From: Cyclobacteriaceae bacterium
Lineage (GTDB): Bacteria; Bacteroidota; Bacteroidia; Cytophagales; Cyclobacteriaceae
NCBI GenBank assembly: GCA_965228955.1
Contig: OZ245848.1
Coordinates: forward strand, 835,879-899,878
Direction of reading: 5' to 3'
DNA length: 64,000 bases
The position numbers were made by a program, and so were the translations under genes. This document shows positions 1-64,000 of this stretch, one piece after another (the first letter of the stretch is position 1; each line of letters opens with the position of its first letter). A model generated the notes under the pieces. The model was given only the letters and a program-made list of their open reading frames with translations. It did not search any database and had not been told where the DNA came from.

Positions 1-2
1 CA

Positions 3-1010
3 GTGCCAAACAATGCAAACATCTTCGAAAATATTGTATTAGATGAGAGTCAACTGGATTTTGATGGGAATGCCATTACCAATGGAGTGTCATACAGAAT
101 ATGGATTTTAACAGTCGGCAAATTTGAAAATGAAGATGTATTTGTTCTATCTGAACCATCTGCAGCATTTACACTTGAAAGAAAAGCTTTGGTTACTACG
201 TTGGTGTCATCTATTGATTCGAATGACGCTTTGACAATTGATAGTGAAGGTAATATCTACGCGTCAGAATTTGGAACATGGACGGCTAATGGTGGTCTAG
301 GTACAAAAATCCTAAAAATCACTCCAGAAGGAACTGTTACAGATTATGCAACGGATATGTCAGGACCGCTAGGAATTACAATTGATGATGAAAACAACCT
401 TTATGTAATTGATGGAAATAATGGTTCAACTGGTAACATCGTGAAAATTGCTCCCAATGGAACAAAAACCACAATTGCTACACTCAATGGATGGCCAGCA
501 GGAATTGTAAAGGACGCGGATGGTAGTCTTTATGTGTCGAATTATAACCTTGCAGTATTGCACAAGATTGATTCTGATGGGAATGTAAGTGTGATATCAA
601 ATGACACCAATCTTATAGGATGTGTAGGGATAGATCTAGATGAAAACAACAATATAATCCTTGGAAATTATAATGATGGAAGTATTTATAGTGTGAGCCA
701 AAGCGGTGTTGTTTCAACCATCACCAGAATCGCTGGACTACCTGATTTCTTCGCATTAGGGTATATCACGTATGCTGAAGGCTTTGTGTACGCTACAGGA
801 ATTGGAACCAATAGAATCTACAAAGTAGATCTAGAAGGAAACACTGAAGTATTCGCTGGGAATGGAAGTGGAGCAACTGTAGACGGATCAGTAGATAACG
901 CGTCTTTTAACGGTCCAAACGGAATCGTTGTGGATGAAGAAAATGATGTAATGTACATTCAGGATTGGGGTGCTCAGGCATTGAGGAAAATAGAGATGCT
1001 TGAAGAATAA
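3..1010 (+). CDS. NHL/SMP-30-like beta-propeller repeat protein, C-terminal part (5' end outside window)
   Basis: The ORF is open to the window edge. It has repeated blade-like segments (GNIYASEFG, NLYVIDGNNG, GSLYVSNYN, NIILGNYNDG, FVYATGIG, MYIQDWG) typical of six-bladed NHL/SGL propellers. Confidence 0.6.
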   Translation: MPNNANIFENIVLDESQLDFDGNAITNGVSYRIWILTVGKFENEDVFVLSEPSAAFTLERKALVTTLVSSIDSNDALTIDSEGNIYASEFGTWTANGGLGTKILKITPEGTVTDYATDMSGPLGITIDDENNLYVIDGNNGSTGNIVKIAPNGTKTTIATLNGWPAGIVKDADGSLYVSNYNLAVLHKIDSDGNVSVISNDTNLIGCVGIDLDENNNIILGNYNDGSIYSVSQSGVVSTITRIAGLPDFFALGYITYAEGFVYATGIGTNRIYKVDLEGNTEVFAGNGSGATVDGSVDNASFNGPNGIVVDEENDVMYIQDWGAQALRKIEMLEE

Positions 1011-1134
1011 ACTTGGTTAGCAATTTCTGGGGGAGTACAATTACTTGCCTGTAAGGAACTTCCTCAGAATATTTTCTTATATTTACTATCCCTTCTTCAT
1101 GATATGTATTCAATAACCAAATGAATATGTCATC

Positions 1135-1524
1135 ATGACTTTTACATCAAGAAAGCTTAAGTACGAATCAAGAAACATCGTTCAGGAACTACATGACTCA
1201 CTAACTGAGAACCAATTCTTCCTTGACCCCCAATTAAACATGAAGCAGGTCTGCAAATTAATCAACTGTAGTCCACGAAAACTCAGGAGTGTTCTCAAAG
1301 ATGAGATGCAGATGAAGTTTACAGATTTCGTCAATCACGCTAGAATCAACCATTTCCTTCTTATGGTGGAAAATGATACCCTCAGGAGAATGTCGATCTG
1401 GGGAATCGCCCAGGAATCAGGTTTTGGGACCAAGAATACTTTTTATGAGGCCTTCAAGAAGATCAAAGGAACCACTCCGGCTAATTACTTAAGGGAGCTG
1501 GAAGAGTTTAGAAAAGTAGGGTAG
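1135..1524 (+). CDS. AraC-family HTH domain protein (129 aa, DNA-binding domain only)
   Basis: A double HTH signature is present ('MKQVCKLINCSPRKLRSVLK' ... 'ESGFGTKNTFYEAFKKIKGTTPANY'). There is no N-terminal ligand domain. Confidence 0.75.
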   Translation: MTFTSRKLKYESRNIVQELHDSLTENQFFLDPQLNMKQVCKLINCSPRKLRSVLKDEMQMKFTDFVNHARINHFLLMVENDTLRRMSIWGIAQESGFGTKNTFYEAFKKIKGTTPANYLRELEEFRKVG

Positions 1525-1530
1525 TAGGAG

Positions 1531-1590
1531 TTTGAAGAGGGAAGACCAGAGAGCGAAGTTGGAAGTTTGAAGACGGGAGCCTAAGTTTTT
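1531..1590 (+). repeat. Degenerate solitary GA-word arm related to the family A repeats
   Basis: 'gaagagggaagaccagagagcgaagttggaagtttgaagacgggagcc' uses the same GGAAG/GAAGAC/CGAAGTT words as the paa-operon arms. Confidence 0.4.
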
Positions 1591-1635
1591 AGAAACAGAG
1601 ACTAGGAATTTTAACAGCTCTATTGGAACGTTCTG

Positions 1636-1790
1636 ATTCCCTCTCCTTGAGGAGGGAAGGGAGTGCCCGAAGGGCGGGGGAGGTGATTGCCTGAGTTGGA
1701 ACATGGAAGCTCGAAGTTGGATAGAGATATTGATTAACAGACTGATAAAGAAGATCCATAAGGTCCCCCTTGGAGAAGGGGGTTAGGGGG
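1636..1790. repeat. Cluster of short GC-rich REP-like hairpins
   Basis: Three hairpins: 'ctctcc ttga ggaggg' (1641-1656), 'gccc gaa gggc' (1665-1675) and 'ccccctt ggag aaggggg' (1765-1782). They are GC islands in an otherwise AT-rich spacer. Confidence 0.5.
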
Positions 1791-1881
1791 ATTGATAAAC
1801 TAGTTGAAATCGTCCTGCATGATTTCCTTATTTCGGATTTAAAAATTCATTATCTTGAAGCAAACCGAAATCTAAACCACA

Positions 1882-3720
1882 ATGAGACTCACTTTTAACC
1901 TAGTAATTCTATCTCTATTTACACTTCTTATAAGTTGCGGAGAACCATCTGAAAAAGCCACAAGATATTATTTGGATGAAGAGAATTCTTTTATCAATAC
2001 CACAGACAGTATTCCACAAGTAATCATATCTAGTATTGTACCTATAGAATTAGATATAAATTTTGCGACACTTGACGAAGGTGGGAGTCATGCAACTTTG
2101 AATGGAGTTGCCAAGTTGGGAGCCGACATGGATGGTGATGGAATCAAGGAAATCATATTTGAGCAACTTACTGAGGATTACGATACGATATACGGAAAAA
2201 GATCGATCCTTCAACTCAGAAATGGTAGACTTAAGGAATTACTGAATGTAAGAGTCAATGTTAATAAGACAGCCTGTAATGATATTCTTGGGCGTGATCA
2301 GAAAATTTCATTTGATACAACCTCATTTGAAAGACCTACTGTTGTAGTAAGTGGTAGATATGGATATTCCGGAGGTATTAATTGTCAGGATTATGTCTTA
2401 AGTACCATGGAGTATTTCTACGATTTACCTCAAAATCAGGCTTATCCAAGACAGCAATATAACCTTTGCTCTGTGGATGGAAATAAACTTAATTTATCTA
2501 AATTTTATGCTTTTTCTCCATACAAAGTTCAGAATGCTATGGGTGCTAATTCACCTTATCATGGCATTTATAGCAGATTAAGTACTATTCAGGATTGCGA
2601 TAACATTGGAAACGGTTTGGAGTACCTGGAGAAAATATCTGGACTGAAATACCTGAATAGAAGCTCCAGAAATAAACGAGATGATTTACTTGATTACATC
2701 GGTGAAGAGTATCAAAACATTAATCCGGCTTTTGTAAAGTGGGCAAGCAATAACCTAATTCCTGATCCAGATGATAAGCAGGTTAATGGGTTTAGCTACA
2801 AGTGGCTATATGATTATGTATATAAGAATCAAACCAGACTGTTAGCTGTTGCACGTCTTCAGTTGCTTCTTGAGGGTAAAGAAACTGCGATAAAGACATA
2901 TGCACAAAGAGCCCATACGCTGTATTACGATGAAAATGAAGGTGTCAGGAGAAGAAGGGATAACTATAATGAATTTAACTATTACCTGGATCAGAAGCAT
3001 AACGCAGTTAATACCCTAAATGAAGACTTTAGCTTGGTTGAAGGTGGTTATGCAGAGCGAAACGACTATGGGTTCTGGGCACGTAGAATGCTTGATGGAT
3101 CTGATAAGGCCATTTGGGATGCGTTGGTTAAGATTTTTAATAACTACGATAAGGAATGGTATGAAGAAAATTTCGTTAATAAGAAGTGGAAAGGCATGAC
3201 GGATATTGCTCAAAATGAGTACGACAGCCTAAAACTGATTGCTGATCAAAAAGAAACAATTCTGGGACCAGATATGGTGCCAAGTGAGATGGCAGTACAA
3301 AATAATCTAGGTGTAGTTATTAATCTGGAAAATGGTGAAACAAAGGAGTACAAAAATGTTAATAGCGATGGGGAAAGCTATGCTCATTATACCATTGAAG
3401 GTTTATGGCCAAAGAAAAACAGTGTGATCGTTAATTATGGCGGTTGGGAATGGGGAGAAACATATGTTGTTGATCTGGCCGATGGAGAGGTTAAAGCGTT
3501 TACAGGTAATATTGAAACCAATGAAGAGGCTACTCTTCTTGCAGAGCAGGTTGAAGAGATGGACTTCACTGCAATGAATCTGTACTCCTGGTCTAATGGA
3601 CAATGGGTTAAATCTCAATCCTTCGAAGGAGTATATTTTTCTGGAGGTTTCTGGCATGAAGGTGAGTTTTATTTCAAGTCGGGAAAAAGCTTTCTGAAAT
3701 ATGGTAATGTCGAGTTGTAA
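1882..3720 (+). CDS. Orphan lipoprotein, 612 aa, no recognisable domain
   Basis: Signal peptide with lipobox 'LFTLLISCGE'. It is a long uninterrupted ORF with only short spurious antisense ORFs. Confidence 0.7.
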   Translation: MRLTFNLVILSLFTLLISCGEPSEKATRYYLDEENSFINTTDSIPQVIISSIVPIELDINFATLDEGGSHATLNGVAKLGADMDGDGIKEIIFEQLTEDYDTIYGKRSILQLRNGRLKELLNVRVNVNKTACNDILGRDQKISFDTTSFERPTVVVSGRYGYSGGINCQDYVLSTMEYFYDLPQNQAYPRQQYNLCSVDGNKLNLSKFYAFSPYKVQNAMGANSPYHGIYSRLSTIQDCDNIGNGLEYLEKISGLKYLNRSSRNKRDDLLDYIGEEYQNINPAFVKWASNNLIPDPDDKQVNGFSYKWLYDYVYKNQTRLLAVARLQLLLEGKETAIKTYAQRAHTLYYDENEGVRRRRDNYNEFNYYLDQKHNAVNTLNEDFSLVEGGYAERNDYGFWARRMLDGSDKAIWDALVKIFNNYDKEWYEENFVNKKWKGMTDIAQNEYDSLKLIADQKETILGPDMVPSEMAVQNNLGVVINLENGETKEYKNVNSDGESYAHYTIEGLWPKKNSVIVNYGGWEWGETYVVDLADGEVKAFTGNIETNEEATLLAEQVEEMDFTAMNLYSWSNGQWVKSQSFEGVYFSGGFWHEGEFYFKSGKSFLKYGNVEL

Positions 3721-3850
3721 GGCTTAATCTGATCAGTAACCCTTTACTTGTGGTTTTATAACGGTAGAATCCTGCCACTCAACGATTTAGCTGTGAATAT
3801 TGTGTGATTTTTCGTATCTTCTGCATAGCTCGTAAAAACCACATACAATA

Positions 3851-6800
3851 ATGACTAATTACGCAAAAATTCTGTCCATTATGGTGGGTGTACTATTCAC
3901 ATGTGCCCATCTAAACTCATATTCTCAAACCAATAGCTACAAGTTTGACATTATTAATATAGACAATGGTTTATCTGATGGAACTGTATTTTGTTCCGTT
4001 GTTGACCAACATGGGTATCTGTGGATTGGAACATCCAAGGGTTTAAATAGATATGATGGCTACCAATCAACAATATTCCGGCATGAATCGGAAAACCCAA
4101 ATTCAATTATCGGTGATTATATTAATTGCCTGGCAGTTGACAAGTCTGGTAAAATATGGATTGGAACAAATGACGGCATCAGCGTTTTTGATTGGGAGAC
4201 AAATGACTTTATAAACTACTCTAATCAAATTGAAGGAGGTATTGTCAATGAAATACTCCCGGATAATAACGGAAAAGTTTGGATAGCATCCTCAAATGGC
4301 GGGCTATATCTTTTTGATGGAAAAGATTTCAAGTCATACAACACTGGCAATAGTAATCTCTCTTCCAATAAACTAATGTCTTTATACCTTGACGCATCAG
4401 ACAGGTTATGGTTGGGAACAGGCTCTACAGGAGTTGATATGTTTAATATTAATACAGCATCATTCACTCATTATCCATTTCGTAATGGCATTTCTGGAAT
4501 AGAAGTACGAGATATAACAGAAGATAGATCTGGTCAAGTTTGGGTTGGTGGAATGGGAACTGGGATCATGGTTTTAGATCCCATCAAAGGTGAATTCACC
4601 AATATAAAATTTGACACCAAAAAATATGGTGTCAACTCCAACGCAATTACCTCTTTGTTTAAAGATGATAAAGATAAAATCTGGATTGGCTCTGATGGGG
4701 GCGGTATAAAAGTATATGATCAAAACACTAAGGACATTGAATTTATTCAGAATGATGCCTTTGAGAGGAAAAGTCTTACAAGTAATGCTGTACTAAGTAT
4801 TACCGGAGATGGGATGGGTAATATTTGGATTGGGACTTATAAACATGGGCTTAACCGTTTCAGCCATTTATCCTCAAAATTCATTACCTACCGAAATAAG
4901 GTGAATGATGTGAATAGCCTAAGTAATAATAGTGTACTTGCAATGTGCGAGAAATCAGATGGAAACATTTGGATTGGTACTGATGGAGGAGGCTTGAACT
5001 TGTTTGATCCCAAAAACAATCAATTCAGTATTTATAAACATGGAGATTCCAAAAACTCACTAAGCTCAAATGTCATCAAAACTATTTATGAGGATAAGGA
5101 TGGTGTTTTATGGATGGGAACATATCTGGGAGGGTTAATCAGATTTGACCCAAAAACAGAGACTTTTCAGACTTTTATAAATGACCCTGAGAACCCACAG
5201 AGTATTGGTTCTGATATGGTCTGGGCTATTGAAGAAGATGAACAAGGTTTTTTATGGATTGGGCTACTAAGAAATGGCATTGATAGATTCGATCCAGGGA
5301 CTGGTGTTTTTAAGCACTATACTCACATAGAATCCGATAAAAACTCAATTGGCGCTGGTGACATTCGGACTATTCTCAGCGACAGTAAAGGAAATTTATG
5401 GGTAGGAACCGATGGAGGAGGCTTAGCTAGGTTTAATCCGGAGGAAGACAACTTTACCAGATACAGAAATGATCCTGGAAATACCAGTTCAATTCCTGGA
5501 GATGAAGTAAGAGTTATTTTTGAGGATAGTCAAAATAAGTTGTGGATTGGGACTGATAAAGGGTTCGGTCAATTCGATGTAAATGCCGAAAAATTCTATT
5601 TGTCAGAAGCCAATTCATCTTTGAGTAGTCTCGTAATTAGCGGAATTCTGGAAGATGAATCAGGTGAATTGTGGATTAGTGGGGATAAAGGAATCGCAAA
5701 AGTTGATCCAGGAACAAATTCAGTAAAGACTTATGATAAAAACGATGGTCTGCAAGGGAATGAGTTCAATTATGACGCAGCACTAAAGACAAGAAACGGT
5801 AACATGTACTTTGGTGGAATCAACGGTTTTAGCAAACTAATGCCCGATTTACTCGTCGAAAACCCAATCGACCCAAAAATACAGATAACCGATATTGCAG
5901 TATTTAATCAATCTATTGCTGTAGGTGATACATTGAATAATCGTGTGATCCTGGGTGAAAACCTGCCTTTCATTAATGAACTAACTCTCACTCACCGAGA
6001 GAATATCTTTTCTATAGAATTCGCAAGCCTGGATTTTACTGCACCAGGTAGGAATCAGTATAAATACATGTTAGAAGGTTTTGACATGGATTGGAATTAT
6101 GTGTCATCGGATGAACGGAAAGTAAGTTACATGAATCTATCTCCCGGAAATTATATGTTTAAAGCCACTGGGACTAATAGTGATGGAAAATGGTCTTCAG
6201 AAACCAGATCTGTAGAAATTAAAGTACTTACGCCCTGGTGGTCAACCTTTTGGTTTAGGGGGCTGGTGTTTTTGATGGTTGCTCTCAGTTTGTTTCTTAC
6301 TTATAAATGGCGGTTGATGATTTTAAGGAATAAAAATAGAATTGAACAGAAGCTGAAGCAGGAAAGAGCCATTGAATTAAAGAAGATGGTGAAAATACTT
6401 AAAAGGAACAGTCAGCAACTTTCTACTTCCGGAGATCAGCTGAAATCGAAATCAGGTCTTCTAGCATCAGATGCCGAAAAACAAAATCAAACTGCGAGGT
6501 ATATTGAGGCGGATGTGGAAAGCATGGCTGGTTACATTAAGAAAAATACTGAGAATGCACTTGTTACCAATAATATCAGCAAATCAGCACTTGAAGAGCT
6601 TGAAGGGATTCATTCTGCAACAAGGAGTAATATTGAAGAGATTAATTCAATTTCTGAAAAAGTATCAATTCTTGAAGAGATTTTTAATCAAACTAATATC
6701 CTAAGCATAAACGCTTCAATAGAGGCAGCAAAAGCCGGAGACTATGGAGGAGGATTTGCTGTAATTGCGGGTGAAGTAAGAAAATTGGCACAAAAGAGTG

Positions 6801-7108
6801 CTCTTGCTTCAGAGGAAATAATGAACTCTGCTAAAAAGGGAGTAGCTGAAACTGGAAAGGTAGGAAAGATGATCAATGATTTTATTCCTGAAGTCAGAAG
6901 ATCGGCTCAATTGATACAAGAGATTTCTCAAAGCAGTGAACATCAAAATGATGCAATAGAAAATATCAATTCATCTCTTAAAGAGTTCTTTAAAATTTCC
7001 AGAAAAAACTCAGCCATCTCCTCTGAGATTCACTCAATATCAAGTGAATTAGATGCACTGGCCAAAGAATTGAATGAACAGATGATGGAATTGGAAGTGG
7101 AAGTCTGA
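3851..7108 (+). CDS. Double beta-propeller + Y_Y_Y extracytoplasmic sensor fused through one TM helix to a methyl-accepting chemotaxis protein (MCP) signalling domain
   Basis: N-terminal signal/anchor; more than 12 repeats of the 'LWIGT..GL.RFD' two-component-regulator propeller motif. A Y_Y_Y-like segment follows ('[16 protein letters not shown]...[17 protein letters not shown]'), then TM '[21 protein letters not shown]'. The C-terminal coiled coil carries the MCP hairpin tip '[38 protein letters not shown]'. Confidence 0.85.
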
Positions 7109-7422
7109 TTTTTTGTGATTTTTTCGTCTAAAAAAATGACTCGTTCATCGAATCTATTTAGAGAGATTAAGTTGTAGAAACGTTTGCAGAAACAATTTAT
7201 TAACATTCTATACGGAATTATATATGGTAAAATCCTTAAGATTGGAATATAATATTGTTTAGGCGCGGTAAATCGAATTAATTTCAATGTATTTTGAGGT
7301 AAATTCAATTAATTAATCATTTTATTGACAATTAACTAACAAATAACATTAATAGTTGCGTATTTCATAATTCATATTCAATTTTGCATTGTAATTCATA
7401 ATTACTCAAGCAGTTAAGGACA

Positions 7423-8013
7423 ATGAAAAACGTAATGAAATTAGTAGTTGCATTGGTAATAGTTATCGGAGCAACAGGACAAGCATTCTCAAAGAACGAT
7501 TCTACTTTCTTCGCACCAAGTTTCGAGGTAAGAAACGCATCAGAAGGAAAATTCGAATTGTGGTACAGAACAGGTGAGACTGAAAAAGTTAAAATCAAAC
7601 TTTTAAACGATAAAGGTCAGACTTTGTACCAGGAGTGGGTTAGATCTAAAGCTGGATTTGTTAAGCCGTTTGATCTTTCTAAGCTTAACTCCGGAACTTA
7701 TACAATGCAGGTTCTTAACGGTGAGAGCGTACTAAGTGAAACTATCACTTTACAATCAGCTACTGAGCAGTTCGCAGGACTTATCGAATTATCTGAAGTA
7801 GCAAACTCAAAGAAATTCATTCTTGACATTGACGATACAGTTGCTACTGATCTTGAAATGTACATCGTAAACAAGGATGGAGAAGTTCTTTACAACGAGA
7901 CTACAGTTTCAGGAACTAAGGTTTACAACCTAAGCAACATTGAAATGAAAGAAGTATCAGTATTGATCTATAGCAAAGGACAAATTGTTAAGTCATCTGA
8001 TATCAAATTATAA
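7423..8013 (+). CDS. Small secreted protein composed of two T9SS C-terminal-domain-like beta-sandwich repeats
   Basis: Signal peptide 'MKLVVALVIVIGATGQAFS'. Two internal segments ('VKIKLLNDKGQTLYQE...LSKLNSGTYTMQVLNGESVLSETITL' and 'LEMYIVNKDGEVLYNE...VSVLIYSKGQIVKSSDIKL') resemble Por-secretion-tail domains. It has its own near-consensus -7 box and a strong terminator. Confidence 0.6.
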   Translation: MKNVMKLVVALVIVIGATGQAFSKNDSTFFAPSFEVRNASEGKFELWYRTGETEKVKIKLLNDKGQTLYQEWVRSKAGFVKPFDLSKLNSGTYTMQVLNGESVLSETITLQSATEQFAGLIELSEVANSKKFILDIDDTVATDLEMYIVNKDGEVLYNETTVSGTKVYNLSNIEMKEVSVLIYSKGQIVKSSDIKL

Positions 8014-8042
8014 GACATCATATTTTACATTATTGGTTTAGG

Positions 8043-8068
8043 AAAGAGCGCCTTATGGGCGCTTTTTT
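8043..8068. terminator. Bidirectional intrinsic terminator between convergent genes
   Basis: 'aaagagcgcc ttatg ggcgctttttt', a GC-rich stem flanked by an A-run and a T-run. Confidence 0.8.
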
Positions 8069-8070
8069 AT

Positions 8071-10155
8071 TTACCATCCCAACAACTCACCAATTTTCTC
8101 ACTTACCTTCTCAGAACTAGGAAGCATAGTTGCTTCTAAAGTGCTGTTAAGTGGAATTGCTGGAAGGTTTTCAGCGCCCATCACCATAACCGGTGCATCT
8201 AGCTCAGTAAAGCAGTTTTCACTAATAAGCCCAGCAAGACTTCTTGCAAACGTGTTATTAACTGGTTCCTCAGTTAAAACAAGACACTTATTATTCTTTC
8301 TTACTGATTCAAAAATCAACTCCTCGTCTAAAGGATATAAAGATCTCAAATCAACAATCTCTACTTGTCCTGGGTAGTTTTCAGCAGCATTCAGAGCCCA
8401 ATGAACTCCCATTCCATAAGTAACCACTGTAAGTGTTTCCCCATCATCAAGCTTTTCCTGCGAAGCTTCCAAAGTGATAGCTCCTTTACCAAGTGGTAGG
8501 ATATAATCTTCAGCTGGTTCAATCACTTTTGCCGTTTTTGTTCCTGGCACTTTAGACCAGTATAGTCCTTTGTGCTCAAAAATTACAACTGGATTTGGAT
8601 CGTGATAGGCGGCTTTCATAAGACCTTTCAGATCTGCTCCATTGCTTGGATATGCAATCTTAATTCCCTTGATATTGGTTACTACAGACTCTACAGAACT
8701 TGAGTGGTAAGGTCCGCCACTTCCATAAGCCCCAATTGGAACTCTTAGAACCATGCTCACAGGCCACTTTCCATTGGTCAGGAAACACGATCTGGAAACC
8801 TCTGTGAAAAGCTGGTTCAAGCCTGGCCAGATATAATCAGCAAACTGAACTTCCACAAATGGCTTCAACCCAACTGCTGACATTCCAACTGTGCTACCAA
8901 TAATAAAGGCTTCCTGAATAGGCGTATTAAACACTCTATCGTTACCAAACTTCTTAGCAAGATTCGCGGCTTCTCTAAATACGCCACCAAGTCTCATTCC
9001 AACATCCTGTCCATAAAGCAGGCATTCTTTGTGGTCCTTCATTAGCTCTTCAATGGCATGAAGTGCACAATCCACCATCACCACTTCATCAGAAGGAGAT
9101 TTTGATTTAGTTGGTACTCTTGTGCCTGTTTCCTCAGTTATAGGAGTCGGAGCAAAATCATGAGTGTATAGATCTTCTGGAGTAGGATCGTCTGCAAGTA
9201 AAGCTTCTTTGTAGGCTTCATAAACCTGCTTCTCCACATCCTTTTCAATTTTTGCAATCTCATCTGGCTCAAACCCAGCTTCCAGCATTGCAATTTTCAT
9301 TTTTGGATATGGATCGCTCTTTCTTGCTTCTTCAAGATCGTCTCTGTAGAATTCCATTCTTACTCCAGAAGTATGGTGATTCAGTAACGGACAGGTAGCA
9401 TGAATCAGGAAAGGCTGTCTTCTTTTTCTAATGTATTTAATGGCTTCTTTTACCGTATTGTAAGACTCTGCAAAGTCGGTACCATCTATAGTAGCAGCTT
9501 CAATTCCTTTGAAACCCTGAATGTACTCATAAGCATTTTGCGCTCTTACTTCATCAACATGCGCGGAAATATCCCATTCGTTATCCTGGACTACATAAAG
9601 TACTGGTAATTGTCGAAGTGCTGCCATTTGGAATGCTTCTGCAACTTCACCCTCAGTAACGCATGCATCTCCAAGTGAACAAACTACGATTGGGTTCTTA
9701 CCTTCATAGTCTTTATTAAAGCCTAGTTTTTCAGTGTATTGTAACCCAAGACCAACTCCTGTTGCCGGAATTGCCTGCATCCCTGTTGCGCTACTTTGGT
9801 GAGGGATTTTTGGTCTATGATCATCTCTTAAACTAGGGTGGGAGTAGTAGGTTCTACCTCCAGAAAAAGGATCGTCTCTTTTTCCCAGAAGTTGAAGCAT
9901 CAACTCATATGGAGTTACGCCCATGCCTAGTAACATGCTATCATCACGGTAGTAAGGGAAGGCAAAATCCTGAGGAAGCAATTGCATTCCAACTGCCAAC
10001 TGAATCGCCTCATGCCCTCTACTGGTAGCATGTACATATTTCGATGTAATCTTAAAATTCTCCTCATACACCTCAGCCTGGCTCTTAGCAGTGCACATTA
10101 GCTGAAATGCTTCCTTCATCACTTTCTTGGTCACACGAACTTTATCAGTAATCAT
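8071..10155 (-). CDS. Fused alpha/beta E1 component of a 2-oxoacid (branched-chain-type) dehydrogenase
   Basis: 694 aa. The N-terminal half is a ThDP-binding E1-alpha ('GDACVTEGEVAEAFQMAA'). The C-terminal half is a transketolase-like E1-beta ('VFNTPIQEAFIIGSTVGMS'). This fusion is common in Bacteroidota. Confidence 0.85.
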   Translation of the reverse strand: MITDKVRVTKKVMKEAFQLMCTAKSQAEVYEENFKITSKYVHATSRGHEAIQLAVGMQLLPQDFAFPYYRDDSMLLGMGVTPYELMLQLLGKRDDPFSGGRTYYSHPSLRDDHRPKIPHQSSATGMQAIPATGVGLGLQYTEKLGFNKDYEGKNPIVVCSLGDACVTEGEVAEAFQMAALRQLPVLYVVQDNEWDISAHVDEVRAQNAYEYIQGFKGIEAATIDGTDFAESYNTVKEAIKYIRKRRQPFLIHATCPLLNHHTSGVRMEFYRDDLEEARKSDPYPKMKIAMLEAGFEPDEIAKIEKDVEKQVYEAYKEALLADDPTPEDLYTHDFAPTPITEETGTRVPTKSKSPSDEVVMVDCALHAIEELMKDHKECLLYGQDVGMRLGGVFREAANLAKKFGNDRVFNTPIQEAFIIGSTVGMSAVGLKPFVEVQFADYIWPGLNQLFTEVSRSCFLTNGKWPVSMVLRVPIGAYGSGGPYHSSSVESVVTNIKGIKIAYPSNGADLKGLMKAAYHDPNPVVIFEHKGLYWSKVPGTKTAKVIEPAEDYILPLGKGAITLEASQEKLDDGETLTVVTYGMGVHWALNAAENYPGQVEIVDLRSLYPLDEELIFESVRKNNKCLVLTEEPVNNTFARSLAGLISENCFTELDAPVMVMGAENLPAIPLNSTLEATMLPSSEKVSEKIGELLGW

Positions 10156-10157
10156 AA

Positions 10158-10222
10158 TTTTGGGTTATTTGAATTAGCTATTAGCTGTTTGGCTATTTGG
10201 CTCTTAGCTTTTTCCTTGGTTG
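10158..10222 (-). repeat. A-rich word repeat (AGCCAAA/AGCTAAn on the sense strand) abutting the E1 dehydrogenase start codon
   Basis: The plus strand reads 'ttttgggttatttgaattagctattagctgtttggctatttggctcttagcttttt'. Confidence 0.55.
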
Positions 10223-10254
10223 TTATCTTCTATTAAGTTACTAAAAATCAAACT

Positions 10255-10410
10255 ATTATTAAATCCCACTTGCGATCCGTCATTCCTGACGAAGCGTAGC
10301 GTAGATCAGGAATCCCGATAACTTCTGCAGTCATGAATTTCGTGAGTGCTTTCCTTTTCGGGATTCCGGATATTTCTTTCATTTCATTGCAGAAATTCCG
10401 GAATGACGTT
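10255..10410. repeat. Family B structured repeat, copy 1 (about 140-155 bp, nested palindromes)
   Basis: About 85-90% identical by eye to 16765-16915. Termini are 'cgtcattcc...ggaatgacg'. Internal pairs are 'attcctga/tcaggaat' and 'ggaatcccga/tcgggattcc'. Confidence 0.75.
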
Positions 10411-10431
10411 ACATATTCTAACTTCCAACTT

Positions 10432-11043
10432 CTAACTTCCATCTTCAGTCTTCCCCGCTATCTCATTCCATGTTTTATATAACACGTCCTGCTTTTGGCG
10501 GAATTTTGGTATTTCTCTCAAAGGCTCCACTTCTTTCAAAGTTTCATGCAATTCCTGAGGAAGCTTTTGGTAGAGAGCTGTTCCTTTTGTTTTCCAATCG
10601 ATCATGTCATCACTCACTTGTTTGATGACTTTCGCTGGATTACCTACTACTAGACTTCTTTCAGGGATTTGCTCGCCTGCTTTTACAAATGCCAATGCAC
10701 CAACAATGGACTCCTTACCAATGGTAACATCATCCATGATCACAGCATTCATTCCAATCATTGCGTTTTCACCGATGTGAGCTCCATGAATTATAGCACC
10801 ATGACCAATGTGAGCACTTTTCTCAAGTCTCACAGTCACACCTGGAAACATATGAATCGTGCAGTTCTCCTGAACGTTACATCCATCAGCAATTTCAATT
10901 CCTCCCCAGTCGCCACGAATGGCTGCACCAGGTCCTACATACACATCCTTACCAATGATAACATTACCCGTTACCGCTGCTAAGGGATGTACGTAAGCAC
11001 TTTCGTGTACTACTGGTATAAAGCCTTTGTATTCGTAGATCAT
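10432..11043 (-). CDS. paaY: PaaY-like hexapeptide-repeat (gamma-carbonic-anhydrase fold) protein
   Basis: Left-handed beta-helix hexapeptide repeats ('GNVIIGKDVYVGPGAAIRGDWG', 'HGAIIHGAHIGENAMIGMNAVIMD') in a paa cluster context. Confidence 0.75.
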   Translation of the reverse strand: MIYEYKGFIPVVHESAYVHPLAAVTGNVIIGKDVYVGPGAAIRGDWGGIEIADGCNVQENCTIHMFPGVTVRLEKSAHIGHGAIIHGAHIGENAMIGMNAVIMDDVTIGKESIVGALAFVKAGEQIPERSLVVGNPAKVIKQVSDDMIDWKTKGTALYQKLPQELHETLKEVEPLREIPKFRQKQDVLYKTWNEIAGKTEDGS

Positions 11044-11118
11044 TTTTTAGCTTTTTGGCTTTTGGCTATTCAGCTGGTGGCCACTTTTAAAATCAACTCA
11101 AAACTCTAAATTCCAAAC
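11044..11118 (-). repeat. Word-repeat spacer between Uma2 and paaY (AGCCAAAA words, then ACTCAAAA/ACTCTAAA words)
   Basis: 'ttttttagctttttggcttttggctattcagc' followed by 'atcaactcaaaactctaaattccaaactcaaaac'. Confidence 0.5.
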
Positions 11119-11727
11119 TCAAAACACTTCTTTCAGATCTATCTCTAAACCGGGAAGTGTATGAACTTGTACCTTATCCTGATTCACATAAGTCTGTGGC
11201 AAGTTGTACTTACCTTCAGCCAATGTGAATACTTCAACGATTTCTTCTTTTGGGTAAATCACCCAATATTCTTTTACTCCATTCTCCTCGTATATCTCAC
11301 GTTTTATGGTGAGGTCTTTCTTCGCGGTGGAAGGAGATAAAATTTCTACAATCAAATCAGGCGCTCCAACACACCCTTTTTCATCAAGCTTGTCTTGATT
11401 GCAGATTACCATAATGTCTGGTTGAACCACAGTATAGATTTTATCATCTGGATCACCCTTTTTGTTTGGTAGTCTTACATCAAAAGGAGCATAATATGCT
11501 TTACATGATTTTCCTTTCACATAATCATATATAGTACTTGATAGGGATATCGCAATTCCCTGATGCTTCCTGGTTGGAGCAGGAGACATATCGAATATCT
11601 TCCCTTTAATCAACTCTACCCTTTCATCAAAAGTCCACTTTAAGTAGTCCGCATAGCTATAAGGTACCGTCGGCTCTTCTGTCAACAATTCCTCCAAAGT
11701 TTTTTCTTCTTGTTTGTATTCGCTCAT
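11119..11727 (-). CDS. Uma2 (DUF820) family PD-(D/E)xK endonuclease-like protein
   Basis: Characteristic 'APDLIVEILSPSTAKKDLTIKREIYEENGVKEYWVIYP' core. Confidence 0.75.
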   Translation of the reverse strand: MSEYKQEEKTLEELLTEEPTVPYSYADYLKWTFDERVELIKGKIFDMSPAPTRKHQGIAISLSSTIYDYVKGKSCKAYYAPFDVRLPNKKGDPDDKIYTVVQPDIMVICNQDKLDEKGCVGAPDLIVEILSPSTAKKDLTIKREIYEENGVKEYWVIYPKEEIVEVFTLAEGKYNLPQTYVNQDKVQVHTLPGLEIDLKEVF

Positions 11728-11770
11728 GCTATAAAACTACTTTCTAGGGATGTTTTATTATTGGATTTAA

Positions 11771-11930
11771 GAAGTTGGAAGTCGGAAGACCGGAGACCGA
11801 AGTTTTGTTTTTCCTTCAGTTTCAATTTCCTGCTATCCATTTTCTTAATTTTTAAATTAATTGTTCAGCTTCTGACTCCTATATCAATTTCTATTTACTT
11901 CGGTCTTCCGGCTCCCGTCTTCGGTCTTAC
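11771..11930. repeat. Family A element, copy A1 (GA-word arm + conserved core + complementary CT-word arm)
   Basis: The arm 'gaagttggaagtcggaagaccggagaccgaagtttt' (11771-11806) faces 'acttcggtcttccggctcccgtcttcggtcttac' (11897-11930). The core contains 'cttcag...ctatccatt'. Confidence 0.8.
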
Positions 11931-12694
11931 TTATACTTCTCCAATTCCTTCTTCGTATACTCCGACAAAACAAGCTTACCACTCATTCCTGCTCTTTCAT
12001 CGAGTAATTGGTCCCAGTTTTCGCATCCTTCCCAAAGAATATCTTTGATCAGTTTTCTTGCTTCTGGGTTCGTGTTAACAAGCTTTTCTGCTAACTCAGT
12101 GATTGCAGTATCCATTTCTTCCGCTGAATCGCTTAAGTGGTAATAAAGCCCTTTTTCCTTTGCCCACTCAGCAGTTTGGAATTCACTTGCGTTGATTGTT
12201 AGTTGAGAAAATGCTGAAAGTCCAACTTTTCTTTGAACTGCAGGTCCAACTACAAATGGTCCAATTCCAACCTGTAATTCACTTAACTTGACAGAAGCGA
12301 ATTTTGTGGCAAAGCAATAATCTACTGCAGAAGCAACACCAACACCACCACCCACAGCTTTTCCTTGTACTCTTCCTATGATGATTTTTGGACATTTTCT
12401 GCAGGCATTGATCACATTAGCAAAACCTGAGAAGAATTTCTTTCCGGTTTCATAATCATCTATTGTGATCAATTCAGTGAAGCTTGCTCCGGCGCAGAAT
12501 GTTCTTTCTCCACCACTTTTCAAAATAATCACTTCAACCATTGGATCATTACCAGCTTCGGTAATGGTTTGAGCTAGTTTTGCTAGCACACCACTTGGTA
12601 GCGAATTGTGTGAAGGATGGAAAAAGGTGATTGTTCCAATTCCTCCTTTTCTTTCCAGGCTTACATAAGCCTCTTGTTCCTTAACTTCAGCCAT
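11927..12694 (-). CDS. Enoyl-CoA hydratase/isomerase (crotonase) family protein, PaaF-like candidate
   Basis: Crotonase fold motifs ('FCAGASF', 'GRVQGKAVGGGVGVASAVD'). It overlaps the paaZ stop by 8 nt. Confidence 0.8.
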   Translation of the reverse strand: MAEVKEQEAYVSLERKGGIGTITFFHPSHNSLPSGVLAKLAQTITEAGNDPMVEVIILKSGGERTFCAGASFTELITIDDYETGKKFFSGFANVINACRKCPKIIIGRVQGKAVGGGVGVASAVDYCFATKFASVKLSELQVGIGPFVVGPAVQRKVGLSAFSQLTINASEFQTAEWAKEKGLYYHLSDSAEEMDTAITELAEKLVNTNPEARKLIKDILWEGCENWDQLLDERAGMSGKLVLSEYTKKELEKYK

Positions 12695-15200
12695 TTATAT
12701 CTTCTTCTTTAATCAGGTTAAATGCGTCAAAATGATGATGGATGTGCTTTCTGTGCATCAAATCCCAGTGTTCTTTATCCAGAGGACCAAATACTGAATT
12801 GTTGTGAATCGCATCTGGGTTTTCTTTGTAGTACTGTTGGAATTCATCATATGCTACCAGGAATGCCTCTTTTGCTTCCTTCAAACTTCCAAATCTTAAA
12901 TCTTCAGTAGTATCCTTTTTTAGATCTGGATGAGGATATGTTTCTGGCATGTGATAGTAGTTCCAAAGTGAATCCTGGTACTTTTCAAGTTTCTCTTCTG
13001 GTGTTACAACATTAGTTTGATACTTACCAACAGCCATGTGCATTGACCATTCCAAATGCTCAACCATATGCTGAGGTCCCATCATTCCCCATTTATTTTT
13101 GGAATCATCAGTTAGTCTTCCTAGTAGTTTTTCAATGTTCTTTCTGTTGAATTCTACAAATGGAGATTTCTTTTGAACCAATGTCAGGATTGTTCCCATT
13201 GCTGCCAGTTCTTCCTCCTGATCGTAAACTTCGACGAACCATTTCACAACTCCTGAAGGATGTTCTTTTCCTCTGCTATCTCTTTCAACTTTTTCCTTAC
13301 ATGTTAATCTTACCTGAATGGTGTCATTGTGGTAGATTGGTTTCAGGAATCTGATTTCATCAAGTCCATAGTTTGCCGATACCGGGCCTTTGTTAGGGTA
13401 AACAAAAAGTCCAGCTGCAGCTGCTAATATGAAGTATCCATGTGCAGCTCTTTTTTCAAATATTGTTCCCTGAAGAGATGTAATATCTGTATGAGCGTAG
13501 AAATGATCCCAAGTGAGGTTTGCGAAATTGATGATGTCAGAATCCGTTACTGTTCTCTTATGCGTCAGTAGAGACATTCCTGGTTGGATGTCTTCAAAAT
13601 GATATGAGAAAGGATGATTTGGTGATTCTGTATAGTCAGCTCCTTGTTGGAATATTCCGGTAACTGCTGTGATGGTGCTTGGTGTTCCCTGGATAGCACA
13701 TCTTTGTAGATAGTGCTCAACACCTCGCATTCCACCCATTTCTTCACCGCCTCCAGCTCTACCCGGACCACCGTGAACAAGTGTAGGAAGAGGAGAACCG
13801 TGACCTGTACTAAGTTTTGCGTTTTCTCTATCTAATACTAAAATTCTACCATGATGACTTGCAGCACCAACTACAAAGTCTCTGGCGATTTTCTTATCAA
13901 AAGTGGAGATTGAACAGCATAATGAGCCTTTACCCATTTTAGCTAATTCAATAGCATCATGCATGTCTTTGTAAGGTACAATTGTACTTACAGGACCGAA
14001 TGCCTCTACTTCGTGAACTGCTTTATTCTTATGAGGATCTTTTTCCAATAATAGAATTGGGCTTAAGAATGCTCCCTTTTCAGAGTCAGCATCCATTACA
14101 TCAACCTTATCAAGATTTCCGTAAACGATCTCAGCAGTAGCTGCTAATTCTTTTACTCTGTCTCTAACTTCCTGTACCTGATCCATACTTGCCAAGGCAC
14201 CCATTCGGACTTCTTTACTTTCAGGATTTCCAATTACTGTTCTTTCTAAAGACTTGCCTAAAGCAATTTGAACATCTTCAATCAGGTTCTCAGGAACAAT
14301 AATTCTTCTGATAGCAGTACATTTCTGACCACATTTGACAGTCATTTCTTTCTTGACTTCCTTTATGAAAAGATCAAACTCAGGAGTTCCAGGAACTGCA
14401 TCTTCGCCGAGAACTGAACAGTTTAATGAGTCAGCTTCCATATTGAATGGAACAGCTTCATCAATGATTCTTGGGTTACTTTTAAGCATTCTACCAGTGG
14501 TGGCAGAACCGGTAAAGGTTACCACGTCTTGAGACTCAACTGTATCGAGAATGTTTCTAGCAGAACCGCAGATCAATTGAAGTGCTCCCTCTGGTAGAAT
14601 TCCTGATGCTATGATTTCTCTAACAACCGCTTCAGTAAGGTAGGAGGTAGCTGTTGCTGGTTTTACTACAGCAGGAACTCCAGCCATCCAGTTAACAGCA
14701 CATTTTTCAAGCATTCCCCAAACCGGGAAGTTAAATGCGTTTATATGGATTGCAACACCTTCTTTAGGAACCATGATATGATGCCCCATGAACTTTCCAC
14801 CTCTTGATAGGTCGATTGGAGCTCCATCTACATGGAAAGATTGATTTGGGAATAATTTTCTTAATGAAGCGTTGGCAAACAGATTACCAAATCCTCCTTC
14901 TATATCGATCCAGCTATCAACTTTAGTAGCACCTGTTTGATAACTGATTTTGTAGAAATGATCTTTCTTTCTTACCAGGTACAAAGCAAGCTTTTTAAGC
15001 ATATTACCTCTTTCCTGGAATGTCATTTTTCTCAATGCCGGACCACCTACGTTTCTACCGTAGTTTAGGATTTCACCAAAATCTAGTCCGGTAGTGGAGG
15101 CATGGTGTATCACCTCTCCATTAACAGCATTGTAAATAGGCTGGCCATCACCTGTGCCATTTACCCATTCTCCGCTTACGTAATTTCCTAATTTGTTCAT
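12687..15200 (-). CDS. paaZ: PaaZ: bifunctional aldehyde dehydrogenase / MaoC-hotdog oxepin-CoA hydrolase with an extra ~150-aa C-terminal DinB/DUF1569-like extension
   Basis: N-terminus 'MNKLGNYVSGEWVNGTG' and an ALDH fold. The hotdog segment is 'DIINFANLTWDHFYAHTD...GYFILAAAAG'. The C-terminal tail carries 'FGPLDKEHWDLMHRKHIHHHFDAF'. Confidence 0.88.
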   Translation of the reverse strand: MNKLGNYVSGEWVNGTGDGQPIYNAVNGEVIHHASTTGLDFGEILNYGRNVGGPALRKMTFQERGNMLKKLALYLVRKKDHFYKISYQTGATKVDSWIDIEGGFGNLFANASLRKLFPNQSFHVDGAPIDLSRGGKFMGHHIMVPKEGVAIHINAFNFPVWGMLEKCAVNWMAGVPAVVKPATATSYLTEAVVREIIASGILPEGALQLICGSARNILDTVESQDVVTFTGSATTGRMLKSNPRIIDEAVPFNMEADSLNCSVLGEDAVPGTPEFDLFIKEVKKEMTVKCGQKCTAIRRIIVPENLIEDVQIALGKSLERTVIGNPESKEVRMGALASMDQVQEVRDRVKELAATAEIVYGNLDKVDVMDADSEKGAFLSPILLLEKDPHKNKAVHEVEAFGPVSTIVPYKDMHDAIELAKMGKGSLCCSISTFDKKIARDFVVGAASHHGRILVLDRENAKLSTGHGSPLPTLVHGGPGRAGGGEEMGGMRGVEHYLQRCAIQGTPSTITAVTGIFQQGADYTESPNHPFSYHFEDIQPGMSLLTHKRTVTDSDIINFANLTWDHFYAHTDITSLQGTIFEKRAAHGYFILAAAAGLFVYPNKGPVSANYGLDEIRFLKPIYHNDTIQVRLTCKEKVERDSRGKEHPSGVVKWFVEVYDQEEELAAMGTILTLVQKKSPFVEFNRKNIEKLLGRLTDDSKNKWGMMGPQHMVEHLEWSMHMAVGKYQTNVVTPEEKLEKYQDSLWNYYHMPETYPHPDLKKDTTEDLRFGSLKEAKEAFLVAYDEFQQYYKENPDAIHNNSVFGPLDKEHWDLMHRKHIHHHFDAFNLIKEEDING

Positions 15201-15227
15201 TTTCAGGTCGTTTATTGCCCGTAGGGC

Positions 15228-15471
15228 AAGTTGGAAGTCGGAAGACCGAAGACGGAAGTGTTATTAGTGCTTCCAGGTTCGATCTTTCAATCCATTTATG
15301 TTTTGTAGACGGAAGTCGGAAGACCGGAGACCGAAGTTTCGATAATGCTTCGATATCCAATTCTGACTATCCATTTACTATTTATCTTTAATTTTCTAGT
15401 TACTCAAATACTATTAACTACAATCTAGCCTTCCATACTTCGGTCTCCCGTCTCTGGTCTTCCGACTTCTA
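15228..15471. repeat. Family A element, copy A2 (duplicated GA arm and core, single CT arm)
   Basis: GA arms at 15228-15260 and 15306-15340. The cores carry 'gcttc...tccattt'. The CT arm 'acttcggtctcccgtctctggtcttccgacttcta' lies at 15437-15471 and includes the thiolase stop codon. Confidence 0.8.
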
Positions 15472-16677
15472 CGCTTTCTCAATCACAGCTGCATAACCCT
15501 GACCAACACCCACACACATTGTTACTAATGCATATTTCTTATCGGTCAAGCTTAATTCAAGGGCAGCACTGTACATAATTCTTGCACCTGTCATTCCTAG
15601 CGGGTGGCCAATTGCTATTGCTCCACCGTTAGGATTTATTCTTGGATCATCATCTGATAATCCCCACTCTCTGATGCAAGCAAGACTTTGAGCAGCAAAT
15701 GCTTCGTTTAGCTCAATTACGTCCATGTCTTCCATTTTCAAGCCAGCTCTTTCGAGAGCTTTATTGGAAGCTCCAACAGGTCCTATTCCCATTATTCTTG
15801 GTTCAACTCCTACTACTGCTGAGCTTACAATTCTTGCTAATGGCTTAAGATCATATTTTGAAACCGCATCAGATGAAGCTACGATTGTTGCTGCTGCGCC
15901 ATCGTTAAGTCCACTGGAATTTCCTGCTGTTACAGTTCCACCTTCTTTTCTGAATGCTGCTCTTAGTTTTGAAAGTCCATCTTCAGTTGTATGAGGTTTA
16001 ATAAACTCATCATGATTGAAAATGATCGGGTCCGCTTTTCTTTGAGGAATTTGAACTGGAACAATCTCTTTAGCTAATCTCCCTTCATGGTCTGCATTTC
16101 CAGCTTTTTGCTGAGATCTCAATGCAAAATGATCTTGGTCTGCTCTGCTAATTTTGTATCGTTCAACAAGGTTTTCTGCAGTCTCGCCCATGCTTTCAGT
16201 GCCATAAAGCTCGTGCATTCTCTTATTCACAAATCTCCACCCAAAACTGGAATCAAACATCTGAGAATCCTGGCCAAATGGGCTTGAAGCTTTTGAGATC
16301 ACCCAAGGGCCTCTTGTCATATTTTCAACTCCTCCGGCGATGAATAAATCACCATCTCCAGCTTTGATAGCTCTGTTGGCCTGGATGATTGCTGAAAGTC
16401 CTGAAGAACATAATCTGTTTACTGTTTCTCCTGGAACAGAAAATGGAAGTCCAGCAAGTAGGGAAGACATTCGGGCAACATTTCTGTTATCTTCACCAGC
16501 CTGATTAGCACAGCCCATGATTACATCTTCATAAGCTTCCATTGGAATATTTTTATTCCTGCTTACTAATTCTTTGATTACCAATGCTCCTAAATCGTCA
16601 GTTCGCACAGCACCTAAAGTGCCTTTGAATTTTCCGATTGGAGTACGTATGCCGTCAATTATGAATGCGTCTTTCAT
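15469..16677 (-). CDS. paaJ: 3-oxoadipyl-CoA / acetyl-CoA C-acyltransferase (thiolase)
   Basis: Thiolase motifs 'NRLCSSGLSAI', 'GNSSGLNDGAAA', 'NGGAIAIGHPLG', 'CVGVGQG'. Confidence 0.9.
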   Translation of the reverse strand: MKDAFIIDGIRTPIGKFKGTLGAVRTDDLGALVIKELVSRNKNIPMEAYEDVIMGCANQAGEDNRNVARMSSLLAGLPFSVPGETVNRLCSSGLSAIIQANRAIKAGDGDLFIAGGVENMTRGPWVISKASSPFGQDSQMFDSSFGWRFVNKRMHELYGTESMGETAENLVERYKISRADQDHFALRSQQKAGNADHEGRLAKEIVPVQIPQRKADPIIFNHDEFIKPHTTEDGLSKLRAAFRKEGGTVTAGNSSGLNDGAAATIVASSDAVSKYDLKPLARIVSSAVVGVEPRIMGIGPVGASNKALERAGLKMEDMDVIELNEAFAAQSLACIREWGLSDDDPRINPNGGAIAIGHPLGMTGARIMYSAALELSLTDKKYALVTMCVGVGQGYAAVIEKA

Positions 16678-16686
16678 ATGTTTTCT

Positions 16687-16990
16687 TAGTTGGAAGTCGG
16701 AAGACCGGAGACCGAAGTTTTGTGTTGCTTCAGTAATCGGTTCTAACTGTCCATTGATTTTTTATTCTATTAAATTGCGATACGTCATTCCTGACGAAGC
16801 GAAGCGTAGATCAGGGATCCCAATAACTTTTGCAATCCTTGAAATCGTGAGTACTTCACTTATCGGGATTCCGGATATTTCTTCCATTTCATTACAGAAA
16901 TTCCGGAATGACGTCATCTATTATTATTTAAGTCATCTAATTTTTAACCTCCAACTTCTAACCTCCAACTTCTAACTTCCAGCTTCTATT
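16687..16990. repeat. Family A element, copy A3, carrying a nested family B element
   Basis: GA arm 'tagttggaagtcggaagaccggagaccgaagttttgtg' (16687-16724) and core 'gcttcag...ctgtccatt'. Family B sits at 16765-16915. The CT-word arm 'aacctccaacttctaacctccaacttctaacttccagcttct' lies at 16946-16987. Confidence 0.75.
16765..16915. repeat. Family B structured repeat, copy 2
   Basis: Aligns base for base with 10255-10410, apart from a short indel near the 5' edge and about 15-20 substitutions concentrated in the central loop. Confidence 0.75.
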
Positions 16991-16991
16991 C

Positions 16992-17402
16992 TCAAATTTC
17001 ACTCGATGTTCTATAAACAGTACCTCTAAAAAGCCCTACTACCTCACCGCTACTCTCATTGCTCACTTCTACATCGTAGGTTCCGCTTTTGTTTCCTTTT
17101 ACTAGTTCGTTTGCTTTAGCTATCAGGATATCTCCTTCTTTTGCTTGTTTTGAGTAGGTCATACTTCCATTCATTGAAACACTTAGTCTACCATATGAAT
17201 TTGAAGCAAATGCAAAGGCGCTATCTGCAAACGCAAATGATACTCCTCCATGAAGTATCCCAAAACCATTGAGCATCTCTTTTCTAACAGTCATTTTCAA
17301 AGTGCAGTTTCCTTCAGAGATAGAGATTAGTTCTACACCCATCCATTGGCTGTAGTAATCCTTGTCCATCATTCGGTCATACACTTCTTTTGGACTGCTC
17401 AT
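16992..17402 (-). CDS. paaI: PaaI-type hotdog-fold acyl-CoA thioesterase
   Basis: 136 aa with 'GILHGGVSFAFADSAFAFA'. It has a 4-nt overlap with the upstream dehydrogenase gene. Confidence 0.85.
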   Translation of the reverse strand: MSSPKEVYDRMMDKDYYSQWMGVELISISEGNCTLKMTVRKEMLNGFGILHGGVSFAFADSAFAFASNSYGRLSVSMNGSMTYSKQAKEGDILIAKANELVKGNKSGTYDVEVSNESSGEVVGLFRGTVYRTSSEI

Positions 17403-18586
17403 GAATTTACTGATTCTTCCTGATAAAAATTAGAATGCTCTGTTACCATATCTCTAAGTAATGGACTGCATCTGTATCGCTCTTCGTGATATCTATTGAA
17501 TAGATTATCCAAAAGAGAAACACATCTGTCAATTCCAATCTCATCTGCCCATTTTAAAAGACCCTTAGGATAATTAACTCCAGTTGTCATGGCAGTGTCG
17601 ATATCATCTCTGCTGGCAATTCCAAAATGCAATGCATCAGCAGCTTCATTGATTAACATAGCCACGATTCTGTCAACAATCATATGCCCATGCATCTCAT
17701 CAGAGTCTGGTTCTGGTTTTTGTGAACCTTCACTGTAATCGTAATAACCTTTGCCAGTTTTCCTTCCGAGAAGTCCGGCTTCCATCATTCTTTTCTGAGT
17801 AAACGATGGTCTATATCTTGGGTCACCGAAGAATGCATTGAATACCGTTTCCGTTACGGTGTAGTTTATATCGTTTCCAATGAAATCCATCAACTCAAAA
17901 GGTCCCATACGAAATCCTCCGATTTCTTTCATGGCCCAGTCGATTGTTGGCATATCGGCAATTCCCTCATCATAAATTCTAAGGGCTTCACCATAAAATG
18001 GTCTCGCCACTCGGTTTACAATGAACCCAGGAGTGTCTTTTGCAAGGACTGTCAACTTACCCCAGCTATCGATGATAGACTTGGCTTTTTGTGTTGTTCC
18101 TTCAGATGTTTGAATTCCTGGAATAATTTCAGCCAGTTTCATCAAAGGAACTGGATTGAAAAAATGGATACCTATAAATCGTTCTGGAGCACTCACAGCG
18201 GAAGCTAAAGATGCAATCGAGAGGGATGAAGTGTTTGAAGCAATAATGCATTCTTTACTTACATTTCTATCTAACTCCTCAAAAACAGTTCTTTTGATTT
18301 CTGGATTCTCAACAATTGCTTCGATAACAAGGCTGCAATCAGCCAGACCTTTAATTTCTGAAGCGTAAGTAATGTTATTGAGAATGTCAGATTGCTTTGA
18401 GCTATCTATTTTTCCTTTTTCTACTAATCTATTAAGTATTTTTTGGAGTTTGGATTTGCTATCTTCAATGGCTGCAGTATTGTTATCATAAACAACAACT
18501 TGCCAACCAGCAGTAGCAGCAATTTGGGCAATTCCTCGTCCCATTGTACCTGATCCAATTACACCAGCTATATTGTGATTGCTCAT
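17399..18586 (-). CDS. paaH: 3-hydroxyacyl-CoA (3-hydroxyadipyl-CoA) dehydrogenase
   Basis: Rossmann motif 'GVIGSGTMGRGIAQ' and 3HCDH N- and C-terminal domains. Confidence 0.85.
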   Translation of the reverse strand: MSNHNIAGVIGSGTMGRGIAQIAATAGWQVVVYDNNTAAIEDSKSKLQKILNRLVEKGKIDSSKQSDILNNITYASEIKGLADCSLVIEAIVENPEIKRTVFEELDRNVSKECIIASNTSSLSIASLASAVSAPERFIGIHFFNPVPLMKLAEIIPGIQTSEGTTQKAKSIIDSWGKLTVLAKDTPGFIVNRVARPFYGEALRIYDEGIADMPTIDWAMKEIGGFRMGPFELMDFIGNDINYTVTETVFNAFFGDPRYRPSFTQKRMMEAGLLGRKTGKGYYDYSEGSQKPEPDSDEMHGHMIVDRIVAMLINEAADALHFGIASRDDIDTAMTTGVNYPKGLLKWADEIGIDRCVSLLDNLFNRYHEERYRCSPLLRDMVTEHSNFYQEESVNS

Positions 18587-19383
18587 TACTTACCTTTAAA
18601 ATTCGGCTTCCTCTTTTCTATAAATGCTTTTACTCCTTCAGAGTAATCTTCAGTTTCACTGGCAGCAATTTGAAGTCTGTTTTCCACCTCAAGTTGTTGC
18701 TCCAGGTTGTTTACTAGCGAAGAATTGAAGGCTTCTTTGGTATACGCCAACCCTTGAGTTGGCATATTGGCCATTCGTAGTGCTATTTTATTTACATTCT
18801 CTTCGAATTCCGCATCGCCAAAGTATTTGTAAATCATTCCGAGTGACTCAGCTTCCTGAGCAGATACTTTGTCTCCCAACATCGCTAATGCAGATGCTTT
18901 TTGGAAACCTACTAGCCTCGGGAGAAAGAATGTTCCTGCACTATCGGGTATTAAACCGATTCCGCTAAAAGCTTGGATGAAAGATGCATTCTCATGTGCA
19001 ATAACTATATCACAAGCAAGAGCAATGTTAGCTCCAGCACCAGCCGCAACTCCATTCACCTTAGCAATTACCGGTTTCATTAGCGCCCTTATCTTTCGAA
19101 TAATGGGCGCATAATGTTCCTCTAATATAGATTTGAATCCAGGCATTGCTTCCGGAGAGGTAACCTCTACCAGATCCTGACCGGCACAAAAGGCCTTGCC
19201 TTCACCGGTTATTAGAACGCATCTGATCTGCTCATCAGCTGCGCATTCATCTAATGATTTTTGGAATTGTAGTGCCAGTTCTCTGGTGACACTGTTGAAT
19301 GCTTTTGGCCTATTGAGTTTAATGGTGGCAACTCCGGCTTCTTTTGAAAAAATAATTGGCTCCATCGAGTCGTTTATATGCAT
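18586..19383 (-). CDS. paaG: Enoyl-CoA hydratase/isomerase, PaaG-like (1,2-epoxyphenylacetyl-CoA isomerase candidate)
   Basis: 'ATIKLNRPKAFNSV...RCVLITGEGKAFCAGQDL' closely follows the PaaG N-terminal pattern. Confidence 0.8.
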   Translation of the reverse strand: MHINDSMEPIIFSKEAGVATIKLNRPKAFNSVTRELALQFQKSLDECAADEQIRCVLITGEGKAFCAGQDLVEVTSPEAMPGFKSILEEHYAPIIRKIRALMKPVIAKVNGVAAGAGANIALACDIVIAHENASFIQAFSGIGLIPDSAGTFFLPRLVGFQKASALAMLGDKVSAQEAESLGMIYKYFGDAEFEENVNKIALRMANMPTQGLAYTKEAFNSSLVNNLEQQLEVENRLQIAASETEDYSEGVKAFIEKRKPNFKGK

Positions 19384-19859
19384 TTGAAGTAATCAAAAGG
19401 TTCCAGGCAATCCTGGCATTTAAAAAGTGCTTTGCAAGGTGTTGATCCAAACTGGCTTACCATTTCGGTATTGGTTGAACCGCATTGAGGACATTTGATA
19501 ATCCTTTCACCATCCAGCAATGCTTTTTTGTCCATGGTTTCATTCATAGGAGGAGCAATGCCGTACTTTTCTAACTTTTGCTTACCATTTTCTGAAATCC
19601 ATTCGGTTGTCCATGGTGGAGATAATACAGTGTCTACTTTCGCTTCTATATTATGAGATTTGAAAGCGTTTACTATATCTTCTTCGATCACATCCATTGC
19701 CGGGCAACCAGAGTAAGTAGGGGTGATGGTGATCAACACATGATCAGCTTTTTGTTGGGCGTCTTTCACAATGCCCATATCCAAAATAGACAATACAGGA
19801 ATTTCCGGATCAGAAACTGATTCTAGAATTTCCTGTATTTGGTTGTCTATCTTGATCAT
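19374..19859 (-). CDS. paaD: 1,2-phenylacetyl-CoA epoxidase subunit PaaD
   Basis: A DUF59-like N-terminus plus the C-terminal Cys cluster 'KCPQCGSTNTEMVSQFGSTPCKALFKCQDCLEPFDYFKCI'. Confidence 0.9.
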   Translation of the reverse strand: MIKIDNQIQEILESVSDPEIPVLSILDMGIVKDAQQKADHVLITITPTYSGCPAMDVIEEDIVNAFKSHNIEAKVDTVLSPPWTTEWISENGKQKLEKYGIAPPMNETMDKKALLDGERIIKCPQCGSTNTEMVSQFGSTPCKALFKCQDCLEPFDYFKCI

Positions 19860-19884
19860 TGTTTGGGTTGTTTTTATTTGATAA

Positions 19885-20637
19885 TCACCAGGTCATATTT
19901 GGGTATGTCCTTTGCATGTATTGCAATTCTGTTAATATGAATCCCATGTGCTCGGAGTGAATTCCATTTTTCCCTCCTTGCTGATAAGGATCATATTCTG
20001 GTATTGTTAATGTTGCTTCTGCGACAACTGCCTCAATATCTTTTTTGTATTGCTCGTGAATAGCGTTTAGATCAGCTCCAATTCCCTCTTCTTTCGCCCA
20101 TTTCTCAATTTCTGATTCTTCGAAAAGCTCACCAACATATGCCCATAAGTAATCCAGTGCTTCCTGCGTTTTTTGATGACTTTCTTCAGTCCCATCACCA
20201 AGTCTTTTTACCCACTCAGATGAAAATCTATGATGGTAACTGACTTCTTTAATCGACTTTGCGGCAATGGCAGCTATCGTTTTGTCTTTGCTATTCTTTA
20301 ATTGCTCAAGCAGTGGTAGGTGGTAAGCATCAAAAAGGAACTGTCTTACTATGATGTAAGCAAAGTCTGTATTTGGCTGCTCAACCAAAAGAACATTTTT
20401 GTATTCTCTCTCTGTTCTCAAGAAAGCAACAGTATCTTCATTAAAGTTTTCACCTTTTACTTTTGCAGCATATTGGCAATAACTTCTCGTCTGACCGTAT
20501 AAATCCAATGAAATATTGGTCAAAGCGATATCGGTTTCCAGGCTTGGCCCGTGACCGCATAGCTCCGAAAGTCTGTGACCCAGAATCATGCTGTTATCGC
20601 TTAATTGAAGTATATATTGATATAAATTATCGTTCAT
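19885..20637 (-). CDS. paaC: 1,2-phenylacetyl-CoA epoxidase subunit PaaC
   Basis: A ferritin-like structural subunit whose size (250 aa) and position between paaB and paaD fit PaaC. Confidence 0.88.
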   Translation of the reverse strand: MNDNLYQYILQLSDNSMILGHRLSELCGHGPSLETDIALTNISLDLYGQTRSYCQYAAKVKGENFNEDTVAFLRTEREYKNVLLVEQPNTDFAYIIVRQFLFDAYHLPLLEQLKNSKDKTIAAIAAKSIKEVSYHHRFSSEWVKRLGDGTEESHQKTQEALDYLWAYVGELFEESEIEKWAKEEGIGADLNAIHEQYKKDIEAVVAEATLTIPEYDPYQQGGKNGIHSEHMGFILTELQYMQRTYPNMTW

Positions 20638-20696
20638 TTTTTTGGCTTTTTAGCTACTAGCTTTTTGGCTTTTTAGCTTTTGGCTTACTTGAAATT
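20638..20696 (-). repeat. Word-repeat spacer (AGCCAAAA/AGCTAAAA on the sense strand) filling the whole paaB-paaC junction
   Basis: The plus strand reads 'tttttttggctttttagctactagctttttggctttttagcttttggcttac'. Confidence 0.6.
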
Positions 20697-20981
20697 CTAT
20701 ATGTGCTTTACCTCGTCGGGTAAGTCGTAGAATGTTGGGTGTCTGTATACTTTGTCAGCTGCTGGTTCGAATATTTCACCGGCTTGCTCTGGATTAGATG
20801 CAGTAATGTTTTCTGATTCTACAACCCAGATGCTTACGCCTTCCATTCTTCTGGTGTATACATCTCTTGCGTTTTCTATCGCCATGGTAGCATCAGCAGC
20901 ATGTAAACTTCCAACATGTCTGTGCTCTAAACCATTCTTACTTCTAATGAAGACTTCAAAAAGTGGCCAATTCTTGCTCAT
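20697..20981 (-). CDS. paaB: 1,2-phenylacetyl-CoA epoxidase subunit PaaB
   Basis: 94 aa with 'WPLFEVFIRSKNGLEHRHVGSLHAAD...YTRR'. It lies 3 nt downstream of paaA. Confidence 0.9.
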   Translation of the reverse strand: MSKNWPLFEVFIRSKNGLEHRHVGSLHAADATMAIENARDVYTRRMEGVSIWVVESENITASNPEQAGEIFEPAADKVYRHPTFYDLPDEVKHI

Positions 20982-20984
20982 ATC

Positions 20985-21941
20985 TTATACTGCTTCTTTA
21001 AGTGTTTGCTTAGCTTTTTTCTCTGCGTGTGCTACAGCGGCATCTCTAACCCACTTACCTTTATCATAAGCAGTCTTTCTCGCGTGTAGTCTTTCTTTGT
21101 TACAAGGTCCGTGACCTTTTACAACTCTCCAGAATTCATCCCAATTGATCTCTCCAAAGTCATAGTGACCTCTCTCTTCATTCCATTTAAGATCTTTATC
21201 CGGAATGGTTAAACCAAGAAATTCAGCCTGAGGAACAGTCTGGTCAACGAATTGCTGACGAAGTTCATCGTTGGTCTTTCTCTTAATTTTCCATTTCATT
21301 GATTGCTCAGTGTGAGTAGATGCTTCGTCAGTTGGACCAAACATCATTAATGAAGGCCACCACCATCTGTTTAGTGCGTCCTGAGCCATTTCTTTTTGTA
21401 CTTCTGTGCCTTTAGATAGAGTAAGAAGGATTTCGTAACCTTGTCTTTGGTGGAAACTTTCTTCTTTACAAATTCTCACCATAGCCCTTGCATACGGACC
21501 GTAAGAAGTTCTTGTAAGCATCACCTGGTTCATGATTGCTGCACCATCAACTAACCATCCAATTGCACCGATATCGGCCCAGGTTACTGCCGGGTAGTTG
21601 AAAATACTTGAATATTTCGCTTTCCCTGAATGAAGTTGCTCGAAAAGTTCATCTCTAGAGATACCTAGAGTTTCAGTAGCACTGTATAAATACAATCCGT
21701 GTCCACCTTCATCCTGCACTTTTGCTAATAATGCTACTTTTCTTCTGAGACTAGGAGCTCTTGTAATCCAGTTGCCTTCCGGAAGCATACCAACAATTTC
21801 TGAATGAGCATGCTGTGAAATCTGTCGGATGTGAGTTTTTCTATATTTCTCAGGCATCCAATCTTTAGGTTCAATGTTCTCTCCACGATCTATTCGTGCC
21901 TGGAACTGCTCTTCTAAATCAATGATTTCTTTTTCTGACAT
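20985..21941 (-). CDS. paaA: 1,2-phenylacetyl-CoA epoxidase catalytic subunit PaaA
   Basis: Diiron ferritin-like motifs 'QDEGGHG' and '[10 protein letters not shown]'. Confidence 0.93.
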
Positions 21942-21948
21942 ATTTTTT

Positions 21949-22083
21949 GAAGTTAGAAGCTGGAAGACCGAAGACCGAAGTTTTGTGACTTCTGACTTTA
22001 GTACCTCTGCACTCCATTTAAGTATTCAATTTCTTTTATGAGACTTGGACTTCTGTCTTCCGACTTCCGTCTGCGGTCTTCTT
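21949..22083. repeat. Family A element, copy A4
   Basis: GA arm 'gaagttagaagctggaagaccgaagaccgaagttttgtg' (21949-21987) and core 'acttctgac...cactccattt'. The CT arm 'acttctgtcttccgacttccgtctgcggtcttc' (22049-22082) abuts the paaE stop. Confidence 0.8.
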
Positions 22084-23152
22084 AAACATCAAAATCCACA
22101 ACCACTTTATCCGTTAGTGGAATAGCTTGGCAGGTGAGAACATAACCATCTTCTACCTCTTCTTGTTCGAGTGCGTAGTTGTTGATCATTTCTACTTTAC
22201 CTTCAAGTACTTTTGCCTTACAAGTACAGCAAACACCACCTTTGCAAGCGAATGGTAAGTCTGCAGCTTGTCCAAGCGCACCATCTAATATGTTTGTTTT
22301 TCCAATTTCAAGATCAAAGCGGAATTTCTTGCCACCTTCCTGAACTGTAACATCACATATTTCACCACTGTGAGCTTTTACTTCTTCACTTGGCACATAT
22401 TTTTGACCAGTTGTGTTGAATAACTCAAAGTGAATTTTTTGTTCGTCAAAACCTTTATCCTTCAAGTAATCTCTGATTAGGAATATCATATCTTCAGGAC
22501 CACAGATAAAGGTGTCGTCTGTATTTTCTGTGCTTATTAAAGAACTGTAAATAATATCCAGTTTTTCGCTATCAATTCTTCCGTCAAACAAAGCGACATC
22601 TCTCACCTCCTTTGTCAGGAAGTGATAGATTTTGAATCGATTGAGATATTGATTCTTTAAAGCTTCAATTTCTTCTTTAAGAATTACGGAACCAGCATTC
22701 TTGTTGATATAGAACAAAGTAAATGTACTGTTTGGTTCTGACATCAAATGAGTTTTGATGATTGATAGGATAGGAGTGATACCACTTCCAGCTGCGAACG
22801 CAACATAGTTTTTGTTTGCATTCGGTTCTATTGGTACGTTGAAGTTACCGTGTGGAGGCATCACCTCTAAAGTATCTCCCGCTTTTAGGTTATTATTCGC
22901 AAAAGTTGAGAATACTCCATTAGGTATTTGCTTAATTCCAACTCTCAATTCACCATCCAGAGGACTGGAACAAATTGAATAATTCCTTCTTACTTCCTCA
23001 TTATTGATTGTGGCTTTCAGGGTAAGATGTTGGCCTTGAACGAACTTAAAAGCCTCTTTTTCACCATTATTCAAATCAAATGAAATGATAGAACAATCCG
23101 GTGTGGTTTTGAATATTTCCTTGATTTTCAGGTCGTAAAACTTATTCTGCAT
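22082..23152 (-). CDS. paaE: 1,2-phenylacetyl-CoA epoxidase reductase subunit PaaE (FNR-like + plant-type 2Fe-2S)
   Basis: FAD motif 'RNYSICS', NAD motif 'AAGSGITP', and C-terminal ferredoxin 'CKGGVCCTCKAKV'. Confidence 0.9.
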   Translation of the reverse strand: MQNKFYDLKIKEIFKTTPDCSIISFDLNNGEKEAFKFVQGQHLTLKATINNEEVRRNYSICSSPLDGELRVGIKQIPNGVFSTFANNNLKAGDTLEVMPPHGNFNVPIEPNANKNYVAFAAGSGITPILSIIKTHLMSEPNSTFTLFYINKNAGSVILKEEIEALKNQYLNRFKIYHFLTKEVRDVALFDGRIDSEKLDIIYSSLISTENTDDTFICGPEDMIFLIRDYLKDKGFDEQKIHFELFNTTGQKYVPSEEVKAHSGEICDVTVQEGGKKFRFDLEIGKTNILDGALGQAADLPFACKGGVCCTCKAKVLEGKVEMINNYALEQEEVEDGYVLTCQAIPLTDKVVVDFDV

Positions 23153-23165
23153 TTCTGGGAGCTAA

Positions 23166-23215
23166 CAAACGTTTGCATAAAACTAACAATTGTTAGTTAA
23201 ACTGACAAATGTCAG
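23166..23215. promoter_or_regulatory. Three palindromes in the paaE promoter region (candidate TetR operator sites)
   Basis: 'caaacgtttg' (23166-23175), an 18-bp perfect palindrome 'aactaacaattgttagtt' (23181-23198), and 'ctgaca aa tgtcag' (23202-23215). All lie 14-63 nt upstream of the paaE ATG. Confidence 0.65.
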
Positions 23216-23250
23216 GAAAGGAATTATATGAGCGGTTGACGTTTTGAAAT

Positions 23251-23283
23251 AAAAAAGCAACCTCATTATTGGGGTTGCTTTAC
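23251..23283 (-). terminator. Intrinsic terminator after the paa TetR gene
   Basis: The minus strand reads 'aagcaacccc aataat gaggttgctt tttt'. Confidence 0.75.
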
Positions 23284-23312
23284 CTGAACTAAATACTACT
23301 AGTGTAGATTTC

Positions 23313-23906
23313 TTATTTGTTTCTTAAACCATCAACCAAACAATGAATCATTTCTTTCTCCAATTCCACTGGGTTGATATTTTTCTGTTTACTGTACCAT
23401 GAATACAACCACCTCAAAGTGGAAAGAATTGAGAATAGCGCAATTTCCGGGTCTACCGGTGAGAAGTCTCCATCCTCAATGCATTGCTTAATTATGTTTT
23501 CAAATTGCTTTTCGTATTGATCTCGGAGTGATGTGAACTCTCTATGAGGTTCTTCATCAAGATGTACCCATTCATTGGTGATAAGGGAGATGGAATCAGT
23601 ATGTTCGATTGCGAATCTCACGTGCATACTAATCAACTTTTCCAACTTGATAATTGATTTGTGGGAGGATCCATCTATTTCTTCCATACCCTCAGTAAAA
23701 AGGCGTGCCATGTTGAGAAGGAGTTCTTGAAAAATTTCTTGTTTGGAAGAGATGTGATTATAGAGACTTGCTGCTTCCATACCAACTTCTTGAGCGATAT
23801 CTCTCATTGAAGTGGCTTTATAACCCTTTTTTCTAAAGAGCCTTGCTGCGCAATCTTTTATAATCTCCCGTTTTGATTTCATCAACATCATTTGAAAAGC
23901 AGACAA
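23313..23906 (-). CDS. TetR/AcrR-family regulator, probable paa cluster repressor
   Basis: HTH 'GYKATSMRDIAQEVGMEAASLYNHISSKQE'. The ORF-track start is a TTG. The first ATG is codon 6 (about 23891) and may be the true start. Confidence 0.85.
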   Translation of the reverse strand: MSAFQMMLMKSKREIIKDCAARLFRKKGYKATSMRDIAQEVGMEAASLYNHISSKQEIFQELLLNMARLFTEGMEEIDGSSHKSIIKLEKLISMHVRFAIEHTDSISLITNEWVHLDEEPHREFTSLRDQYEKQFENIIKQCIEDGDFSPVDPEIALFSILSTLRWLYSWYSKQKNINPVELEKEMIHCLVDGLRNK

Positions 23907-23928
23907 ATATATAGTTAAATAATTCTTA

Positions 23929-23946
23929 AACTAACAGTTGTTAGTT
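23929..23946. promoter_or_regulatory. Second copy of the 18-bp operator, upstream of the TetR gene (autoregulation site)
   Basis: 'aactaacagttgttagtt' differs from 23181-23198 at one central base. It lies 23 nt upstream of the annotated start. Confidence 0.65.
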
Positions 23947-24056
23947 ATTTGTAATTCTTTGAAAATCTCAACAGGTCATAACTTATATCGTCGATTTGTC
24001 CTTTGAGGTTCTAGATTTTACTGAATTGACTAAATATGAGGACGAGTGGTTGCATG

Positions 24057-25481
24057 CTACTGCCACTTTACTTCCCAGATGTTATCTCCGGCAACTACGG
24101 TTGTGCTTTCGCATTTTGGAAATCTTCTGATTCGAATAGTTTCCCCTTTAAATTCGAATAGCTCTTTATTGACTACATACCAATCATTGATTTTATGATA
24201 TGCGACTATAATGTATTCTCCAGATTCCACATTTAGTTTGACCTTATTGGACTCTGGTGTCACAATCTCGATGGGCTTTGGTTTGAATGTTCCAGTTTTG
24301 AGTCGGGATAATATTCTCCCACAATCAGGTACACCATAGCCTACATGGTTATTACCATAAGGATACAAGTTTCCTGATTGGGTAATAATTTCTTTGACCT
24401 CCAAGTTGGATAGTGTGCTGTCATACTGCCAGATTCCAGCTGCCATTCCAGTTAATATTGGAGTGGAAAAGGAGGTGCCTCTACTTGCAAAACAAGTAAT
24501 ATCAGGTTTCATGTAGGGAAGAAACTCCGGGCCAATTGAACTGTAGTTCATACGATCTGTGATATTTAACTTACTGGCACCAACCGCTAATACATCTTTA
24601 GCATCTGCCGGGGTGTTTATAATTTCCCATTTTGCAACATCACCTTCGTTTCCTGCTGCAACTACTATTAGCATTCCCTTTTCTTCAGCAGCAATTTGTA
24701 CTGCTTTAGCAATAGCAGAACTTCCATCCATTTGGCTTGGTGAATAGTTTTCTTCTGGATTGTTGTAGCCATAAGTGTATCCAACTGAGGCATTGACCAA
24801 CTTCACACCAAGACTATCAAGCCATTCAAGTGCCTGGACAAAGTACTCTTCTTCAATTCTCCTTTCACTTCCTCCATGATCTGTTCTGGCAAGATATATT
24901 GAAGAATGAGTGGCTAGACCTAGTTGCACATTCTTCTCTCGATTTACCCCTCCAAGCATTTCCCAAACATCAGTGCCGTGCTGATCATCCAGGTATTGAT
25001 TTCCAGTGTATGGAGGTTCGTTTGGAGTTAGGTAGTCTTTGTATTCGATGACCAGGCTATCCTGAAAATATGTTTTTAAACTAGGGTGCTTATTAGCAGC
25101 TAAAAAGCCGCCATCAATAATCCCAACTTTTACTCCTTTGCCATTTAACCCTGCTTCAATAAATGCCTGACCATTTATCTGTTCCAATGCGAATCCCAAT
25201 TTGTTAGCTCGAACTGAATTTCCGGTAGGAATTAAATATCCTGTTCTGGTTATTGCAGTTGCAAAGCCAGAGTTTTTAATCTTTGTTAACTCTTGATTAG
25301 AGAGCTCAATTGTAAATGCATGAAGCCAATTAGAATAAAAGCAAGGTTCGAATTCTGGAAATTGATTAATGAATTGGTTTTTACTTACATCGGGTTTTAT
25401 GTAAACCCAATATTTCTTTTGGGATTGACTGAATCCATTTATTGATAACAAAAGCCATATAACACAAATCCAATACTTCAT
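24057..25481 (-). CDS. Secreted S8 (subtilisin-family) serine peptidase
   Basis: Signal peptide present. Catalytic motifs are 'VGIIDGG' (Asp), 'HGTDVWEM' (His) and 'GTSFSTPILTGMAAG' (Ser). Confidence 0.85.
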   Translation of the reverse strand: MKYWICVIWLLLSINGFSQSQKKYWVYIKPDVSKNQFINQFPEFEPCFYSNWLHAFTIELSNQELTKIKNSGFATAITRTGYLIPTGNSVRANKLGFALEQINGQAFIEAGLNGKGVKVGIIDGGFLAANKHPSLKTYFQDSLVIEYKDYLTPNEPPYTGNQYLDDQHGTDVWEMLGGVNREKNVQLGLATHSSIYLARTDHGGSERRIEEEYFVQALEWLDSLGVKLVNASVGYTYGYNNPEENYSPSQMDGSSAIAKAVQIAAEEKGMLIVVAAGNEGDVAKWEIINTPADAKDVLAVGASKLNITDRMNYSSIGPEFLPYMKPDITCFASRGTSFSTPILTGMAAGIWQYDSTLSNLEVKEIITQSGNLYPYGNNHVGYGVPDCGRILSRLKTGTFKPKPIEIVTPESNKVKLNVESGEYIIVAYHKINDWYVVNKELFEFKGETIRIRRFPKCESTTVVAGDNIWEVKWQ

Positions 25482-25575
25482 ATCAACCTAAGTCAGACTA
25501 TTAAACGAAATTATTATAAAATTGTGATCCCAAGTAGTATATTGAGTTCAATAATACAATAACCCTTAAATTAAC

Positions 25576-26865
25576 ATGAAGTACAGACCTATAGGAGCGG
25601 AATTATTCAATTTGAATAGAAAGAATTTTGTAGAGCAGTTGAAACCTAAATCTGTGGCTGTTTTCCATTCTAATGATATAATGCCAACTAATGCAGATGG
25701 TACCATGCCATTTAAGCAAAATAGTAATTTGTTATATCTATCAGGCATTGACCAGGAAGAGACAGTATTGTTAATTGCTCCGGACTTTCCAGATCCTAAT
25801 TTCAGAGAGGTGCTTTTTGTTAAAGAGACAAGCGAAGAAATTGCTATCTGGGAAGGTCATAAGTTCACGAAATCTGAAGCTACAGATGTTTCAGGAGTGA
25901 AGAATGTAAGATGGGTAAGTGAATTTGAAAAAGTACTCTCAACAATATTGGCAGAATCAGACAATATCTATCTGGACCTAAATGAACATATTCGAAGTGC
26001 CAATGAGGTAGAGACCAGAACAGAACGATTCTTTAAATGGTGCAAAGGGCAATACCCGCTGTATAATTACGAAAGATCATTTCCAATTCTGATGAACTTG
26101 AGAATGGTGAAATCACAACGAGAAGTGGATATGATCCAGCATGCTTGCGATATCACAGAGAAAGGGTTTAGGAGAATATTGGATGCTGTCAATCCTGGAG
26201 TATGGGAATATGAGATTGAGGCAGAGTACATGCATGAGTTTTTAATCAATCGCTCAAGAGGTTTTGCCTATACACCAATTGTTGCATCCGGAGCTAACGC
26301 TTGCGTTTTGCATTACATTGAAAATAATCAACAATGCAAAGACGGTGATTTAATCCTAATGGACGTAGGTGCGGAATATGCCAACTACAATGCGGATATG
26401 ACAAGAACAATTCCTGTAGGAGGTAGATTTAATACGAGACAATTGGATATCTATAACGCTGTTCTTAGAGTCAAAACAAAGGCTACTGAACTTCTTAGAC
26501 CTGGTACAACTATTACCGAATATCATAAGGAAGTTGGATTAATGATGCAAAGTGAATTGTTGGAACTAGGTTTGATCGATAAGACTGATGTCAAAAACCA
26601 GGACCCAAACTGGCCTGCTTATAAAAAGTACTTTATGCACGGAACGTCGCACCATTTAGGATTAGATGTTCATGATGTGGGAAGCTTTCATAGTGAATTA
26701 AGTGTTGGCAATGTATTTACTGTTGAGCCAGGAATTTACATCAGAGAAGAAGGAATTGGCATTCGATTAGAAGATAACATCTTAATCACCGAAGATGGTC
26801 ATCATAATTTGATGAGAAACATCCCTATTCATGCTGAAGAGATTGAAGATTTGATGAATAAATGA
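25576..26865 (+). CDS. pepP: Xaa-Pro aminopeptidase (M24B)
   Basis: An AMP_N-like N-terminus with metal ligand motifs 'DVGAEYANYNADMTRT', 'HGTSHHLGLDVHD', 'EPGIY' and 'RLEDN'. Confidence 0.9.
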   Translation: MKYRPIGAELFNLNRKNFVEQLKPKSVAVFHSNDIMPTNADGTMPFKQNSNLLYLSGIDQEETVLLIAPDFPDPNFREVLFVKETSEEIAIWEGHKFTKSEATDVSGVKNVRWVSEFEKVLSTILAESDNIYLDLNEHIRSANEVETRTERFFKWCKGQYPLYNYERSFPILMNLRMVKSQREVDMIQHACDITEKGFRRILDAVNPGVWEYEIEAEYMHEFLINRSRGFAYTPIVASGANACVLHYIENNQQCKDGDLILMDVGAEYANYNADMTRTIPVGGRFNTRQLDIYNAVLRVKTKATELLRPGTTITEYHKEVGLMMQSELLELGLIDKTDVKNQDPNWPAYKKYFMHGTSHHLGLDVHDVGSFHSELSVGNVFTVEPGIYIREEGIGIRLEDNILITEDGHHNLMRNIPIHAEEIEDLMNK

Positions 26866-27302
26866 TCAATATTCGTAAGGGATCGATAGAGGAGGTTGTA
26901 GAGATTTCTAATAAGATCCCTGAATTCCATAATCCATATCGAGCAGAGGATTATCAAGCGAAATTTAATACCAAGCACATTATACTGGTAGCCGAGATGA
27001 ATAACCAATTGGTTGGTTTCAAATGCGGCTATGAAAGAGATGCTTCCACCGGTAAATTCTATAGTTGGATGGGTGGAGTATTGCCTGAATTCCGTAAGTC
27101 CGGTGTAGCCAGAGATTTATTGATTGCAATGGAGGCATGGTGCGTAAATGAAGGATATAAAATTTTGGAATTCAAGACATTAAATGAACACAAATCCATG
27201 CTTATTTTTTCATTGAAGTATGGTTTTGAAATAACAGAGGTGATCAATTCACCCAAAGACCCAAGAAAAAGAATTGTATTACAAAAACAACTTAAACCAT
27301 GA
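26862..27302 (+). CDS. GNAT-family N-acetyltransferase
   Basis: Acetyl-CoA motif 'GGVLPEFRKSGVARDLL'. ATGA overlap with pepP. Confidence 0.75.
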   Translation: MINIRKGSIEEVVEISNKIPEFHNPYRAEDYQAKFNTKHIILVAEMNNQLVGFKCGYERDASTGKFYSWMGGVLPEFRKSGVARDLLIAMEAWCVNEGYKILEFKTLNEHKSMLIFSLKYGFEITEVINSPKDPRKRIVLQKQLKP

Positions 27303-27712
27303 GTGTATTTAATGCTGACAAAGCTCCAGACCCAGTTGGACTCTATCCACATGCCCGACAAGTGGGTGAGCTTCTATTTTTATCTGGAGTAGGACCAAGA
27401 GAAAAAGGATCTAAAAAGATTCCAGGTGTTGAATTAGATGATAATGGAAATATTGTGAGCTATGATATTGAAGCTCAGTGCCATTCGGTATTTAATAATG
27501 TTAGGGCTATTTTGGAAGCTTCCGATGCAAGTTGGGATGATTTGGTAGATGTGACCGTTTTTCTTACAAATATGAAAGATGATTTTGCTACTTACAATCG
27601 AATCTATGCGGAGTATTTTGCATCTAATCAACCTTGTCGAACAACCGTTGAAGTGAACTCACTTCCAACACCGATTGCTATAGAATTAAAATGTATTGCC
27701 GTTGTAGGCTAG
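27299..27712 (+). CDS. ridA: RidA/YjgF/L-PSP family enamine/imine deaminase
   Basis: 'LFLSGVGP...' and 'RTTVEVNSLPTPIAIELKCIA' match the family ends. ATGA overlap with the GNAT gene. Confidence 0.85.
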   Translation: MSVFNADKAPDPVGLYPHARQVGELLFLSGVGPREKGSKKIPGVELDDNGNIVSYDIEAQCHSVFNNVRAILEASDASWDDLVDVTVFLTNMKDDFATYNRIYAEYFASNQPCRTTVEVNSLPTPIAIELKCIAVVG

Positions 27713-27783
27713 AATTTATAGGGCTAAAGTCTTAAAGAATCTGAATTTCAATTAACTTAGCCCAAAATGTTTGCAAACTAAGA

Positions 27784-28440
27784 ATGGAGTATAATACTGA
27801 TAAAGTCGATCTAAAATTGAGAGAATACGGAAGGAATGTCCAGAAGCTGGTTGATCATATTGTAAAACTAGAGGACAAGGAGACGAGAAACAGACAGGCC
27901 GCTACACTTGTGGAATTAATGAAACAAATTAATCCAAACGTAAAGGAAGGCCCTGAATATGAACAGAAAGTTTGGGATGACTTGTTTATCATATCAGATT
28001 TTCAACTTGATGTAGAAAGCCCGTATCCTATTCCTGATAAGACCATTCTAGGTAGAAGACCAGAGATTGTGAAATACAACTCTAACAATATCCGATACAA
28101 GCACTACGGTCGCAACATGGAGCTATTGGTTCAAAGAGCAATTGAAACTGAGGATCCTGAAGAAAAAGAGGCTGCTATTGTGCATGTAGGTAAATTAATG
28201 AAGACATTTTTCAATGTTTGGAATAAGGACAATATCGATGATGATTTGATTCTTGCAAACATTAAAGAATTATCAAAAGGGAAATTGAAAATTGATGCTG
28301 AAAAAGTGAAGGAACTTGGATTGTTTGAAGTTTCTATTCCTCAGCAAAAAGGCCCTGGAGATGGAGGAAGAGACAACAAAGACCACAAAAACCGAAATAG
28401 AAAACGAAGAAATAACAACCAAAAACGAAGAAGAAACTAA
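27784..28440 (+). CDS. DUF4290-family protein with poly-basic C-terminal tail
   Basis: 'KLREYGRNVQKLVDH' is the family start. It sits in the conserved position directly upstream of murA. The tail is 'KDHKNRNRKRRNNNQKRRRN'. Confidence 0.7.
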   Translation: MEYNTDKVDLKLREYGRNVQKLVDHIVKLEDKETRNRQAATLVELMKQINPNVKEGPEYEQKVWDDLFIISDFQLDVESPYPIPDKTILGRRPEIVKYNSNNIRYKHYGRNMELLVQRAIETEDPEEKEAAIVHVGKLMKTFFNVWNKDNIDDDLILANIKELSKGKLKIDAEKVKELGLFEVSIPQQKGPGDGGRDNKDHKNRNRKRRNNNQKRRRN

Positions 28441-29748
28441 ATGTCATCCTTCCGTGTAAGAGGAGGGGCCAAGTTGAAAGGAGAAATTGTTCCGCAGGGA
28501 GCAAAAAATGAGGCCCTTCAAATTATTTCTGCAGTATTATTAACGCAGGAACCTGTCCATATCAAGAAAATTCCTAACATCCGTGATGTCAATTTACTTA
28601 TTGAGTTATTGGCAGACTTTGGAGTTCAAATAGAAAAAACCGGAGAAGAGTCAGTTCGGTTCTCAGCTAAAGATGTGAATTTAGATTTTCTCGAATCAGA
28701 AGATTTTAGAAATAAAGCTGCTGGTCTCAGAGGATCAATCATGATACTAGGTCCACTTTTAGGTCGCTTTGGAAAAGGTAAGATGCCTAAACCAGGAGGT
28801 GATAAAATTGGTCGAAGAAGAGTTGATACTCACTTCACTGGATTTGAAAAGTTAGGAGCAAAGTTTAAATACAGCACAAAAGCAAGTTTTTATACTGTAG
28901 AAGCCAAGAAGCTAAAAGGTACTTACATGCACCTTGATGAAGCTTCGGTAACAGGTACAGCAAACATTATAATGGCAGCTGTATTAGCTGAAGGAACAAC
29001 AACCATATACAATGCAGCATGTGAGCCTTACATTCAGCAACTGTGCAGAATGTTAGTAAGCATGGGTGCCAAAATAGAAGGAGTTGGTTCTAATTTGTTG
29101 AAAATTGAAGGTGTTGAAGCTCTTGGTGGAACAGAGCACACCATGCTACCAGATATGATTGAGATAGGCTCTTTCATTGGTATGGCAGCAATGACTCAAT
29201 CAGAAATTACCATTAAGGATGCCCGAATAGATCAATTAGGATTAATTCCGGAAACATTTCAGAGGCTTGGAATAAAAATGGAGTTTAGAGGTGATGATAT
29301 CTTCATTCCAGAGCAGAAGCATTATGAAATTGAGTCTTTCATAGATGGATCAATATTGACAATTGCTGATGCGATCTGGCCTGGGTTTACTCCTGATCTA
29401 CTGAGTATTGCTCTTGTTACAGCTACTCAGGCAAAAGGAACAGTTTTGATTCATCAAAAGATGTTTGAAAGTAGATTGTTCTTTGTAGATAAACTGATTG
29501 ACATGGGAGCACAAATCATACTTTGTGATCCACATAGAGCTACTGTTATTGGTTTGGATAGAAAATTCCCATTAAGAGGAATACAGATGACTTCACCTGA
29601 TATTAGAGCGGGAGTTTCACTTCTTATTGCAGCTCTTTCTGCGGAAGGTGAAAGCACGATACATAATGTTGAGCAAATTGATCGTGGTTATCAGTTTATT
29701 GATAAAAGATTGAAAGCTTTAGGTGCAGATATTGAACGATTTGGTTAA
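28441..29748 (+). CDS. murA: UDP-N-acetylglucosamine 1-carboxyvinyltransferase
   Basis: Full-length EPSP-synthase-fold protein. It starts 'RVRGGAKLKGEI...GAKNEAL' and has a 'GGDKIGRRRVDTH' active-site loop with Asp in place of Cys. Confidence 0.93.
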   Translation: MSSFRVRGGAKLKGEIVPQGAKNEALQIISAVLLTQEPVHIKKIPNIRDVNLLIELLADFGVQIEKTGEESVRFSAKDVNLDFLESEDFRNKAAGLRGSIMILGPLLGRFGKGKMPKPGGDKIGRRRVDTHFTGFEKLGAKFKYSTKASFYTVEAKKLKGTYMHLDEASVTGTANIIMAAVLAEGTTTIYNAACEPYIQQLCRMLVSMGAKIEGVGSNLLKIEGVEALGGTEHTMLPDMIEIGSFIGMAAMTQSEITIKDARIDQLGLIPETFQRLGIKMEFRGDDIFIPEQKHYEIESFIDGSILTIADAIWPGFTPDLLSIALVTATQAKGTVLIHQKMFESRLFFVDKLIDMGAQIILCDPHRATVIGLDRKFPLRGIQMTSPDIRAGVSLLIAALSAEGESTIHNVEQIDRGYQFIDKRLKALGADIERFG

Positions 29749-29797
29749 GAAAAATCGTTTTAATAGTGTAAATTAAGTTCATCATAAATCCACTATC

Positions 29798-30070
29798 ATG
29801 AGTACAGATTCAAAAGGTCAAGTAGAAAGTATCCTAAAAGAGCTTGGTAAGAAAATTGATCAATTAATTGCTGAAGCAAAGGATGCAAAAGACGATATCA
29901 GAGATGACCTGGAAGATAAAATCCAGGAGTTAAAAGAAAAGCGCGATACTCTTGAAGATGACTTCAAGGAGTATAAGGACAAAGGCAAAGACAAATGGGA
30001 TGAAGCAAAACCTCATTTCGCCTCAGCCTTTGACGAACTAAAAAATGCAATGGAGAAGCTGTTTAAATAA
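29798..30070 (+). CDS. Small highly charged helical protein (90 aa), unknown function
   Basis: Lys/Asp/Glu-rich coiled-coil-like ORF. An intrinsic terminator overlaps its stop codon. Confidence 0.5.
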   Translation: MSTDSKGQVESILKELGKKIDQLIAEAKDAKDDIRDDLEDKIQELKEKRDTLEDDFKEYKDKGKDKWDEAKPHFASAFDELKNAMEKLFK

Positions 30071-30081
30071 CAGCTTTTTTT
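30055..30081 (+). terminator. Intrinsic terminator overlapping the stop codon of the 90-aa ORF
   Basis: 'gaagctgtt taaat aacagcttt tttt'. Confidence 0.7.
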
Positions 30082-30182
30082 ATTCCACTTTATCTTCTCT
30101 TCGAAAACTGATTCATGTCAGTATTTCAAAAGCGATAGTTCCCAAAATTCGCGCCATGGTTCTTGGTTACAACAATAATGTC

Positions 30183-30190
30183 TAAATTTG
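30183..30190 (+). promoter_or_regulatory. Bacteroidota -7 box TAnnTTTG
   Basis: 'taaatttg' lies 20 nt upstream of the 30210 ATG. Confidence 0.5.
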
Positions 30191-30209
30191 CAGCCCGAAA
30201 TTAATATTT

Positions 30210-30848
30210 ATGAAGAACCCGGTAATCGTATTTGGATTTAATGGTGTAGCTAAAGCTTCAATGGAAATTTTCAATAGTCACAATATTGAAGTCTATGGAT
30301 TTCTAAGTGATGATAAAGATTCTCACGGCAAAGAAGTGGGAGAAGTGACTGTATTGGGAGATCCAAAAGATGATGGTTTCCTGAAGCTAATCGGTAAGAA
30401 ATGTGAGGCTTTTGTAGCTACGGATAGCAACGAAGAGAGAAAAGAGCAGGTGAAGATGCTTAATGAGCGCAGAAAAGTTATGCCTACAAATGCTGTTCAT
30501 GCTGAAGCTACGATCAGTAAAACTGCTCATATAGGGCATGGAAACTTTATTAATGCAGGAGCTTTTCTTGGTGCTGAAGCGGAAGTGAAAAGTCACTGTC
30601 TGATACATTCCAGAGCTGTTCTTGATCATGGAGTTACAGTAGAAGATTATGTGCAAGTTGGAGCAGGCTCAATTCTGAATAGTGAAGTTGAAGTAGGAGA
30701 AGGAGCATTTATTGGGTCTGGAGTAACTGTGGTTTCTGGAGTTAAGATAGGGAAAAATGCTAGGGTAGGAGCTGGTTCGGTTGTAATCAGTAATGTAGAA
30801 GATGGTGAAACTGTCTTCGGTAATCCTGCTGTAGCGGTGAAGAAATAA
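30210..30848 (+). CDS. NeuD/PglD-like hexapeptide sugar O/N-acetyltransferase
   Basis: A Rossmann-like N-terminus followed by a left-handed beta-helix ('IGHGNFINAGAFLGAEAEV', 'VGEGAFIGSGVTVVSGVKIGKNARVGAGSVV'). Confidence 0.75.
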   Translation: MKNPVIVFGFNGVAKASMEIFNSHNIEVYGFLSDDKDSHGKEVGEVTVLGDPKDDGFLKLIGKKCEAFVATDSNEERKEQVKMLNERRKVMPTNAVHAEATISKTAHIGHGNFINAGAFLGAEAEVKSHCLIHSRAVLDHGVTVEDYVQVGAGSILNSEVEVGEGAFIGSGVTVVSGVKIGKNARVGAGSVVISNVEDGETVFGNPAVAVKK

Positions 30849-30854
30849 TTCTTT

Positions 30855-30900
30855 AGAACAAAGAACAAAGAACAAAGAACAAAGAACAAAGAACAAAGAA
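30855..30900 (+). repeat. Perfect 7-bp tandem repeat (AGAACAA) x 6.5
   Basis: 'agaacaaagaacaaagaacaaagaacaaagaacaaagaacaaagaa' begins 7 nt after the acetyltransferase stop codon. It generates the spurious minus-strand ORFs with 'SLFFVLCSLFFVL'. Confidence 0.9.
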
Positions 30901-30990
30901 ATTTCACAACGGCAGGTCTTTTGTCTTTGATCTTTTATCTAACATCTAAAAATAAACACCCAGCTTGAAACTGGGCTAACGTTTAAGACA

Positions 30991-31944
30991 ATGAAATACA
31001 ACGTATTACTTTATTACTGCTATTCTAAAATTGAAAACCCTGAAGAATACAGGGAGCAACATCACCTTTTTTGTTTAGAGCATAATTTAAAAGGGAGAAT
31101 CATCATCGCTGAGGAAGGGCTCAATGGAACCGTTTCTGGTGCTCCGGAAGATACTCAAGCATATATGGATTACATCCATGGTGATGGCAGGTTTGATCAC
31201 TGCGAATTCAAAATTGACCAATCAGATGAGCATGCTTTCGCTAAGCTTCATGTGAGGGTAAAACCTGAGATTGTTCATTCCAGTCTACATCATATTGATC
31301 CCAATGTGAAAACTGGTGCTTATGTGGAACCAGAGGAGTTCAAAAAGATTCTAAAAGAAGAGTCGGATGACGTGGTAATTTTGGATGTCAGATCTAATTA
31401 CGAGCACGAGGTTGGCCGATTTAAGAATGCTGTTACCCTGGATATTGATAATTTTAGGGATTTTCCTGCTAAAGTTGGGGAATTAGAGCAGTATAAAGAC
31501 AAAAAGGTAATAACTTACTGTACAGGAGGAATTAAGTGTGAGAAAGCAAGTGCCTATTTATTAGAGCAAGGTTTTGACAATGTACATCAGCTGCACGGCG
31601 GAATTATCAAATACGGGTTAGAGGCAGATGGAGAAGATTTTGAAGGGAAATGCTATGTTTTTGATAATCGCGTAGTTCACGAAGTAAACACAGTGAATCC
31701 AACTGTTGTGTCTAAATGCTATGTTACAGGTGAGCCATCAGATCGAATGGTAAACTGTGCAAATCCTCATTGTAATATACATGTACCAATGTCGGAGGAA
31801 GGGGCGAAAATTTACAATGGATGCTGTTCTGAAGAGTGCATGAATAATCCGGATTCCAGACCTTATGATGGATCTGGGTATTATTCTAAGGAAAGCAATG
31901 GTTACAACCCTTATAAGGGTTGGAAACGAAAATATACGGAATAA
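30991..31944 (+). CDS. trhO: Rhodanese-domain tRNA uridine(34) hydroxylase (UPF0176/YceA family)
   Basis: 'LLYYCYSKIENPEEY' N-terminus, rhodanese active site 'YCTGGIKCEKAS', and a C-terminal Cys cluster. Confidence 0.85.
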   Translation: MKYNVLLYYCYSKIENPEEYREQHHLFCLEHNLKGRIIIAEEGLNGTVSGAPEDTQAYMDYIHGDGRFDHCEFKIDQSDEHAFAKLHVRVKPEIVHSSLHHIDPNVKTGAYVEPEEFKKILKEESDDVVILDVRSNYEHEVGRFKNAVTLDIDNFRDFPAKVGELEQYKDKKVITYCTGGIKCEKASAYLLEQGFDNVHQLHGGIIKYGLEADGEDFEGKCYVFDNRVVHEVNTVNPTVVSKCYVTGEPSDRMVNCANPHCNIHVPMSEEGAKIYNGCCSEECMNNPDSRPYDGSGYYSKESNGYNPYKGWKRKYTE

Positions 31945-31957
31945 CACAACAATCTAA

Positions 31958-32815
31958 ATGCCTAAAATCTCCGAAACTGACCTAATATTAAATCCAGACG
32001 GAAGTGTTTATCACTTAAACCTAAAACCAGAACACATATCAGAGAACATCATTACTGTTGGAGACCCATCCAGGGTCCACAGAATTAGCAGCTTCTTTGA
32101 TAAAGTGGAGTTTGAAATGAACCGAAGAGAGTTCATTACTCATACTGGTACTTATAAAGGTAAAAGAATCACAGTGATCAGCACCGGGATGGGAACCGAT
32201 AATGTTGAAGTATTACTAACAGAGTTGGATGCCCTGGTTAATGTGGATTTAAAAACTAGGGAAGTTAAAGAGGAGAAAACTTCATTAAACATCATTAGAG
32301 TAGGAACTTCTGGTAGTATTCAGGAGGATATTAAGGTTGGTAGTCACCTTGCGTCAGAATATGCTATTGGTCTTGATACATTAATGATGTTTTACCATTT
32401 CGAGAATGGTAAGTTGGAAGATGAATTAGCCAGTAAGATTCAGGAAGAAATTGGATTTCCTTTTAAGCCATATGTTGTTCAGGGATCCAGTGAACTGTTG
32501 AAGAAATTTGGAGAGGGAATGGTTGTTGGAAATACAATAACTGCACCAGGTTTCTATGCACCACAAGGAAGGACCGTTAGAAACACAATCAAGTTTCCAG
32601 ATTTAATTGATAAGCTAATTTTATTCCATCATAAAGGATTTTGGCTAACAAACTTTGAAATGGAGACGGCTGGTTATTATGCGCTATCAAAAATGATGGG
32701 GCACGAAATGATTAGCTTGAATGCAATTCTTGCCAATAGAACAAGACACACTTTCTCCAAGAACCCAAACAGAGTTATTGATGCTCTGATTAAAAAGGTA
32801 TTGGATAGGATTTAG
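31958..32815 (+). CDS. Nucleoside phosphorylase (PNP_UDP_1 family)
   Basis: 'ITVGDPSRV', 'STGMGTDNVEV', 'RVGTSGS' and 'FEMETAG' motifs. Confidence 0.8.
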   Translation: MPKISETDLILNPDGSVYHLNLKPEHISENIITVGDPSRVHRISSFFDKVEFEMNRREFITHTGTYKGKRITVISTGMGTDNVEVLLTELDALVNVDLKTREVKEEKTSLNIIRVGTSGSIQEDIKVGSHLASEYAIGLDTLMMFYHFENGKLEDELASKIQEEIGFPFKPYVVQGSSELLKKFGEGMVVGNTITAPGFYAPQGRTVRNTIKFPDLIDKLILFHHKGFWLTNFEMETAGYYALSKMMGHEMISLNAILANRTRHTFSKNPNRVIDALIKKVLDRI

Positions 32816-32873
32816 TCTGGAGTTTTGAGTTTGGAGTTTTGAATTTCTTGAATTTTTAGTTTAGGATTGAGTT
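32816..32873 (+). repeat. T/G word repeat (GAGTTTTG/GAGTTTGG), complement of the ACTCAAAA word family
   Basis: 'tctggagttttgagtttggagttttgaatttcttgaatttttagtttaggattgagtt' lies between convergent genes. Confidence 0.5.
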
Positions 32874-32889
32874 ATTCTAATTTAGTATT

Positions 32890-33648
32890 TCAAAATCCTG
32901 TCACCAACAGTCCCTTTGCTCCTTTGATTCCACATTTTTGATAGTGATTATATGCTTCTGCAGCTTTCTGTCTCACCTCAATACTTGGCTTTCCTTCTAC
33001 CCATGCATCAAGTGCCCATTCTAGCGTGTACGCTTCTGGTGCCATGTATCCGGTGGTCCATAAAAGAGGAGTAGCTCCTGCGTCCTTAATTCTGTCCGTA
33101 AAGTAGCTTTTGCTAATGCAGGCCAGGATAATAGTTTCTCTCTTTTTGTCGGAATGGCTTTTATATTGTTTGTCCAGATAGAAGTCCATCAATCCATTAT
33201 GACCTATATAAGTCATCAGATCAGATTTTCCCCCGAATTCCAGAGTCTTGGAGTCTGCTGTTACTGTGGTTTTGAAATTTCCACTGCTGGCATCCATGAA
33301 ATCCATGACTGTTTCTTTGATGTTTGCACCATCGTAGGCATCTGCCATTAGATATACATCTTTGGTGCTGTGTTTGAAAAGCAAGCGTTCTAAAATATAC
33401 GGTTCCGGAGTTTCCAATGTACCTATCAAATTCCAATCACTACTTTTCTTAAAGTAAGTCTTAATTCCATAAAGTGCACCCCAATACAAATTGTTTCTTG
33501 GGTCTTGTCCGTTTCCTATTGATTCCGGAACTGGAAGAATACCTTGATTCTTATTGTCACACAACGCCGCAAAAACGTGGACAGTTTTTACTTGAGCACT
33601 TACAATTCCTTGCAGTGCAAATGCTAACACAAACAATATCCATTTCAT
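32890..33648 (-). CDS. Secreted hypothetical protein with a possible caspase-fold-like His/Cys dyad
   Basis: Signal peptide 'MKWILFVLAFALQGIVSAQ'. A hydrophobic strand followed by 'YIGHNG' is followed about 30 aa later by 'TIILACISKS'. Confidence 0.55.
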   Translation of the reverse strand: MKWILFVLAFALQGIVSAQVKTVHVFAALCDNKNQGILPVPESIGNGQDPRNNLYWGALYGIKTYFKKSSDWNLIGTLETPEPYILERLLFKHSTKDVYLMADAYDGANIKETVMDFMDASSGNFKTTVTADSKTLEFGGKSDLMTYIGHNGLMDFYLDKQYKSHSDKKRETIILACISKSYFTDRIKDAGATPLLWTTGYMAPEAYTLEWALDAWVEGKPSIEVRQKAAEAYNHYQKCGIKGAKGLLVTGF

Positions 33649-33697
33649 ATTTATTAAACGGTTAAAAAATCGACTTCTTGTGATTGATTCTTTTGAT

Positions 33698-33705
33698 TAA
33701 ATTTG
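33698..33705 (+). promoter_or_regulatory. Bacteroidota -7 box TAnnTTTG
   Basis: 'taaatttg' lies 20 nt upstream of the 33725 ATG. Confidence 0.5.
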
Positions 33706-33724
33706 ATCCTTTAATACAACCAAC

Positions 33725-34528
33725 ATGAAAAACACTTTAATCATGGGCGCATTGACCCTGGTACTGCTTTCCTACACTGGCAGTCTCAATGCACAAAGCA
33801 AACTCCTGCAAAGAGCCAAGGAGAAACTTCAACAGAAAGGGAACGAAACTGTTGATGGTCTTTTTAATAAAGACAAAAACAAGAACTCAAATGGTGGAGG
33901 TTCAAACCCAACCAATAACGGGTCTTCCAATGGCTCCAACTCTGGTTACTCTTCAGGGAACAATAACTCCGAACGCAGAAATATGACTCCACCGGATGTA
34001 AATAAGAATATAGGTGAGGCTAAATCATCTTTCGCATCTCAAGACTATTCAAGTACCAGATTTGCTATCCAACAAGCAATTATTGGTATTGAATATGAGT
34101 TAGGTCAGGAGATCTTGAAAGCAATGCCAGGTAATATTGGAGGTATTCCTGAAAAGGCTGATAGTGATGAGATTTATTCTACTGGCGTAGGATTCGTTGG
34201 ACTCAGCATTTCAAAGGAATATGATAATGGTCGCTCCAAATATGCAAAAGCACAAATTGTGAACAACAGTATTATGCTTTCAAGTTATAATGTGGTCCTG
34301 TCTAATGCAGCTTATTCATCTGGAAATGATGATTACAGAGTTACTCGAATTGGCGACTATAGAGCTGTTCTTGAATATACCTCAAATGGGATTAATGTTG
34401 CAATTCCGTTTGGTCAGTCCTCATTGTTTCTATTGGAATTGGATAATGTGAATGAGGATTCTGAAGCTGAAGAAATGGCTGGTCAGTTTGATATCGCGAA
34501 GTTTAAAGAAATTTTAGGAGAGCAGTAA
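33725..34528 (+). CDS. Secreted hypothetical protein with an N/S/G-rich linker (paralogue of the next gene)
   Basis: Signal peptide present, with a low-complexity 'NSNGGGSNPTNNGSSNGSNSGYSSGNNNS' region. A perfect TAaaTTTG box lies 20 nt upstream. Confidence 0.6.
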   Translation: MKNTLIMGALTLVLLSYTGSLNAQSKLLQRAKEKLQQKGNETVDGLFNKDKNKNSNGGGSNPTNNGSSNGSNSGYSSGNNNSERRNMTPPDVNKNIGEAKSSFASQDYSSTRFAIQQAIIGIEYELGQEILKAMPGNIGGIPEKADSDEIYSTGVGFVGLSISKEYDNGRSKYAKAQIVNNSIMLSSYNVVLSNAAYSSGNDDYRVTRIGDYRAVLEYTSNGINVAIPFGQSSLFLLELDNVNEDSEAEEMAGQFDIAKFKEILGEQ

Positions 34529-34539
34529 ACAATAGACAG

Positions 34540-35136
34540 ATGAGAAAATTAGGATTATTAATCATATTAAACCTGATGGTTTTTGGTTTATTAGCTCAGG
34601 ACCTGAACGGTAAATTGGAAGAAGCAAAAGTCGCATATAATGGCGGTAATATGGAGGAAGCAAGGTTTGCACTTGAGCAATCACTTGCTGAACTCGATAA
34701 AATTGTTGGAGCAGAGATATTGAAATTGTTACCAGTAGAATTAAATGGAATATCATATGATGAAACATCTGATAATGTGACAGGTGCCGCAGGAATGGGT
34801 GGAATTTTCGTAGAACGAGATTACCCTGGTGAGACATCAAGCGTTAACATTCAGGTGATTACTGATTCGCCGTTTTTGGCCATTGTAAATACTGCATTGA
34901 CCAACCCATTGATCGCTACCATGTCTGGTGGAAATCAGAAGGTTATCAAATTAGATGGTTACAAAACATTGTTTGAAAATAAAGAAGGAGAGGAAGAAAA
35001 CTACATGTTTCAGGTTCCTGTTTCCAATTCTTTAATCACAATTGAGACCTTTGGAATAAGCGAAAGAGATGCAATGACTATAGCTAGCTCCTTAAATATT
35101 CGATCTATGGCAAGCTTAATCGGAGTTGGACAATAA
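34540..35136 (+). CDS. Secreted hypothetical protein (paralogue of 33725..34528)
   Basis: Signal peptide present. The blocks 'EAK...ARFALEQS...GAEILKLLP...GI' are shared with 'EAK...TRFAIQQA...GQEILKAMP...GI' in the upstream gene. Confidence 0.6.
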   Translation: MRKLGLLIILNLMVFGLLAQDLNGKLEEAKVAYNGGNMEEARFALEQSLAELDKIVGAEILKLLPVELNGISYDETSDNVTGAAGMGGIFVERDYPGETSSVNIQVITDSPFLAIVNTALTNPLIATMSGGNQKVIKLDGYKTLFENKEGEEENYMFQVPVSNSLITIETFGISERDAMTIASSLNIRSMASLIGVGQ

Positions 35137-35218
35137 GGAATAATTTTATTACTTTTACAACAGATAGTTTAGAAGGTCACCGCCCGGTGGCCAATATTTA
35201 GACAGATGGTTGATGAAT

Positions 35219-35250
35219 AAGGTGGATTCTTTGGATCCACCTTTCTTTTT
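35219..35250 (+). terminator. Intrinsic terminator after 34540..35136, abutting the lspA stop
   Basis: 'aaggtgga ttctttgga tccacctt tcttttt'. Confidence 0.65.
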
Positions 35251-35755
35251 ATGCATCAACTTCTTTCTTTTCTGTCGTATTTTTCTTTCTGTTCTTGAAG
35301 AATTCCAGCAATACCAGTCCGCCTCCGGCCATGATTGACATGTCAGCAACATTGAAAATTCCTGTTTGAGTAAATCCAAGATCGATATGAAGGAAATCAG
35401 TTACGGAACCATAAACAATTCTATCATACAGGTTGCCTATTCCCCCACCTAGCATGAAGGATACTCCGATAACCATTAATCTCGACATCTTGTCATCCCT
35501 TATGATATGAACAAGAAACCAAATGATGGCAATTGTTGGTAAAACCGATAATACAATAGTTCTCATAACTTCTGGTAAGTCAGATAAAATGCCGAGAAAT
35601 GCTCCTCTGTTCTCTACCCGTATAAATACCAGATAGTCGCCGATTATTTGGATTTTCTTTCCTGGATCCAGATTTAACCTTGCAATGACCTTTGTGATTT
35701 GATCAATGGCGATGTTAAATATTATGGTTATTGCTATTGCTACTGTTTTTTTCAT
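35249..35755 (-). CDS. lspA: Lipoprotein signal peptidase II
   Basis: Four TM segments, with 'NRGAFLG' and 'FNVADMSI' motifs. Confidence 0.9.
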   Translation of the reverse strand: MKKTVAIAITIIFNIAIDQITKVIARLNLDPGKKIQIIGDYLVFIRVENRGAFLGILSDLPEVMRTIVLSVLPTIAIIWFLVHIIRDDKMSRLMVIGVSFMLGGGIGNLYDRIVYGSVTDFLHIDLGFTQTGIFNVADMSIMAGGGLVLLEFFKNRKKNTTEKKEVDA

Positions 35756-35816
35756 TCTCCGATGATATTAGGATGGCAAATTTGATATAATAAATCGGGA
35801 ATACAATGTCAGGAGG

Positions 35817-36896
35817 CTACTTGTTACTTCTTATAGCGAAAACATCCACTATTTCATGTTTTCCCTTTAGTTCCGGAGAGCCTTTTTCAATGAAATTGTA
35901 AGTTCCATTCCGTTTAAGCTGCGCCACTAGTGATTTGGTGGCGAGGAATGTTTCATTTAATTCATTGCATTTTTTTTCCAGTCGAGCTGCACTGTTTAAT
36001 ACATCACCATGAAACGCCAGCTCTCGTTTTATATCACCGACTTCAGTTATCGTAACTTCTCCAGTATCCATTCCAGCTTTAAAGTAAGGCATGAGATTGT
36101 ATTTTTTTTCGAAGAAACTAGCCCGCTTATCTATAGTTTCTTGAAACTTGAAATAGGCATTAATACAATTGTTATTTTTAATACCATCTTTCTTTGGCCA
36201 ATATAGAACCACTTCATCTCCAACGTATTGATATACCCTGGCATTTGAAGTTTTCAATGCATTAGATAAAAGGTGAAAGCAATCTTTGATGAAGCTGCTG
36301 TATTTTTTGTGCCCTAAGGACTCAGCGATGCTTGTGGAGTTTTTAAGGTCAATGAAGCAGAATATCAACTCCTCCGTTTTTGGTTCCCGGTACTTTCCGA
36401 TTAGGAGATTTAACCATTCATGAGGTCCCAGCTTGCGACTTATTTCGTTAATCCCATTTAGAATAATAATGAAAGAAGCATAGAATAAAACCACTGATAA
36501 TGTGAATCTATAGGAGACAAACTCTAGCATGTACTCAATTTGTTCCTGATCAACAAATTCCATCAAGATGAAAAGGAAGTTCACCATCATGGCGATTATC
36601 AGGAGTGAAAAGAAGTACAAAAGGCTCTTGATCAGAATAATTGCCAAAAATGATTTTTTGCGAATTGCGGAGTTCTCTGCAATATGATTAATCACTGAAA
36701 AAATAAATCCGAATAAGACTCCTTGGAGAAAAATCTCTAAATGAATGTAAGAGGAGTGGAGGTAATCCAGCATAGGACTATCCTCAAAAAAATCATAGTT
36801 GCCAATAATGCTGATAGTAATGTAGAAATACAGTGCTATCCACCAGGCAAGAATGTTAAAAACAGTTTGTTGTAGTGATAAAGTTTTGAGGTTCAT
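35817..36896 (-). CDS. Membrane-anchored class III adenylate/guanylate cyclase
   Basis: About 5-6 N-terminal TM helices. The cyclase homology domain carries 'FCFIDLKNSTSIAE', 'YVGDEVVLYW' and 'HGDVLNSAARLEK'. Confidence 0.85.
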   Translation of the reverse strand: MNLKTLSLQQTVFNILAWWIALYFYITISIIGNYDFFEDSPMLDYLHSSYIHLEIFLQGVLFGFIFSVINHIAENSAIRKKSFLAIILIKSLLYFFSLLIIAMMVNFLFILMEFVDQEQIEYMLEFVSYRFTLSVVLFYASFIIILNGINEISRKLGPHEWLNLLIGKYREPKTEELIFCFIDLKNSTSIAESLGHKKYSSFIKDCFHLLSNALKTSNARVYQYVGDEVVLYWPKKDGIKNNNCINAYFKFQETIDKRASFFEKKYNLMPYFKAGMDTGEVTITEVGDIKRELAFHGDVLNSAARLEKKCNELNETFLATKSLVAQLKRNGTYNFIEKGSPELKGKHEIVDVFAIRSNK

Positions 36897-36905
36897 CCTA
36901 TGAGA

Positions 36906-36957
36906 AATCTCTTGCTACAACAAGGTTAATCAATAATTGACGTGGCAGCAAGAGATT
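36906..36957 (-). promoter_or_regulatory. 11-bp perfect inverted repeat in the 70-nt spacer directly upstream of the cyclase gene
   Basis: 'aatctcttgct' (36906-36916) pairs with 'agcaagagatt' (36947-36957), with a 30-nt loop. Confidence 0.4.
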
Positions 36958-36966
36958 GCTCCTGGC

Positions 36967-37419
36967 TTAATCTACCTTTCTGAGCTTGAAAGTGTATTCT
37001 CCATTATCATCCCAGGCAGTAAAGTTTAATCTCTTCTTAGTTAACCATTGGATATTCCCATAATAAAAGAACGATTCATCATTTACAGAATCATAGAATT
37101 CCATATCAAGGAAAAACTCTCGATCAACATCATCCTGATCATAATATCTTTCTAAGACAACAAACCAATCTCCATCAAATGATTCGTCCAAAGAGTTGTC
37201 TACATAAATAGCAGTCTGATCCGCATGGAAGTGAATTACATCACCTTCGAAATCTTCCAGTACATTATCTCGGAAGAGCGCATTATCTCTCTTGTAAAAT
37301 GCCTTTTCAAATTCCCAGGTTCCTTCAATTTTGTCCTCTCTTCGCTCTACAATTTCTTCATCAGAACAACTGGAGAATAGGACTAGTCCGGTTATAGCAA
37401 GTATTAATAGTTTTTTCAT
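36967..37419 (-). CDS. Small lipoprotein, unknown function
   Basis: Lipobox 'LVLFSSCSDE'; 150 aa, acidic. Confidence 0.6.
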   Translation of the reverse strand: MKKLLILAITGLVLFSSCSDEEIVERREDKIEGTWEFEKAFYKRDNALFRDNVLEDFEGDVIHFHADQTAIYVDNSLDESFDGDWFVVLERYYDQDDVDREFFLDMEFYDSVNDESFFYYGNIQWLTKKRLNFTAWDDNGEYTFKLRKVD

Positions 37420-37467
37420 TGTGTTGACCTTTTGTGAGTTGTTTAGATCATTACAAATTCCTTGCCA

Positions 37468-37500
37468 TAAAAAAAGGAACCTGAATTCAGATTCCTTTTT
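37468..37500 (-). terminator. Strong intrinsic terminator after the RND/TolC operon
   Basis: Near-perfect 32-nt palindrome 'aaaaaaaggaacctgaattcagattccttttt'. On the minus strand the hairpin is followed by a T7 run. Confidence 0.8.
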
Positions 37501-37525
37501 CTATATGTTTGGATGCTCAGACTAA

Positions 37526-38845
37526 TTACTGAACCAGCATTCCTGCATATAAATAAAGATTAACTTCTGCTAGTTTAGTCTGTATTTTCTGAACACTGAG
37601 ATTGTATTTAGCATTAGCCAAATTCAATTGTGATTCCCTCAATTCAATTCCAGTAATCTGCCCAGTGCTGAAAGCTTCCTGGCTTCTGGAATAATTGGTT
37701 TCAGCCAGATTCAGACTCCTTTGGCTTAATTCCAACATTTTTAGATTCGTTGAGAAATCCTGATAAGCATTTATAATATTAGTTCTTAGATTGTTTTCAG
37801 CTTTTTGCAAGTTGTATTGCTGAGATTCCATTTGAATTTTAGCATTTGCCTGCTCTCTTTTCCGGTTACCACCATTGAATATGGTATAAGAAAGATTCAA
37901 TCCTGCATTCCACCCAAGGCTTTCATTTGACTGAAGGAAATTGGCATCATACGAAGTATTGCTAAATGTATAACCACCTGAAAGATCCAATCTTGGAAAC
38001 ATATTGGCTTTTGTAAGGTCCATATCCAACTTTGATGAATTTAAGGCTTCATTTGCAAGCAGGTACTCAGCATTGTTTGCTTCAGCTTGATCTAAAATCG
38101 TTCCGAGTACCAATTCCTCTGAGTAATTAAAACTATTGGATATTGTATACTTGGAATCAGGAGCTATACCGAGAGTATTACTCAGGGTTGTTCTAGCCTT
38201 TTCAAAAGAAAGCTGAGCTTGAGCCAAACTGGTACTATCATTACTGAGGTCAACTTCTGCATTCAGTAATTCAAGTTTGCTGAAATTCCCGAAAGCGTAT
38301 TTTTCCTTAGCTCTGATATATCTGTGTTGAGAAATTTCAAGTGATTCTTGTGATATCTGATAAGCGTCAAACAAGTTCAATGTTTCCAGATACTGACGAA
38401 TCACTAACGATATAGACTGCTCTATCAACTGCCTCTCTTGAAGACCACCCTGAGTTGCGGCATTTTGCAACTTCTTGTAGGTGTAGGTCCGAGAACCACC
38501 ACTGAATATATTGTAGTTTACATTTACCCCAGCGCTTATACTAGTTGTAGCAGCACCACTCGCATCAATTGGAGGTTGTTCTGGATTTGCAAACTCTGTT
38601 CTGGTATCAGAAACGGTATAATTATATCCCCCGGTTAATGAAACAGTTGGTAAGAATCCTGCATTTCCTAATGTGGCATTATTCTCGCCAATAGACTTGT
38701 TGTTCTTGGCTATTTTGATATCGAAGTTGTTTTCTAATGCCAATCCTATTGCGTCCTCAATTGTTAGTGTCTCTGGAATTTCCTGAGCATTTATCGATCC
38801 AATCACTATGAATGAAGCGACGAATAGCGTCTTAAAGATTTTCAT
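37526..38845 (-). CDS. TolC-family outer-membrane efflux protein
   Basis: Signal peptide and two OEP repeats. It is the last gene of the RND operon, with a 14-nt overlap with the pump gene. Confidence 0.9.
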   Translation of the reverse strand: MKIFKTLFVASFIVIGSINAQEIPETLTIEDAIGLALENNFDIKIAKNNKSIGENNATLGNAGFLPTVSLTGGYNYTVSDTRTEFANPEQPPIDASGAATTSISAGVNVNYNIFSGGSRTYTYKKLQNAATQGGLQERQLIEQSISLVIRQYLETLNLFDAYQISQESLEISQHRYIRAKEKYAFGNFSKLELLNAEVDLSNDSTSLAQAQLSFEKARTTLSNTLGIAPDSKYTISNSFNYSEELVLGTILDQAEANNAEYLLANEALNSSKLDMDLTKANMFPRLDLSGGYTFSNTSYDANFLQSNESLGWNAGLNLSYTIFNGGNRKREQANAKIQMESQQYNLQKAENNLRTNIINAYQDFSTNLKMLELSQRSLNLAETNYSRSQEAFSTGQITGIELRESQLNLANAKYNLSVQKIQTKLAEVNLYLYAGMLVQ

Positions 38846-41800
38846 AATGAACTTCGTTTTTCTGTCTTATAATTGCTTTCTCTACTTCTTCATTAGTAGG
38901 CCTTTTACCTTCCCACAACCAGCTGATATAAACCTTTGCACGATTAAAAGTGGAAAGAAAAATCGGGAGCATAAGGGATAAGAATAATGATCCAACTAAC
39001 AAGCCATATGCAATAGTAATCGCCATAGGAATAAGAAATTGTGCCTGGAAGCTTTTCTCCACAATCAATGGAGCCAGCCCTGCTGCTGTGGTGATAGTAG
39101 TAAGGAATATAGGTCTGAAACGACTTAGTGCTGTTTCCTTTAGAGCATCATCGTATTTGAGGCCTTGTTTGAGATACTTGTTGAAGGCTCCAACAAACAC
39201 GAGTCCATCATTCACGATAACACCAATTAATGCTATGAAACCAAGAAATGACAGCAGCGAAATTGGAAGTCCATGAATAAAGTGTCCCCATCCCATTCCT
39301 ACAATTCCAAATGGAACAACTAATAGCAGTGCGACTGATTGACTTAATGACCTAAATGTCATGATCAATAATGAAAGCATAATGACCAATACAATCGGCC
39401 CCACTTTTTTAACTGAATTTTGAAGCTTTGCAGTTTCACGCTGCTGACCATCCAGTGCAATCGCTACATCTGGATATCGTTGAGCTATCACAGGAATTAC
39501 ATCTGATGCTACTGTGCTAATCAATTCAGTCGAACTAACATCAAAAGAAGCAACCTCACCTTTAACTGATATTTGCCTTTTGCCATCAAGATGGTTTATA
39601 GCGATTAAACCATTCTTAGGAGTGATGTTGGCAATTTCTCCTACTGGAACCAATTCACCAGATGGAGATTTTACTCTCATTTGTTTCAGCTCCTCAATGC
39701 TATCCCTGTCCTCAATGTTGTATCTCACCCAAATTTTCACTTCATCATCACCACGCTGAAGTCTTTGTGCTTCAAAACCAAAGAATCCATTTCTTATCTG
39801 TCTTATGACATTTTGAGGAGTGAACCCAAGAGCTCTTCCGGCTTCATTCAATGTGACATTCACTTCTGGTTGATCGGCCCTATCATTTGTGACAATGTCC
39901 TTTGCCATTCCTGTCTTTTCCACTTCTACTTTGAAGTCACTAACAGCAGCTCTTATCCGGTCAAAATTTTCACCAGAAAACGAAACATCAAGGGGCTTTC
40001 CGAATGGGGTTGCTGTTTCAAAGCTTAATTGTTCGGCTTGCGGAACTGGTCCCACAGCGTCACGAATGTCACCAGCTACTTCAAAACTTCGAAGATCTCT
40101 CATTTCAGAAGAGACGAGATAAAATGTTGCTTTTGCTTTATTGCTTCCAGGCCCAAGAACTATTTCCCTATCTGTGATTATGGATTGATTGAGCTCTGTT
40201 TGATAACGCTCTTCCAGCTTCAGGGTAGCTTGTTCAATATCAAGCATAATAGCCTCGGTGATTTCTTCAGCTGTACCAGATGGTAGTTCTAGTGTAACGG
40301 TTACCTGAGTTTGCTCAATATTTGGGAAGAAGGTGGTTTTTATGATCCCAGCTTTTATTGCTCCAAAAGTGATAATCAAGGATCCAACAACCACCATGAA
40401 TCCGAAAATCTTGTATTTCAGAAAGAACTCTAAGATTGGCTTAAAAAACCAGTCTCGAAATCTGATTAAGAGATTCTCGACATATAATTTGATCTTGCTT
40501 GGATGAGCTTCTTCTGTTAGATCTTTGATATGAGCTAGGTGTGCTGGAAGGAATAGGATCACTTCCACTAATGAAAATAGTAAGGCTGCAATTACCACAA
40601 AAGCCACATCCGAAAAGAAGAATCCAAGTCTACCGTCAATGAAAAAGAAGAACCCAAATGCAACACAGGTCGTTGTGATTGCTGATAGAATAGCAGGTAG
40701 AACTTCCATGGTGCCATCTAGTACAGCTCTAAATTTAGTCTTTCCTCTTTCGTAATGCTGAAATACGTTTTCACCTACTACAATACCATCATCTACCAGA
40801 ATTCCTACCACCAGAATCATCCCAAAAAGAGAGAGTACATTAATGGTAATTCCATAGAGATTGGCTAGAATGAACATGCCAAGGAACGATATGGGTATCC
40901 CAACTGCAACCCAGAAAGCTAGTCTGATTCTTAAAAACAGTGTCAAAATGATAAATACCAGAATAGCACCAATAACACCGTTTTCTGTTAAAAGGTCAAT
41001 TCTTTCATTTAATACGACTGTTCCGTCATTGATCAGAACAGCTGAGACGACAGTGTTTTGATCATTGAATGATTCCATGAAACCAATTACTGCCTCTGCG
41101 GCATCAAGAATGTTTTCCTCATTAAGCGTATTCACAGTTATAAGTACTGCTTGTTGGCCATTGAAGTAAGCTTTGTTTGTAGTTTCTGCCCAGTCATCGG
41201 ATATGATTGCCACATCTTTAATCCGCACCACATTTCCGTCAGATTGAGTCTTTACAACCAGTTCTTTAATCTGATTGGCATTGTAATATTTCTGATCAGA
41301 CCGTATAATTACTTCATTTTCAGCTTTTACAGTTCCTCCGGTAGTCTGGATATTTTCTCTTTGAATAGCAATTGCCACATCCTCAAAAGTTAGATTGTAA
41401 GCTCTTAATTTGCTCTCCTGAAGTGAGACTTCAATCTCTTCAGCTGTATAACCCGAGAGTTTAATTTTTGAAACATTTGGTAGATTCCTGATCCCATCTT
41501 CAAAAGCCTCAGCACTTTCTTTTAAGGTTGCTAATGGAACATCTCCTACAATCGCAACTTTAACTGTGAAGTTTTCATTTTCCCTCACGTAAACCACTAG
41601 ATTTTCAAGATCATCAGGAAAATTGCTAATTCTGTCTACCGCATTTTTTACATCTTGCAGAACCAGATCCGCATTTTGCCCAAGTTTTAGCTCAACTGTG
41701 ATACTGGCTGTGTTCTCTGTAGACGTGGAAGTGATCCTGTCTATTCCAGAAACTGACTTAAGATTTTCTTCGATTTTTAAAACGATTCCTTCTTCAACCT

Positions 41801-41975
41801 CTTCTGGAGAAGCTCCAGGGTAAGTAGCCTCGATATTGATAAATCGCTCTTCTTCATTTGGGAAGAATGATGAGTTCATCCTTGACAAAAGAACTATCCC
41901 AAAGAAGGTGACTAACAGCATGCCCATATTGACAAGCAAGCTGTTTTTAATAAAGAATAATACAACTTTCTTCAT
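38832..41975 (-). CDS. RND (AcrB/AcrD/AcrF-family) efflux permease
   Basis: 1047 aa with a 12-TM layout and two large periplasmic loops; 'VVGILVDDGIVVGEN' motif. Confidence 0.93.
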   Translation of the reverse strand: MKKVVLFFIKNSLLVNMGMLLVTFFGIVLLSRMNSSFFPNEEERFINIEATYPGASPEEVEEGIVLKIEENLKSVSGIDRITSTSTENTASITVELKLGQNADLVLQDVKNAVDRISNFPDDLENLVVYVRENENFTVKVAIVGDVPLATLKESAEAFEDGIRNLPNVSKIKLSGYTAEEIEVSLQESKLRAYNLTFEDVAIAIQRENIQTTGGTVKAENEVIIRSDQKYYNANQIKELVVKTQSDGNVVRIKDVAIISDDWAETTNKAYFNGQQAVLITVNTLNEENILDAAEAVIGFMESFNDQNTVVSAVLINDGTVVLNERIDLLTENGVIGAILVFIILTLFLRIRLAFWVAVGIPISFLGMFILANLYGITINVLSLFGMILVVGILVDDGIVVGENVFQHYERGKTKFRAVLDGTMEVLPAILSAITTTCVAFGFFFFIDGRLGFFFSDVAFVVIAALLFSLVEVILFLPAHLAHIKDLTEEAHPSKIKLYVENLLIRFRDWFFKPILEFFLKYKIFGFMVVVGSLIITFGAIKAGIIKTTFFPNIEQTQVTVTLELPSGTAEEITEAIMLDIEQATLKLEERYQTELNQSIITDREIVLGPGSNKAKATFYLVSSEMRDLRSFEVAGDIRDAVGPVPQAEQLSFETATPFGKPLDVSFSGENFDRIRAAVSDFKVEVEKTGMAKDIVTNDRADQPEVNVTLNEAGRALGFTPQNVIRQIRNGFFGFEAQRLQRGDDEVKIWVRYNIEDRDSIEELKQMRVKSPSGELVPVGEIANITPKNGLIAINHLDGKRQISVKGEVASFDVSSTELISTVASDVIPVIAQRYPDVAIALDGQQRETAKLQNSVKKVGPIVLVIMLSLLIMTFRSLSQSVALLLVVPFGIVGMGWGHFIHGLPISLLSFLGFIALIGVIVNDGLVFVGAFNKYLKQGLKYDDALKETALSRFRPIFLTTITTAAGLAPLIVEKSFQAQFLIPMAITIAYGLLVGSLFLSLMLPIFLSTFNRAKVYISWLWEGKRPTNEEVEKAIIRQKNEVHYENL

Positions 41976-41976
41976 A

Positions 41977-43089
41977 TTACATTGCTATTACTGTGCTACC
42001 TTCAAAAGCGCTATTCTTCTTATCAATAATTACTTCTGCTCCTTCGGGAACTCCAGTAGCAATAAATACGCTTGCGTCTTGTGAGATAACCTTGATAGGT
42101 TGTTTTGAGGCCTTCCCGTTCACAACAAGGAATACAAACTGATTTTCTACCAGAGACTGAATTGGAAGTTTGACTGCTTCCTGCACCAAGGAGGTAGATA
42201 CATCTCCTCGTAGATATAGGCCACTTTTTAAATTGGTGTCATTTAACTGGAAGTAAACTTTTACCAATTGAGTATTTGGGTCTACTTTCTCATTTATCCT
42301 GACCAATTTTCCGGTGTATACATTATCGGTGTTTATATCTGTAAACCCGATCTGCATTCCTTTTTTAAGGTAGTTTAGTTGGTCGTAAGGTACGGAACCT
42401 TCCAGTTCGAACAATCCTGACTTGATAAACTCACCAAGCTTTTGCCCAGAGCGAACTAATGTTCCCTGGTTAATACTTGCATCTGTGAGTGAGCCTGTGA
42501 ATGGAGCTCTGATTACATATTTAGAAAGTCTGGTTTCAGCTTCTTTGATTCCGTAGTAGGAGGAGTAAATATTTCTTCCTGTAAGGAATAGTTTGAGTTG
42601 TTCGCTTTTTACTTCTGGAAGTATTGGGAGTGATTTGGATACATCTAGTTTAATCATATAATCTTTCCATGTGGGATAGACATCTGGGTAGTCGAGCTTT
42701 AGGTCTGGAAGAACCTGAGCCAGAGTACTCATGAATTGACTTTTAGTAGAGGAAAGAGAACTTGAAAACTCTCTGGAATCTATTCTCAATAAAACATCTC
42801 CTTTTTTGAATGAAGTTCCCGCTTTAAAGGGTTTTGAACCATAACTGGAAATGCCATTAACCTCAGCAAACAGATCAACTCTTTCTGCCGCAATGACACG
42901 ACCTGTCACTTGTATGCTTGCATTTACTTCACCCACAGAGACTTTGGCAGTACGCACTACAGTAGCAACTTCTTTGTCTTTCTCCTGGGTCGATTCAGGT
43001 TTTGGAGAGGATAAATTAGATGATATCACAAATGACATCACCAAAATCCCAACTCCTATGAGACTGATTATTAATTTTCTCTTGTTCAT
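41977..43089 (-). CDS. RND periplasmic adaptor (membrane fusion protein)
   Basis: N-terminal anchor with a barrel-sandwich/HlyD-like pattern. Tightly packed between the tetR and RND genes. Confidence 0.88.
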   Translation of the reverse strand: MNKRKLIISLIGVGILVMSFVISSNLSSPKPESTQEKDKEVATVVRTAKVSVGEVNASIQVTGRVIAAERVDLFAEVNGISSYGSKPFKAGTSFKKGDVLLRIDSREFSSSLSSTKSQFMSTLAQVLPDLKLDYPDVYPTWKDYMIKLDVSKSLPILPEVKSEQLKLFLTGRNIYSSYYGIKEAETRLSKYVIRAPFTGSLTDASINQGTLVRSGQKLGEFIKSGLFELEGSVPYDQLNYLKKGMQIGFTDINTDNVYTGKLVRINEKVDPNTQLVKVYFQLNDTNLKSGLYLRGDVSTSLVQEAVKLPIQSLVENQFVFLVVNGKASKQPIKVISQDASVFIATGVPEGAEVIIDKKNSAFEGSTVIAM

Positions 43090-43703
43090 CGGTTTGATTT
43101 TATACTTTCTATGAATCTTTTAATCGCGTTTATAAATAGGCTTCCCATTTCACTGTCAGGAACCAGAAAGTCAACTTTCATCTTTTTGGCCATTTCCATT
43201 TTGTCATTGAAATAGGTGTATCCTTTGATAAGGCAAATCATATTAAGGAAGTATTCCTGCGACTTCTCTGGTTCGCCAGATATGATAGCCAGTTGTTGGA
43301 ATACATAGTCCTTGAGTTTAGCCATGGATTTCATGAGTTCCATCTTTTGCCAGCCAGGATTATCTGCATCGAACATCATATGATGTAGGGTAGGATTGTC
43401 AATGACAAACTTCATTCGCACTCTTGCCAGCTCCATAATTTTATCTTCAGGTGTATCGGCATTTTCCATTGCTGAAATAGTTGTGCTGGAGAGTTTGTGA
43501 AACCCGTCTTGTACAAGATGCTTGTAAAGGTCGTCCTTGTTTTTGAAGTGTTCATAAACAATAGGAGCAGAGTATAGCACCTTATCGGCAATCTTTCGGA
43601 TCGTTACTCCACCCCAGCCTTCTTCTCGTGCCAGTTCAAGTGCAGCATCCTTGATCGATTGCTTAGTTTTTTCCTTGCGGAGTTCTTTGTTTGTTAACGT
43701 CAT
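43086..43703 (-). CDS. TetR/AcrR-family regulator, first gene of the efflux operon
   Basis: HTH 'GWGGVTIRKIADKVLYSAPIVYEHFKNKDD'. 4-nt overlap with the adaptor gene. Confidence 0.85.
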   Translation of the reverse strand: MTLTNKELRKEKTKQSIKDAALELAREEGWGGVTIRKIADKVLYSAPIVYEHFKNKDDLYKHLVQDGFHKLSSTTISAMENADTPEDKIMELARVRMKFVIDNPTLHHMMFDADNPGWQKMELMKSMAKLKDYVFQQLAIISGEPEKSQEYFLNMICLIKGYTYFNDKMEMAKKMKVDFLVPDSEMGSLFINAIKRFIESIKSNR

Positions 43704-43710
43704 TATAAAA

Positions 43711-43727
43711 ATCTAACAATGTTAGAT
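43711..43727. promoter_or_regulatory. 17-bp palindrome upstream of the efflux-operon TetR gene (candidate operator)
   Basis: 'atctaaca a tgttagat' lies 8 nt upstream of the ATG. A weaker 'taac gat gtta' follows at about 43733-43743. Confidence 0.6.
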
Positions 43728-43799
43728 AAATGTAACGATGTTAAGTAAGAATTGTTTGATTGATTTTGAGAATTTGTTGGGTTTGGGAGTTTCGGGTTT

Positions 43800-43829
43800 A
43801 ATCAGAGTCCTTTTCAAGAGACTCTGATT
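43800..43829 (+). repeat. REP hairpin copy 1
   Basis: 'aatcagagtc cttttcaaga gactctgatt', a 10-bp perfect stem followed by ggg. Confidence 0.8.
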
Positions 43830-43873
43830 GGGGTAGTTGCCCCGCCTATCAATCCGGTTAAACCACGATTCTC

Positions 43874-43903
43874 GATCAGAGTCTCTCGAAGAGGACTCTG
43901 ATC
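43874..43903 (-). repeat. REP hairpin copy 2 (inverted orientation; forms a REPIN-like doublet with copy 1)
   Basis: 'gatcagagtc tctcgaagag gactctgatc'. Its loop is the exact reverse complement of the copy 3 loop. Confidence 0.8.
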
Positions 43904-43932
43904 ACAAACGTAAAATCAAATGGGATTTGATA

Positions 43933-44499
43933 TTAACCCCAAATTTCCTTGTAATGAGTTATGTATGGAATAGGTACACCAAATTCATAAAGTCCAGCAC
44001 TGCAATGAGTATATTGAGACCAATCATCAGCTAGTTTCCAGTTTCCACTTGTTGGGTTCCTGTGAATGTAATCCAACTTGGTTTCAACCGTATTCCTTGA
44101 ATAGCATTGTTTTGCATCAAATGACAATTGAAATACTTGATGAAGTTTACCTTTTCTCCTTTCATTTCTATCTACATCGTTCTCAAGAGTTTCAAGAATT
44201 GTAGTTTGATTGCTTGATTTGAGTCTCTTAATTATTTCATATGCAAGGAATCTCTTTCCGTTTCCAATTAGTTGGTTTAGGTTTTTAGGACATTCCTCAT
44301 GCAGATGTAGTAGGCCATGGAAATGATTAGGCATTATCACATAAGCTAATATTGAGACTTTGTTTTTGATCAGATAATTAAACCATTTATCGAAGTAATT
44401 GTAGCAATTCGTAATCTCAAATAAATGTAACCATTTATGTCATGTGAAGGTGACGAAATAAGTCTCTGATTTTGATAGATGTAATTGATGAGTTGACAT
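43933..44499 (-). pseudogene. REP-associated Y1/HUH transposase (RAYT, IS200/IS605-like) interrupted by one in-frame TGA
   Basis: My manual translation of the minus strand gives 'MSTHQLHLSKSETYFVTFT*HKWLHLFEITNCYNYFDKWFNYLIKNKVSILAYVIMPNHFHGLLHL...LDYIHRNP'. The stop lies at 44440-44442. The 'HFH' HUH motif and the 'YIHRNP' catalytic Tyr motif are intact. The ORF track shows only the fragment downstream of the stop. Confidence 0.75.
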
Positions 44500-44525
44500 T
44501 TGGTAAATATACTTCGTTTCTGGTA

Positions 44526-44555
44526 AATCAGAGTCCTCTTCGAGAGACTCTGATT
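44526..44555 (+). repeat. REP hairpin copy 3
   Basis: 'aatcagagtc ctcttcgaga gactctgatt' followed by ggg. It lies just downstream of the ABC-F stop and upstream of the RAYT start. Confidence 0.8.
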
Positions 44556-44600
44556 GGGCATAAAAAGGAATACTGCAACTCGCTTCATTTCGCAACCAAA

Positions 44601-46472
44601 CTAAGCTCTCTCACTTAGTTCTAACCACCTCATCTCCTTCTCTTCAATACTTTCCGTCAATTTTTCAATCTCCTGAGACCACTCGGTCAGCTCCTCATGA
44701 TTGCCTGTACCAGCATTTAGCTTCGCAATGAATTCTGCTTTTTGAAATTCGAGTTTTTCTATCTCCTTTTCCAATGTTTCAAACTCTCTTTTCTCATTGA
44801 AAGTCAACTTGGCTTCTTTTGGAGATTTCTGCTTCTCTGTTTTCTCTTTTTCTGTTTTGGTAGGCGTAGAAACCGGAATTACATTCTTTTCTTCTTCTCT
44901 AAAGTCCGTGTAGTTGCCATTGAAGATATTGATTTCTCCTTCCCCTCTGAATACAAATAATTGATCTACTAAACGATCCATGAAGTATCGGTCGTGAGAA
45001 ACGATAATCAGGCATCCTCCAAATTTCTCCAGATAATCCTCAAGAATGTTGAGTGTCATGATATCCAGATCGTTTGTCGGCTCATCCAGGATTAGGAAGT
45101 TTGGATTGTACATCAATACTTTAAGCAATTGAAGTCTCCTTTTTTCTCCGCCGCTTAATTTATACACGAAGTTGTACTGAGCTTTTGGATCAAATAGGAA
45201 CAGATTAAGTAATTGAGCAGCCGTAATAGTACTTCCATCATCCAATGTGATTACTTCTGCAATTTCTTTTATAACGTCAATTACCTTTTGATCATTGGTA
45301 TGTTCCAGCTCAGATTGAGAATAATAGCCAAACCTGGTGTTTTGACCTAATGTAATTTTTCCCTGGTAGCCATCTAAACCACCCGTTAGAAGGTTAAGAA
45401 AAGTAGATTTTCCAGCACCGTTCTTTCCCACAATCCCAATTCTGTCTTTCTTCTTGAAGACATAGCTAAAATCATTCACCATGCTTTGTTCACCAAAACT
45501 GAATTTTAGATTTTCAATTTCTATGATCTTCTTACCCATTCGGGCTGTACCTGTTTTTATTTCCAGTTCGTCTTTCTTGAGGTTGGTGGAGGCTTTGGCT
45601 TTCAGATCATGAAAGGCATCAATTCTGTATTTAGCTTTCGTTCCTCTTGCTTTTGGCTGTCTTCTGATCCAATCCAGTTCCTTCTTCATGAGGTTTTTGG
45701 CTTTTTCAACCTCAATCATTTCTCTTTCTTCTCTATCAGCCTTCTTCTCCAGGAAGTAGGCATAATTGCCATAATATCTGTAAACCTGTCCGCGATCTAT
45801 TTCCATGATATGATTTGTCACCCGATCAAGGAAATATCTATCGTGTGTAACCATAAGAATAGTCAGGTTCTGAGCTGCCAGGTAGTTTTCTAACCATTCA
45901 ATTGCGTCCAAATCAAGATGGTTGGTAGGTTCATCTAGAATAAGCAAGTCTGGTTCTTCCAATAATACTTTAGCCAATGCCACTCTTTTCTTTTGGCCAC
46001 CGGAGAGGTTTTTGATTAGTTGAGTAGAGTCATGAATGTTCAGTTTTCCAAGTACTTGCCTGGCTTTGTCCTCAAAGTCCCAGGCACCAAGATTATCTAC
46101 TTGTTCCATTGCAGCCTGCAATTCTTCCTGAACTGATGGATCTTTCTCCGCTTTCACCAGAAGTGTCTGATAAGCCTTTACAGCTGAAGCCTGAGGATGC
46201 TCGCTATTGAATACTTCTGTGATGATGTCAGCATTTTCATCCAGATCGGGCATTTGAGTAAGAAAGCTTACTCTGATATTTTTATTCACAGAGACATCAC
46301 CAGAATCTGTAGATTCTAATCCTCCGGCGATTTTAAGTAGTGTAGATTTCCCACATCCATTTACTCCCAGAAGAGCAATTTTTTGTCCCTGGTCAATACC
46401 AAAACTCACATTTTCAAATAGGATCCTTTCATTAAAAGATTTACTGATCCCATCTATGGAAAGTACATTCAT
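44601..46472 (-). CDS. ABC-F family ATPase (Uup/YheS-like translation factor type, no TM domain)
   Basis: Two ABC cassettes with Walker A 'GVNGCGKST' and 'GKNGAGKST' and signatures 'LSGGQKKR' and 'LSGGEKRR'. A charged C-terminal coiled coil follows. Confidence 0.9.
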   Translation of the reverse strand: MNVLSIDGISKSFNERILFENVSFGIDQGQKIALLGVNGCGKSTLLKIAGGLESTDSGDVSVNKNIRVSFLTQMPDLDENADIITEVFNSEHPQASAVKAYQTLLVKAEKDPSVQEELQAAMEQVDNLGAWDFEDKARQVLGKLNIHDSTQLIKNLSGGQKKRVALAKVLLEEPDLLILDEPTNHLDLDAIEWLENYLAAQNLTILMVTHDRYFLDRVTNHIMEIDRGQVYRYYGNYAYFLEKKADREEREMIEVEKAKNLMKKELDWIRRQPKARGTKAKYRIDAFHDLKAKASTNLKKDELEIKTGTARMGKKIIEIENLKFSFGEQSMVNDFSYVFKKKDRIGIVGKNGAGKSTFLNLLTGGLDGYQGKITLGQNTRFGYYSQSELEHTNDQKVIDVIKEIAEVITLDDGSTITAAQLLNLFLFDPKAQYNFVYKLSGGEKRRLQLLKVLMYNPNFLILDEPTNDLDIMTLNILEDYLEKFGGCLIIVSHDRYFMDRLVDQLFVFRGEGEINIFNGNYTDFREEEKNVIPVSTPTKTEKEKTEKQKSPKEAKLTFNEKREFETLEKEIEKLEFQKAEFIAKLNAGTGNHEELTEWSQEIEKLTESIEEKEMRWLELSERA

Positions 46473-46547
46473 TCCTTCTCAATTTTCAGAATCCAAAGTT
46501 ATAGCAATAAATGGGATTGATTAGTATTTATTATAACCATCATTTTT

Positions 46548-46555
46548 TAGGTTTG
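46548..46555 (+). promoter_or_regulatory. Bacteroidota -7 box TAnnTTTG
   Basis: 'taggtttg' lies 24 nt upstream of the 46579 ATG. Confidence 0.45.
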
Positions 46556-46578
46556 GGACTCCAATAAAAGTATCAATA

Positions 46579-47334
46579 ATGGATAAACCAATAGCCTTAA
46601 TCACAGGTGCCACTTCAGGAATAGGAGAGGCTACTGCCAAAATTCTAGCACCTAACTTCAACCTCATCATTTGTGGTCGCAGAGCTGATCGATTAGAAAA
46701 GTTGAAATCGGAATTAAAAGCTACTACAAACGTTGAAAGCCTGGAGTTTGATGTGCGAGATAAAGCTGCTGTAGATAAGAGTATTGAATTACTTTCGGAT
46801 GATTGGAAAAAGATTGACCTTTTAGTCAATAACGCAGGAAATGCTCACGGACTTGATCCGATCCACAATGGAAGTGTAGAAGACTGGGACGCTATGATTG
46901 ATATCAATGTTAAAGGACTATTATATGTGAGTAAGGCCATTATTCCTAGTATGGTTGAAAGAGAATCTGGTCACATTGTAAATGTGGGATCCATTGCTGG
47001 AAAAGAGGTTTATCCAAATGGGAATGTCTACTGCGCAAGTAAACATGCCGTGGATGCGATCAATAATGGAATGCGAATGGATTTGAATCCATACGGTATC
47101 AAAGTGACTTCTGTAAATCCAGGATTGGTAGAAACGGAATTCTCTCAAGTGAGATTCAAAGGAGATAATCAAAGAGCAGATACTGTGTATAAAGGTTATG
47201 ATGCACTGCAGGCTGAAGATATCGCAGATTTAATCAGATATATAGTGGAAGCACCAAAGCATGTGTTGTTGAGCGATGTGATCATTTTACCAACAGCTCA
47301 AGCGAATGCAACAATTATAAAAAAGGATTTGTAG
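46579..47334 (+). CDS. Short-chain dehydrogenase/reductase (YdfG-like NADP-dependent)
   Basis: 'ITGATSGIGEATA' and 'YCASKHAV' motifs. Confidence 0.88.
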   Translation: MDKPIALITGATSGIGEATAKILAPNFNLIICGRRADRLEKLKSELKATTNVESLEFDVRDKAAVDKSIELLSDDWKKIDLLVNNAGNAHGLDPIHNGSVEDWDAMIDINVKGLLYVSKAIIPSMVERESGHIVNVGSIAGKEVYPNGNVYCASKHAVDAINNGMRMDLNPYGIKVTSVNPGLVETEFSQVRFKGDNQRADTVYKGYDALQAEDIADLIRYIVEAPKHVLLSDVIILPTAQANATIIKKDL

Positions 47335-47389
47335 TTGATGTTAGGTTTCTTATCATTGCCGACAAAATAAACAACAGACACATTTTTTC

Positions 47390-48724
47390 ATGAAGCAGAT
47401 ACTGATTTTGGGAGCGGGCAGATCTTGCTCTTCATTGATAGACTATTTGATCAAAAATGCCAGCGCGAACGACTGGCAGGTAGTAATTGCAGATAAGGAT
47501 CTTTCTCTTGCTCAAGAGAAAGCGGACTGGGGAGAGGCTGCTTCAGCTATAGAATTTGATATTTTCAACGAACAACAAAGCAAGGAAGAAATCACAAAAG
47601 CAGATTTGGTGATATCAATGCTTCCTGCATCTTTCCATATCCATGTTGCAAAAATCTGTGCGGCAAACGGAATCAATATGCTTACAGCTTCTTATGTTTC
47701 TGATGAGATTAAAGCTTTGGAACCTGAGTTTGAGAAGAATGGAGCAGTGCTTCTAATGGAATTAGGTCTTGATCCTGGAATTGATCACATGTCAGCAATG
47801 AAAGTGTTGGATGAGATCAAAGAGCAAGGTCATGAGTTGATTGGATTTGAAACATTCACTGGAGGTCTGTTAGCACCAACGAAAGACGATAACCCGTGGG
47901 AATATAAGTTTACCTGGAATCCAAGAAATGTCGTGCTTGCCGGACAAGGAAACGTAAAATTCATTCAGGAGGGAAGATATAAATTCATTCCTTATCATAG
48001 ATTATTTAGAAGAACTGAAGTGATTCATATTCCAGGGCACGGTTTCTTCGAGGGATATGCTAATCGCGATTCTTTAAAGTATTTGGATTCTTATAATCTT
48101 CATGGCATTAAAACACTTTACAGGGGTACTTTGAGAAGACCTGGTTTCTGTAAGGCTTGGGATATATTCATTCAATTAGGTGCCACTGACGATACTTATA
48201 AATTGGAGGGTGTCGAAGGAATGACTCACCGTGACTTTATCAATTCATTCTTATCCTATAATCCAAATGATTCTGTTGAGTTGAAACTTGCCCACTATCT
48301 CAATCTGGACCTGGAATCTGAAGAAATGTACAAACTGAAATGGATAGGTGTTTTTGATGACGAGCCAGTTGGTTTAACTGAAGGCACTCCTGCTCAGGTT
48401 TTAGAGCACATCTTAAAAAAGAAATGGACAATCCAGGAGGATGACAAAGATCAAATTGTGATGTGGCACAAGTTTGATTTTATGGATAACGGCAAACACC
48501 GACAAATCCAATCTGACATGGTTGCAACAGGAGAAGATAGTATTCACACAGCAATGTCAAAAACTGTAGGCTTACCTCTAGCAATTGGAGCAAAGATGGT
48601 GTTAAATGGCAAAATCAATCTGAAAGGAATTCATATCCCAACTGAAAAGGCCGTATATGATCCAATCCTTGATGAGCTCGGAAGCTTAGGGTTTGAATTC
48701 CATGAAAGAGAAGTTGAGGTTTAA
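47390..48724 (+). CDS. Saccharopine dehydrogenase family oxidoreductase
   Basis: Rossmann 'ILILGAGRSCSSL' followed by a Sacchrp_dh C-terminal-like region. Confidence 0.8.
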   Translation: MKQILILGAGRSCSSLIDYLIKNASANDWQVVIADKDLSLAQEKADWGEAASAIEFDIFNEQQSKEEITKADLVISMLPASFHIHVAKICAANGINMLTASYVSDEIKALEPEFEKNGAVLLMELGLDPGIDHMSAMKVLDEIKEQGHELIGFETFTGGLLAPTKDDNPWEYKFTWNPRNVVLAGQGNVKFIQEGRYKFIPYHRLFRRTEVIHIPGHGFFEGYANRDSLKYLDSYNLHGIKTLYRGTLRRPGFCKAWDIFIQLGATDDTYKLEGVEGMTHRDFINSFLSYNPNDSVELKLAHYLNLDLESEEMYKLKWIGVFDDEPVGLTEGTPAQVLEHILKKKWTIQEDDKDQIVMWHKFDFMDNGKHRQIQSDMVATGEDSIHTAMSKTVGLPLAIGAKMVLNGKINLKGIHIPTEKAVYDPILDELGSLGFEFHEREVEV

Positions 48725-48725
48725 T

Positions 48726-48820
48726 AGTTCATTGTTCTTAGTTCATTGTTTATAGTGCTTAATCAACTAGAGAAACAAAACTGTGAACTAAGAACTAAAA
48801 ACAACTAGGAACTAAGAACC
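48726..48820. repeat. Word-repeat inverted pair (GTTCTTAGTTCA / TGAACTAAGAAC)
   Basis: A 12-bp perfect stem (48734-48745 with 48784-48795) is embedded in arms built from GAACTAA/GAACAAT words. Confidence 0.65.
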
Positions 48821-48871
48821 TATTTCAGTAAATTTAGATATTTAACCACCTATTTAATCATTCAGCTAAAA

Positions 48872-49024
48872 ATGGAAGAAGATTACATCGGCCTAGAGGA
48901 AGATATTGCGTTCGAGTCGGAAGAAAAAACAAAGAGATTGAAACGAGCAACTTATATGGTATCAGCAGTTGTACTGATGTTGGTTGTTTATGTTATTGTT
49001 ACACTCTCTTCATATCACGGCTAA
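48872..49024 (+). CDS. Possible 50-aa single-TM membrane peptide (not in the ORF track, below its size cut-off)
   Basis: My manual translation gives 'MEEDYIGLEEDIAFESEEKTKRLKRATYMVSAVVLMLVVYVIVTLSSYHG': an acidic N-terminus, a basic patch, then a hydrophobic helix. It overlaps the convergent gene's stop by 4 nt. Confidence 0.3.
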   Translation: MEEDYIGLEEDIAFESEEKTKRLKRATYMVSAVVLMLVVYVIVTLSSYHG

Positions 49025-49722
49025 AGAGCGAGGTAGTACTCTTTTAATAGTTTTTTAAACACACCAGAATATTCATTCCCTTCGCGAATGATTAGTTGTT
49101 CTATTGTCTGTTCTAAATGCTTTTTACTAAGTTTTGAGATAACCCTAAATACTCGACCATTCGGTTGATTATATACCTCTAGTTTTTCGATTATGTGAAG
49201 TCCAAGTTTTTTGGCGTTGATTTCCAGTTGCTTACTTTCATGCTCAGGTAAAAGGATATAAGCGTTTCCATTGTCTTGAAGTAGATTAGAAATGGAATTC
49301 AGTAGATCTTCCTGATTTAGTAAATCATCATGGATCGCATTATTTTTTTGCTGGTTTTGATTTTTTAAGTGATTTGAAAAGAATGGTGGATTGGAAACAA
49401 TCAAATCATATTTGTTTTCACTCTTAAAATTCTGAATCGAATTAGGATATAGTTGAAGTCTGTCAGACCAAGGGCTGTTTTTGAAATTCAGTTTGGTTTG
49501 TTCTGCAGCGTTCTCATCAATTTCCACTGCATCTATATTTGCTTTGGACCTTTGAGCTATCATTAAGCTCAATAACCCTGTTCCGGCACCTATATCAAGA
49601 ATGTTTGTTGCATTTTCAGCATTCACCCAACTTCCCAGGATACAACCTTCAGTAGTTACCTTCATTCCACTACCTCCCTGCTCAATACGGAACTGCTTGA
49701 ATTGAAAGTAGCTATTGGGCAT
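49021..49722 (-). CDS. trmN6: tRNA1(Val) (adenine37-N6)-methyltransferase (TrmN6/YfiC family)
   Basis: SAM motif 'ILDIGAGTGLLSLMIAQR' and catalytic 'DLIVSNPPFF'. Confidence 0.8.
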   Translation of the reverse strand: MPNSYFQFKQFRIEQGGSGMKVTTEGCILGSWVNAENATNILDIGAGTGLLSLMIAQRSKANIDAVEIDENAAEQTKLNFKNSPWSDRLQLYPNSIQNFKSENKYDLIVSNPPFFSNHLKNQNQQKNNAIHDDLLNQEDLLNSISNLLQDNGNAYILLPEHESKQLEINAKKLGLHIIEKLEVYNQPNGRVFRVISKLSKKHLEQTIEQLIIREGNEYSGVFKKLLKEYYLAL

Positions 49723-49725
49723 TGG

Positions 49726-50199
49726 TTAAGAAATTGGAGCCTGGTTCTCGTAACCTACATCGACTTTCAAATCACCACTTTCTGCTGCAGCCACAGCTAG
49801 TTGGTCACATCTTTCATTTTCTGGAATACCAGCATGCCCCTTAACCCATTGAAATTTCACTTTGTGCTTCTTGTAAAGAGGGATAAATGTCTGCCATAGA
49901 TCAACATTGGCCTTCTTCTTGAACCCTTGTTTCTGCCAGTTCCAAATCCAACCCTTCTCCACTGCTTCAACTACATATTTACTGTCGGAGTAAACCTTTA
50001 CTTCTGTACCTGGCTGCTTCAGAGCTTGAAGACCTTTGATTACAGCCAAAAGCTCCATCCTGTTATTGGTAGTTTTTCGATAACCTTCTGCAAGTTCTTT
50101 TCTATAAGGTTGTCCGTTTACAGTTGCGATCATTACTGTCCCATATCCACCAGGACCTGGGTTACCTTTAGCCGCTCCATCTGTGTATATAATGATCAT
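49726..50199 (-). CDS. rnhA: Ribonuclease HI
   Basis: 'IYTDGAAKGNPGPGGYG', 'TNNRMEL', 'DSKYV' and 'GHAGIPENERCDQLA'. Confidence 0.93.
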   Translation of the reverse strand: MIIIYTDGAAKGNPGPGGYGTVMIATVNGQPYRKELAEGYRKTTNNRMELLAVIKGLQALKQPGTEVKVYSDSKYVVEAVEKGWIWNWQKQGFKKKANVDLWQTFIPLYKKHKVKFQWVKGHAGIPENERCDQLAVAAAESGDLKVDVGYENQAPIS

Positions 50200-50768
50200 T
50201 AAAGTACAAAGTTGGTTTTGAATAGTTTAATAGAAATAGCCAATAATATGATTCCAAACACCTTTCTAAGTATCATAAATCCACCATTTCCGATTTTTCT
50301 TTCCAGCCATCCACTGGTTTTTAATACCAGGTAGACCAGGGCCAAATTTACGAATATGCCAACCAATATATTTGGAGTCTGATATTCTGCTTTCAATGAG
50401 ATCAAAGTCGTCATTGTACCAGCTCCAGCGATTAAAGGAAACGCTAATGGTACAATAGACGCGGTATTAACAGCATTAGGATCTTCTTTGAAAAGCGTGA
50501 TGCCAAGAATCATTTCCATTCCCAACAGGAACATAACGATCGCACCCGCAATAGCAAATGATCCAATATCTAATCCAAACAGGTTGAGAATACTCTCACC
50601 GAGTAAAAGAAACATAACCATAATAATACCCGAAACCAAAGTGGCTTTTTCAGATTGTACATGGCCTGCTTTTTTTCTAAGCTCAAGGATGATAGGTACA
50701 TTGCCAATAATATCAATCACTGAAAACAAGATCAGTGATACTGATAAAATCTCTTTGAATTTAAACAT
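50199..50768 (-). CDS. MarC/UPF0056 family inner-membrane protein
   Basis: Six TM segments and a family-typical length of 189 aa. Confidence 0.8.
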   Translation of the reverse strand: MFKFKEILSVSLILFSVIDIIGNVPIILELRKKAGHVQSEKATLVSGIIMVMFLLLGESILNLFGLDIGSFAIAGAIVMFLLGMEMILGITLFKEDPNAVNTASIVPLAFPLIAGAGTMTTLISLKAEYQTPNILVGIFVNLALVYLVLKTSGWLERKIGNGGFMILRKVFGIILLAISIKLFKTNFVL

Positions 50769-50815
50769 GGTCTAAAAAATTTGGGCAAAAGTAGGGTTTA
50801 TTTCTTGATTTGCGA

Positions 50816-51874
50816 TCACTTATAATTGGACCAGCAAAAGTTTTTTAGCTTTTTGACAGCTCTCTTCTTAATAGCCGGGAAATTTGCAATTCTAAATGTC
50901 GAACTCTTCCATTCTCCATATCCATTCCCAACCAGAATACCTGCTCTCAGTGCCTCTTTTTTTAGCTTTTCAACATCCTCATTTTCAATAGCAAGAACTG
51001 TCTGACTCCTAACTTCTTTATTTTTCACAAGGAAATTCAGAGAATTAAATTCTTCAAAAAACTTCTCATAGTCGGCTATTCTGCCCAACAATTTCTCTTG
51101 CATTCGTTCAATACCTTTCGAGACTTCCAAAGTTCTCATGAGAAGATATATATCCATTACATTGGGAGTGTAAGGAGTTTGGAACTTTCTAAAGTTTTCT
51201 AACACAAAATTGAGACTATTATAATGAGCATTTTCTCCAATGGATTCCGAAACTTGCACAGCTTGTGGGGATAGAATCATAATGCCCATTCCTGCTGGGA
51301 GCCCAAAACATTTTTGGACCGAAGCAAACCAGATATCTGCCGATTTGAAATCTAATACAATTCCACCCATTGAAGAAGTTGCATCAACAGCTAGCAGTTT
51401 CTCAGGATTACTTTTCTTAATCTCACCAATTAGGTCACAGCTTACCTGAGTGCCATTGGAGGTTTCATTCTGCGTTATGCATATTATTTCAGATCCTTCA
51501 TCAATTGAGACCTCAGAACTTAGCTTCTCTTCCAACCCGAATTTTAGTCCGGTAGTTTTAAGTCTCAATTTCTGAGCATAATTCATCCATTTTTCACCAA
51601 ATGCTCCATTGTAAAGATGAAAGCTTTTTTCTCTGGTAAGTGATTGAGCAATTATTTCCCAACACTCAGTGGCCGACGAAGTAAATATAATTTCATAGTC
51701 TTCCGGAATTAAGAGTTTCTCTTTCATCAACGAAAGCGTTTTCTCCAGCATCTCAGAGAACTCCTTACTTCTATGATTCCAGGACAGCACTCCATCCATA
51801 TATGCCTCATAGAGAAACTCAGTTACTTTAGAGTATACTCTTGAGGGACCAGGATAAAATGAGACTACCTTCAT
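50816..51874 (-). CDS. Class V aminotransferase, phosphoserine-aminotransferase-like
   Basis: 'FYPGPS' N-terminus and a PLP-lysine context 'FASVQKCFGLPAGMGIMIL' resembling SerC 'GAQKNIGPAGL'. Confidence 0.7.
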   Translation of the reverse strand: MKVVSFYPGPSRVYSKVTEFLYEAYMDGVLSWNHRSKEFSEMLEKTLSLMKEKLLIPEDYEIIFTSSATECWEIIAQSLTREKSFHLYNGAFGEKWMNYAQKLRLKTTGLKFGLEEKLSSEVSIDEGSEIICITQNETSNGTQVSCDLIGEIKKSNPEKLLAVDATSSMGGIVLDFKSADIWFASVQKCFGLPAGMGIMILSPQAVQVSESIGENAHYNSLNFVLENFRKFQTPYTPNVMDIYLLMRTLEVSKGIERMQEKLLGRIADYEKFFEEFNSLNFLVKNKEVRSQTVLAIENEDVEKLKKEALRAGILVGNGYGEWKSSTFRIANFPAIKKRAVKKLKNFCWSNYK

Positions 51875-52296
51875 TTTTTATTTTTAGTGAAAAAATCGAT
51901 TCCGTATCTATAGCCTTCCAAACCCAGGCCACTGATTATGCCAATACAATTCTTTGTTAAATGACTGTGATGCCTGAATTCTTCACGTTGATAAACATTA
52001 GAAATGTGAACTTCAACTGCAGGAGTATTCACTGCGGCTAAAGCATCTGCAATTGCAACTGAAGTGTGAGAATATCCAGCACCATTGATAATGATTCCGT
52101 CAAATGAGAATCCTACCTCATGTATCTTATCTACAATTTCTCCTTCGTGATTAGACTGAAAGTAGTGAAGATCGATTTTAGTGAAATCTTTCTTTAATGT
52201 TTGATAGTAATCTTCAAAAGAACTGCTACCGTAAATCTCAGGCTCACGTTTCCCAAGGAGATTAAGGTTTGGCCCGTTGATAATAATTAATTGCAT
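51871..52296 (-). CDS. aroQ: Type II 3-dehydroquinate dehydratase
   Basis: 'IINGPNLNLLGKREPEIYG' and 'INGAGYSHTSVAI' motifs. Confidence 0.93.
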   Translation of the reverse strand: MQLIIINGPNLNLLGKREPEIYGSSSFEDYYQTLKKDFTKIDLHYFQSNHEGEIVDKIHEVGFSFDGIIINGAGYSHTSVAIADALAAVNTPAVEVHISNVYQREEFRHHSHLTKNCIGIISGLGLEGYRYGIDFFTKNKK

Positions 52297-52334
52297 GTAA
52301 AATCGCTATTCAGTCTTAAAGTCGATAAAAATAA

Positions 52335-52342
52335 TACATTTG
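52335..52342 (+). promoter_or_regulatory. Bacteroidota -7 box TAnnTTTG
   Basis: 'tacatttg' lies 19 nt upstream of the xerD ATG. Confidence 0.5.
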
Positions 52343-52360
52343 TGAGCACAATATTGTTTT

Positions 52361-53260
52361 ATGGCGTGGGATTTTTACATCAGGCAATTTCAGACGTACC
52401 TCAAACTTGAGAGGTCCCTATCAGATAATTCCATTGAGGCATATCTTCGAGATGTAGGGAAGTTGAGGCAATTTCTGGAAATCAGAAAGATTGATATCAC
52501 TCCGGTGAAGGTTGAGCCGCATCATATTCACGATATGTTGGAGTTTATTTCGGAGCTTGGTATGAGTGCTCATTCTCAAGCAAGAATCATTAGTGGGCTA
52601 AAAGCATTTTATAAATATCTGGTCTTTGAAGGTGATACTGAAAATGACCCAATGACATTAATTGAAGGGCCGAAATTGGGACGTAAACTTCCTGATACCT
52701 TGAATGTGAACGAAATAGATCAACTACTGGACGCAATAGATCTGTCCCTCCCAGAAGGTCAAAGAAATAGAGCAATCCTGGAAACTTTGTATAGCTCAGG
52801 ATTGCGGGTATCCGAATTAGTGGAGCTTCGATTGAGCAATGTTCATGAGGATATCGGTTTTGTTAGAGTTGTTGGGAAAGGTAGCAAAGAGAGGTTGGTG
52901 CCAATTGGTAGAGAAGCTTTAAAGCACATTAAATTATACAAGGAACATATCAGAGTTCATGTCCCGATTAAACCTGGGAATGAAGATTATGTATTTTTGA
53001 ATAGGAGGGGTGCTAAGCTGACAAGAGTGATGATATTCACCATAATCAAGAATCTTGCAGAATCGATTGGTCTCAATAAAAGTATAAGTCCCCACACTTT
53101 TAGGCACTCTTTTGCGACTCATTTAATAGAAGGTGGAGCTGATCTTAGAGTGGTTCAGGAGATGCTTGGACATCAATCAATAACTACTACAGAAATATAT
53201 ACTCACCTTGATCGGGATTATTTAAAGCAAGTGATCAAAGAGTTTCATCCCCGAAGCTAG
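52361..53260 (+). CDS. xerD: Tyrosine site-specific recombinase XerD
   Basis: An SAM-like N-terminal domain, 'GLRVSELVEL', and 'HTFRHSFATHLIEGGADLRVVQEMLGHQSITTTEIYTH'. Confidence 0.88.
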   Translation: MAWDFYIRQFQTYLKLERSLSDNSIEAYLRDVGKLRQFLEIRKIDITPVKVEPHHIHDMLEFISELGMSAHSQARIISGLKAFYKYLVFEGDTENDPMTLIEGPKLGRKLPDTLNVNEIDQLLDAIDLSLPEGQRNRAILETLYSSGLRVSELVELRLSNVHEDIGFVRVVGKGSKERLVPIGREALKHIKLYKEHIRVHVPIKPGNEDYVFLNRRGAKLTRVMIFTIIKNLAESIGLNKSISPHTFRHSFATHLIEGGADLRVVQEMLGHQSITTTEIYTHLDRDYLKQVIKEFHPRS

Positions 53261-53279
53261 ATTTTTAATGGAAGGCTAT

Positions 53280-53287
53280 TAATTTTG
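53280..53287 (+). promoter_or_regulatory. Bacteroidota -7 box TAnnTTTG, only 5 nt from the pyrD ATG
   Basis: 'taattttg' ends at 53287 and the ATG is at 53293. Confidence 0.4.
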
Positions 53288-53292
53288 CGGCG

Positions 53293-54330
53293 ATGTATAA
53301 AATTCTGCTAAGACCGCTTCTTTTTCTAATTGCACCAGAGAGAGCCCATCATTTTACAATCAATATTTTTAAATTTGTTTACAAGCTGCCAGGAATGCGT
53401 GGTATGCTTAAAATGCTTTACGATGTTTCGAATCCTAAGCTGGAAACCGAAGTATTTGGTTTGAAATTTAAAAATCCAGTTGGTCTTGCGGCAGGTTTTG
53501 ATAAGGATGCTAAAGTTATTGATGAGTTTGCGTCACTAGGCTTTGGTTTTATTGAGATAGGGACTGTTACACCTAAAGGGCAGCCCGGGAATCCACAGCC
53601 AAGATTATTCAGACTACCTGCCGATAAAGGATTGATTAATCGGATGGGATTCAATAATGAAGGAGTTGATGCTGCCATAAAAAGACTAAAGGCTCGGCAA
53701 TCCAATATTTTGGTTGGAGGAAACATTGGAAAAAACAAGGTAACAGCAAACGAGCTGGCGACCCAGGATTATTTAGCTTCCTTTCTGGTATTACATGATT
53801 ACGTGGATTATTTCGTTGTAAATGTTAGTTCACCAAATACTCCGAACTTAAGAGAGTTGCAGGAAAAAGAACCATTGAAAGCATTATTATCCACATTGAA
53901 GGAGAAAAATAAGGAATTTGATAATCCAAAACCGATATTGTTAAAAATAGCACCGGATCTTACTAACGATCAGTTAGATGATATCGTAGAAATTGTAGAC
54001 GAGGTTAAATTAGACGGTATAATTGCATCAAATACTACTATTTCAAGAGCGGACTTGAATACATCAGAAAAGAGAATTGAAGAGATTGGAGCTGGTGGTC
54101 TAAGTGGAAAGCCTGTTACAAAACGCTCAACGGAAGTGATAAGGTATATAACTAAAAAATCTGGAGGTACTATACCAATTATTGGAGTAGGAGGTATCCA
54201 TTCAGCTAAGGATGCTATTGAAAAATTAGAAGCTGGAGCAAAATTGGTTCAGTTGTATACTGGATTCATATATGAAGGTCCGGCATTGATTAAAAGAATT
54301 AATAAGAAGATACTGAGTTTGAAAAAATGA
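53293..54330 (+). CDS. pyrD: Dihydroorotate dehydrogenase (quinone), class 2
   Basis: '[10 protein letters not shown]', '[10 protein letters not shown]', '[11 protein letters not shown]' and 'GVGGI' motifs, with an N-terminal membrane-association helix. Confidence 0.93.
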
Positions 54331-55094
54331 GGTTATTTGTAATAATATTAGTGATTACTCCCTTCTGGGCACTCGCTCAGAACAAGGTCTTCTATGATAT
54401 GGAAGATAATAAGGTGATAAACGCTGATAGAGCTTTCTATTACTCAACTACTAAGTTTGCTAAGGTGAAGCCCAAGAAATCTGTAACAACGGTTACTGAA
54501 AACTTTGTTTTTAATGATCAACTCAAGAAGGTAGCATCTCACCTAACCGTGGACCCATCAGTCATGGTTGGGGAATACAAAGAATTTTATATCACAGGGC
54601 AAATAAGGACTGAAGGGGCATATCAGAGAGGAAATAAACAAGTAGGCTTTAAGACTTATCATTATAATGGTCAGCTAGCAAGTGAGATTTCATCCAATGA
54701 TGAAGGACAACTTATGATCACAAAGTGGAATCATGCGGGTATAGTTGAGTCTAGCAAACCATATTTTGATGATGAGATTTATAGTGAGGTGGAGGAATGG
54801 CCCTATTTTTTTGGTGGTAAGGAAGAATTGTATAAGTTTCTGGGTTTAAATGTAAAATATCCTTACCGCGCTGCTTCAAAAAAGATTGAAGGAAAAGTAT
54901 TTGTCCAATTTATCGTTAACCATGATGGGACACTATCTGATATTGAAGTAATCAGAGGTATAGGAGAAGGATGTGATGAGGAGGCTATACGTGTGATTGA
55001 ATTAACTGATAAGATGTGGGTCCCTGGGAAGCATGAGGAGAAAATTGTTAAAACGAGGATGGTTGTTCCAATTAGTTTTAAGCTTTCACGTTAA
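54327..55094 (+). CDS. Secreted protein with MORN-like repeats and a TonB C-terminal domain
   Basis: Signal peptide present. The C-terminal '[47 protein letters not shown]' matches the TonB_C pattern. Confidence 0.7.
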
Positions 55095-55165
55095 TTCCTA
55101 ACATTTTATTAACACGGATTACATTTCTTCATACTAAATCCTAATTTTACCCCTTATAACACAGG

Positions 55166-57631
55166 ATGGCGAAAAACACCTATAAGACTAAATCAAAAAA
55201 GAAAGCCAAGAAAAGAATTGAACTGGACTTCTCATTTCTCAAGGATAGAAGGTTTCAGCTTGCATTAGGATTCTTCTTTCTTAGCACAGGAATATTTCTT
55301 TTAATCAGCTTCATATCTTATCTCTTTACGGGAAAAGCAGATCAAAGCGTGATTGAAGCACTTTCTAATGCTCCACTTAAAGAATCAGGATTGGAAGCCC
55401 AGAACTGGCTGGGACTGTTTGGTGCTTACGCTTCGTACTTTTTTATATATAAGTGGTTTGGTATTGCAAGTCTTCTTATTCCTCCATTTTTGCTTTTGGT
55501 TGGATTAAAAATCGTAACAGAAAAAGAAATTTATCCAATAATCAGAGCTTTCTATTTTTCATTTTTCTTTTTGTTTTGGATAAGTCTGTTGACAGGTTAT
55601 TTCCTACTCAACTCTGAAAAAGTCTCAGAAATGGGCTTCCTAAGTGGAGGTGTTGGGTTTGAATTAGCCATTTTATTTGAAAGTCTCATGGGATGGGGGA
55701 CCATTCTTTTGTTGATCTTCTCATTAGCAGTTTTTTTTATTTACTTCTTCAATATCACTGAGATGATAGGTCTTGGTCACTTGTTTGGAAAGAAGGAAGA
55801 TTCTTTAGAGGAGAGCCTCAATGAAATGGATGATATTACAGCCATCTTAGAAACAGTAAAGAAAGAAGTAGAGCAGGAAGATGGCGTTATTGATGATGAT
55901 GGTGAGTCATGGACAGTTTCTACCAAGGAAGATATAGTTGAGCAAGAAAAAGCTGAAGACAACTCAAAATCTGATGAATTGGTCTTGGACATTGAATCTA
56001 CACTTCCAGTAGTTGAAAATAAGCCCAAGCCAATAAAGAAGGAAACCGAAAAGACTGCTGAACCTGATTTTGAAATAGAAAAACCTGTAGAGGAAGCAGT
56101 TCATACTGGAGATCTCGAAAATTATGATCCAACACTGGATCTACCCCAATACGTTTATCCAAGTCCTGATCTGTTGATCGATTATCCAGACCCTGGAATT
56201 CGTGTAACTAAAGAAGAACTTGAAGCGAATAAAGATAAGATCGTTGAAACGCTAATCAATTTTAAGATTGGAATTTCAAGTATCAAGGCTACAATTGGTC
56301 CTACTGTAACGCTTTACGAAATTGTGCCTGAGGCGGGTGTTAAGATTTCCAAAATTAAGAACCTGGAAGACGATATCGCATTAAGCCTTGCTGCATTGGG
56401 GATTAGAATTATTGCTCCAATCCCTGGTAAAGGTACTATTGGTATTGAAGTGCCAAACAAGAACAGGGAAATGGTAGATATCAAATCTGTTCTTACTACA
56501 GAGAAGTTTATGGCAAGCAAGGCAGAACTTCCAGTGGTTTTTGGTAAAACGATTAGCAACGAAGTTTTTGTAACAGACTTAGCCAAGATGCCTCACTTAT
56601 TAATGGCGGGTGCAACTGGTCAGGGTAAGTCTGTTGGGCTGAATATCATTCTGACTTCTTTAATCTATAGAAAACACCCTTCTCAGTTGAAGTTTGTTTT
56701 GGTAGATCCGAAGAAGGTGGAATTGACTCTATTCAATAAAATAGAAAGACATTTCCTTGCTAAACTTCCTGATTCGGAAGAAGCGATTATAACTGATACT
56801 AAAAAGGTAATCAACACTTTGAATTCTCTATGTATAGAGATGGATACCAGGTATGATCTTTTAAAGGATGCTCAGTGTAGAAATATTAAAGAATACAATA
56901 ACAAATTCGTCAATAGAAGGTTGAATCCTCAGAAAGGACATAAGTACCTTCCTTACATAGTATTAGTAATTGACGAGCTTGCTGATCTCATGATGACCGC
57001 TGGAAAGGAAATTGAAGCTCCTATTGCAAGGCTTGCTCAGTTAGCAAGGGCTATTGGAATCCATTTGGTAGTAGCTACTCAAAGACCTTCAGTAAACGTG
57101 ATTACTGGTGTTATTAAAGCCAACTTTCCGGCAAGGTTATCCTTTAGAGTTACATCCAAGATAGACTCAAGAACAATACTGGATGCCGGTGGAGCTGACC
57201 AGCTGATTGGTATGGGAGATATGCTGTTAAGCACTGGATCAGAGATGATTCGACTGCAATGTGGATTTGTTGATACTCCGGAAGTAGAAAGAATTTGTGA
57301 TTTCGTGGGAGAGCAAAGAGGGTATGATAATGCTTATCACCTTCCTGAGTACGTCGGAGAAGATGGAGAAAGTAGTATCGGTGAGGTAGATTTATCAGAA
57401 AGAGATGCGTTGTTTGATGATGCAGCCAAGCTCATTGTTTTGCATCAGCAAGGGAGTACTTCATTGATACAAAGAAAACTTAAACTAGGATACAATAGAG
57501 CAGGTCGTTTGATTGATCAATTGGAGGCTGCAGGTATCGTTGGTCCGTTCGAGGGAAGTAAGGCCAGAGAAGTTTTAATTCCAGATGAATATAGTTTGGA
57601 ACAATTATTGAATGAGCTTAATAACAAATAA
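55166..57631 (+). CDS. ftsK: DNA translocase FtsK/SpoIIIE
   Basis: N-terminal TM block and an acidic linker. The motor carries 'LLMAGATGQGKSV' and 'VIDELADLM', and the gamma domain carries 'STSLIQRKLKLGYNRAGRLIDQLE'. Confidence 0.95.
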   Translation: MAKNTYKTKSKKKAKKRIELDFSFLKDRRFQLALGFFFLSTGIFLLISFISYLFTGKADQSVIEALSNAPLKESGLEAQNWLGLFGAYASYFFIYKWFGIASLLIPPFLLLVGLKIVTEKEIYPIIRAFYFSFFFLFWISLLTGYFLLNSEKVSEMGFLSGGVGFELAILFESLMGWGTILLLIFSLAVFFIYFFNITEMIGLGHLFGKKEDSLEESLNEMDDITAILETVKKEVEQEDGVIDDDGESWTVSTKEDIVEQEKAEDNSKSDELVLDIESTLPVVENKPKPIKKETEKTAEPDFEIEKPVEEAVHTGDLENYDPTLDLPQYVYPSPDLLIDYPDPGIRVTKEELEANKDKIVETLINFKIGISSIKATIGPTVTLYEIVPEAGVKISKIKNLEDDIALSLAALGIRIIAPIPGKGTIGIEVPNKNREMVDIKSVLTTEKFMASKAELPVVFGKTISNEVFVTDLAKMPHLLMAGATGQGKSVGLNIILTSLIYRKHPSQLKFVLVDPKKVELTLFNKIERHFLAKLPDSEEAIITDTKKVINTLNSLCIEMDTRYDLLKDAQCRNIKEYNNKFVNRRLNPQKGHKYLPYIVLVIDELADLMMTAGKEIEAPIARLAQLARAIGIHLVVATQRPSVNVITGVIKANFPARLSFRVTSKIDSRTILDAGGADQLIGMGDMLLSTGSEMIRLQCGFVDTPEVERICDFVGEQRGYDNAYHLPEYVGEDGESSIGEVDLSERDALFDDAAKLIVLHQQGSTSLIQRKLKLGYNRAGRLIDQLEAAGIVGPFEGSKAREVLIPDEYSLEQLLNELNNK

Positions 57632-57661
57632 ATAAAAAGAGATTAATTAGATTTAAAAGCG

Positions 57662-58300
57662 ATGAAGAAATTACAAGCAATTCTCGTTTTGATGTTCTTA
57701 GGATTTGGGGCATTTGCTCAATATGAGCCAGAGGCAAAAGCAGTTTTAGATGCCGTAAGTCAAAAGTATAAGAATATCAGCGCATTTAAAGCGGATTTTC
57801 AATATAGACTTGAGAACGAAGAGGCAGGTGTAAATGAAGAAATGGATGGAAGTATCCATATTATGGACGACAAATTTAAACTAGAAATGTTGAGCAGGAT
57901 CATTTTCTTTGATGGTAGTTATATCAGGGAATATGATGCAGACTTTCAAGAATATACTGTCCGGGAATATGAGTCAGAAGACGAGGAACTCAATTTGTCT
58001 AGCTTACTTGATCTTTATAAGGATGGTTTTAAATATGGTATTAGGTCACAATCTAGCAGCGGTTATGAAATAGAACTGCAACCTGAGGATCTTAATAAAT
58101 CATTTTTTAAAATCGTAATGAAGATTGATTCCAAAAACAATATTAAGTCATTTACATACTATGAAAAGAATGGCAATCTGGTTACTACAGAAATAAAAAG
58201 CCTTGAGGAAAAGCCAGGTTTGAAGGGTAGCTTTTTTAACTTCTTTAAAGCAAATTTAGAAGTAGTCGACTCTGTGGATATGACAGATAGGGGACAATAA
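57662..58300 (+). CDS. lolA: LolA-like outer-membrane lipoprotein carrier protein
   Basis: Signal peptide present. Size and the conserved position downstream of ftsK in Bacteroidota fit LolA. Followed by an intrinsic terminator. Confidence 0.7.
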   Translation: MKKLQAILVLMFLGFGAFAQYEPEAKAVLDAVSQKYKNISAFKADFQYRLENEEAGVNEEMDGSIHIMDDKFKLEMLSRIIFFDGSYIREYDADFQEYTVREYESEDEELNLSSLLDLYKDGFKYGIRSQSSSGYEIELQPEDLNKSFFKIVMKIDSKNNIKSFTYYEKNGNLVTTEIKSLEEKPGLKGSFFNFFKANLEVVDSVDMTDRGQ

Positions 58301-58326
58301 CACTCCTGTTCCAAAAAGAATTCAAT

Positions 58327-58352
58327 GGTGGCCATAGAAGCCACCTTTTTTT
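58327..58352 (+). terminator. Intrinsic terminator after ftsK-lolA
   Basis: 'ggtggc catagaa gccacc ttttttt'. Confidence 0.8.
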
Positions 58353-58372
58353 GTTTTAGAGGAATAGAGACC

Positions 58373-58397
58373 AACTCAAAATCCAAAACTCAAAATT
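58373..58397 (+). repeat. ACTCAAAA/ATCCAAAA word repeat
   Basis: 'aactcaaaatccaaaactcaaaatt' belongs to the same word family as 11086-11118. Confidence 0.4.
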
Positions 58398-58514
58398 CAT
58401 TAATAGTACTAAGCAACTGACTATTTGAACTTTTCTGATATGACTGGAGGATTGTTGGATTAACATGGCAAAAATCTACTGCAGTTTTGATATCTTGGCT
58501 CAAATTTTTTCAGT

Positions 58515-59339
58515 ATGACCAGAGAAGATCTTATTTCACAGATCAGGGAAAAGCAATCCTTTCTTTGTGTTGGATTAGACCCAGATCCCGACAAGATTCC
58601 AGCACATCTTAAATCTACAGAAGATCCAATTTTTGAATTCAATAAGCAAATCATAGATGCAACTAAGGATTATTGTGTTGCATACAAGCCTAATCTTGCA
58701 TTCTATGAAGCTCAGGGAATATCAGGCTGGCGTTCTCTGCAAAAGACTTTAGACTACATACCAAGTAATATATTTACAATTGCGGATGCTAAGAGAGGGG
58801 ATATTGGGAATACAAGCAAGATGTATGGAAAAGCATTTTTTGAAGAGCTGAACTTTGATAGCTTGACTGTAGCTCCATACATGGGTGAGGATTCAATTAC
58901 ACCATATTTTGAGTTTAAAGGTAAATGGGTCATTCTTCTGGGAGCCACATCGAATCCAGGTGCAATGGATTTTCAGGATTTGATTCTTGAGAACTCTATG
59001 GAGCATTTATACGAACATGTAATCAAACTAAGCTCTACTTGGGGTACTGAGGACAATATGATGTACGTTGTTGGGGCAACAAGACCAGAGATCTTAGTGC
59101 ATATCCGTTCAAAAATCCCGAATCACTTTTTACTCATTCCTGGGGTCGGTGCACAAGGTGGTGATCTGGCTGCTGTTTGCAAGTTTGGAATGAATAAAAG
59201 TTGCGGACTTCTTATCAACTCTTCCAGATCTATCATTTATGCTGGAAATGGGGAGGATTTCGCAGAAAAAGCAGCTGAAGAAGCCAAGAAACTACAATCG
59301 CAGATGACAGAACTGCTTGCTAAACACAGTCACGTTTAA
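58515..59339 (+). CDS. pyrF: Orotidine 5'-phosphate decarboxylase (type 2)
   Basis: 'LCVGLDPD', 'AYKPNLAFYE', 'ADAKRGDIGNT' and 'LIPGVGAQGG'. Confidence 0.9.
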   Translation: MTREDLISQIREKQSFLCVGLDPDPDKIPAHLKSTEDPIFEFNKQIIDATKDYCVAYKPNLAFYEAQGISGWRSLQKTLDYIPSNIFTIADAKRGDIGNTSKMYGKAFFEELNFDSLTVAPYMGEDSITPYFEFKGKWVILLGATSNPGAMDFQDLILENSMEHLYEHVIKLSSTWGTEDNMMYVVGATRPEILVHIRSKIPNHFLLIPGVGAQGGDLAAVCKFGMNKSCGLLINSSRSIIYAGNGEDFAEKAAEEAKKLQSQMTELLAKHSHV

Positions 59340-59393
59340 ATCCAGTATTACTAGAATTATATTCATTATATTTCCGGATATCTGTTTTACTCA

Positions 59394-60674
59394 ATGCAAG
59401 AAGACTTTCTTCACTACATCTGGAAATTTCAATATTTTAATCATTCCGAACTATTCACTTCTGACGGGAAATCTGTATTAGTTCAGAAACAAGGGAACTA
59501 TCAACATAATTCTGGCCCTGATTTTGAAAACTGCCAGGTTAGAATTGACGGAATTGAGTGGAATGGAAGTGTTGAAATTCATATCAGATCATCTGAATGG
59601 TACCTGCACAAGCATAATCAGGATGAGGCCTACAATAATGTAATCTTGCATGTTGTATGGACCAATGACAGAAATACTTTGAACAAAAACGGTGAAGCGG
59701 TACCTACCCTGGAATTGCGAAACAGAATTGATACCGATCTAATTTCTAAATTCAAAAAATTTATCAGCAGTGACTCCCTGTTAGCTTGTTCATCACATCG
59801 ATCCAAGATTTCAGACCTGAAGCTTTACGAAATGATTGATAAATCAGTGGGGGAGAGGTTGTTGCAAAAGGCTGAAGTAGTTAAGGAGTTATATCAAAAA
59901 ACTGAAAGTTGGGAAGAAACATCATATCTCACAATCGCCAAAAATTTCGGTTTTAAGGTAAATTCAGATCCATTTTTGCAACTGGCAACTGCAACACCAA
60001 TAAAGTTTTTGAAGAAGCATTCCGACCAGCTGCTTCAATTGGAAGCTTTATTATTTGGTCAAGCCGGTTTTTTGGAAGAAGATTGCAATGATGGGTATTA
60101 TATGAAACTAAAACTGGAATATGAGTTTCTAGCTCATAAATATCAGATTCACGATTCAAGGATGACTCGTTTTCAATGGAAGTTTCTAAGACTCAGACCA
60201 GCAAATTTCCCAACTTTAAGAATTGCACAGTTCGCAAATTTTATCTACCAGAATACTCATCTCTTTAATGTCTTGGTTGAGCAAGACTCGATTAAAGAGT
60301 TAATCAAGAAATTAATGACTATGCATTCTGAATATTGGTTGGAGCATTTTGATTTTGGGAAGCCTTTTTCGGGGGTGAGTAAGGGCTTGGGAAAATCAAG
60401 TGCTGAAAATATATTGATTAATACCGTAGCACCAATTTTAGCTTGTTACGGGAAACAATCGGCAAACCAAAGCTATCTTGACAGGGCAATTGATTTGTTA
60501 GAGGATTTAAGGCCTGAGAATAATAAAATAACACGGATTTGGAAAGAGTCAGGATTTCCTGTAAAATCAGCTTTTGATTCACAAGGCTTAATTATGCAAT
60601 ACAACGAATCTTGCAAAAACAGGAAGTGTCTCCAATGTAGTATTGGAGCCGATTTACTTAATAGGTCATTATGA
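59394..60674 (+). CDS. DUF2851 family protein
   Basis: Family-typical start 'MQEDFLHYIWKFQYF' and a length of about 426 aa. Confidence 0.8.
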   Translation: MQEDFLHYIWKFQYFNHSELFTSDGKSVLVQKQGNYQHNSGPDFENCQVRIDGIEWNGSVEIHIRSSEWYLHKHNQDEAYNNVILHVVWTNDRNTLNKNGEAVPTLELRNRIDTDLISKFKKFISSDSLLACSSHRSKISDLKLYEMIDKSVGERLLQKAEVVKELYQKTESWEETSYLTIAKNFGFKVNSDPFLQLATATPIKFLKKHSDQLLQLEALLFGQAGFLEEDCNDGYYMKLKLEYEFLAHKYQIHDSRMTRFQWKFLRLRPANFPTLRIAQFANFIYQNTHLFNVLVEQDSIKELIKKLMTMHSEYWLEHFDFGKPFSGVSKGLGKSSAENILINTVAPILACYGKQSANQSYLDRAIDLLEDLRPENNKITRIWKESGFPVKSAFDSQGLIMQYNESCKNRKCLQCSIGADLLNRSL

Positions 60675-61930
60675 TTGGAGTAATACTCTATTCTTTTATT
60701 CTTTCAGGTTTCTTGGTGTGGTATTACAAGTTTAAAGTTAGCAGCGAATTAAAGCCATATATGGTTGCTGGTATTAGTGTTAAGATCATTGGAGCCGTTG
60801 CTTTGGGTGTTTTTTATTTAATACTTAAGGAAGGAGGGGATACATTAAGATACCATCATGCTGCACTGATATGGAGAGATTATTTCTTTGAAGATCCAGT
60901 GGGTTATCTTAAAAGCCTGCTATTTAATAGAGAATCACTCTCCAGGTACTTTATTGACCAACCAAGAGCTGTTTTTTTTACAAAAATCTTGAGTGTAGTT
61001 GAGATATTGTGTTTTGGGAACTACTGGATGTCAGCCATTTTTTTTGCCGTAATTTCATTTTGTTCATCGTGGTTCCTCTTTAGAAGGCTCTCAATTCAGT
61101 TCAATTCCTCAAGGCTTTGGTTTGTGGCATTGTTTCTCTTTCCATCAGTTGTCTTTTGGTGCAGTGGAATTCTGAAAGAAACTATTTCATTTGCAATACT
61201 GGCATTCCTTTCTGCTATAACAATCAAATACTACTACGTAGAATTCAAAATCAATTATTGGGAACTACTGATATCACTTATTTGTGTATGGTTGCTGGTT
61301 AAATTGAAATATTATGTTGCTGGTGTATTTATTCCAATAATGGTTGGAGTCTTATTTATTCGATACCTTGGTCTAAAGGTCAACCACCTAAAGTTCTCCA
61401 GAGCCATGAGATATGGTACTATCACTTTAGTGATGCTATTTTTCTTTTTAATCGCCACTACAATCAATCACAACCTATCTCTATCCAATATTCTTGACCG
61501 GGTAGTAATGACTCATAATATTCTTATTCAGGAAACAGCAGAAGTTCTTAGAATCAATTTTGATAAATTGGAGCCAACCATACCATCGTTTTTGAAAAAC
61601 ACTCCGCTGGCAATAGTTTCCGGATTGTTCAGGCCATTCATATGGGAGGAAAACTCTGCTTTATCTCTAATAGCAGGAATTGAAAACCTAATATTGATGT
61701 TTCTTGTAGTGGCGGCAATTTTTCGGTTAATTCGGAATAGAATATCAATTGATACACTTGGAATAGGTGTAATCGCTTATGTCATCATAATGTCCACGTT
61801 TTTGGCTCTAGCAACACCAAACTTTGGAACACTAGTGAGGTTTAAAACTTCGTTTTCTCCGTTTTTGTTGATTGCGTGCTTCTATGTAATAAAAGATTGG
61901 AAAGCTATTTCGGGCCTCCCTCGAAGGTAA
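60671..61930 (+). CDS. Polytopic membrane protein (about 10-11 TM), unknown function
   Basis: Hydrophobic throughout. ATGA translational coupling to the DUF2851 gene. Confidence 0.6.
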   Translation: MIGVILYSFILSGFLVWYYKFKVSSELKPYMVAGISVKIIGAVALGVFYLILKEGGDTLRYHHAALIWRDYFFEDPVGYLKSLLFNRESLSRYFIDQPRAVFFTKILSVVEILCFGNYWMSAIFFAVISFCSSWFLFRRLSIQFNSSRLWFVALFLFPSVVFWCSGILKETISFAILAFLSAITIKYYYVEFKINYWELLISLICVWLLVKLKYYVAGVFIPIMVGVLFIRYLGLKVNHLKFSRAMRYGTITLVMLFFFLIATTINHNLSLSNILDRVVMTHNILIQETAEVLRINFDKLEPTIPSFLKNTPLAIVSGLFRPFIWEENSALSLIAGIENLILMFLVVAAIFRLIRNRISIDTLGIGVIAYVIIMSTFLALATPNFGTLVRFKTSFSPFLLIACFYVIKDWKAISGLPRR

Positions 61931-62648
61931 TCGCGAATGTTATATTGTGTGCTACCAGCGATTGGATGCCAACATTGAATTCATTCACATTAGGCTGCAA
62001 CAAATTCGTGAAGCTATAGGCGTATTTTACTTCGGGTGAGAACTTAAAAAGTGGGTAATATATATCCAGACCAACACCAACTTCCATAGCAAGATTAAAT
62101 CCCTTTGTTTCAAGTGTTTCCTTTATATTATCCTCATCACCCCTGGCAGAGGCTTCAAATGCTGGATTTATACCGCCTAACATATAGACACCAACATTGC
62201 CGCGCCTTTGGGATTTATATTTTAAATAGATCGGGACTTCCACCATAGTGGCATCTTTTAATACATTCTGCTCAGTACCATCAGTATATCGATAGGTAAG
62301 GTCATTCTCGTAAAACCCAAAAGTTACACTACCTCTCACGTCCAAATACTGGAAGAAATGGAAGTTTGCAATAAAACCAAGCTTGAAGCCAGGTAGTCTA
62401 CCTGGAATGATGGAGTGAACACTATCAAGACCAGATTCAACAAACGCATCACTGTATTTTATTTGATAGTTCGATGTGTGGATACCAATTAAGAATCCAT
62501 AATGAATCAATTGATCATCGTAATAAGGGAGGTTCTCTCTCTTATTAATTTGAGAAAACGATGTGATTGATACTCCAAGTAAAAGTATTAAAAGGGCTAC
62601 TTTATTCCTGTATAAATGGAACTTATACCTAGGGATAATGTCTTGCAT
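61905..62648 (-). CDS. porT: PorT-family outer-membrane beta-barrel protein (T9SS-associated)
   Basis: Signal peptide 'VALLILLLGVSITSFSQ', alternating beta-strand pattern, about 245 aa. It sits in the conserved position directly after ubiE/menG in Bacteroidota. Confidence 0.65.
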   Translation of the reverse strand: MQDIIPRYKFHLYRNKVALLILLLGVSITSFSQINKRENLPYYDDQLIHYGFLIGIHTSNYQIKYSDAFVESGLDSVHSIIPGRLPGFKLGFIANFHFFQYLDVRGSVTFGFYENDLTYRYTDGTEQNVLKDATMVEVPIYLKYKSQRRGNVGVYMLGGINPAFEASARGDEDNIKETLETKGFNLAMEVGVGLDIYYPLFKFSPEVKYAYSFTNLLQPNVNEFNVGIQSLVAHNITFAITFEGGPK

Positions 62649-63319
62649 TCTGTGTCTTTATAACCTAATTTCTCCAAAATCGCCAAAAACTGATCTCCAT
62701 CAGGGAATTTCCTCACAGAATCAGGCAAATAAGTGTATGCCGCGCGATCTTTGGAAATTAAACGCCCTAGTTTAGGTAATATTGAACTAAAATAAAAATT
62801 ATATAACTGTTTGAAAGGGGTCCATCCTGGTCTGCTAAACTCAAGAACTACGACTTTTCCACCCGGACGTACCACTCTTAGCATATCAGCCAATCCCTTT
62901 TCCAGGTTTTCAAAATTTCTAACTCCAAATGCCACTATTACAGCATCAAACGAGTTGTCCTCAAAATTTAGTTTCTCACTATCACCACTAAAAAGTTCAA
63001 TGCGATCGTCAAGCTTCATTTTCTTCAGCTTCTTTCTACCTACAGAAAGCATACCCTCAGAAATATCCACACCAATCACTTTGTCTGGGTTTAAGTCGAG
63101 AGCCTGAATCGCAAAATCACCGGTACCAGTAGCGATATCAAGAATTTTTTTAGGCTGCAGTTCCTTTAGTTTTTTGATTGCTTTCTTTCTCCAAACTATA
63201 TCAATACCAAGCGATAGGAAGTGATTTAGAAAATCATACTTAGGGCTGATATTGTCAAACATTTCAGCTACCTGTTGTTTCTTTCCGCTCGATTTTTCTT
63301 TATAAGGTACTACAGTCAT
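62597..63319 (-). CDS. ubiE: Demethylmenaquinone / ubiquinone C-methyltransferase
   Basis: 'FDNISPKYDFLNH', SAM motif 'ILDIATGTGDFAI' and 'FGVRNF'. Confidence 0.9.
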   Translation of the reverse strand: MTVVPYKEKSSGKKQQVAEMFDNISPKYDFLNHFLSLGIDIVWRKKAIKKLKELQPKKILDIATGTGDFAIQALDLNPDKVIGVDISEGMLSVGRKKLKKMKLDDRIELFSGDSEKLNFEDNSFDAVIVAFGVRNFENLEKGLADMLRVVRPGGKVVVLEFSRPGWTPFKQLYNFYFSSILPKLGRLISKDRAAYTYLPDSVRKFPDGDQFLAILEKLGYKDTECKTLSLGISSIYTGIK

Positions 63320-63408
63320 TTTCCCACTTTTCTTTCAGAATGCAATATTAAGAACATAACATCGTCTTTTTGCAATTGTTAGAAATTAAATAGTCTTAAA
63401 TTCGCAGG

Positions 63409-64000
63409 ATGATCATAAAAAAGGCCCAATTTGTTCTGAGTAATAGTGATTACAAGAAATGTCCTAAACCAACAATGCCAGAGTATGCGTTTATTGGAAG
63501 GTCTAATGTAGGTAAGTCTAGCCTGATCAATATGCTTACCAATAATTCAAAACTGGCAAAGACTTCTGGAAAACCAGGGAAAACTCAACTAATAAATCAC
63601 TTCATTATTAATGATAATTGGTACCTGGTTGACTTACCTGGATATGGGTACGCGAAAGTGAGTAAAACTGACCGGGAGAAGTGGGGAAAGATGATTTATG
63701 ATTATATCACACAACGTGAGAATTTATATAACATTTTTGTTCTGGTCGATTCACGAATTCCTCCGCAAGCAATAGATATGGAATTCATCAATTGGCTTGG
63801 CGAAAACGGAATTCCTTTTGGTATTATCTACACTAAAACTGATAAGCTTTCAAAAAACAAAGTAGCTGCTAGTATTGCTGCTTTTAAGAGAGAGTTATCT
63901 AAACATTGGGAAGAACTTCCTCCTCAGTTCATAACTTCTTCGGTTACAAAGGCCGGTAAAGAAGATTTGCTGAACTACATAGAGGAAATAAATCAAAACA
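63409..64000 (+). CDS. engB: Ribosome-biogenesis GTPase YihA/EngB (3' end runs to or just beyond the window edge; not in the ORF track)
   Basis: My manual translation from the ATG at 63409 gives 'MIIKKAQFVLSNSDYKKCPKPTMPEYAFIGRSNVGKSSLINML...DLPGYGYAK...TKTDKL', containing G1, G3 and G4 motifs. Confidence 0.85.
   Translation, partial: MIIKKAQFVLSNSDYKKCPKPTMPEYAFIGRSNVGKSSLINMLTNNSKLAKTSGKPGKTQLINHFIINDNWYLVDLPGYGYAKVSKTDREKWGKMIYDYITQRENLYNIFVLVDSRIPPQAIDMEFINWLGENGIPFGIIYTKTDKLSKNKVAASIAAFKRELSKHWEELPPQFITSSVTKAGKEDLLNYIEEINQN

Follow-up and report, generated by a model that had tools for sequence, protein, structure and literature searches.

[quoted passage not shown] The product is probably a functional transmembrane chemoreceptor of the 34H class that signals to CheA and CheW encoded elsewhere. 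The gene has a complete domain anatomy, both of its halves have recognisable homologues, its hairpin falls into a defined length class, the fusion is conserved as a family, and its genomic context is that of an orphan. The ORF is intact, with 1085 codons followed by a stop (Table 1). The public gene call (P0123) covers residues 11-1085, and because this gene caller chose Met-11 the start codon is ambiguous.

Table 1. Features of the propeller-Y_Y_Y-TM-MCP fusion gene, with positions in the window.
Feature	Position	Strand	Basis and remarks
Complete fusion gene	3851..7108	+	ORF and Pfam; alternative start Met-11 at 3881
N-terminal hydrophobic segment, residues 1-25	3851..3925	+	Hydropathy 1.39 over residues 1-19; model helix 3-21
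First 7-bladed Reg_prop beta-propeller, residues ~30-345	3938..4885	+	Pfam, model
Second 7-bladed Reg_prop beta-propeller, residues ~346-665	4886..5845	+	Pfam, model
Y_Y_Y Ig-like beta-sandwich, membrane-proximal, residues ~670-795	5858..6235	+	PF07495 at 729-793; 8 strands within 677-792
Single TM helix, residues ~797-819	6239..6307	+	Highest hydropathy of the protein; model helix 800-831
Basic linker in place of HAMP, residues ~820-840	6308..6370	+	No HAMP match; Tsr alignment from ~842; pLDDT <50 at 827-847
MCP hairpin N-terminal arm, residues 841-961, ~17 heptads	6371..6733	+	Tsr alignment, model
Hairpin-tip motif [35 protein letters not shown], residues 949-983	6695..6799	+	Turn at 962-967; D at Tsr-391, G at Tsr-394
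MCP hairpin C-terminal arm, residues 968-1085, ~17 heptads	6752..7105	+	Alignment, model
E1059 codon, Tar E491 equivalent	7025..7027	+	Sole canonical methylation-position Glu kept across the short-A family

The N-terminal hydrophobic segment may be either a cleavable signal peptide or a membrane anchor. Beyond it, Pfam identifies 13 stretches of Reg_prop (E=3.3e-60) and one Y_Y_Y domain (E=2.5e-18, 66 bits against a cutoff of 26.6). Twelve copies of the strict LW[IV]G[TS]-type motif are present, and the AlphaFold model has 14 four-stranded blades that form two 7-bladed propellers. There is one strong transmembrane segment, with 266 residues following it. These results bear out an earlier note on this DNA, which had described a signal or anchor, a propeller ectodomain, a Y_Y_Y segment, one TM helix and a cytoplasmic part of about 265 aa.

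The closest known sensors are BT4663 of B. thetaiotaomicron (4A2L/4A2M), BT3049 (3V9F) and BT4673 (3OTT/3VA6). Residues 6-799 of the fusion match residues 3-787 of the BT4663 structure 4A2L over its full length (E=3.3e-126), and the fusion model superposes on BT4663 with a TM-score of 0.90, an rmsd of 3.6 Å and 32% identity. [quoted passage not shown] The two proteins have the entire periplasmic module in common, two 7-bladed Reg_prop propellers and a Y_Y_Y domain followed by a TM helix, whereas the HisKA/HATPase_c/REC/AraC HTH output of BT4663 is replaced in the fusion by the MCP hairpin. Propeller 1 is the most divergent region of the fusion family, where its mean identity is about 34%. HisKA, HATPase_c, REC and AraC-type HTH domains were all sought in the protein with Pfam and none was detected, therefore the fusion is not itself an HTCS. 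The earlier note was correct in assigning the ectodomain to the BT4663 type and in stating that such sensors are usually attached to HisKA/HATPase/REC/AraC or GGDEF outputs, as seen among the homologues. Further outputs on homologous sensors are a SpoIIE phosphatase, sigma-54 AAA+, PAS/GAF kinases and a cyclase.

The best reading of this homology is that the periplasmic sensor of the fusion was recruited from the BT4663-type HTCS family. The ectodomain would then be expected to sense glycans, the most likely ligand being an oligosaccharide released from a polysaccharide. This suggestion as to ligand class comes from homology to one characterised sensor.

In the cytoplasmic part, MCPsignal (PF00015) matches residues 910-1068 (E=1.1e-23, 84.4 bits against a gathering cutoff of 34.6) and includes the MCP tip that the earlier note had recognised. 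This part aligns end to end with residues 262-512 of E. coli Tsr (E=3e-22), with exactly one 7-residue gap in each arm of the hairpin, and the AlphaFold model has two hairpin helices, at 841-961 and 968-1084. From the tip to the C-terminus the fusion has 121 aa; this distance is 117–121 aa in all 19 family members examined, and the family geometry is constant at 119 ± 2 residues per arm. Judged by hairpin length and gap pattern, the hairpin is assigned to the 34H class, having 17 heptads per arm and therefore one fewer than the 36H receptors Tsr and Tar of E. coli. No NCBIfam model reaches its cutoff for the fusion.

The fusion and Tsr/Tar share a complete kinase-control hairpin with the tip N-x4-N-x3-E-A-A-[RK]-A-G-x2-G-x-G-F. 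Apart from the shorter arms, the fusion differs from these receptors in having no HAMP domain, no 4-helix-bundle sensor and no NWETF tail, in not having kept the methylation pairs, and in carrying D for E391 and G for R394 (Tsr numbering). MCPs typically, though not always, carry a HAMP domain after TM2 and ahead of the signalling domain. Neither HAMP nor HAMP_2 has a Pfam match in the fusion even at E<=1, in agreement with the earlier description. Approximately 21–24 residues separate the TM helix from the first heptad, and this linker is the least conserved segment of the fusion (29% identity). At the other end the polypeptide stops with the last heptad of the hairpin, leaving no tail and no pentapeptide.

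The tip is the best-conserved part of the fusion, with 72% identity against 34–49% elsewhere; purifying selection is strongest here. N381, G390, G393, G395, F396 and E402 (Tsr numbering) are invariant in members of the short-A family, of which 40 of 41 also have E385; the equivalents of all seven are found in the window fusion. Two positions are relaxed. Tsr-391 is acidic in 63% of short-A tips and Tsr-394 is basic in 44%, against 94% for each in ordinary MCPs. The strict methylation consensus [ASTG][ASTG]xx[EQ][EQ]xx[ASTG][ASTG] has no match in the fusion, where the Tar-equivalent pairs are EK, RY, ES and SE, with only E1059 conserved in the family. The relaxation at Tsr-391/394 and the erosion of the methylation pairs are counted against the fusion being a chemoreceptor that feeds a Che array.

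The loss of adaptation sites and the partly relaxed tip could also be taken to mean that the fusion is a relic or a non-signalling membrane protein, in which the propellers are a glycan-binding or scaffold module and the hairpin a dimerisation stalk. The sensor does evolve quickly, and in a relative with an 81% identical FtsK the fusion homologue is only 42% identical and is at a different locus. However, the 1085-codon ORF is intact, a sister copy is 96% identical with 42 differing residues, and the hairpin has retained its arm length across dozens of 50%-identity clusters. A mere stalk would be expected to show the reverse of the observed pattern, in which conservation peaks at the tip. This explanation is considered very unlikely.

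The odd combination of domains is all that favours an assembly chimera, in which a hybrid two-component sensor became joined to an unrelated MCP near 6.2–6.4 kb, the region about which the earlier note had raised this concern. The GC content is flat over 6.0–6.5 kb, that is, across the Y_Y_Y/TM/MCP junction. A protein on record from a 6,489,409-bp contig has the same sequence as the fusion from Met-11 onward, and the 96% identical copies come from independent assemblies. Full-length homologues with 38–46% identity are found on many independent contigs, and dozens of independent proteins match continuously across Y_Y_Y, TM and MCP. The fusion is not an assembly artefact, and the chimera reading is refuted.

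Clustering at 50% identity gives at least 60 clusters that contain fusions of propellers to an MCP domain, and these fall into at least three geometric subclasses. Annotation pipelines already name such proteins 'ligand-binding sensor domain-containing protein/methyl-accepting chemotaxis protein'. The rarity implied by the earlier note is therefore overstated. None of the grounds for refutation that the note had set out applies: the MCPsignal match is significant, the gene is no artefact, and no functional study of a Reg_prop/Y_Y_Y and MCP fusion was found in the literature. The long class of these fusions, which includes those of Marinoscillum pacificum MRN461 (L005) and two others (P0068 and P0055), resembles the window fusion in its Reg_prop/Y_Y_Y ectodomain, MCP domain, orphan gene and Bacteroidota-type contexts. 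The long-class proteins differ in carrying HAMP_2/HAMP modules, with about 283 aa from the TM to the tip, in having hairpin arms that are each at least 21 residues longer, and in their canonical tips (E/D391, R/K394).

All 58 ORFs of at least 120 aa in the window were compared with Pfam, and the window was also searched with E. coli and Bacteroidota Che protein probes. The fusion is the only chemotaxis-related gene in the 64 kb; CheA, CheW, CheR, CheB, CheD and a CheY-like receiver were not found there, which upholds the earlier statement that the window has no che genes. Approximately 10 kb beyond the right edge of the window, read on a sister-strain contig, likewise contains no che genes but housekeeping genes only. 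In eight other genomic contexts there are no che genes within 10 kb of the fusion. It is thus outside any che cluster in nine of nine contexts and is an orphan gene. The absence of che genes from the window and from these nine contexts is counted against signalling to a Che array, as is the lack of a CheA from the fusion-bearing chromosomes among the best 120 CheA matches. Comparison of FtsK places the host, a marine-type bacterium, in the Cytophagales, near 'Cyclobacteriaceae' MAGs and Reichenbachiella. To the earlier note the host had looked like a gliding T9SS bacteroidete, of which the Bacteroidota part is confirmed (Cytophagales); the neighbouring T9SS C-terminal-domain match is marginal, falling below the cutoffs of both Por_Secre_tail (25.8 bits against 27) and TIGR04183 (21 against 23).

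Complete che clusters, with the content CheY-CheA-CheW-MCP-CheR-CheD-CheB, were found in Alkalitalea saponilacus, a Cyclobacteriaceae MAG and a Bacteroidota MAG. The MCPs in these clusters belong to the same 34H length class and have the gap pattern of the fusion relative to Tar; three of them end in EFEKF, DFQRF or EYENF. The earlier hint of a lineage that may lack a Che pathway is weakened by these clusters, since they show that Bacteroidota relatives own complete Che systems with MCPs of the same class. In the literature, receptors of the 34H class are assigned to F8 systems, and a pentapeptide-bearing 34H receptor is described from within an F8 cluster (PMC11253619; bioRxiv 10.1101/2022.05.07.491037). 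Hairpin length class and gap pattern are common to the fusion, the 34H receptors of F8-type clusters, such as P. syringae PSPTO_0912, and the Bacteroidota cluster MCPs (L017, L029, L011). The fusion is an orphan, whereas the other receptors lie within che clusters. They also possess HAMP, methylation pairs of the EE/QE kind and tips with the canonical AGEHGKGF, and most end in a pentapeptide-like C-terminus; the fusion has none of these features.

A score of 987 bits or higher is reached by at least 120 CheA clusters. Among the best 120 of 5516 CheA matches, those labelled with an organism are nearly all from Bacteroidales, Bacteroidota or Cyclobacteriaceae, with one from 'Thiohalospira sp.'. 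When the CheAs of the che loci were ranked against the Cyclobacteriaceae CheA to assign an F-class, they gave no clear grouping with the Pseudomonas clusters. None of these best 120 is on the fusion-bearing chromosomes of 6,489,409, 6,534,358 and 5,872,887 bp, on the 566,121-bp contig, or on the large contigs of the host's FtsK relatives. Likewise, the NCBI accession runs of the named CheA matches do not overlap those of the fusion proteins MBN2520692, HEX3006900 and MCR9252533. As these are only the best 120 of 5516 matches, the absence of CheA from the fusion chromosomes is weak evidence.

It is nonetheless among the evidence for a host that has neither CheA nor CheW, in which the hairpin would signal through another cytoplasmic partner or a non-Che complex to a non-canonical output. 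This is also favoured by the orphan context in all nine cases, by the two relaxed tip positions, at which ordinary MCPs and long-class fusions show approximately 94% conservation, by the eroded methylation pairs and by the missing HAMP and pentapeptide. Che is not universal in the Bacteroidota, as MCPs were absent from the Bacteroidetes covered by an early census (PMC1183210). Against this, the remainder of the tip is invariant across proteins that are otherwise 38–46% identical. In Tsr this remainder makes up the trimer contacts and the CheA/CheW interface, and its invariance is hard to explain without canonical CheA/CheW partners. In addition, the hairpin is exactly as long as those of the MCPs of Bacteroidota che clusters, and bacteria that have Che commonly encode some of their MCPs as orphan genes. 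This alternative is unlikely. Its specific form, in which the 6.49-Mb chromosome has no CheA or CheW and the short-A family has become re-wired to a cytoplasmic partner other than Che, is more doubtful still. The re-wired form leans on the HAMP-less 34H hairpin, the eroded methylation sites and the relaxed E391/R394.

If the fusion is an orphan 34H chemoreceptor feeding a Che array, a dimeric double-propeller/Y_Y_Y ectodomain would bind a periplasmic ligand, most likely an oligosaccharide. By analogy with BT4663, binding may alter how far apart the membrane-proximal Y_Y_Y domains stand, or the angle between them, and hence the spacing or angle of the two TM helices. As there is no HAMP, this motion would travel through the helical linker of about 21–24 residues directly into the four-helix hairpin bundle, where the conserved tip would modulate a CheA/CheW core complex whose genes lie at another place on the 6.49-Mb chromosome. 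The predicted partner is an F8-like CheY-CheA-CheW-MCP-CheR-CheD-CheB cluster, as in other Bacteroidota. With no pentapeptide tether and without most of the methyl-accepting pairs, the fusion is probably poor at adapting alone and may rely on neighbours in its array, namely 34H receptors that are encoded in the cluster and carry a pentapeptide. The low-abundance receptors of E. coli likewise depend on other receptors in the array. In non-flagellated Cytophagales, the output may be the control of gliding reversal or another cellular function.

Little is understood of how Bacteroidota that degrade polysaccharides but have no flagella locate their substrates, and the best-studied gliders are not known to have Che genes. 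In Bacteroides, the BT4663 type is the only kind of sensor known to detect products of glycan breakdown. Reichenbachiella, relatives of the host, are degraders of algal polysaccharides. The fusion family couples the glycan-product sensor type of Bacteroides to a chemoreceptor output. If it signals to Bacteroidota Che clusters, it would offer a way into 'glycan taxis', or behaviour controlled by glycans, in gliders, and also a natural case in which the scissor-type motion of an HTCS sensor drives a chemoreceptor that has no HAMP. Should there be no Che partner it would be something newer still, and a re-wired family would mean that gliding Bacteroidota without flagella use a chemoreceptor scaffold for a novel type of transmembrane glycan signalling. 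In either case the ectodomain and TM module would be well suited to ligand screens with chimeric receptors.

The upstream 612-aa ORF, which has no Pfam, NCBIfam or PDB match, was considered as a component of the system and rejected, as it is not conserved beside the fusion homologues. A literature search on Che genes in Reichenbachiella, Fulvivirga and Marinoscillum found nothing relevant. The genome collection was scanned with the full-length family alignment and with generic patterns (W[ILV]GTDGGGL and the MCP tip), and the matches listed include the Marinoscillum fusion and the Bacteroidota che clusters. A metagenome scan with a family-specific C-arm probe gave a single 1.2-kb contig. The 12 promoter-like sites found in the sequence compare with 15.7 expected from shuffles, using a sigma-70 model that is ill suited to Bacteroidota. 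In the consensus scan for terminator-like sites none marks the 3' end of the fusion on the + strand; overall, these sites were found above expectation, with 7 present against 1.9 expected.

The fusion gene is an intact open reading frame, and its public start codon is Met-11 (position 3881), since the public record of the protein (P0123) corresponds to residues 11-1085. Pfam identifies 13 Reg_prop stretches (E=3.3e-60), a Y_Y_Y domain at residues 729-793 (E=2.5e-18) and an MCPsignal domain at residues 910-1068 (1.1e-23; 84.4 bits, gathering score 34.6), and no HAMP domain is matched at thresholds as loose as E<=1. The sole strongly hydrophobic internal segment is at residues ~797-819 and is followed by 266 residues; the tip sequence picked out in the earlier note is located at residues 949-983. 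In the AlphaFold2 model, made from 19 homologues (mean pLDDT 81.8), 14 four-stranded blades form two 7-bladed propellers; the model further has an 8-strand Ig-like domain (677-792), a helix (800-831) leading to a low-confidence break (832-840), and a long helix pair (841-961 and 968-1084). Reading frame, Pfam, hydropathy and model therefore agree with the earlier note's description of a double-propeller/Y_Y_Y sensor joined to an MCP hairpin without HAMP, and the MCPsignal match is significant.

The earlier note had allowed for an assembly chimera, with a join near 6.2-6.4 kb. This explanation is rejected, as the GC content is level across the suspected join and one 6,489,409-bp contig (NCBI, ENA) carries verbatim 9 of 10 window housekeeping proteins, the window FtsK and the fusion from Met-11. 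A copy with 96% identity and 42 changed residues comes from independent assemblies, and full-length homologues of 38-46% identity are present on many unrelated contigs.

The ectodomain matches 4A2L, the periplasmic sensor of the Bacteroides thetaiotaomicron heparin/heparan-sulfate hybrid two-component system (HTCS) BT4663, with residues 6-799 aligned on 3-787 (E=3.3e-126), and the model superposes on 4A2L at 3.6 Å rmsd (target-normalised TM 0.90). The BT3049 and BT4673 sensors are also matched. Over its whole length the ectodomain is homologous to the BT4663 sensor. This periplasmic part is common to both proteins, but the fusion is not an HTCS. Among the top 120 homologues of the propeller/Y_Y_Y sensor are the HisKA/HATPase/REC/AraC and GGDEF outputs that had been named as usual, as well as SpoIIE phosphatase, sigma-54 AAA+, PAS/GAF kinase and class-III cyclase outputs; about 30 of the 120 have MCPsignal. 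The sensor is thus promiscuous as an input module.

When the Y_Y_Y-TM-MCP junction was searched against 1.84 billion 50%-identity representatives, at least 60 full propeller-MCP fusions were found among the best 150 matches, besides fragments. These form at least three geometric subclasses. Short A, which includes the window fusion, has about 140 aa from TM to tip and about 119 aa from tip to end; short B has a C-arm of about 107 aa and a G-[KR]-S-F tip; the long subclass has about 283 aa from TM to tip, HAMP_2/HAMP and longer arms, and includes Marinoscillum pacificum. Short B (proteins P0283-P0322) is a second HAMP-less subclass with the tip A-G-x-H-G-[KR]-S-F; in 16 of its 17 members Ser takes the place of the glycine that elsewhere always precedes Phe (Tsr G395). 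JGI auto-annotation labels members 'ligand-binding sensor domain-containing protein/methyl-accepting chemotaxis protein', no NCBIfam model matches the fusion at cutoff, and full-text literature searches found no paper on the propeller-MCP combination. As to whether the architecture is common and already described, it is recurrent and machine-annotated, yet functionally uncharacterised.

By domain and hairpin criteria the fusion is a member of the MCP superfamily. The whole kinase-control module of Escherichia coli Tsr (residues 262-512) aligns with its cytoplasmic part with exactly one 7-residue gap per arm. Aligned with E. coli Tar/Tap, the hairpins of the fusion family and of the Bacteroidota che-cluster MCPs share one gap pattern, each arm being a heptad shorter than in the 36H class of Tsr and Tar, and both are therefore of the 34H heptad class. 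The distance from tip to C-terminus is 117-121 residues in all 19 short family members aligned, each ending at the last heptad with neither a tail nor a pentapeptide. The stretch between the TM helix and the first heptad is a mere ~21-24 residues long, too short for a HAMP domain of ~50 residues. The methylation pairs of Tar (EQ, EE, EQ, QE) differ from those of the window protein (EK, RY, ES, SE), which departs from the methylation-site consensus, and che-cluster MCPs retain EE/QE at sites 2-4. Across short A, conservation at the methylation positions is limited to the site-4 glutamate (E1059; 17 of 18 members). Identity among family members is 34% in propeller 1, the most divergent region, and 72% in the tip, the most conserved one; that the fusion is a non-signalling relic is highly improbable.

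Besides the methylation pairs and the missing pentapeptide, a third departure from a textbook receptor is that two positions of the tip are relaxed in short A. Tsr-391 is acidic and Tsr-394 basic in 94% and 94% of ordinary MCPs (n=72) and in 94% and 97% of long-class fusions (n=36), but in just 63% and 44% of short A (n=41), the window protein having D and G. Tsr E391 is important for ternary-complex assembly. This relaxation leaves room for a hairpin working with a non-Che partner, which is an unlikely alternative; the remaining tip residues of short A are all invariant or nearly so.

An early census recorded no MCPs in Bacteroidetes (PMC1183210). In a genome scan, however, three Bacteroidota of non-flagellated type have complete che clusters: Alkalitalea saponilacus DSM 24412, a Cyclobacteriaceae MAG and a Bacteroidota MAG. 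CheX, a ParA-like ATPase and a NIT-domain kinase are near the Cyclobacteriaceae cluster and a STAS protein is near that of the Bacteroidota MAG; no CheD was identified in the Alkalitalea cluster. A CheA profile from these clusters gives 5516 matches, and among the best 120 (>=987 bits) the organism-labelled CheAs are almost all Bacteroidales, Bacteroidota or Cyclobacteriaceae, with one 'Thiohalospira sp.'. The MCPs of the three clusters share the 34H geometry of the fusion, and three of them end in EFEKF, DFQRF or EYENF, pentapeptide-like tethers comparable to NWETF, the CheR/CheB-tethering pentapeptide of Tar. Che transcripts from a Cytophagales MAG are listed in a metatranscriptome paper (PMC12875742). 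In the literature, 34H receptors form a minor class that is ascribed to F8 systems; the gene for that of Pseudomonas syringae lies in the F8 cluster, and the protein is the organism's sole pentapeptide-bearing receptor (PMC11253619; bioRxiv 10.1101/2022.05.07.491037), resembling in this the Bacteroidota cluster MCPs but not the fusion.

Features of the window and of the che clusters of related genomes
Feature	Location	Strand	Description
AraC-type HTH-only protein (HTH_18)	1135-1524	+	129 aa; 2.3 kb upstream of fusion
Unassigned ORF	1882-3720	+	612 aa; directly upstream of fusion, same strand, 130-bp gap
Fusion ORF	3851..7108	+	1085 aa, intact
DUF3244 protein	7423-8013	+	196 aa; downstream of fusion; 28.3 bits, cutoff 25
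Uma2-family protein	11119-11727	-	E=2.3e-37
paa cluster	11927-23906	-	phenylacetate catabolism
Cyclase-domain protein	35817-36896	-	359 aa; 31 bits, cutoff 21.9
PorT-like OMP_b-brl_2 protein	61.9-62.6 kb
che cluster, Cyclobacteriaceae MAG	L017:272-15302		CheY-CheA-CheW-MCP-CheR-(small soluble HisKA/HATPase kinase)-CheD-CheB (Pfam)
che cluster, Bacteroidota MAG	L011:3601-16914		CheY-CheA-CheW-MCP-CheR-(small soluble HisKA/HATPase kinase)-CheD-CheB (Pfam)
che cluster, A. saponilacus	L029:110-14583		same core order; small HK after CheB
che-cluster MCPs	L017:4694-5935, L029:8789-10855, L011:9152-10855		C-terminal tails ~55 residues

The fusion is probably an orphan 34H transmembrane chemoreceptor that signals to a CheA/CheW array, predicted to be F8-like, whose genes lie elsewhere. 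A dimeric BT4663-like ectodomain would bind a periplasmic ligand, presumably an oligosaccharide, as the ectodomain homology and the polysaccharide-degrading relatives suggest. Binding would shift the spacing of Y_Y_Y and TM, and the change would reach the hairpin, without HAMP, by way of the short helical linker; the hairpin tip would then regulate the array. Adaptation would probably be borrowed from the cluster receptors that carry the pentapeptide. The analysis establishes the anatomy, the homologies, the length class, the conservation within the family and the presence of matching Che clusters in the phylum, whereas the class of ligand, the way the signal is transmitted, the partner and the mode of adaptation are inferred. 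The glycan- or surface-sensing input into a Che-like or non-canonical pathway proposed earlier is supported in part. The fusion would gain much in significance if the host chromosome were without CheA/CheW, or if gliding were shown to be under glycan-directed control.

The expected absence of che genes is confirmed for the 64-kb window, as a Pfam scan of all 58 ORFs of >=120 aa found no CheA, CheW, CheY, CheR, CheB or CheD, and phmmer queries with the Che proteins of E. coli and of Bacteroidota likewise gave no match. The window contains a phenylacetate-catabolism (paa) cluster, an RND efflux operon and housekeeping genes. The fusion gene is bordered by AT-rich spacers of 130 bp and 314 bp, and it is isolated also in eight further fusion contexts, with no conserved neighbour or che gene within 10 kb. 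Propeller-type HTCS usually have an AraC HTH as their output domain, therefore the HTH_18 protein might be an HTCS remnant or a split partner of the fusion; it is not conserved beside fusion homologues. The 612-aa ORF matches nothing in Pfam, NCBIfam or PDB, and its exact sequence is absent from the contig index. Of the PorT and CTD-like domains reported earlier, a PorT-like protein is present, but the match of the DUF3244 protein to the T9SS C-terminal sorting domain is below threshold in both models (Pfam 25.8 against 27; TIGR04183 21 against 23), so that the CTD evidence for a T9SS in the window is marginal.

FtsK places the host in the Cytophagales, being 67-76% identical to that of 'Cyclobacteriaceae bacterium' MAGs, Reichenbachiella spp. 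and Fulvivirga, and 81% identical to that of a 6,534,358-bp chromosome carrying the fusion homologue P0013. This homologue is only 42% identical to the window fusion and has a completely different neighbourhood, which implies either fast turnover of the receptor repertoire or that the two are paralogues. With the receptor either evolving fast or being a non-orthologous paralogue, the contrast suggests lineage-specific turnover of propeller sensors.

Elsewhere in the window, a class-III adenylate/guanylate cyclase domain occupies the C-terminal part of the 359-aa protein, which has no NCBIfam match and no domain assigned to its N-terminal ~170 residues. The paa cluster encodes a PaaZ-like Aldedh+MaoC fusion, thiolase, 4HBT thioesterase, 3-hydroxyacyl-CoA dehydrogenase, enoyl-CoA hydratases, PaaD, PaaC, PaaA, a PaaE-type reductase and a TetR regulator. 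Between it and a hexapeptide transferase gene is the gene of the Uma2-family putative restriction endonuclease.

Follow-up and report, generated by a model that had tools for sequence, protein, structure and literature searches.

Heptamer-arm stem elements between the genes of a paa cluster in a Cyclobacteriaceae bacterium and their possible link to PF05635 cassettes

Results

Gene arrangement and elements of the paa cluster

The window analysed is a 64-kb stretch of a contig from a Cyclobacteriaceae bacterium. Its minus strand encodes a paa cluster in the order TetR, paaE, A, B, C, D, G, H, I, J, Z, an enoyl-CoA hydratase (ECH), Uma2 and paaY, as annotated with NCBIfam and Pfam. The palindrome TAACTAACAATTGTTAGTT occurs at two sites only, one 5' of paaE and one 5' of the TetR gene. 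It is likely the TetR operator and marks the regulated promoter region of the paa operon. A canonical hairpin with a T-run terminator is present after the TetR gene. Four junctions bear the same repeat element: ECH/Uma2, paaJ/paaZ, paaI/paaJ and paaE/paaA. The bordering stop codons are located at 11927, 15469, 16992 and 22082, respectively. The elements account for the unusually long spacers within the otherwise compact cluster. The features are:

1520–1719, plus strand: GA-word heptamer arrays (1520–1582 and 1692–1719), unpaired, outside the paa cluster
10412–10434, minus strand: unpaired array of GA heptamers that starts inside the paaY stop codon and reads GAAGATG GAAGTTA GAAGTTG GAAGTTA
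11771–11929, minus strand: element A, ECH/Uma2 junction, with 5' GA-heptamer arm 11897–11929, loop 11841–11896, core 11804–11840 and 3' CU arm 11771–11803; Uma2 start at 11727
15228–15471, minus strand: element B, paaJ/paaZ junction, with 5' GA arm 15437–15469, core a 15338–15374 and CU arm a 15305–15337, followed by a tandem second copy of core (b, 15260–15295) and CU arm (b, 15228–15259); paaZ start at 15200
16687–16994, minus strand: element C, paaI/paaJ junction, with 5' arm 16937–16990, core 16719–16754 and CU arm 16687–16718; paaJ start at 16677
16775–16914, minus strand: nested inverted-repeat element of about 140 nt and of another family, splitting the loop of element C
21949–22084, minus strand: element D, paaE/paaA junction, with 5' GA arm 22044–22081, core 21982–22017 and CU arm 21949–21981; paaA start at 21941
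23180–23199, no strand assigned: candidate operator palindrome 5' of paaE, with a second copy at 23928–23947, 5' of the TetR gene

In mRNA order, each element comprises a purine-word arm at the stop codon, an AT-rich loop, a core of about 37 nt and a complementary CU-word arm, which ends 7–44 nt 5' of the next start codon. The arms are tandem heptamers of the word GAAGWCS, and the loops span 70–250 nt. The 5' GA arm overlaps the TAA stop codon (11927–11929) in element A, begins within the TAG stop codon in element B and immediately follows the TAA stop codon (22082–22084) in element D. Element C has GAAGTTR/GGAGGTTA heptamers in this arm. A 27-mer from the CU arm occurs four times in the window, always inside the paa cluster, versus no occurrence in shuffled sequences. 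A degenerate 26-mer matched six arms in the window versus zero expected. All five right halves carry the core pattern ATGGAnnG ... GAAG ... AAA preceding ACTTCGGTCT. The possibility that the core ATG opens a small conserved ORF was rejected because copy C reaches an in-frame stop after three codons.

These data bear out the sequence-only reading in two respects: one composite element recurs at four paa junctions, and it fills the spacer from stop codon to next start. The repeat is present at all four junctions, with a duplicated core and CU arm at paaJ/paaZ and a nested element in the paaI/paaJ loop. Its split of the cluster into seven segments does not hold, since it counts two junctions, paaB/paaC and Uma2/paaY, whose spacers hold different repeats and are therefore not copies of the junction element.

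The nested element reads ACGTCATTCCGGA ... TCAGGAATGACGT ATCGCAA. A second copy (10270–10409) follows the array at the paaY stop codon, which has no CU arm. The arrays at 1520–1719 follow the stop codon of an AraC-like gene; in the relative L202, this region is about 157 nt shorter. The arrays at these two places are additional to those listed before. Within the paa cluster fall 10 of the 12 GA-word arrays of the window. Many heptamer arrays of other words fill spacers in the window. The 9 kb beyond its edges, taken from relatives with 93–95% identity, contained no paired element.

Pairing and folding

Inverted arms were located at 11778–11803/11897–11922 (element A), 15312–15336/15445–15469 (element B) and 21963–21981/22063–22081 (element D). 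The arms of element C pair using G-U pairs. On the mRNA strand, the predicted folds have −44.6 kcal/mol (z −4.8) at ECH/Uma2, −82.8 kcal/mol (z −5.9) at paaJ/paaZ and −82.6 kcal/mol (z −3.7) at paaI/paaJ. The paaE/paaA fold is the weakest, with −36.2 kcal/mol (z −2.8) and 2 of 200 shuffles equally stable. The proposed long imperfect hairpins thus survive energy scoring at all four junctions. None of the four stems has a U-tract on its 3' side or is predicted to be terminator-like. Searches of the elements with Rfam covariance models, at the gathering threshold and at E ≤ 1, returned nothing relevant.

Comparison with relatives

The junction elements are insertion/deletion polymorphic between relatives. 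L120 and L121, with 81–82% identity, have the same gene order without core and element. Their spacers have only 31–66 nt at three of the four junctions: paaE/paaA (L120), paaI/paaJ and paaJ/paaZ. The spacers between ECH and the next gene have 100 and 135 nt in L120 and L121 and hold heptamer repeats of other words. Target-site duplications are undefinable from filled versus empty sites, as the empty sites of L120 and L121 are too diverged.

The closer relative L118 is about 94% identical to the window. Its element A carries an additional 36-nt copy of the GA arm. At its paaI/paaJ junction resides a PF05635 gene in a cassette with 36-nt arms of a different word, which spans from the paaI stop codon to the paaJ start codon. 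The elements are 94–96% identical between window and L118, versus 75% at four-fold degenerate sites. An argument for element-specific purifying selection was dropped because all other alignable spacers show the same excess identity. The conserved core is confined to the lineage of the window.

Heptamer arrays and PF05635 cassettes in other genomes

Among GTDB representative genomes, the 26-nt word pattern occupies at least 117 blocks of 8 kb; nearly all of them come from Bacteroidota, spread over many orders. Arrays elsewhere are intergenic in 152 of 194 cases (78%), versus 16.6% intergenic bases, and the expected intergenic bias is real. Paired arrays are ordered GA arm, then CT arm, in 29 cases and never the reverse; 18 of 24 classified pairs sit between co-directional genes. 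The GA..CT loops are bimodal, with empty loops of 10–252 nt and loaded loops of 374–393 nt and no decayed intermediates. Loops of array pairs elsewhere are unrelated, and PF05635 is the only recurrent cargo. The heptamer word pattern was absent from 2.9 million viral contigs, giving no sign of phage carriage. The literal heptamer words had no relevant match in 8.3 million papers.

PF05635 is S23p, the 23S rRNA intervening-sequence (IVS) protein, an Avd-like four-helix bundle. Enclosure of its gene by the same stems had been overlooked in the sequence-only reading. The same GA and CT arms enclose an ORF of 114–117 amino acids in six loci: L085, L098, L028, L056, L030 and L037. The ORFs of the first four match PF05635 in a Pfam scan with E-values of 1e-28 to 1e-30. 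Those of L030 and L037 were recognised only by our own profile, built from these four ORFs and the L118 ORF. A jackhmmer search from the L118 protein alone missed the other PF05635 ORFs; the five-ORF profile found them. The L085 cassette folds with a z of −7.0.

An unbiased sample of metagenome PF05635 genes shows the same architecture. The flanking inverted repeats beat every mismatched-pair control in 43 of 67 genes. Period 7 was the strongest in 32 of 38 arms, and G exceeded C in the upstream arm of 39 of 41 cassettes. Co-orientation with both neighbours was found for 21 of 27 genes. The arms start at a median of 7 nt past the upstream gene and end at a median of 15 nt before the next. The loops of the window elements contained no PF05635 ORF and no trace of one (best E-value 0.2), and loops of other empty GA..CT hairpins gave no signal for remnants. 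The literature searched contained no description of PF05635/S23p cassettes in spacers.

Discussion

Shared words, polarity and stop-to-start geometry link the four junction elements to the PF05635 class. A PF05635 cassette occupies the paaI/paaJ junction in the close relative L118, and the elements show presence/absence turnover among relatives. The preferred reading, at about even chances, assigns the four elements, as gene-less members, to a class of heptamer-arm stems whose loaded form carries a PF05635 gene. Against it speak the window loops, which lack any trace of such a gene, the restriction of the core to this lineage and the different words of the L118 cassette. The arms of such a class would be inverted arrays of 7-nt words with a G- or purine-rich 5' side. 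The loop sizes, bimodal and without decayed intermediates, agree equally well with empty elements derived from loaded cassettes and with genes that entered hairpins already in place. The local family of core and CU arm may have spread inside the cluster via duplication or recombination.

23S rRNA IVSs with an S23p/PF05635 ORF are known from Coxiella, Leptospira and Salmonella. The Coxiella IVS combines a 28-bp terminal stem and an S23p ORF with GACAGAT heptamers in tandem, whose number varies from two to three; RNase III cleaves at the first heptamer (PMC4990558). The window elements likewise have terminal inverted repeats that pair into a long stem. Purine-rich heptamers stand in tandem on its 5' side, in numbers that vary between strains, and the host RNA presumably remains functional around the insertion. 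The PF05635 ORF in the loop is shared by the loaded copies at other loci and in L118. Unlike the 23S IVS, the window elements are located in intercistronic mRNA spacers instead of helix 25/45 of the 23S rRNA, have no ORF and use GAAGWCS words, not GACAGAT. RNase III cuts the stem of the 23S IVS; the window stems are putative substrates.

The junction elements are probably IVS-like stems that are co-transcribed with the operon and serve as RNase III substrates, by analogy with the Coxiella heptamer stem. Transcription would start at the TetR-controlled promoter 5' of paaE. Each element would fold into an imperfect duplex of 25–35 bp that brings the upstream stop codon and the downstream start codon together, which would make the insertion tolerable. 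RNase III would cut the polycistronic mRNA at paaE|A, paaI|J, paaJ|Z and ECH|Uma2.

Other hairpin repeats provide less suitable models. REPs are imperfect palindromes of about 35 nt with a fixed sequence, present in hundreds of copies and mobilised by RAYT transposases; the REP/BIME elements of enterobacteria are co-transcribed and can shape mRNA stability. The window elements, with inferred co-transcription, are likewise intergenic hairpin repeats among operon genes. The REP/BIME analogy of the earlier reading fails on the arms, which are heptamer arrays of variable length around loops of 70–250 nt; no RAYT was seen among the annotated ORFs of the paa region. Correia elements (CREE) of Neisseria are short inverted-repeat elements beside genes, co-transcribed and cleaved by RNase III at their paired termini. 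Their terminal repeats are fixed and they duplicate a TA target; neither feature was found in the window elements.

The heptamers could also have arisen in situ by slippage, giving generic hairpins kept as REP-like barriers to 3'-exonucleases or as stability elements, with evolutionarily unlinked PF05635 cassettes that merely tend to land there. The many arrays of other words in the window spacers, the arm copy number differing among close relatives and the empty loops without decayed ORFs agree with such an origin. Heptamer direct repeats (TAACTGA repeats, cyanobacterial STRR and long simple sequence repeats) are documented in intergenic spacers near start and stop codons in Bacteroidetes, Cyanobacteria and Beggiatoaceae (PMC4679880). 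As here, tandem 7-nt words are concentrated in spacers; the published direct repeats comprise almost no inverted pairs and no PF05635 link (PMC4679880), unlike the stem-forming inverted pairs of this study. Slippage alone leaves unexplained the strict GA..CT order (29:0), the identical words across orders of one phylum, the non-repetitive core common to five copies and the exact stop-to-start geometry in common with loaded cassettes. We regard it as rather unlikely. A classical MITE, whose arms would serve as terminal inverted repeats for a transposase encoded at another genomic site, is improbable. The inverted termini, the presence/absence among relatives and the internal sequence common to five local copies would suit it, and the MITE-like insertions considered earlier stand as far as termini and polymorphism are concerned. 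The arms, however, consist of internal repeats and differ in length, register and word, and loops elsewhere are unrelated. No associated transposase was seen in the window or at the other loci, where PF05635 is the sole recurrent cargo. As neither a target-site duplication, undefinable against the diverged L120 and L121 sites, nor a transposase partner was found, 'MITE' is only a loose description.

A function specific to the paa pathway, with core and arm binding a regulator or metabolite to tune paa expression, might be read from the concentration of GA-word arrays in the cluster (10 of 12 in the window) and the core conserved in five copies. It is very improbable: L120 and L121 have the same gene order without core and element, GA arrays also follow the unrelated AraC-like gene, the same words occur phylum-wide in unrelated contexts and Rfam provided no match. 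Intrinsic terminators or attenuators separating operon segments are barely credible. Long stems between genes are what they would require, but the loops are 70–250 nt long, no stem is followed by a U-tract or predicted to be terminator-like, and after the TetR gene the genome uses a canonical hairpin with a T-run. The missing U-tract also makes the attenuation of transcription proposed earlier unlikely.

The gene-less heptamer-arm stems lead to a wider proposal, which we hold tentatively, at somewhat below even chances: rRNA IVSs may be only the visible part of an extensive, as yet undescribed group of 'operon intervening sequences'. Such a group would comprise PF05635 genes and empty shells in heptamer-array stems within polycistronic mRNAs of Bacteroidota and other phyla. 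The stems would link stop to start codon and be cut by RNase III, and gene-less copies would be built-in mRNA processing sites. Questions about the origin and role of 23S rRNA IVSs and of S23p/Avd-like proteins go back about 30 years. If heptamer stems routinely occupy ordinary operons, they offer a large sample of loaded and empty copies, polymorphic in close relatives, for studying the movement of the elements and the role of the protein. In that case, RNase III may also segment operon mRNAs of Bacteroidota, a phylum without Shine-Dalgarno-based signals, at predictable positions, with consequences for expression models and annotation.

Repeat elements of the phenylacetate cluster

The phenylacetate (paa) cluster lies on the minus strand at 10.4-23.9 kb of the window.

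Genes of the paa cluster (window positions)
23906-23313, minus, TetR
23152-22082, minus, paaE
between paaE and paaI, minus, paaA, B, C, D, G and H, in that order
17402-16992, minus, paaI
16677-15469, minus, paaJ
15200-12687, minus, paaZ
12694-11927, minus, ECH (enoyl-CoA hydratase)
11727-11119, minus, Uma2-family gene
11043-10432, minus, paaY, last in the listed order

Four spacers share one plan: element A (ECH/Uma2), B (paaJ/paaZ), C (paaI/paaJ) and D (paaE/paaA). On the mRNA strand, a purine-word (GA) arm begins within the stop codon or directly 3' of it (TAAGACCGAAGACGG..., TAGAAGTCGGAAGACC..., TAAGAAGACCGCAGACGG...). An AT-rich loop follows, then a conserved core of ~37 nt (ATGGAyaG ... 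GAAG ... AAA) and a CU-word arm (ACTTCGGTCTyCGGTCTTCCGACTTCCAACTTC), which ends 7-44 nt 5' of the next ATG. The arms consist of GAAGWCS-type heptamers in tandem. Five right halves are alignable across core and arm, and element B holds two right halves in tandem. Four copies of a 27-mer from the CU arm are present in the window and none in shuffled sequence; a degenerate 26-mer matches six arms. Together with the paired arms and the folds, this bears out the claim of a sequence-only reading that the same repeat plan recurs at four paa junctions. That reading had named non-pairing of the arms under energy scoring as its own refutation. This objection fails because an inverted-repeat finder pairs the arms and folding of the mRNA strand gives z-scores of -4.8 (A), -5.9 (B), -3.7 (C) and -2.8 (D, a marginal fold).

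A relaxed periodic scan of the 64 kb found 12 GA-word arrays, all intergenic. The paa cluster accounts for ten of them, and the other two (1520-1719) follow an AraC-like gene; the element is thus concentrated in the cluster, yet not paa-specific. Between two GA arrays, a ~157-nt segment (within 1526-1703) with a GC-rich hairpin-like stretch is missing from the 93%-identical relative L202.

Other repeats of the window

The loop of element C contains a nested inverted-repeat element of ~140 nt (16775-16914) with terminal inverted repeats of ~13 bp (ACGTCATTCCGGA ... TCAGGAATGACGT, then ATCGCAA). Further copies follow an unpaired GA array 3' of the paaY stop (10270-10409) and lie at 16564-16700 of L118 (JANSWY010000053.1, ~94% identical to the window); the copies together occupy three different spacers in the two genomes. 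In its behaviour the element resembles a mobile MITE, of a family separate from the GA/CT elements.

The repeats of the paaB/paaC (AGCCAAA/AGCTAAA) and Uma2/paaY (GAGTTTK) spacers are not GA/CT elements. AGCCAAA/AGCTAAA arrays at 20639-20686, 11044-11075 and 10165-10205 lie directly 5' of the paaC, paaY and E1 dehydrogenase gene starts and recall the heptamer repeats known near gene starts in Beggiatoaceae and Bacteroidetes. Arrays of other words stand 3' of stop codons (30855-30940, 32814-32846, 48719-48819, 58373-58399, 11095-11125). They include a perfect AGAACAA x6.6 array with TCTTTTG-type words after it, as well as a hairpin of ATAGTTC/GAACTAA. Heptamer arrays in spacers are a feature of the source genome in general. 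The longest inverted repeat of the window, at 43790-43913, separates two minus-strand genes; its 39-nt arms consist of ATCAGAGTC words and are 82% complementary, and it is unrelated to the GA/CT family.

Turnover among relatives

Three of the elements persist in L118 (paaE/paaA, paaJ/paaZ and ECH/Uma2), and at ECH/Uma2 the GA arm has one additional copy. The paaI/paaJ junction of L118 carries instead a gene for PF05635 (S23p, the 23S rRNA intervening-sequence (IVS) protein), in a cassette with 36-nt inverted arms of another word that spans paaI stop to paaJ start. Gene order in L120 and L121, whose PaaI is 81-82% identical, is unchanged apart from the lack of Uma2.

Spacer lengths in L120 and L121
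paaE/paaA: 31 nt, 103 nt
paaI/paaJ: 50 nt, 39 nt
paaJ/paaZ: 66 nt, 52 nt
ECH/next gene: 100 nt, 135 nt

For three of the four junctions the spacer is short in L120, L121 or both; for two it is short in both. In the 103-nt spacer a degenerate CU arm persists whose 3' end agrees with that of the window copy; heptamer repeats of other words occur in each of the two ECH/next-gene spacers. The comparison therefore indicates turnover by whole-segment replacement. The otherwise collinear L120 and L121 clusters lack the Uma2-family endonuclease gene. In the window this gene has element A on its upstream side and GAGTTTK heptamers on its downstream side, and it resembles an inserted cassette in its own right.

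Between the window and L118, identity is 94-96% for elements B and D, against 75% at 4-fold sites of flanking genes. Element-specific constraint was dropped as an explanation because all alignable intergenic DNA shows the same excess. In comparison with L118, L202 and L203, identity is 91-95% in intergenic DNA that can be aligned and 81-87% at third codon positions; along one cluster, 4-fold-site identity runs from 50% (paaA) to 92% (paaI). This pattern suggests, from sequence comparison, mosaic recombination or an unusual spacer constraint.

A phylum-wide family and its link to PF05635

The 26-nt word pattern was found in at least 117 8-kb blocks of species-representative genomes and had no match in viral contigs. 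Among the matches listed, nearly all are Bacteroidota (Bacteroidales, Flavobacteriales, Cytophagales, Saprospiraceae, Sphingobacteriales), and the non-repetitive core is confined to the window lineage. In these listed blocks, arrays of three or more heptamers are 78% intergenic (17% expected), an intergenic bias of copies elsewhere that supports the sequence-only reading. GA and CT arrays at most 400 nt apart occur 29 times as GA-then-CT and never in reverse; this order reads identically on both strands and is thus a real structural polarity. Among classified pairs in the listed blocks, 18 of 24 lie between co-directional genes, often a few nt from both.

Pairs with loops of 374-393 nt, and several other loci, bear an ORF of 114-117 aa exactly between the GA and CT arms (L085, L098, L028, L056, L030 and, partial, L037). 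A Pfam scan assigned the first four to PF05635 (E 1e-28 to 1e-30). L030 and L037 were recognised only by a custom profile, built from these four and the L118 ORF. The same profile also hits 2GSC and 2RLD, four-helix-bundle proteins with solved pentameric structures. The arms of the L085 cassette fold into a ~28-bp stem (z -7.0). In L056, L030 and L085, three different Bacteroidota MAGs, the armed cassette has the same position 5' of a leuS-like gene (MEYNF.EIE.KWQ start), which suggests that insertion at this site is old or recurrent. At locus L113 (1700-4250), long GA..CT arrays separate three genes from one another, two of PF05635 and one of 412 aa. In L049 (1-400) a ~99-nt unit that ends in the CT words occurs four times in tandem.

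To avoid word-based selection bias, 80 metagenome PF05635 loci were taken by protein similarity, 67 with enough flank. An inverted upstream/downstream repeat scored above all mismatched controls in 43 of the 67. Period 7 was strongest in 32/38 arms and G exceeded C in 39/41 upstream arms; only four loci have the window's own words. The gene is co-oriented with both neighbours in 21/27. Arms start a median of 7 nt past the upstream gene and end a median of 15 nt short of the next, which is the stop-to-start geometry of the window's own elements.

Discussion

The paa elements are most economically read as gene-less members of a heptamer-stem, IVS-like class. The known analogue is the Coxiella 23S rRNA IVS, a 428-nt element with a 28-bp terminal stem, an S23p ORF and two or three tandem GACAGAT heptamers, their number varying between strains; RNase III cleavage was mapped to the first heptamer (PMC4990558). 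The paa elements share the stem type, but are gene-less and lie in mRNA spacers. Slippage alone as the origin of the heptamer arms, or a MITE nature of the elements, is possible at lower probability. The missing U-tract speaks against terminators. The observation of the sequence-only reading was confirmed, and its interpretation supported only in part.

The elements would be co-transcribed from the TetR-controlled promoter. The palindrome TAACTAACAAnTGTTAGTT (23180-23199, 23928-23947), at which the TetR-family regulator of the cluster probably binds as its operator, has its sole sites 5' of paaE and of the TetR gene. The stem would bring stop and start together, so that the insertion is tolerated, and would be cut by RNase III. 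Loop sizes are bimodal, empty versus loaded with the gene, and no PF05635 remnant was found in empty loops. Empty and loaded stems may represent two alternative states; another possibility is that hairpins were there first and the gene inserts into them.

Intergenic heptamer direct repeats are known in Bacteroidetes and Cyanobacteria, without a link to PF05635 (PMC4679880). No description of PF05635 genes within heptamer-array stems of operon spacers was found in the open-access literature. The broader pattern of operon-embedded PF05635 cassettes within heptamer stems appears undescribed, and it is directly testable.
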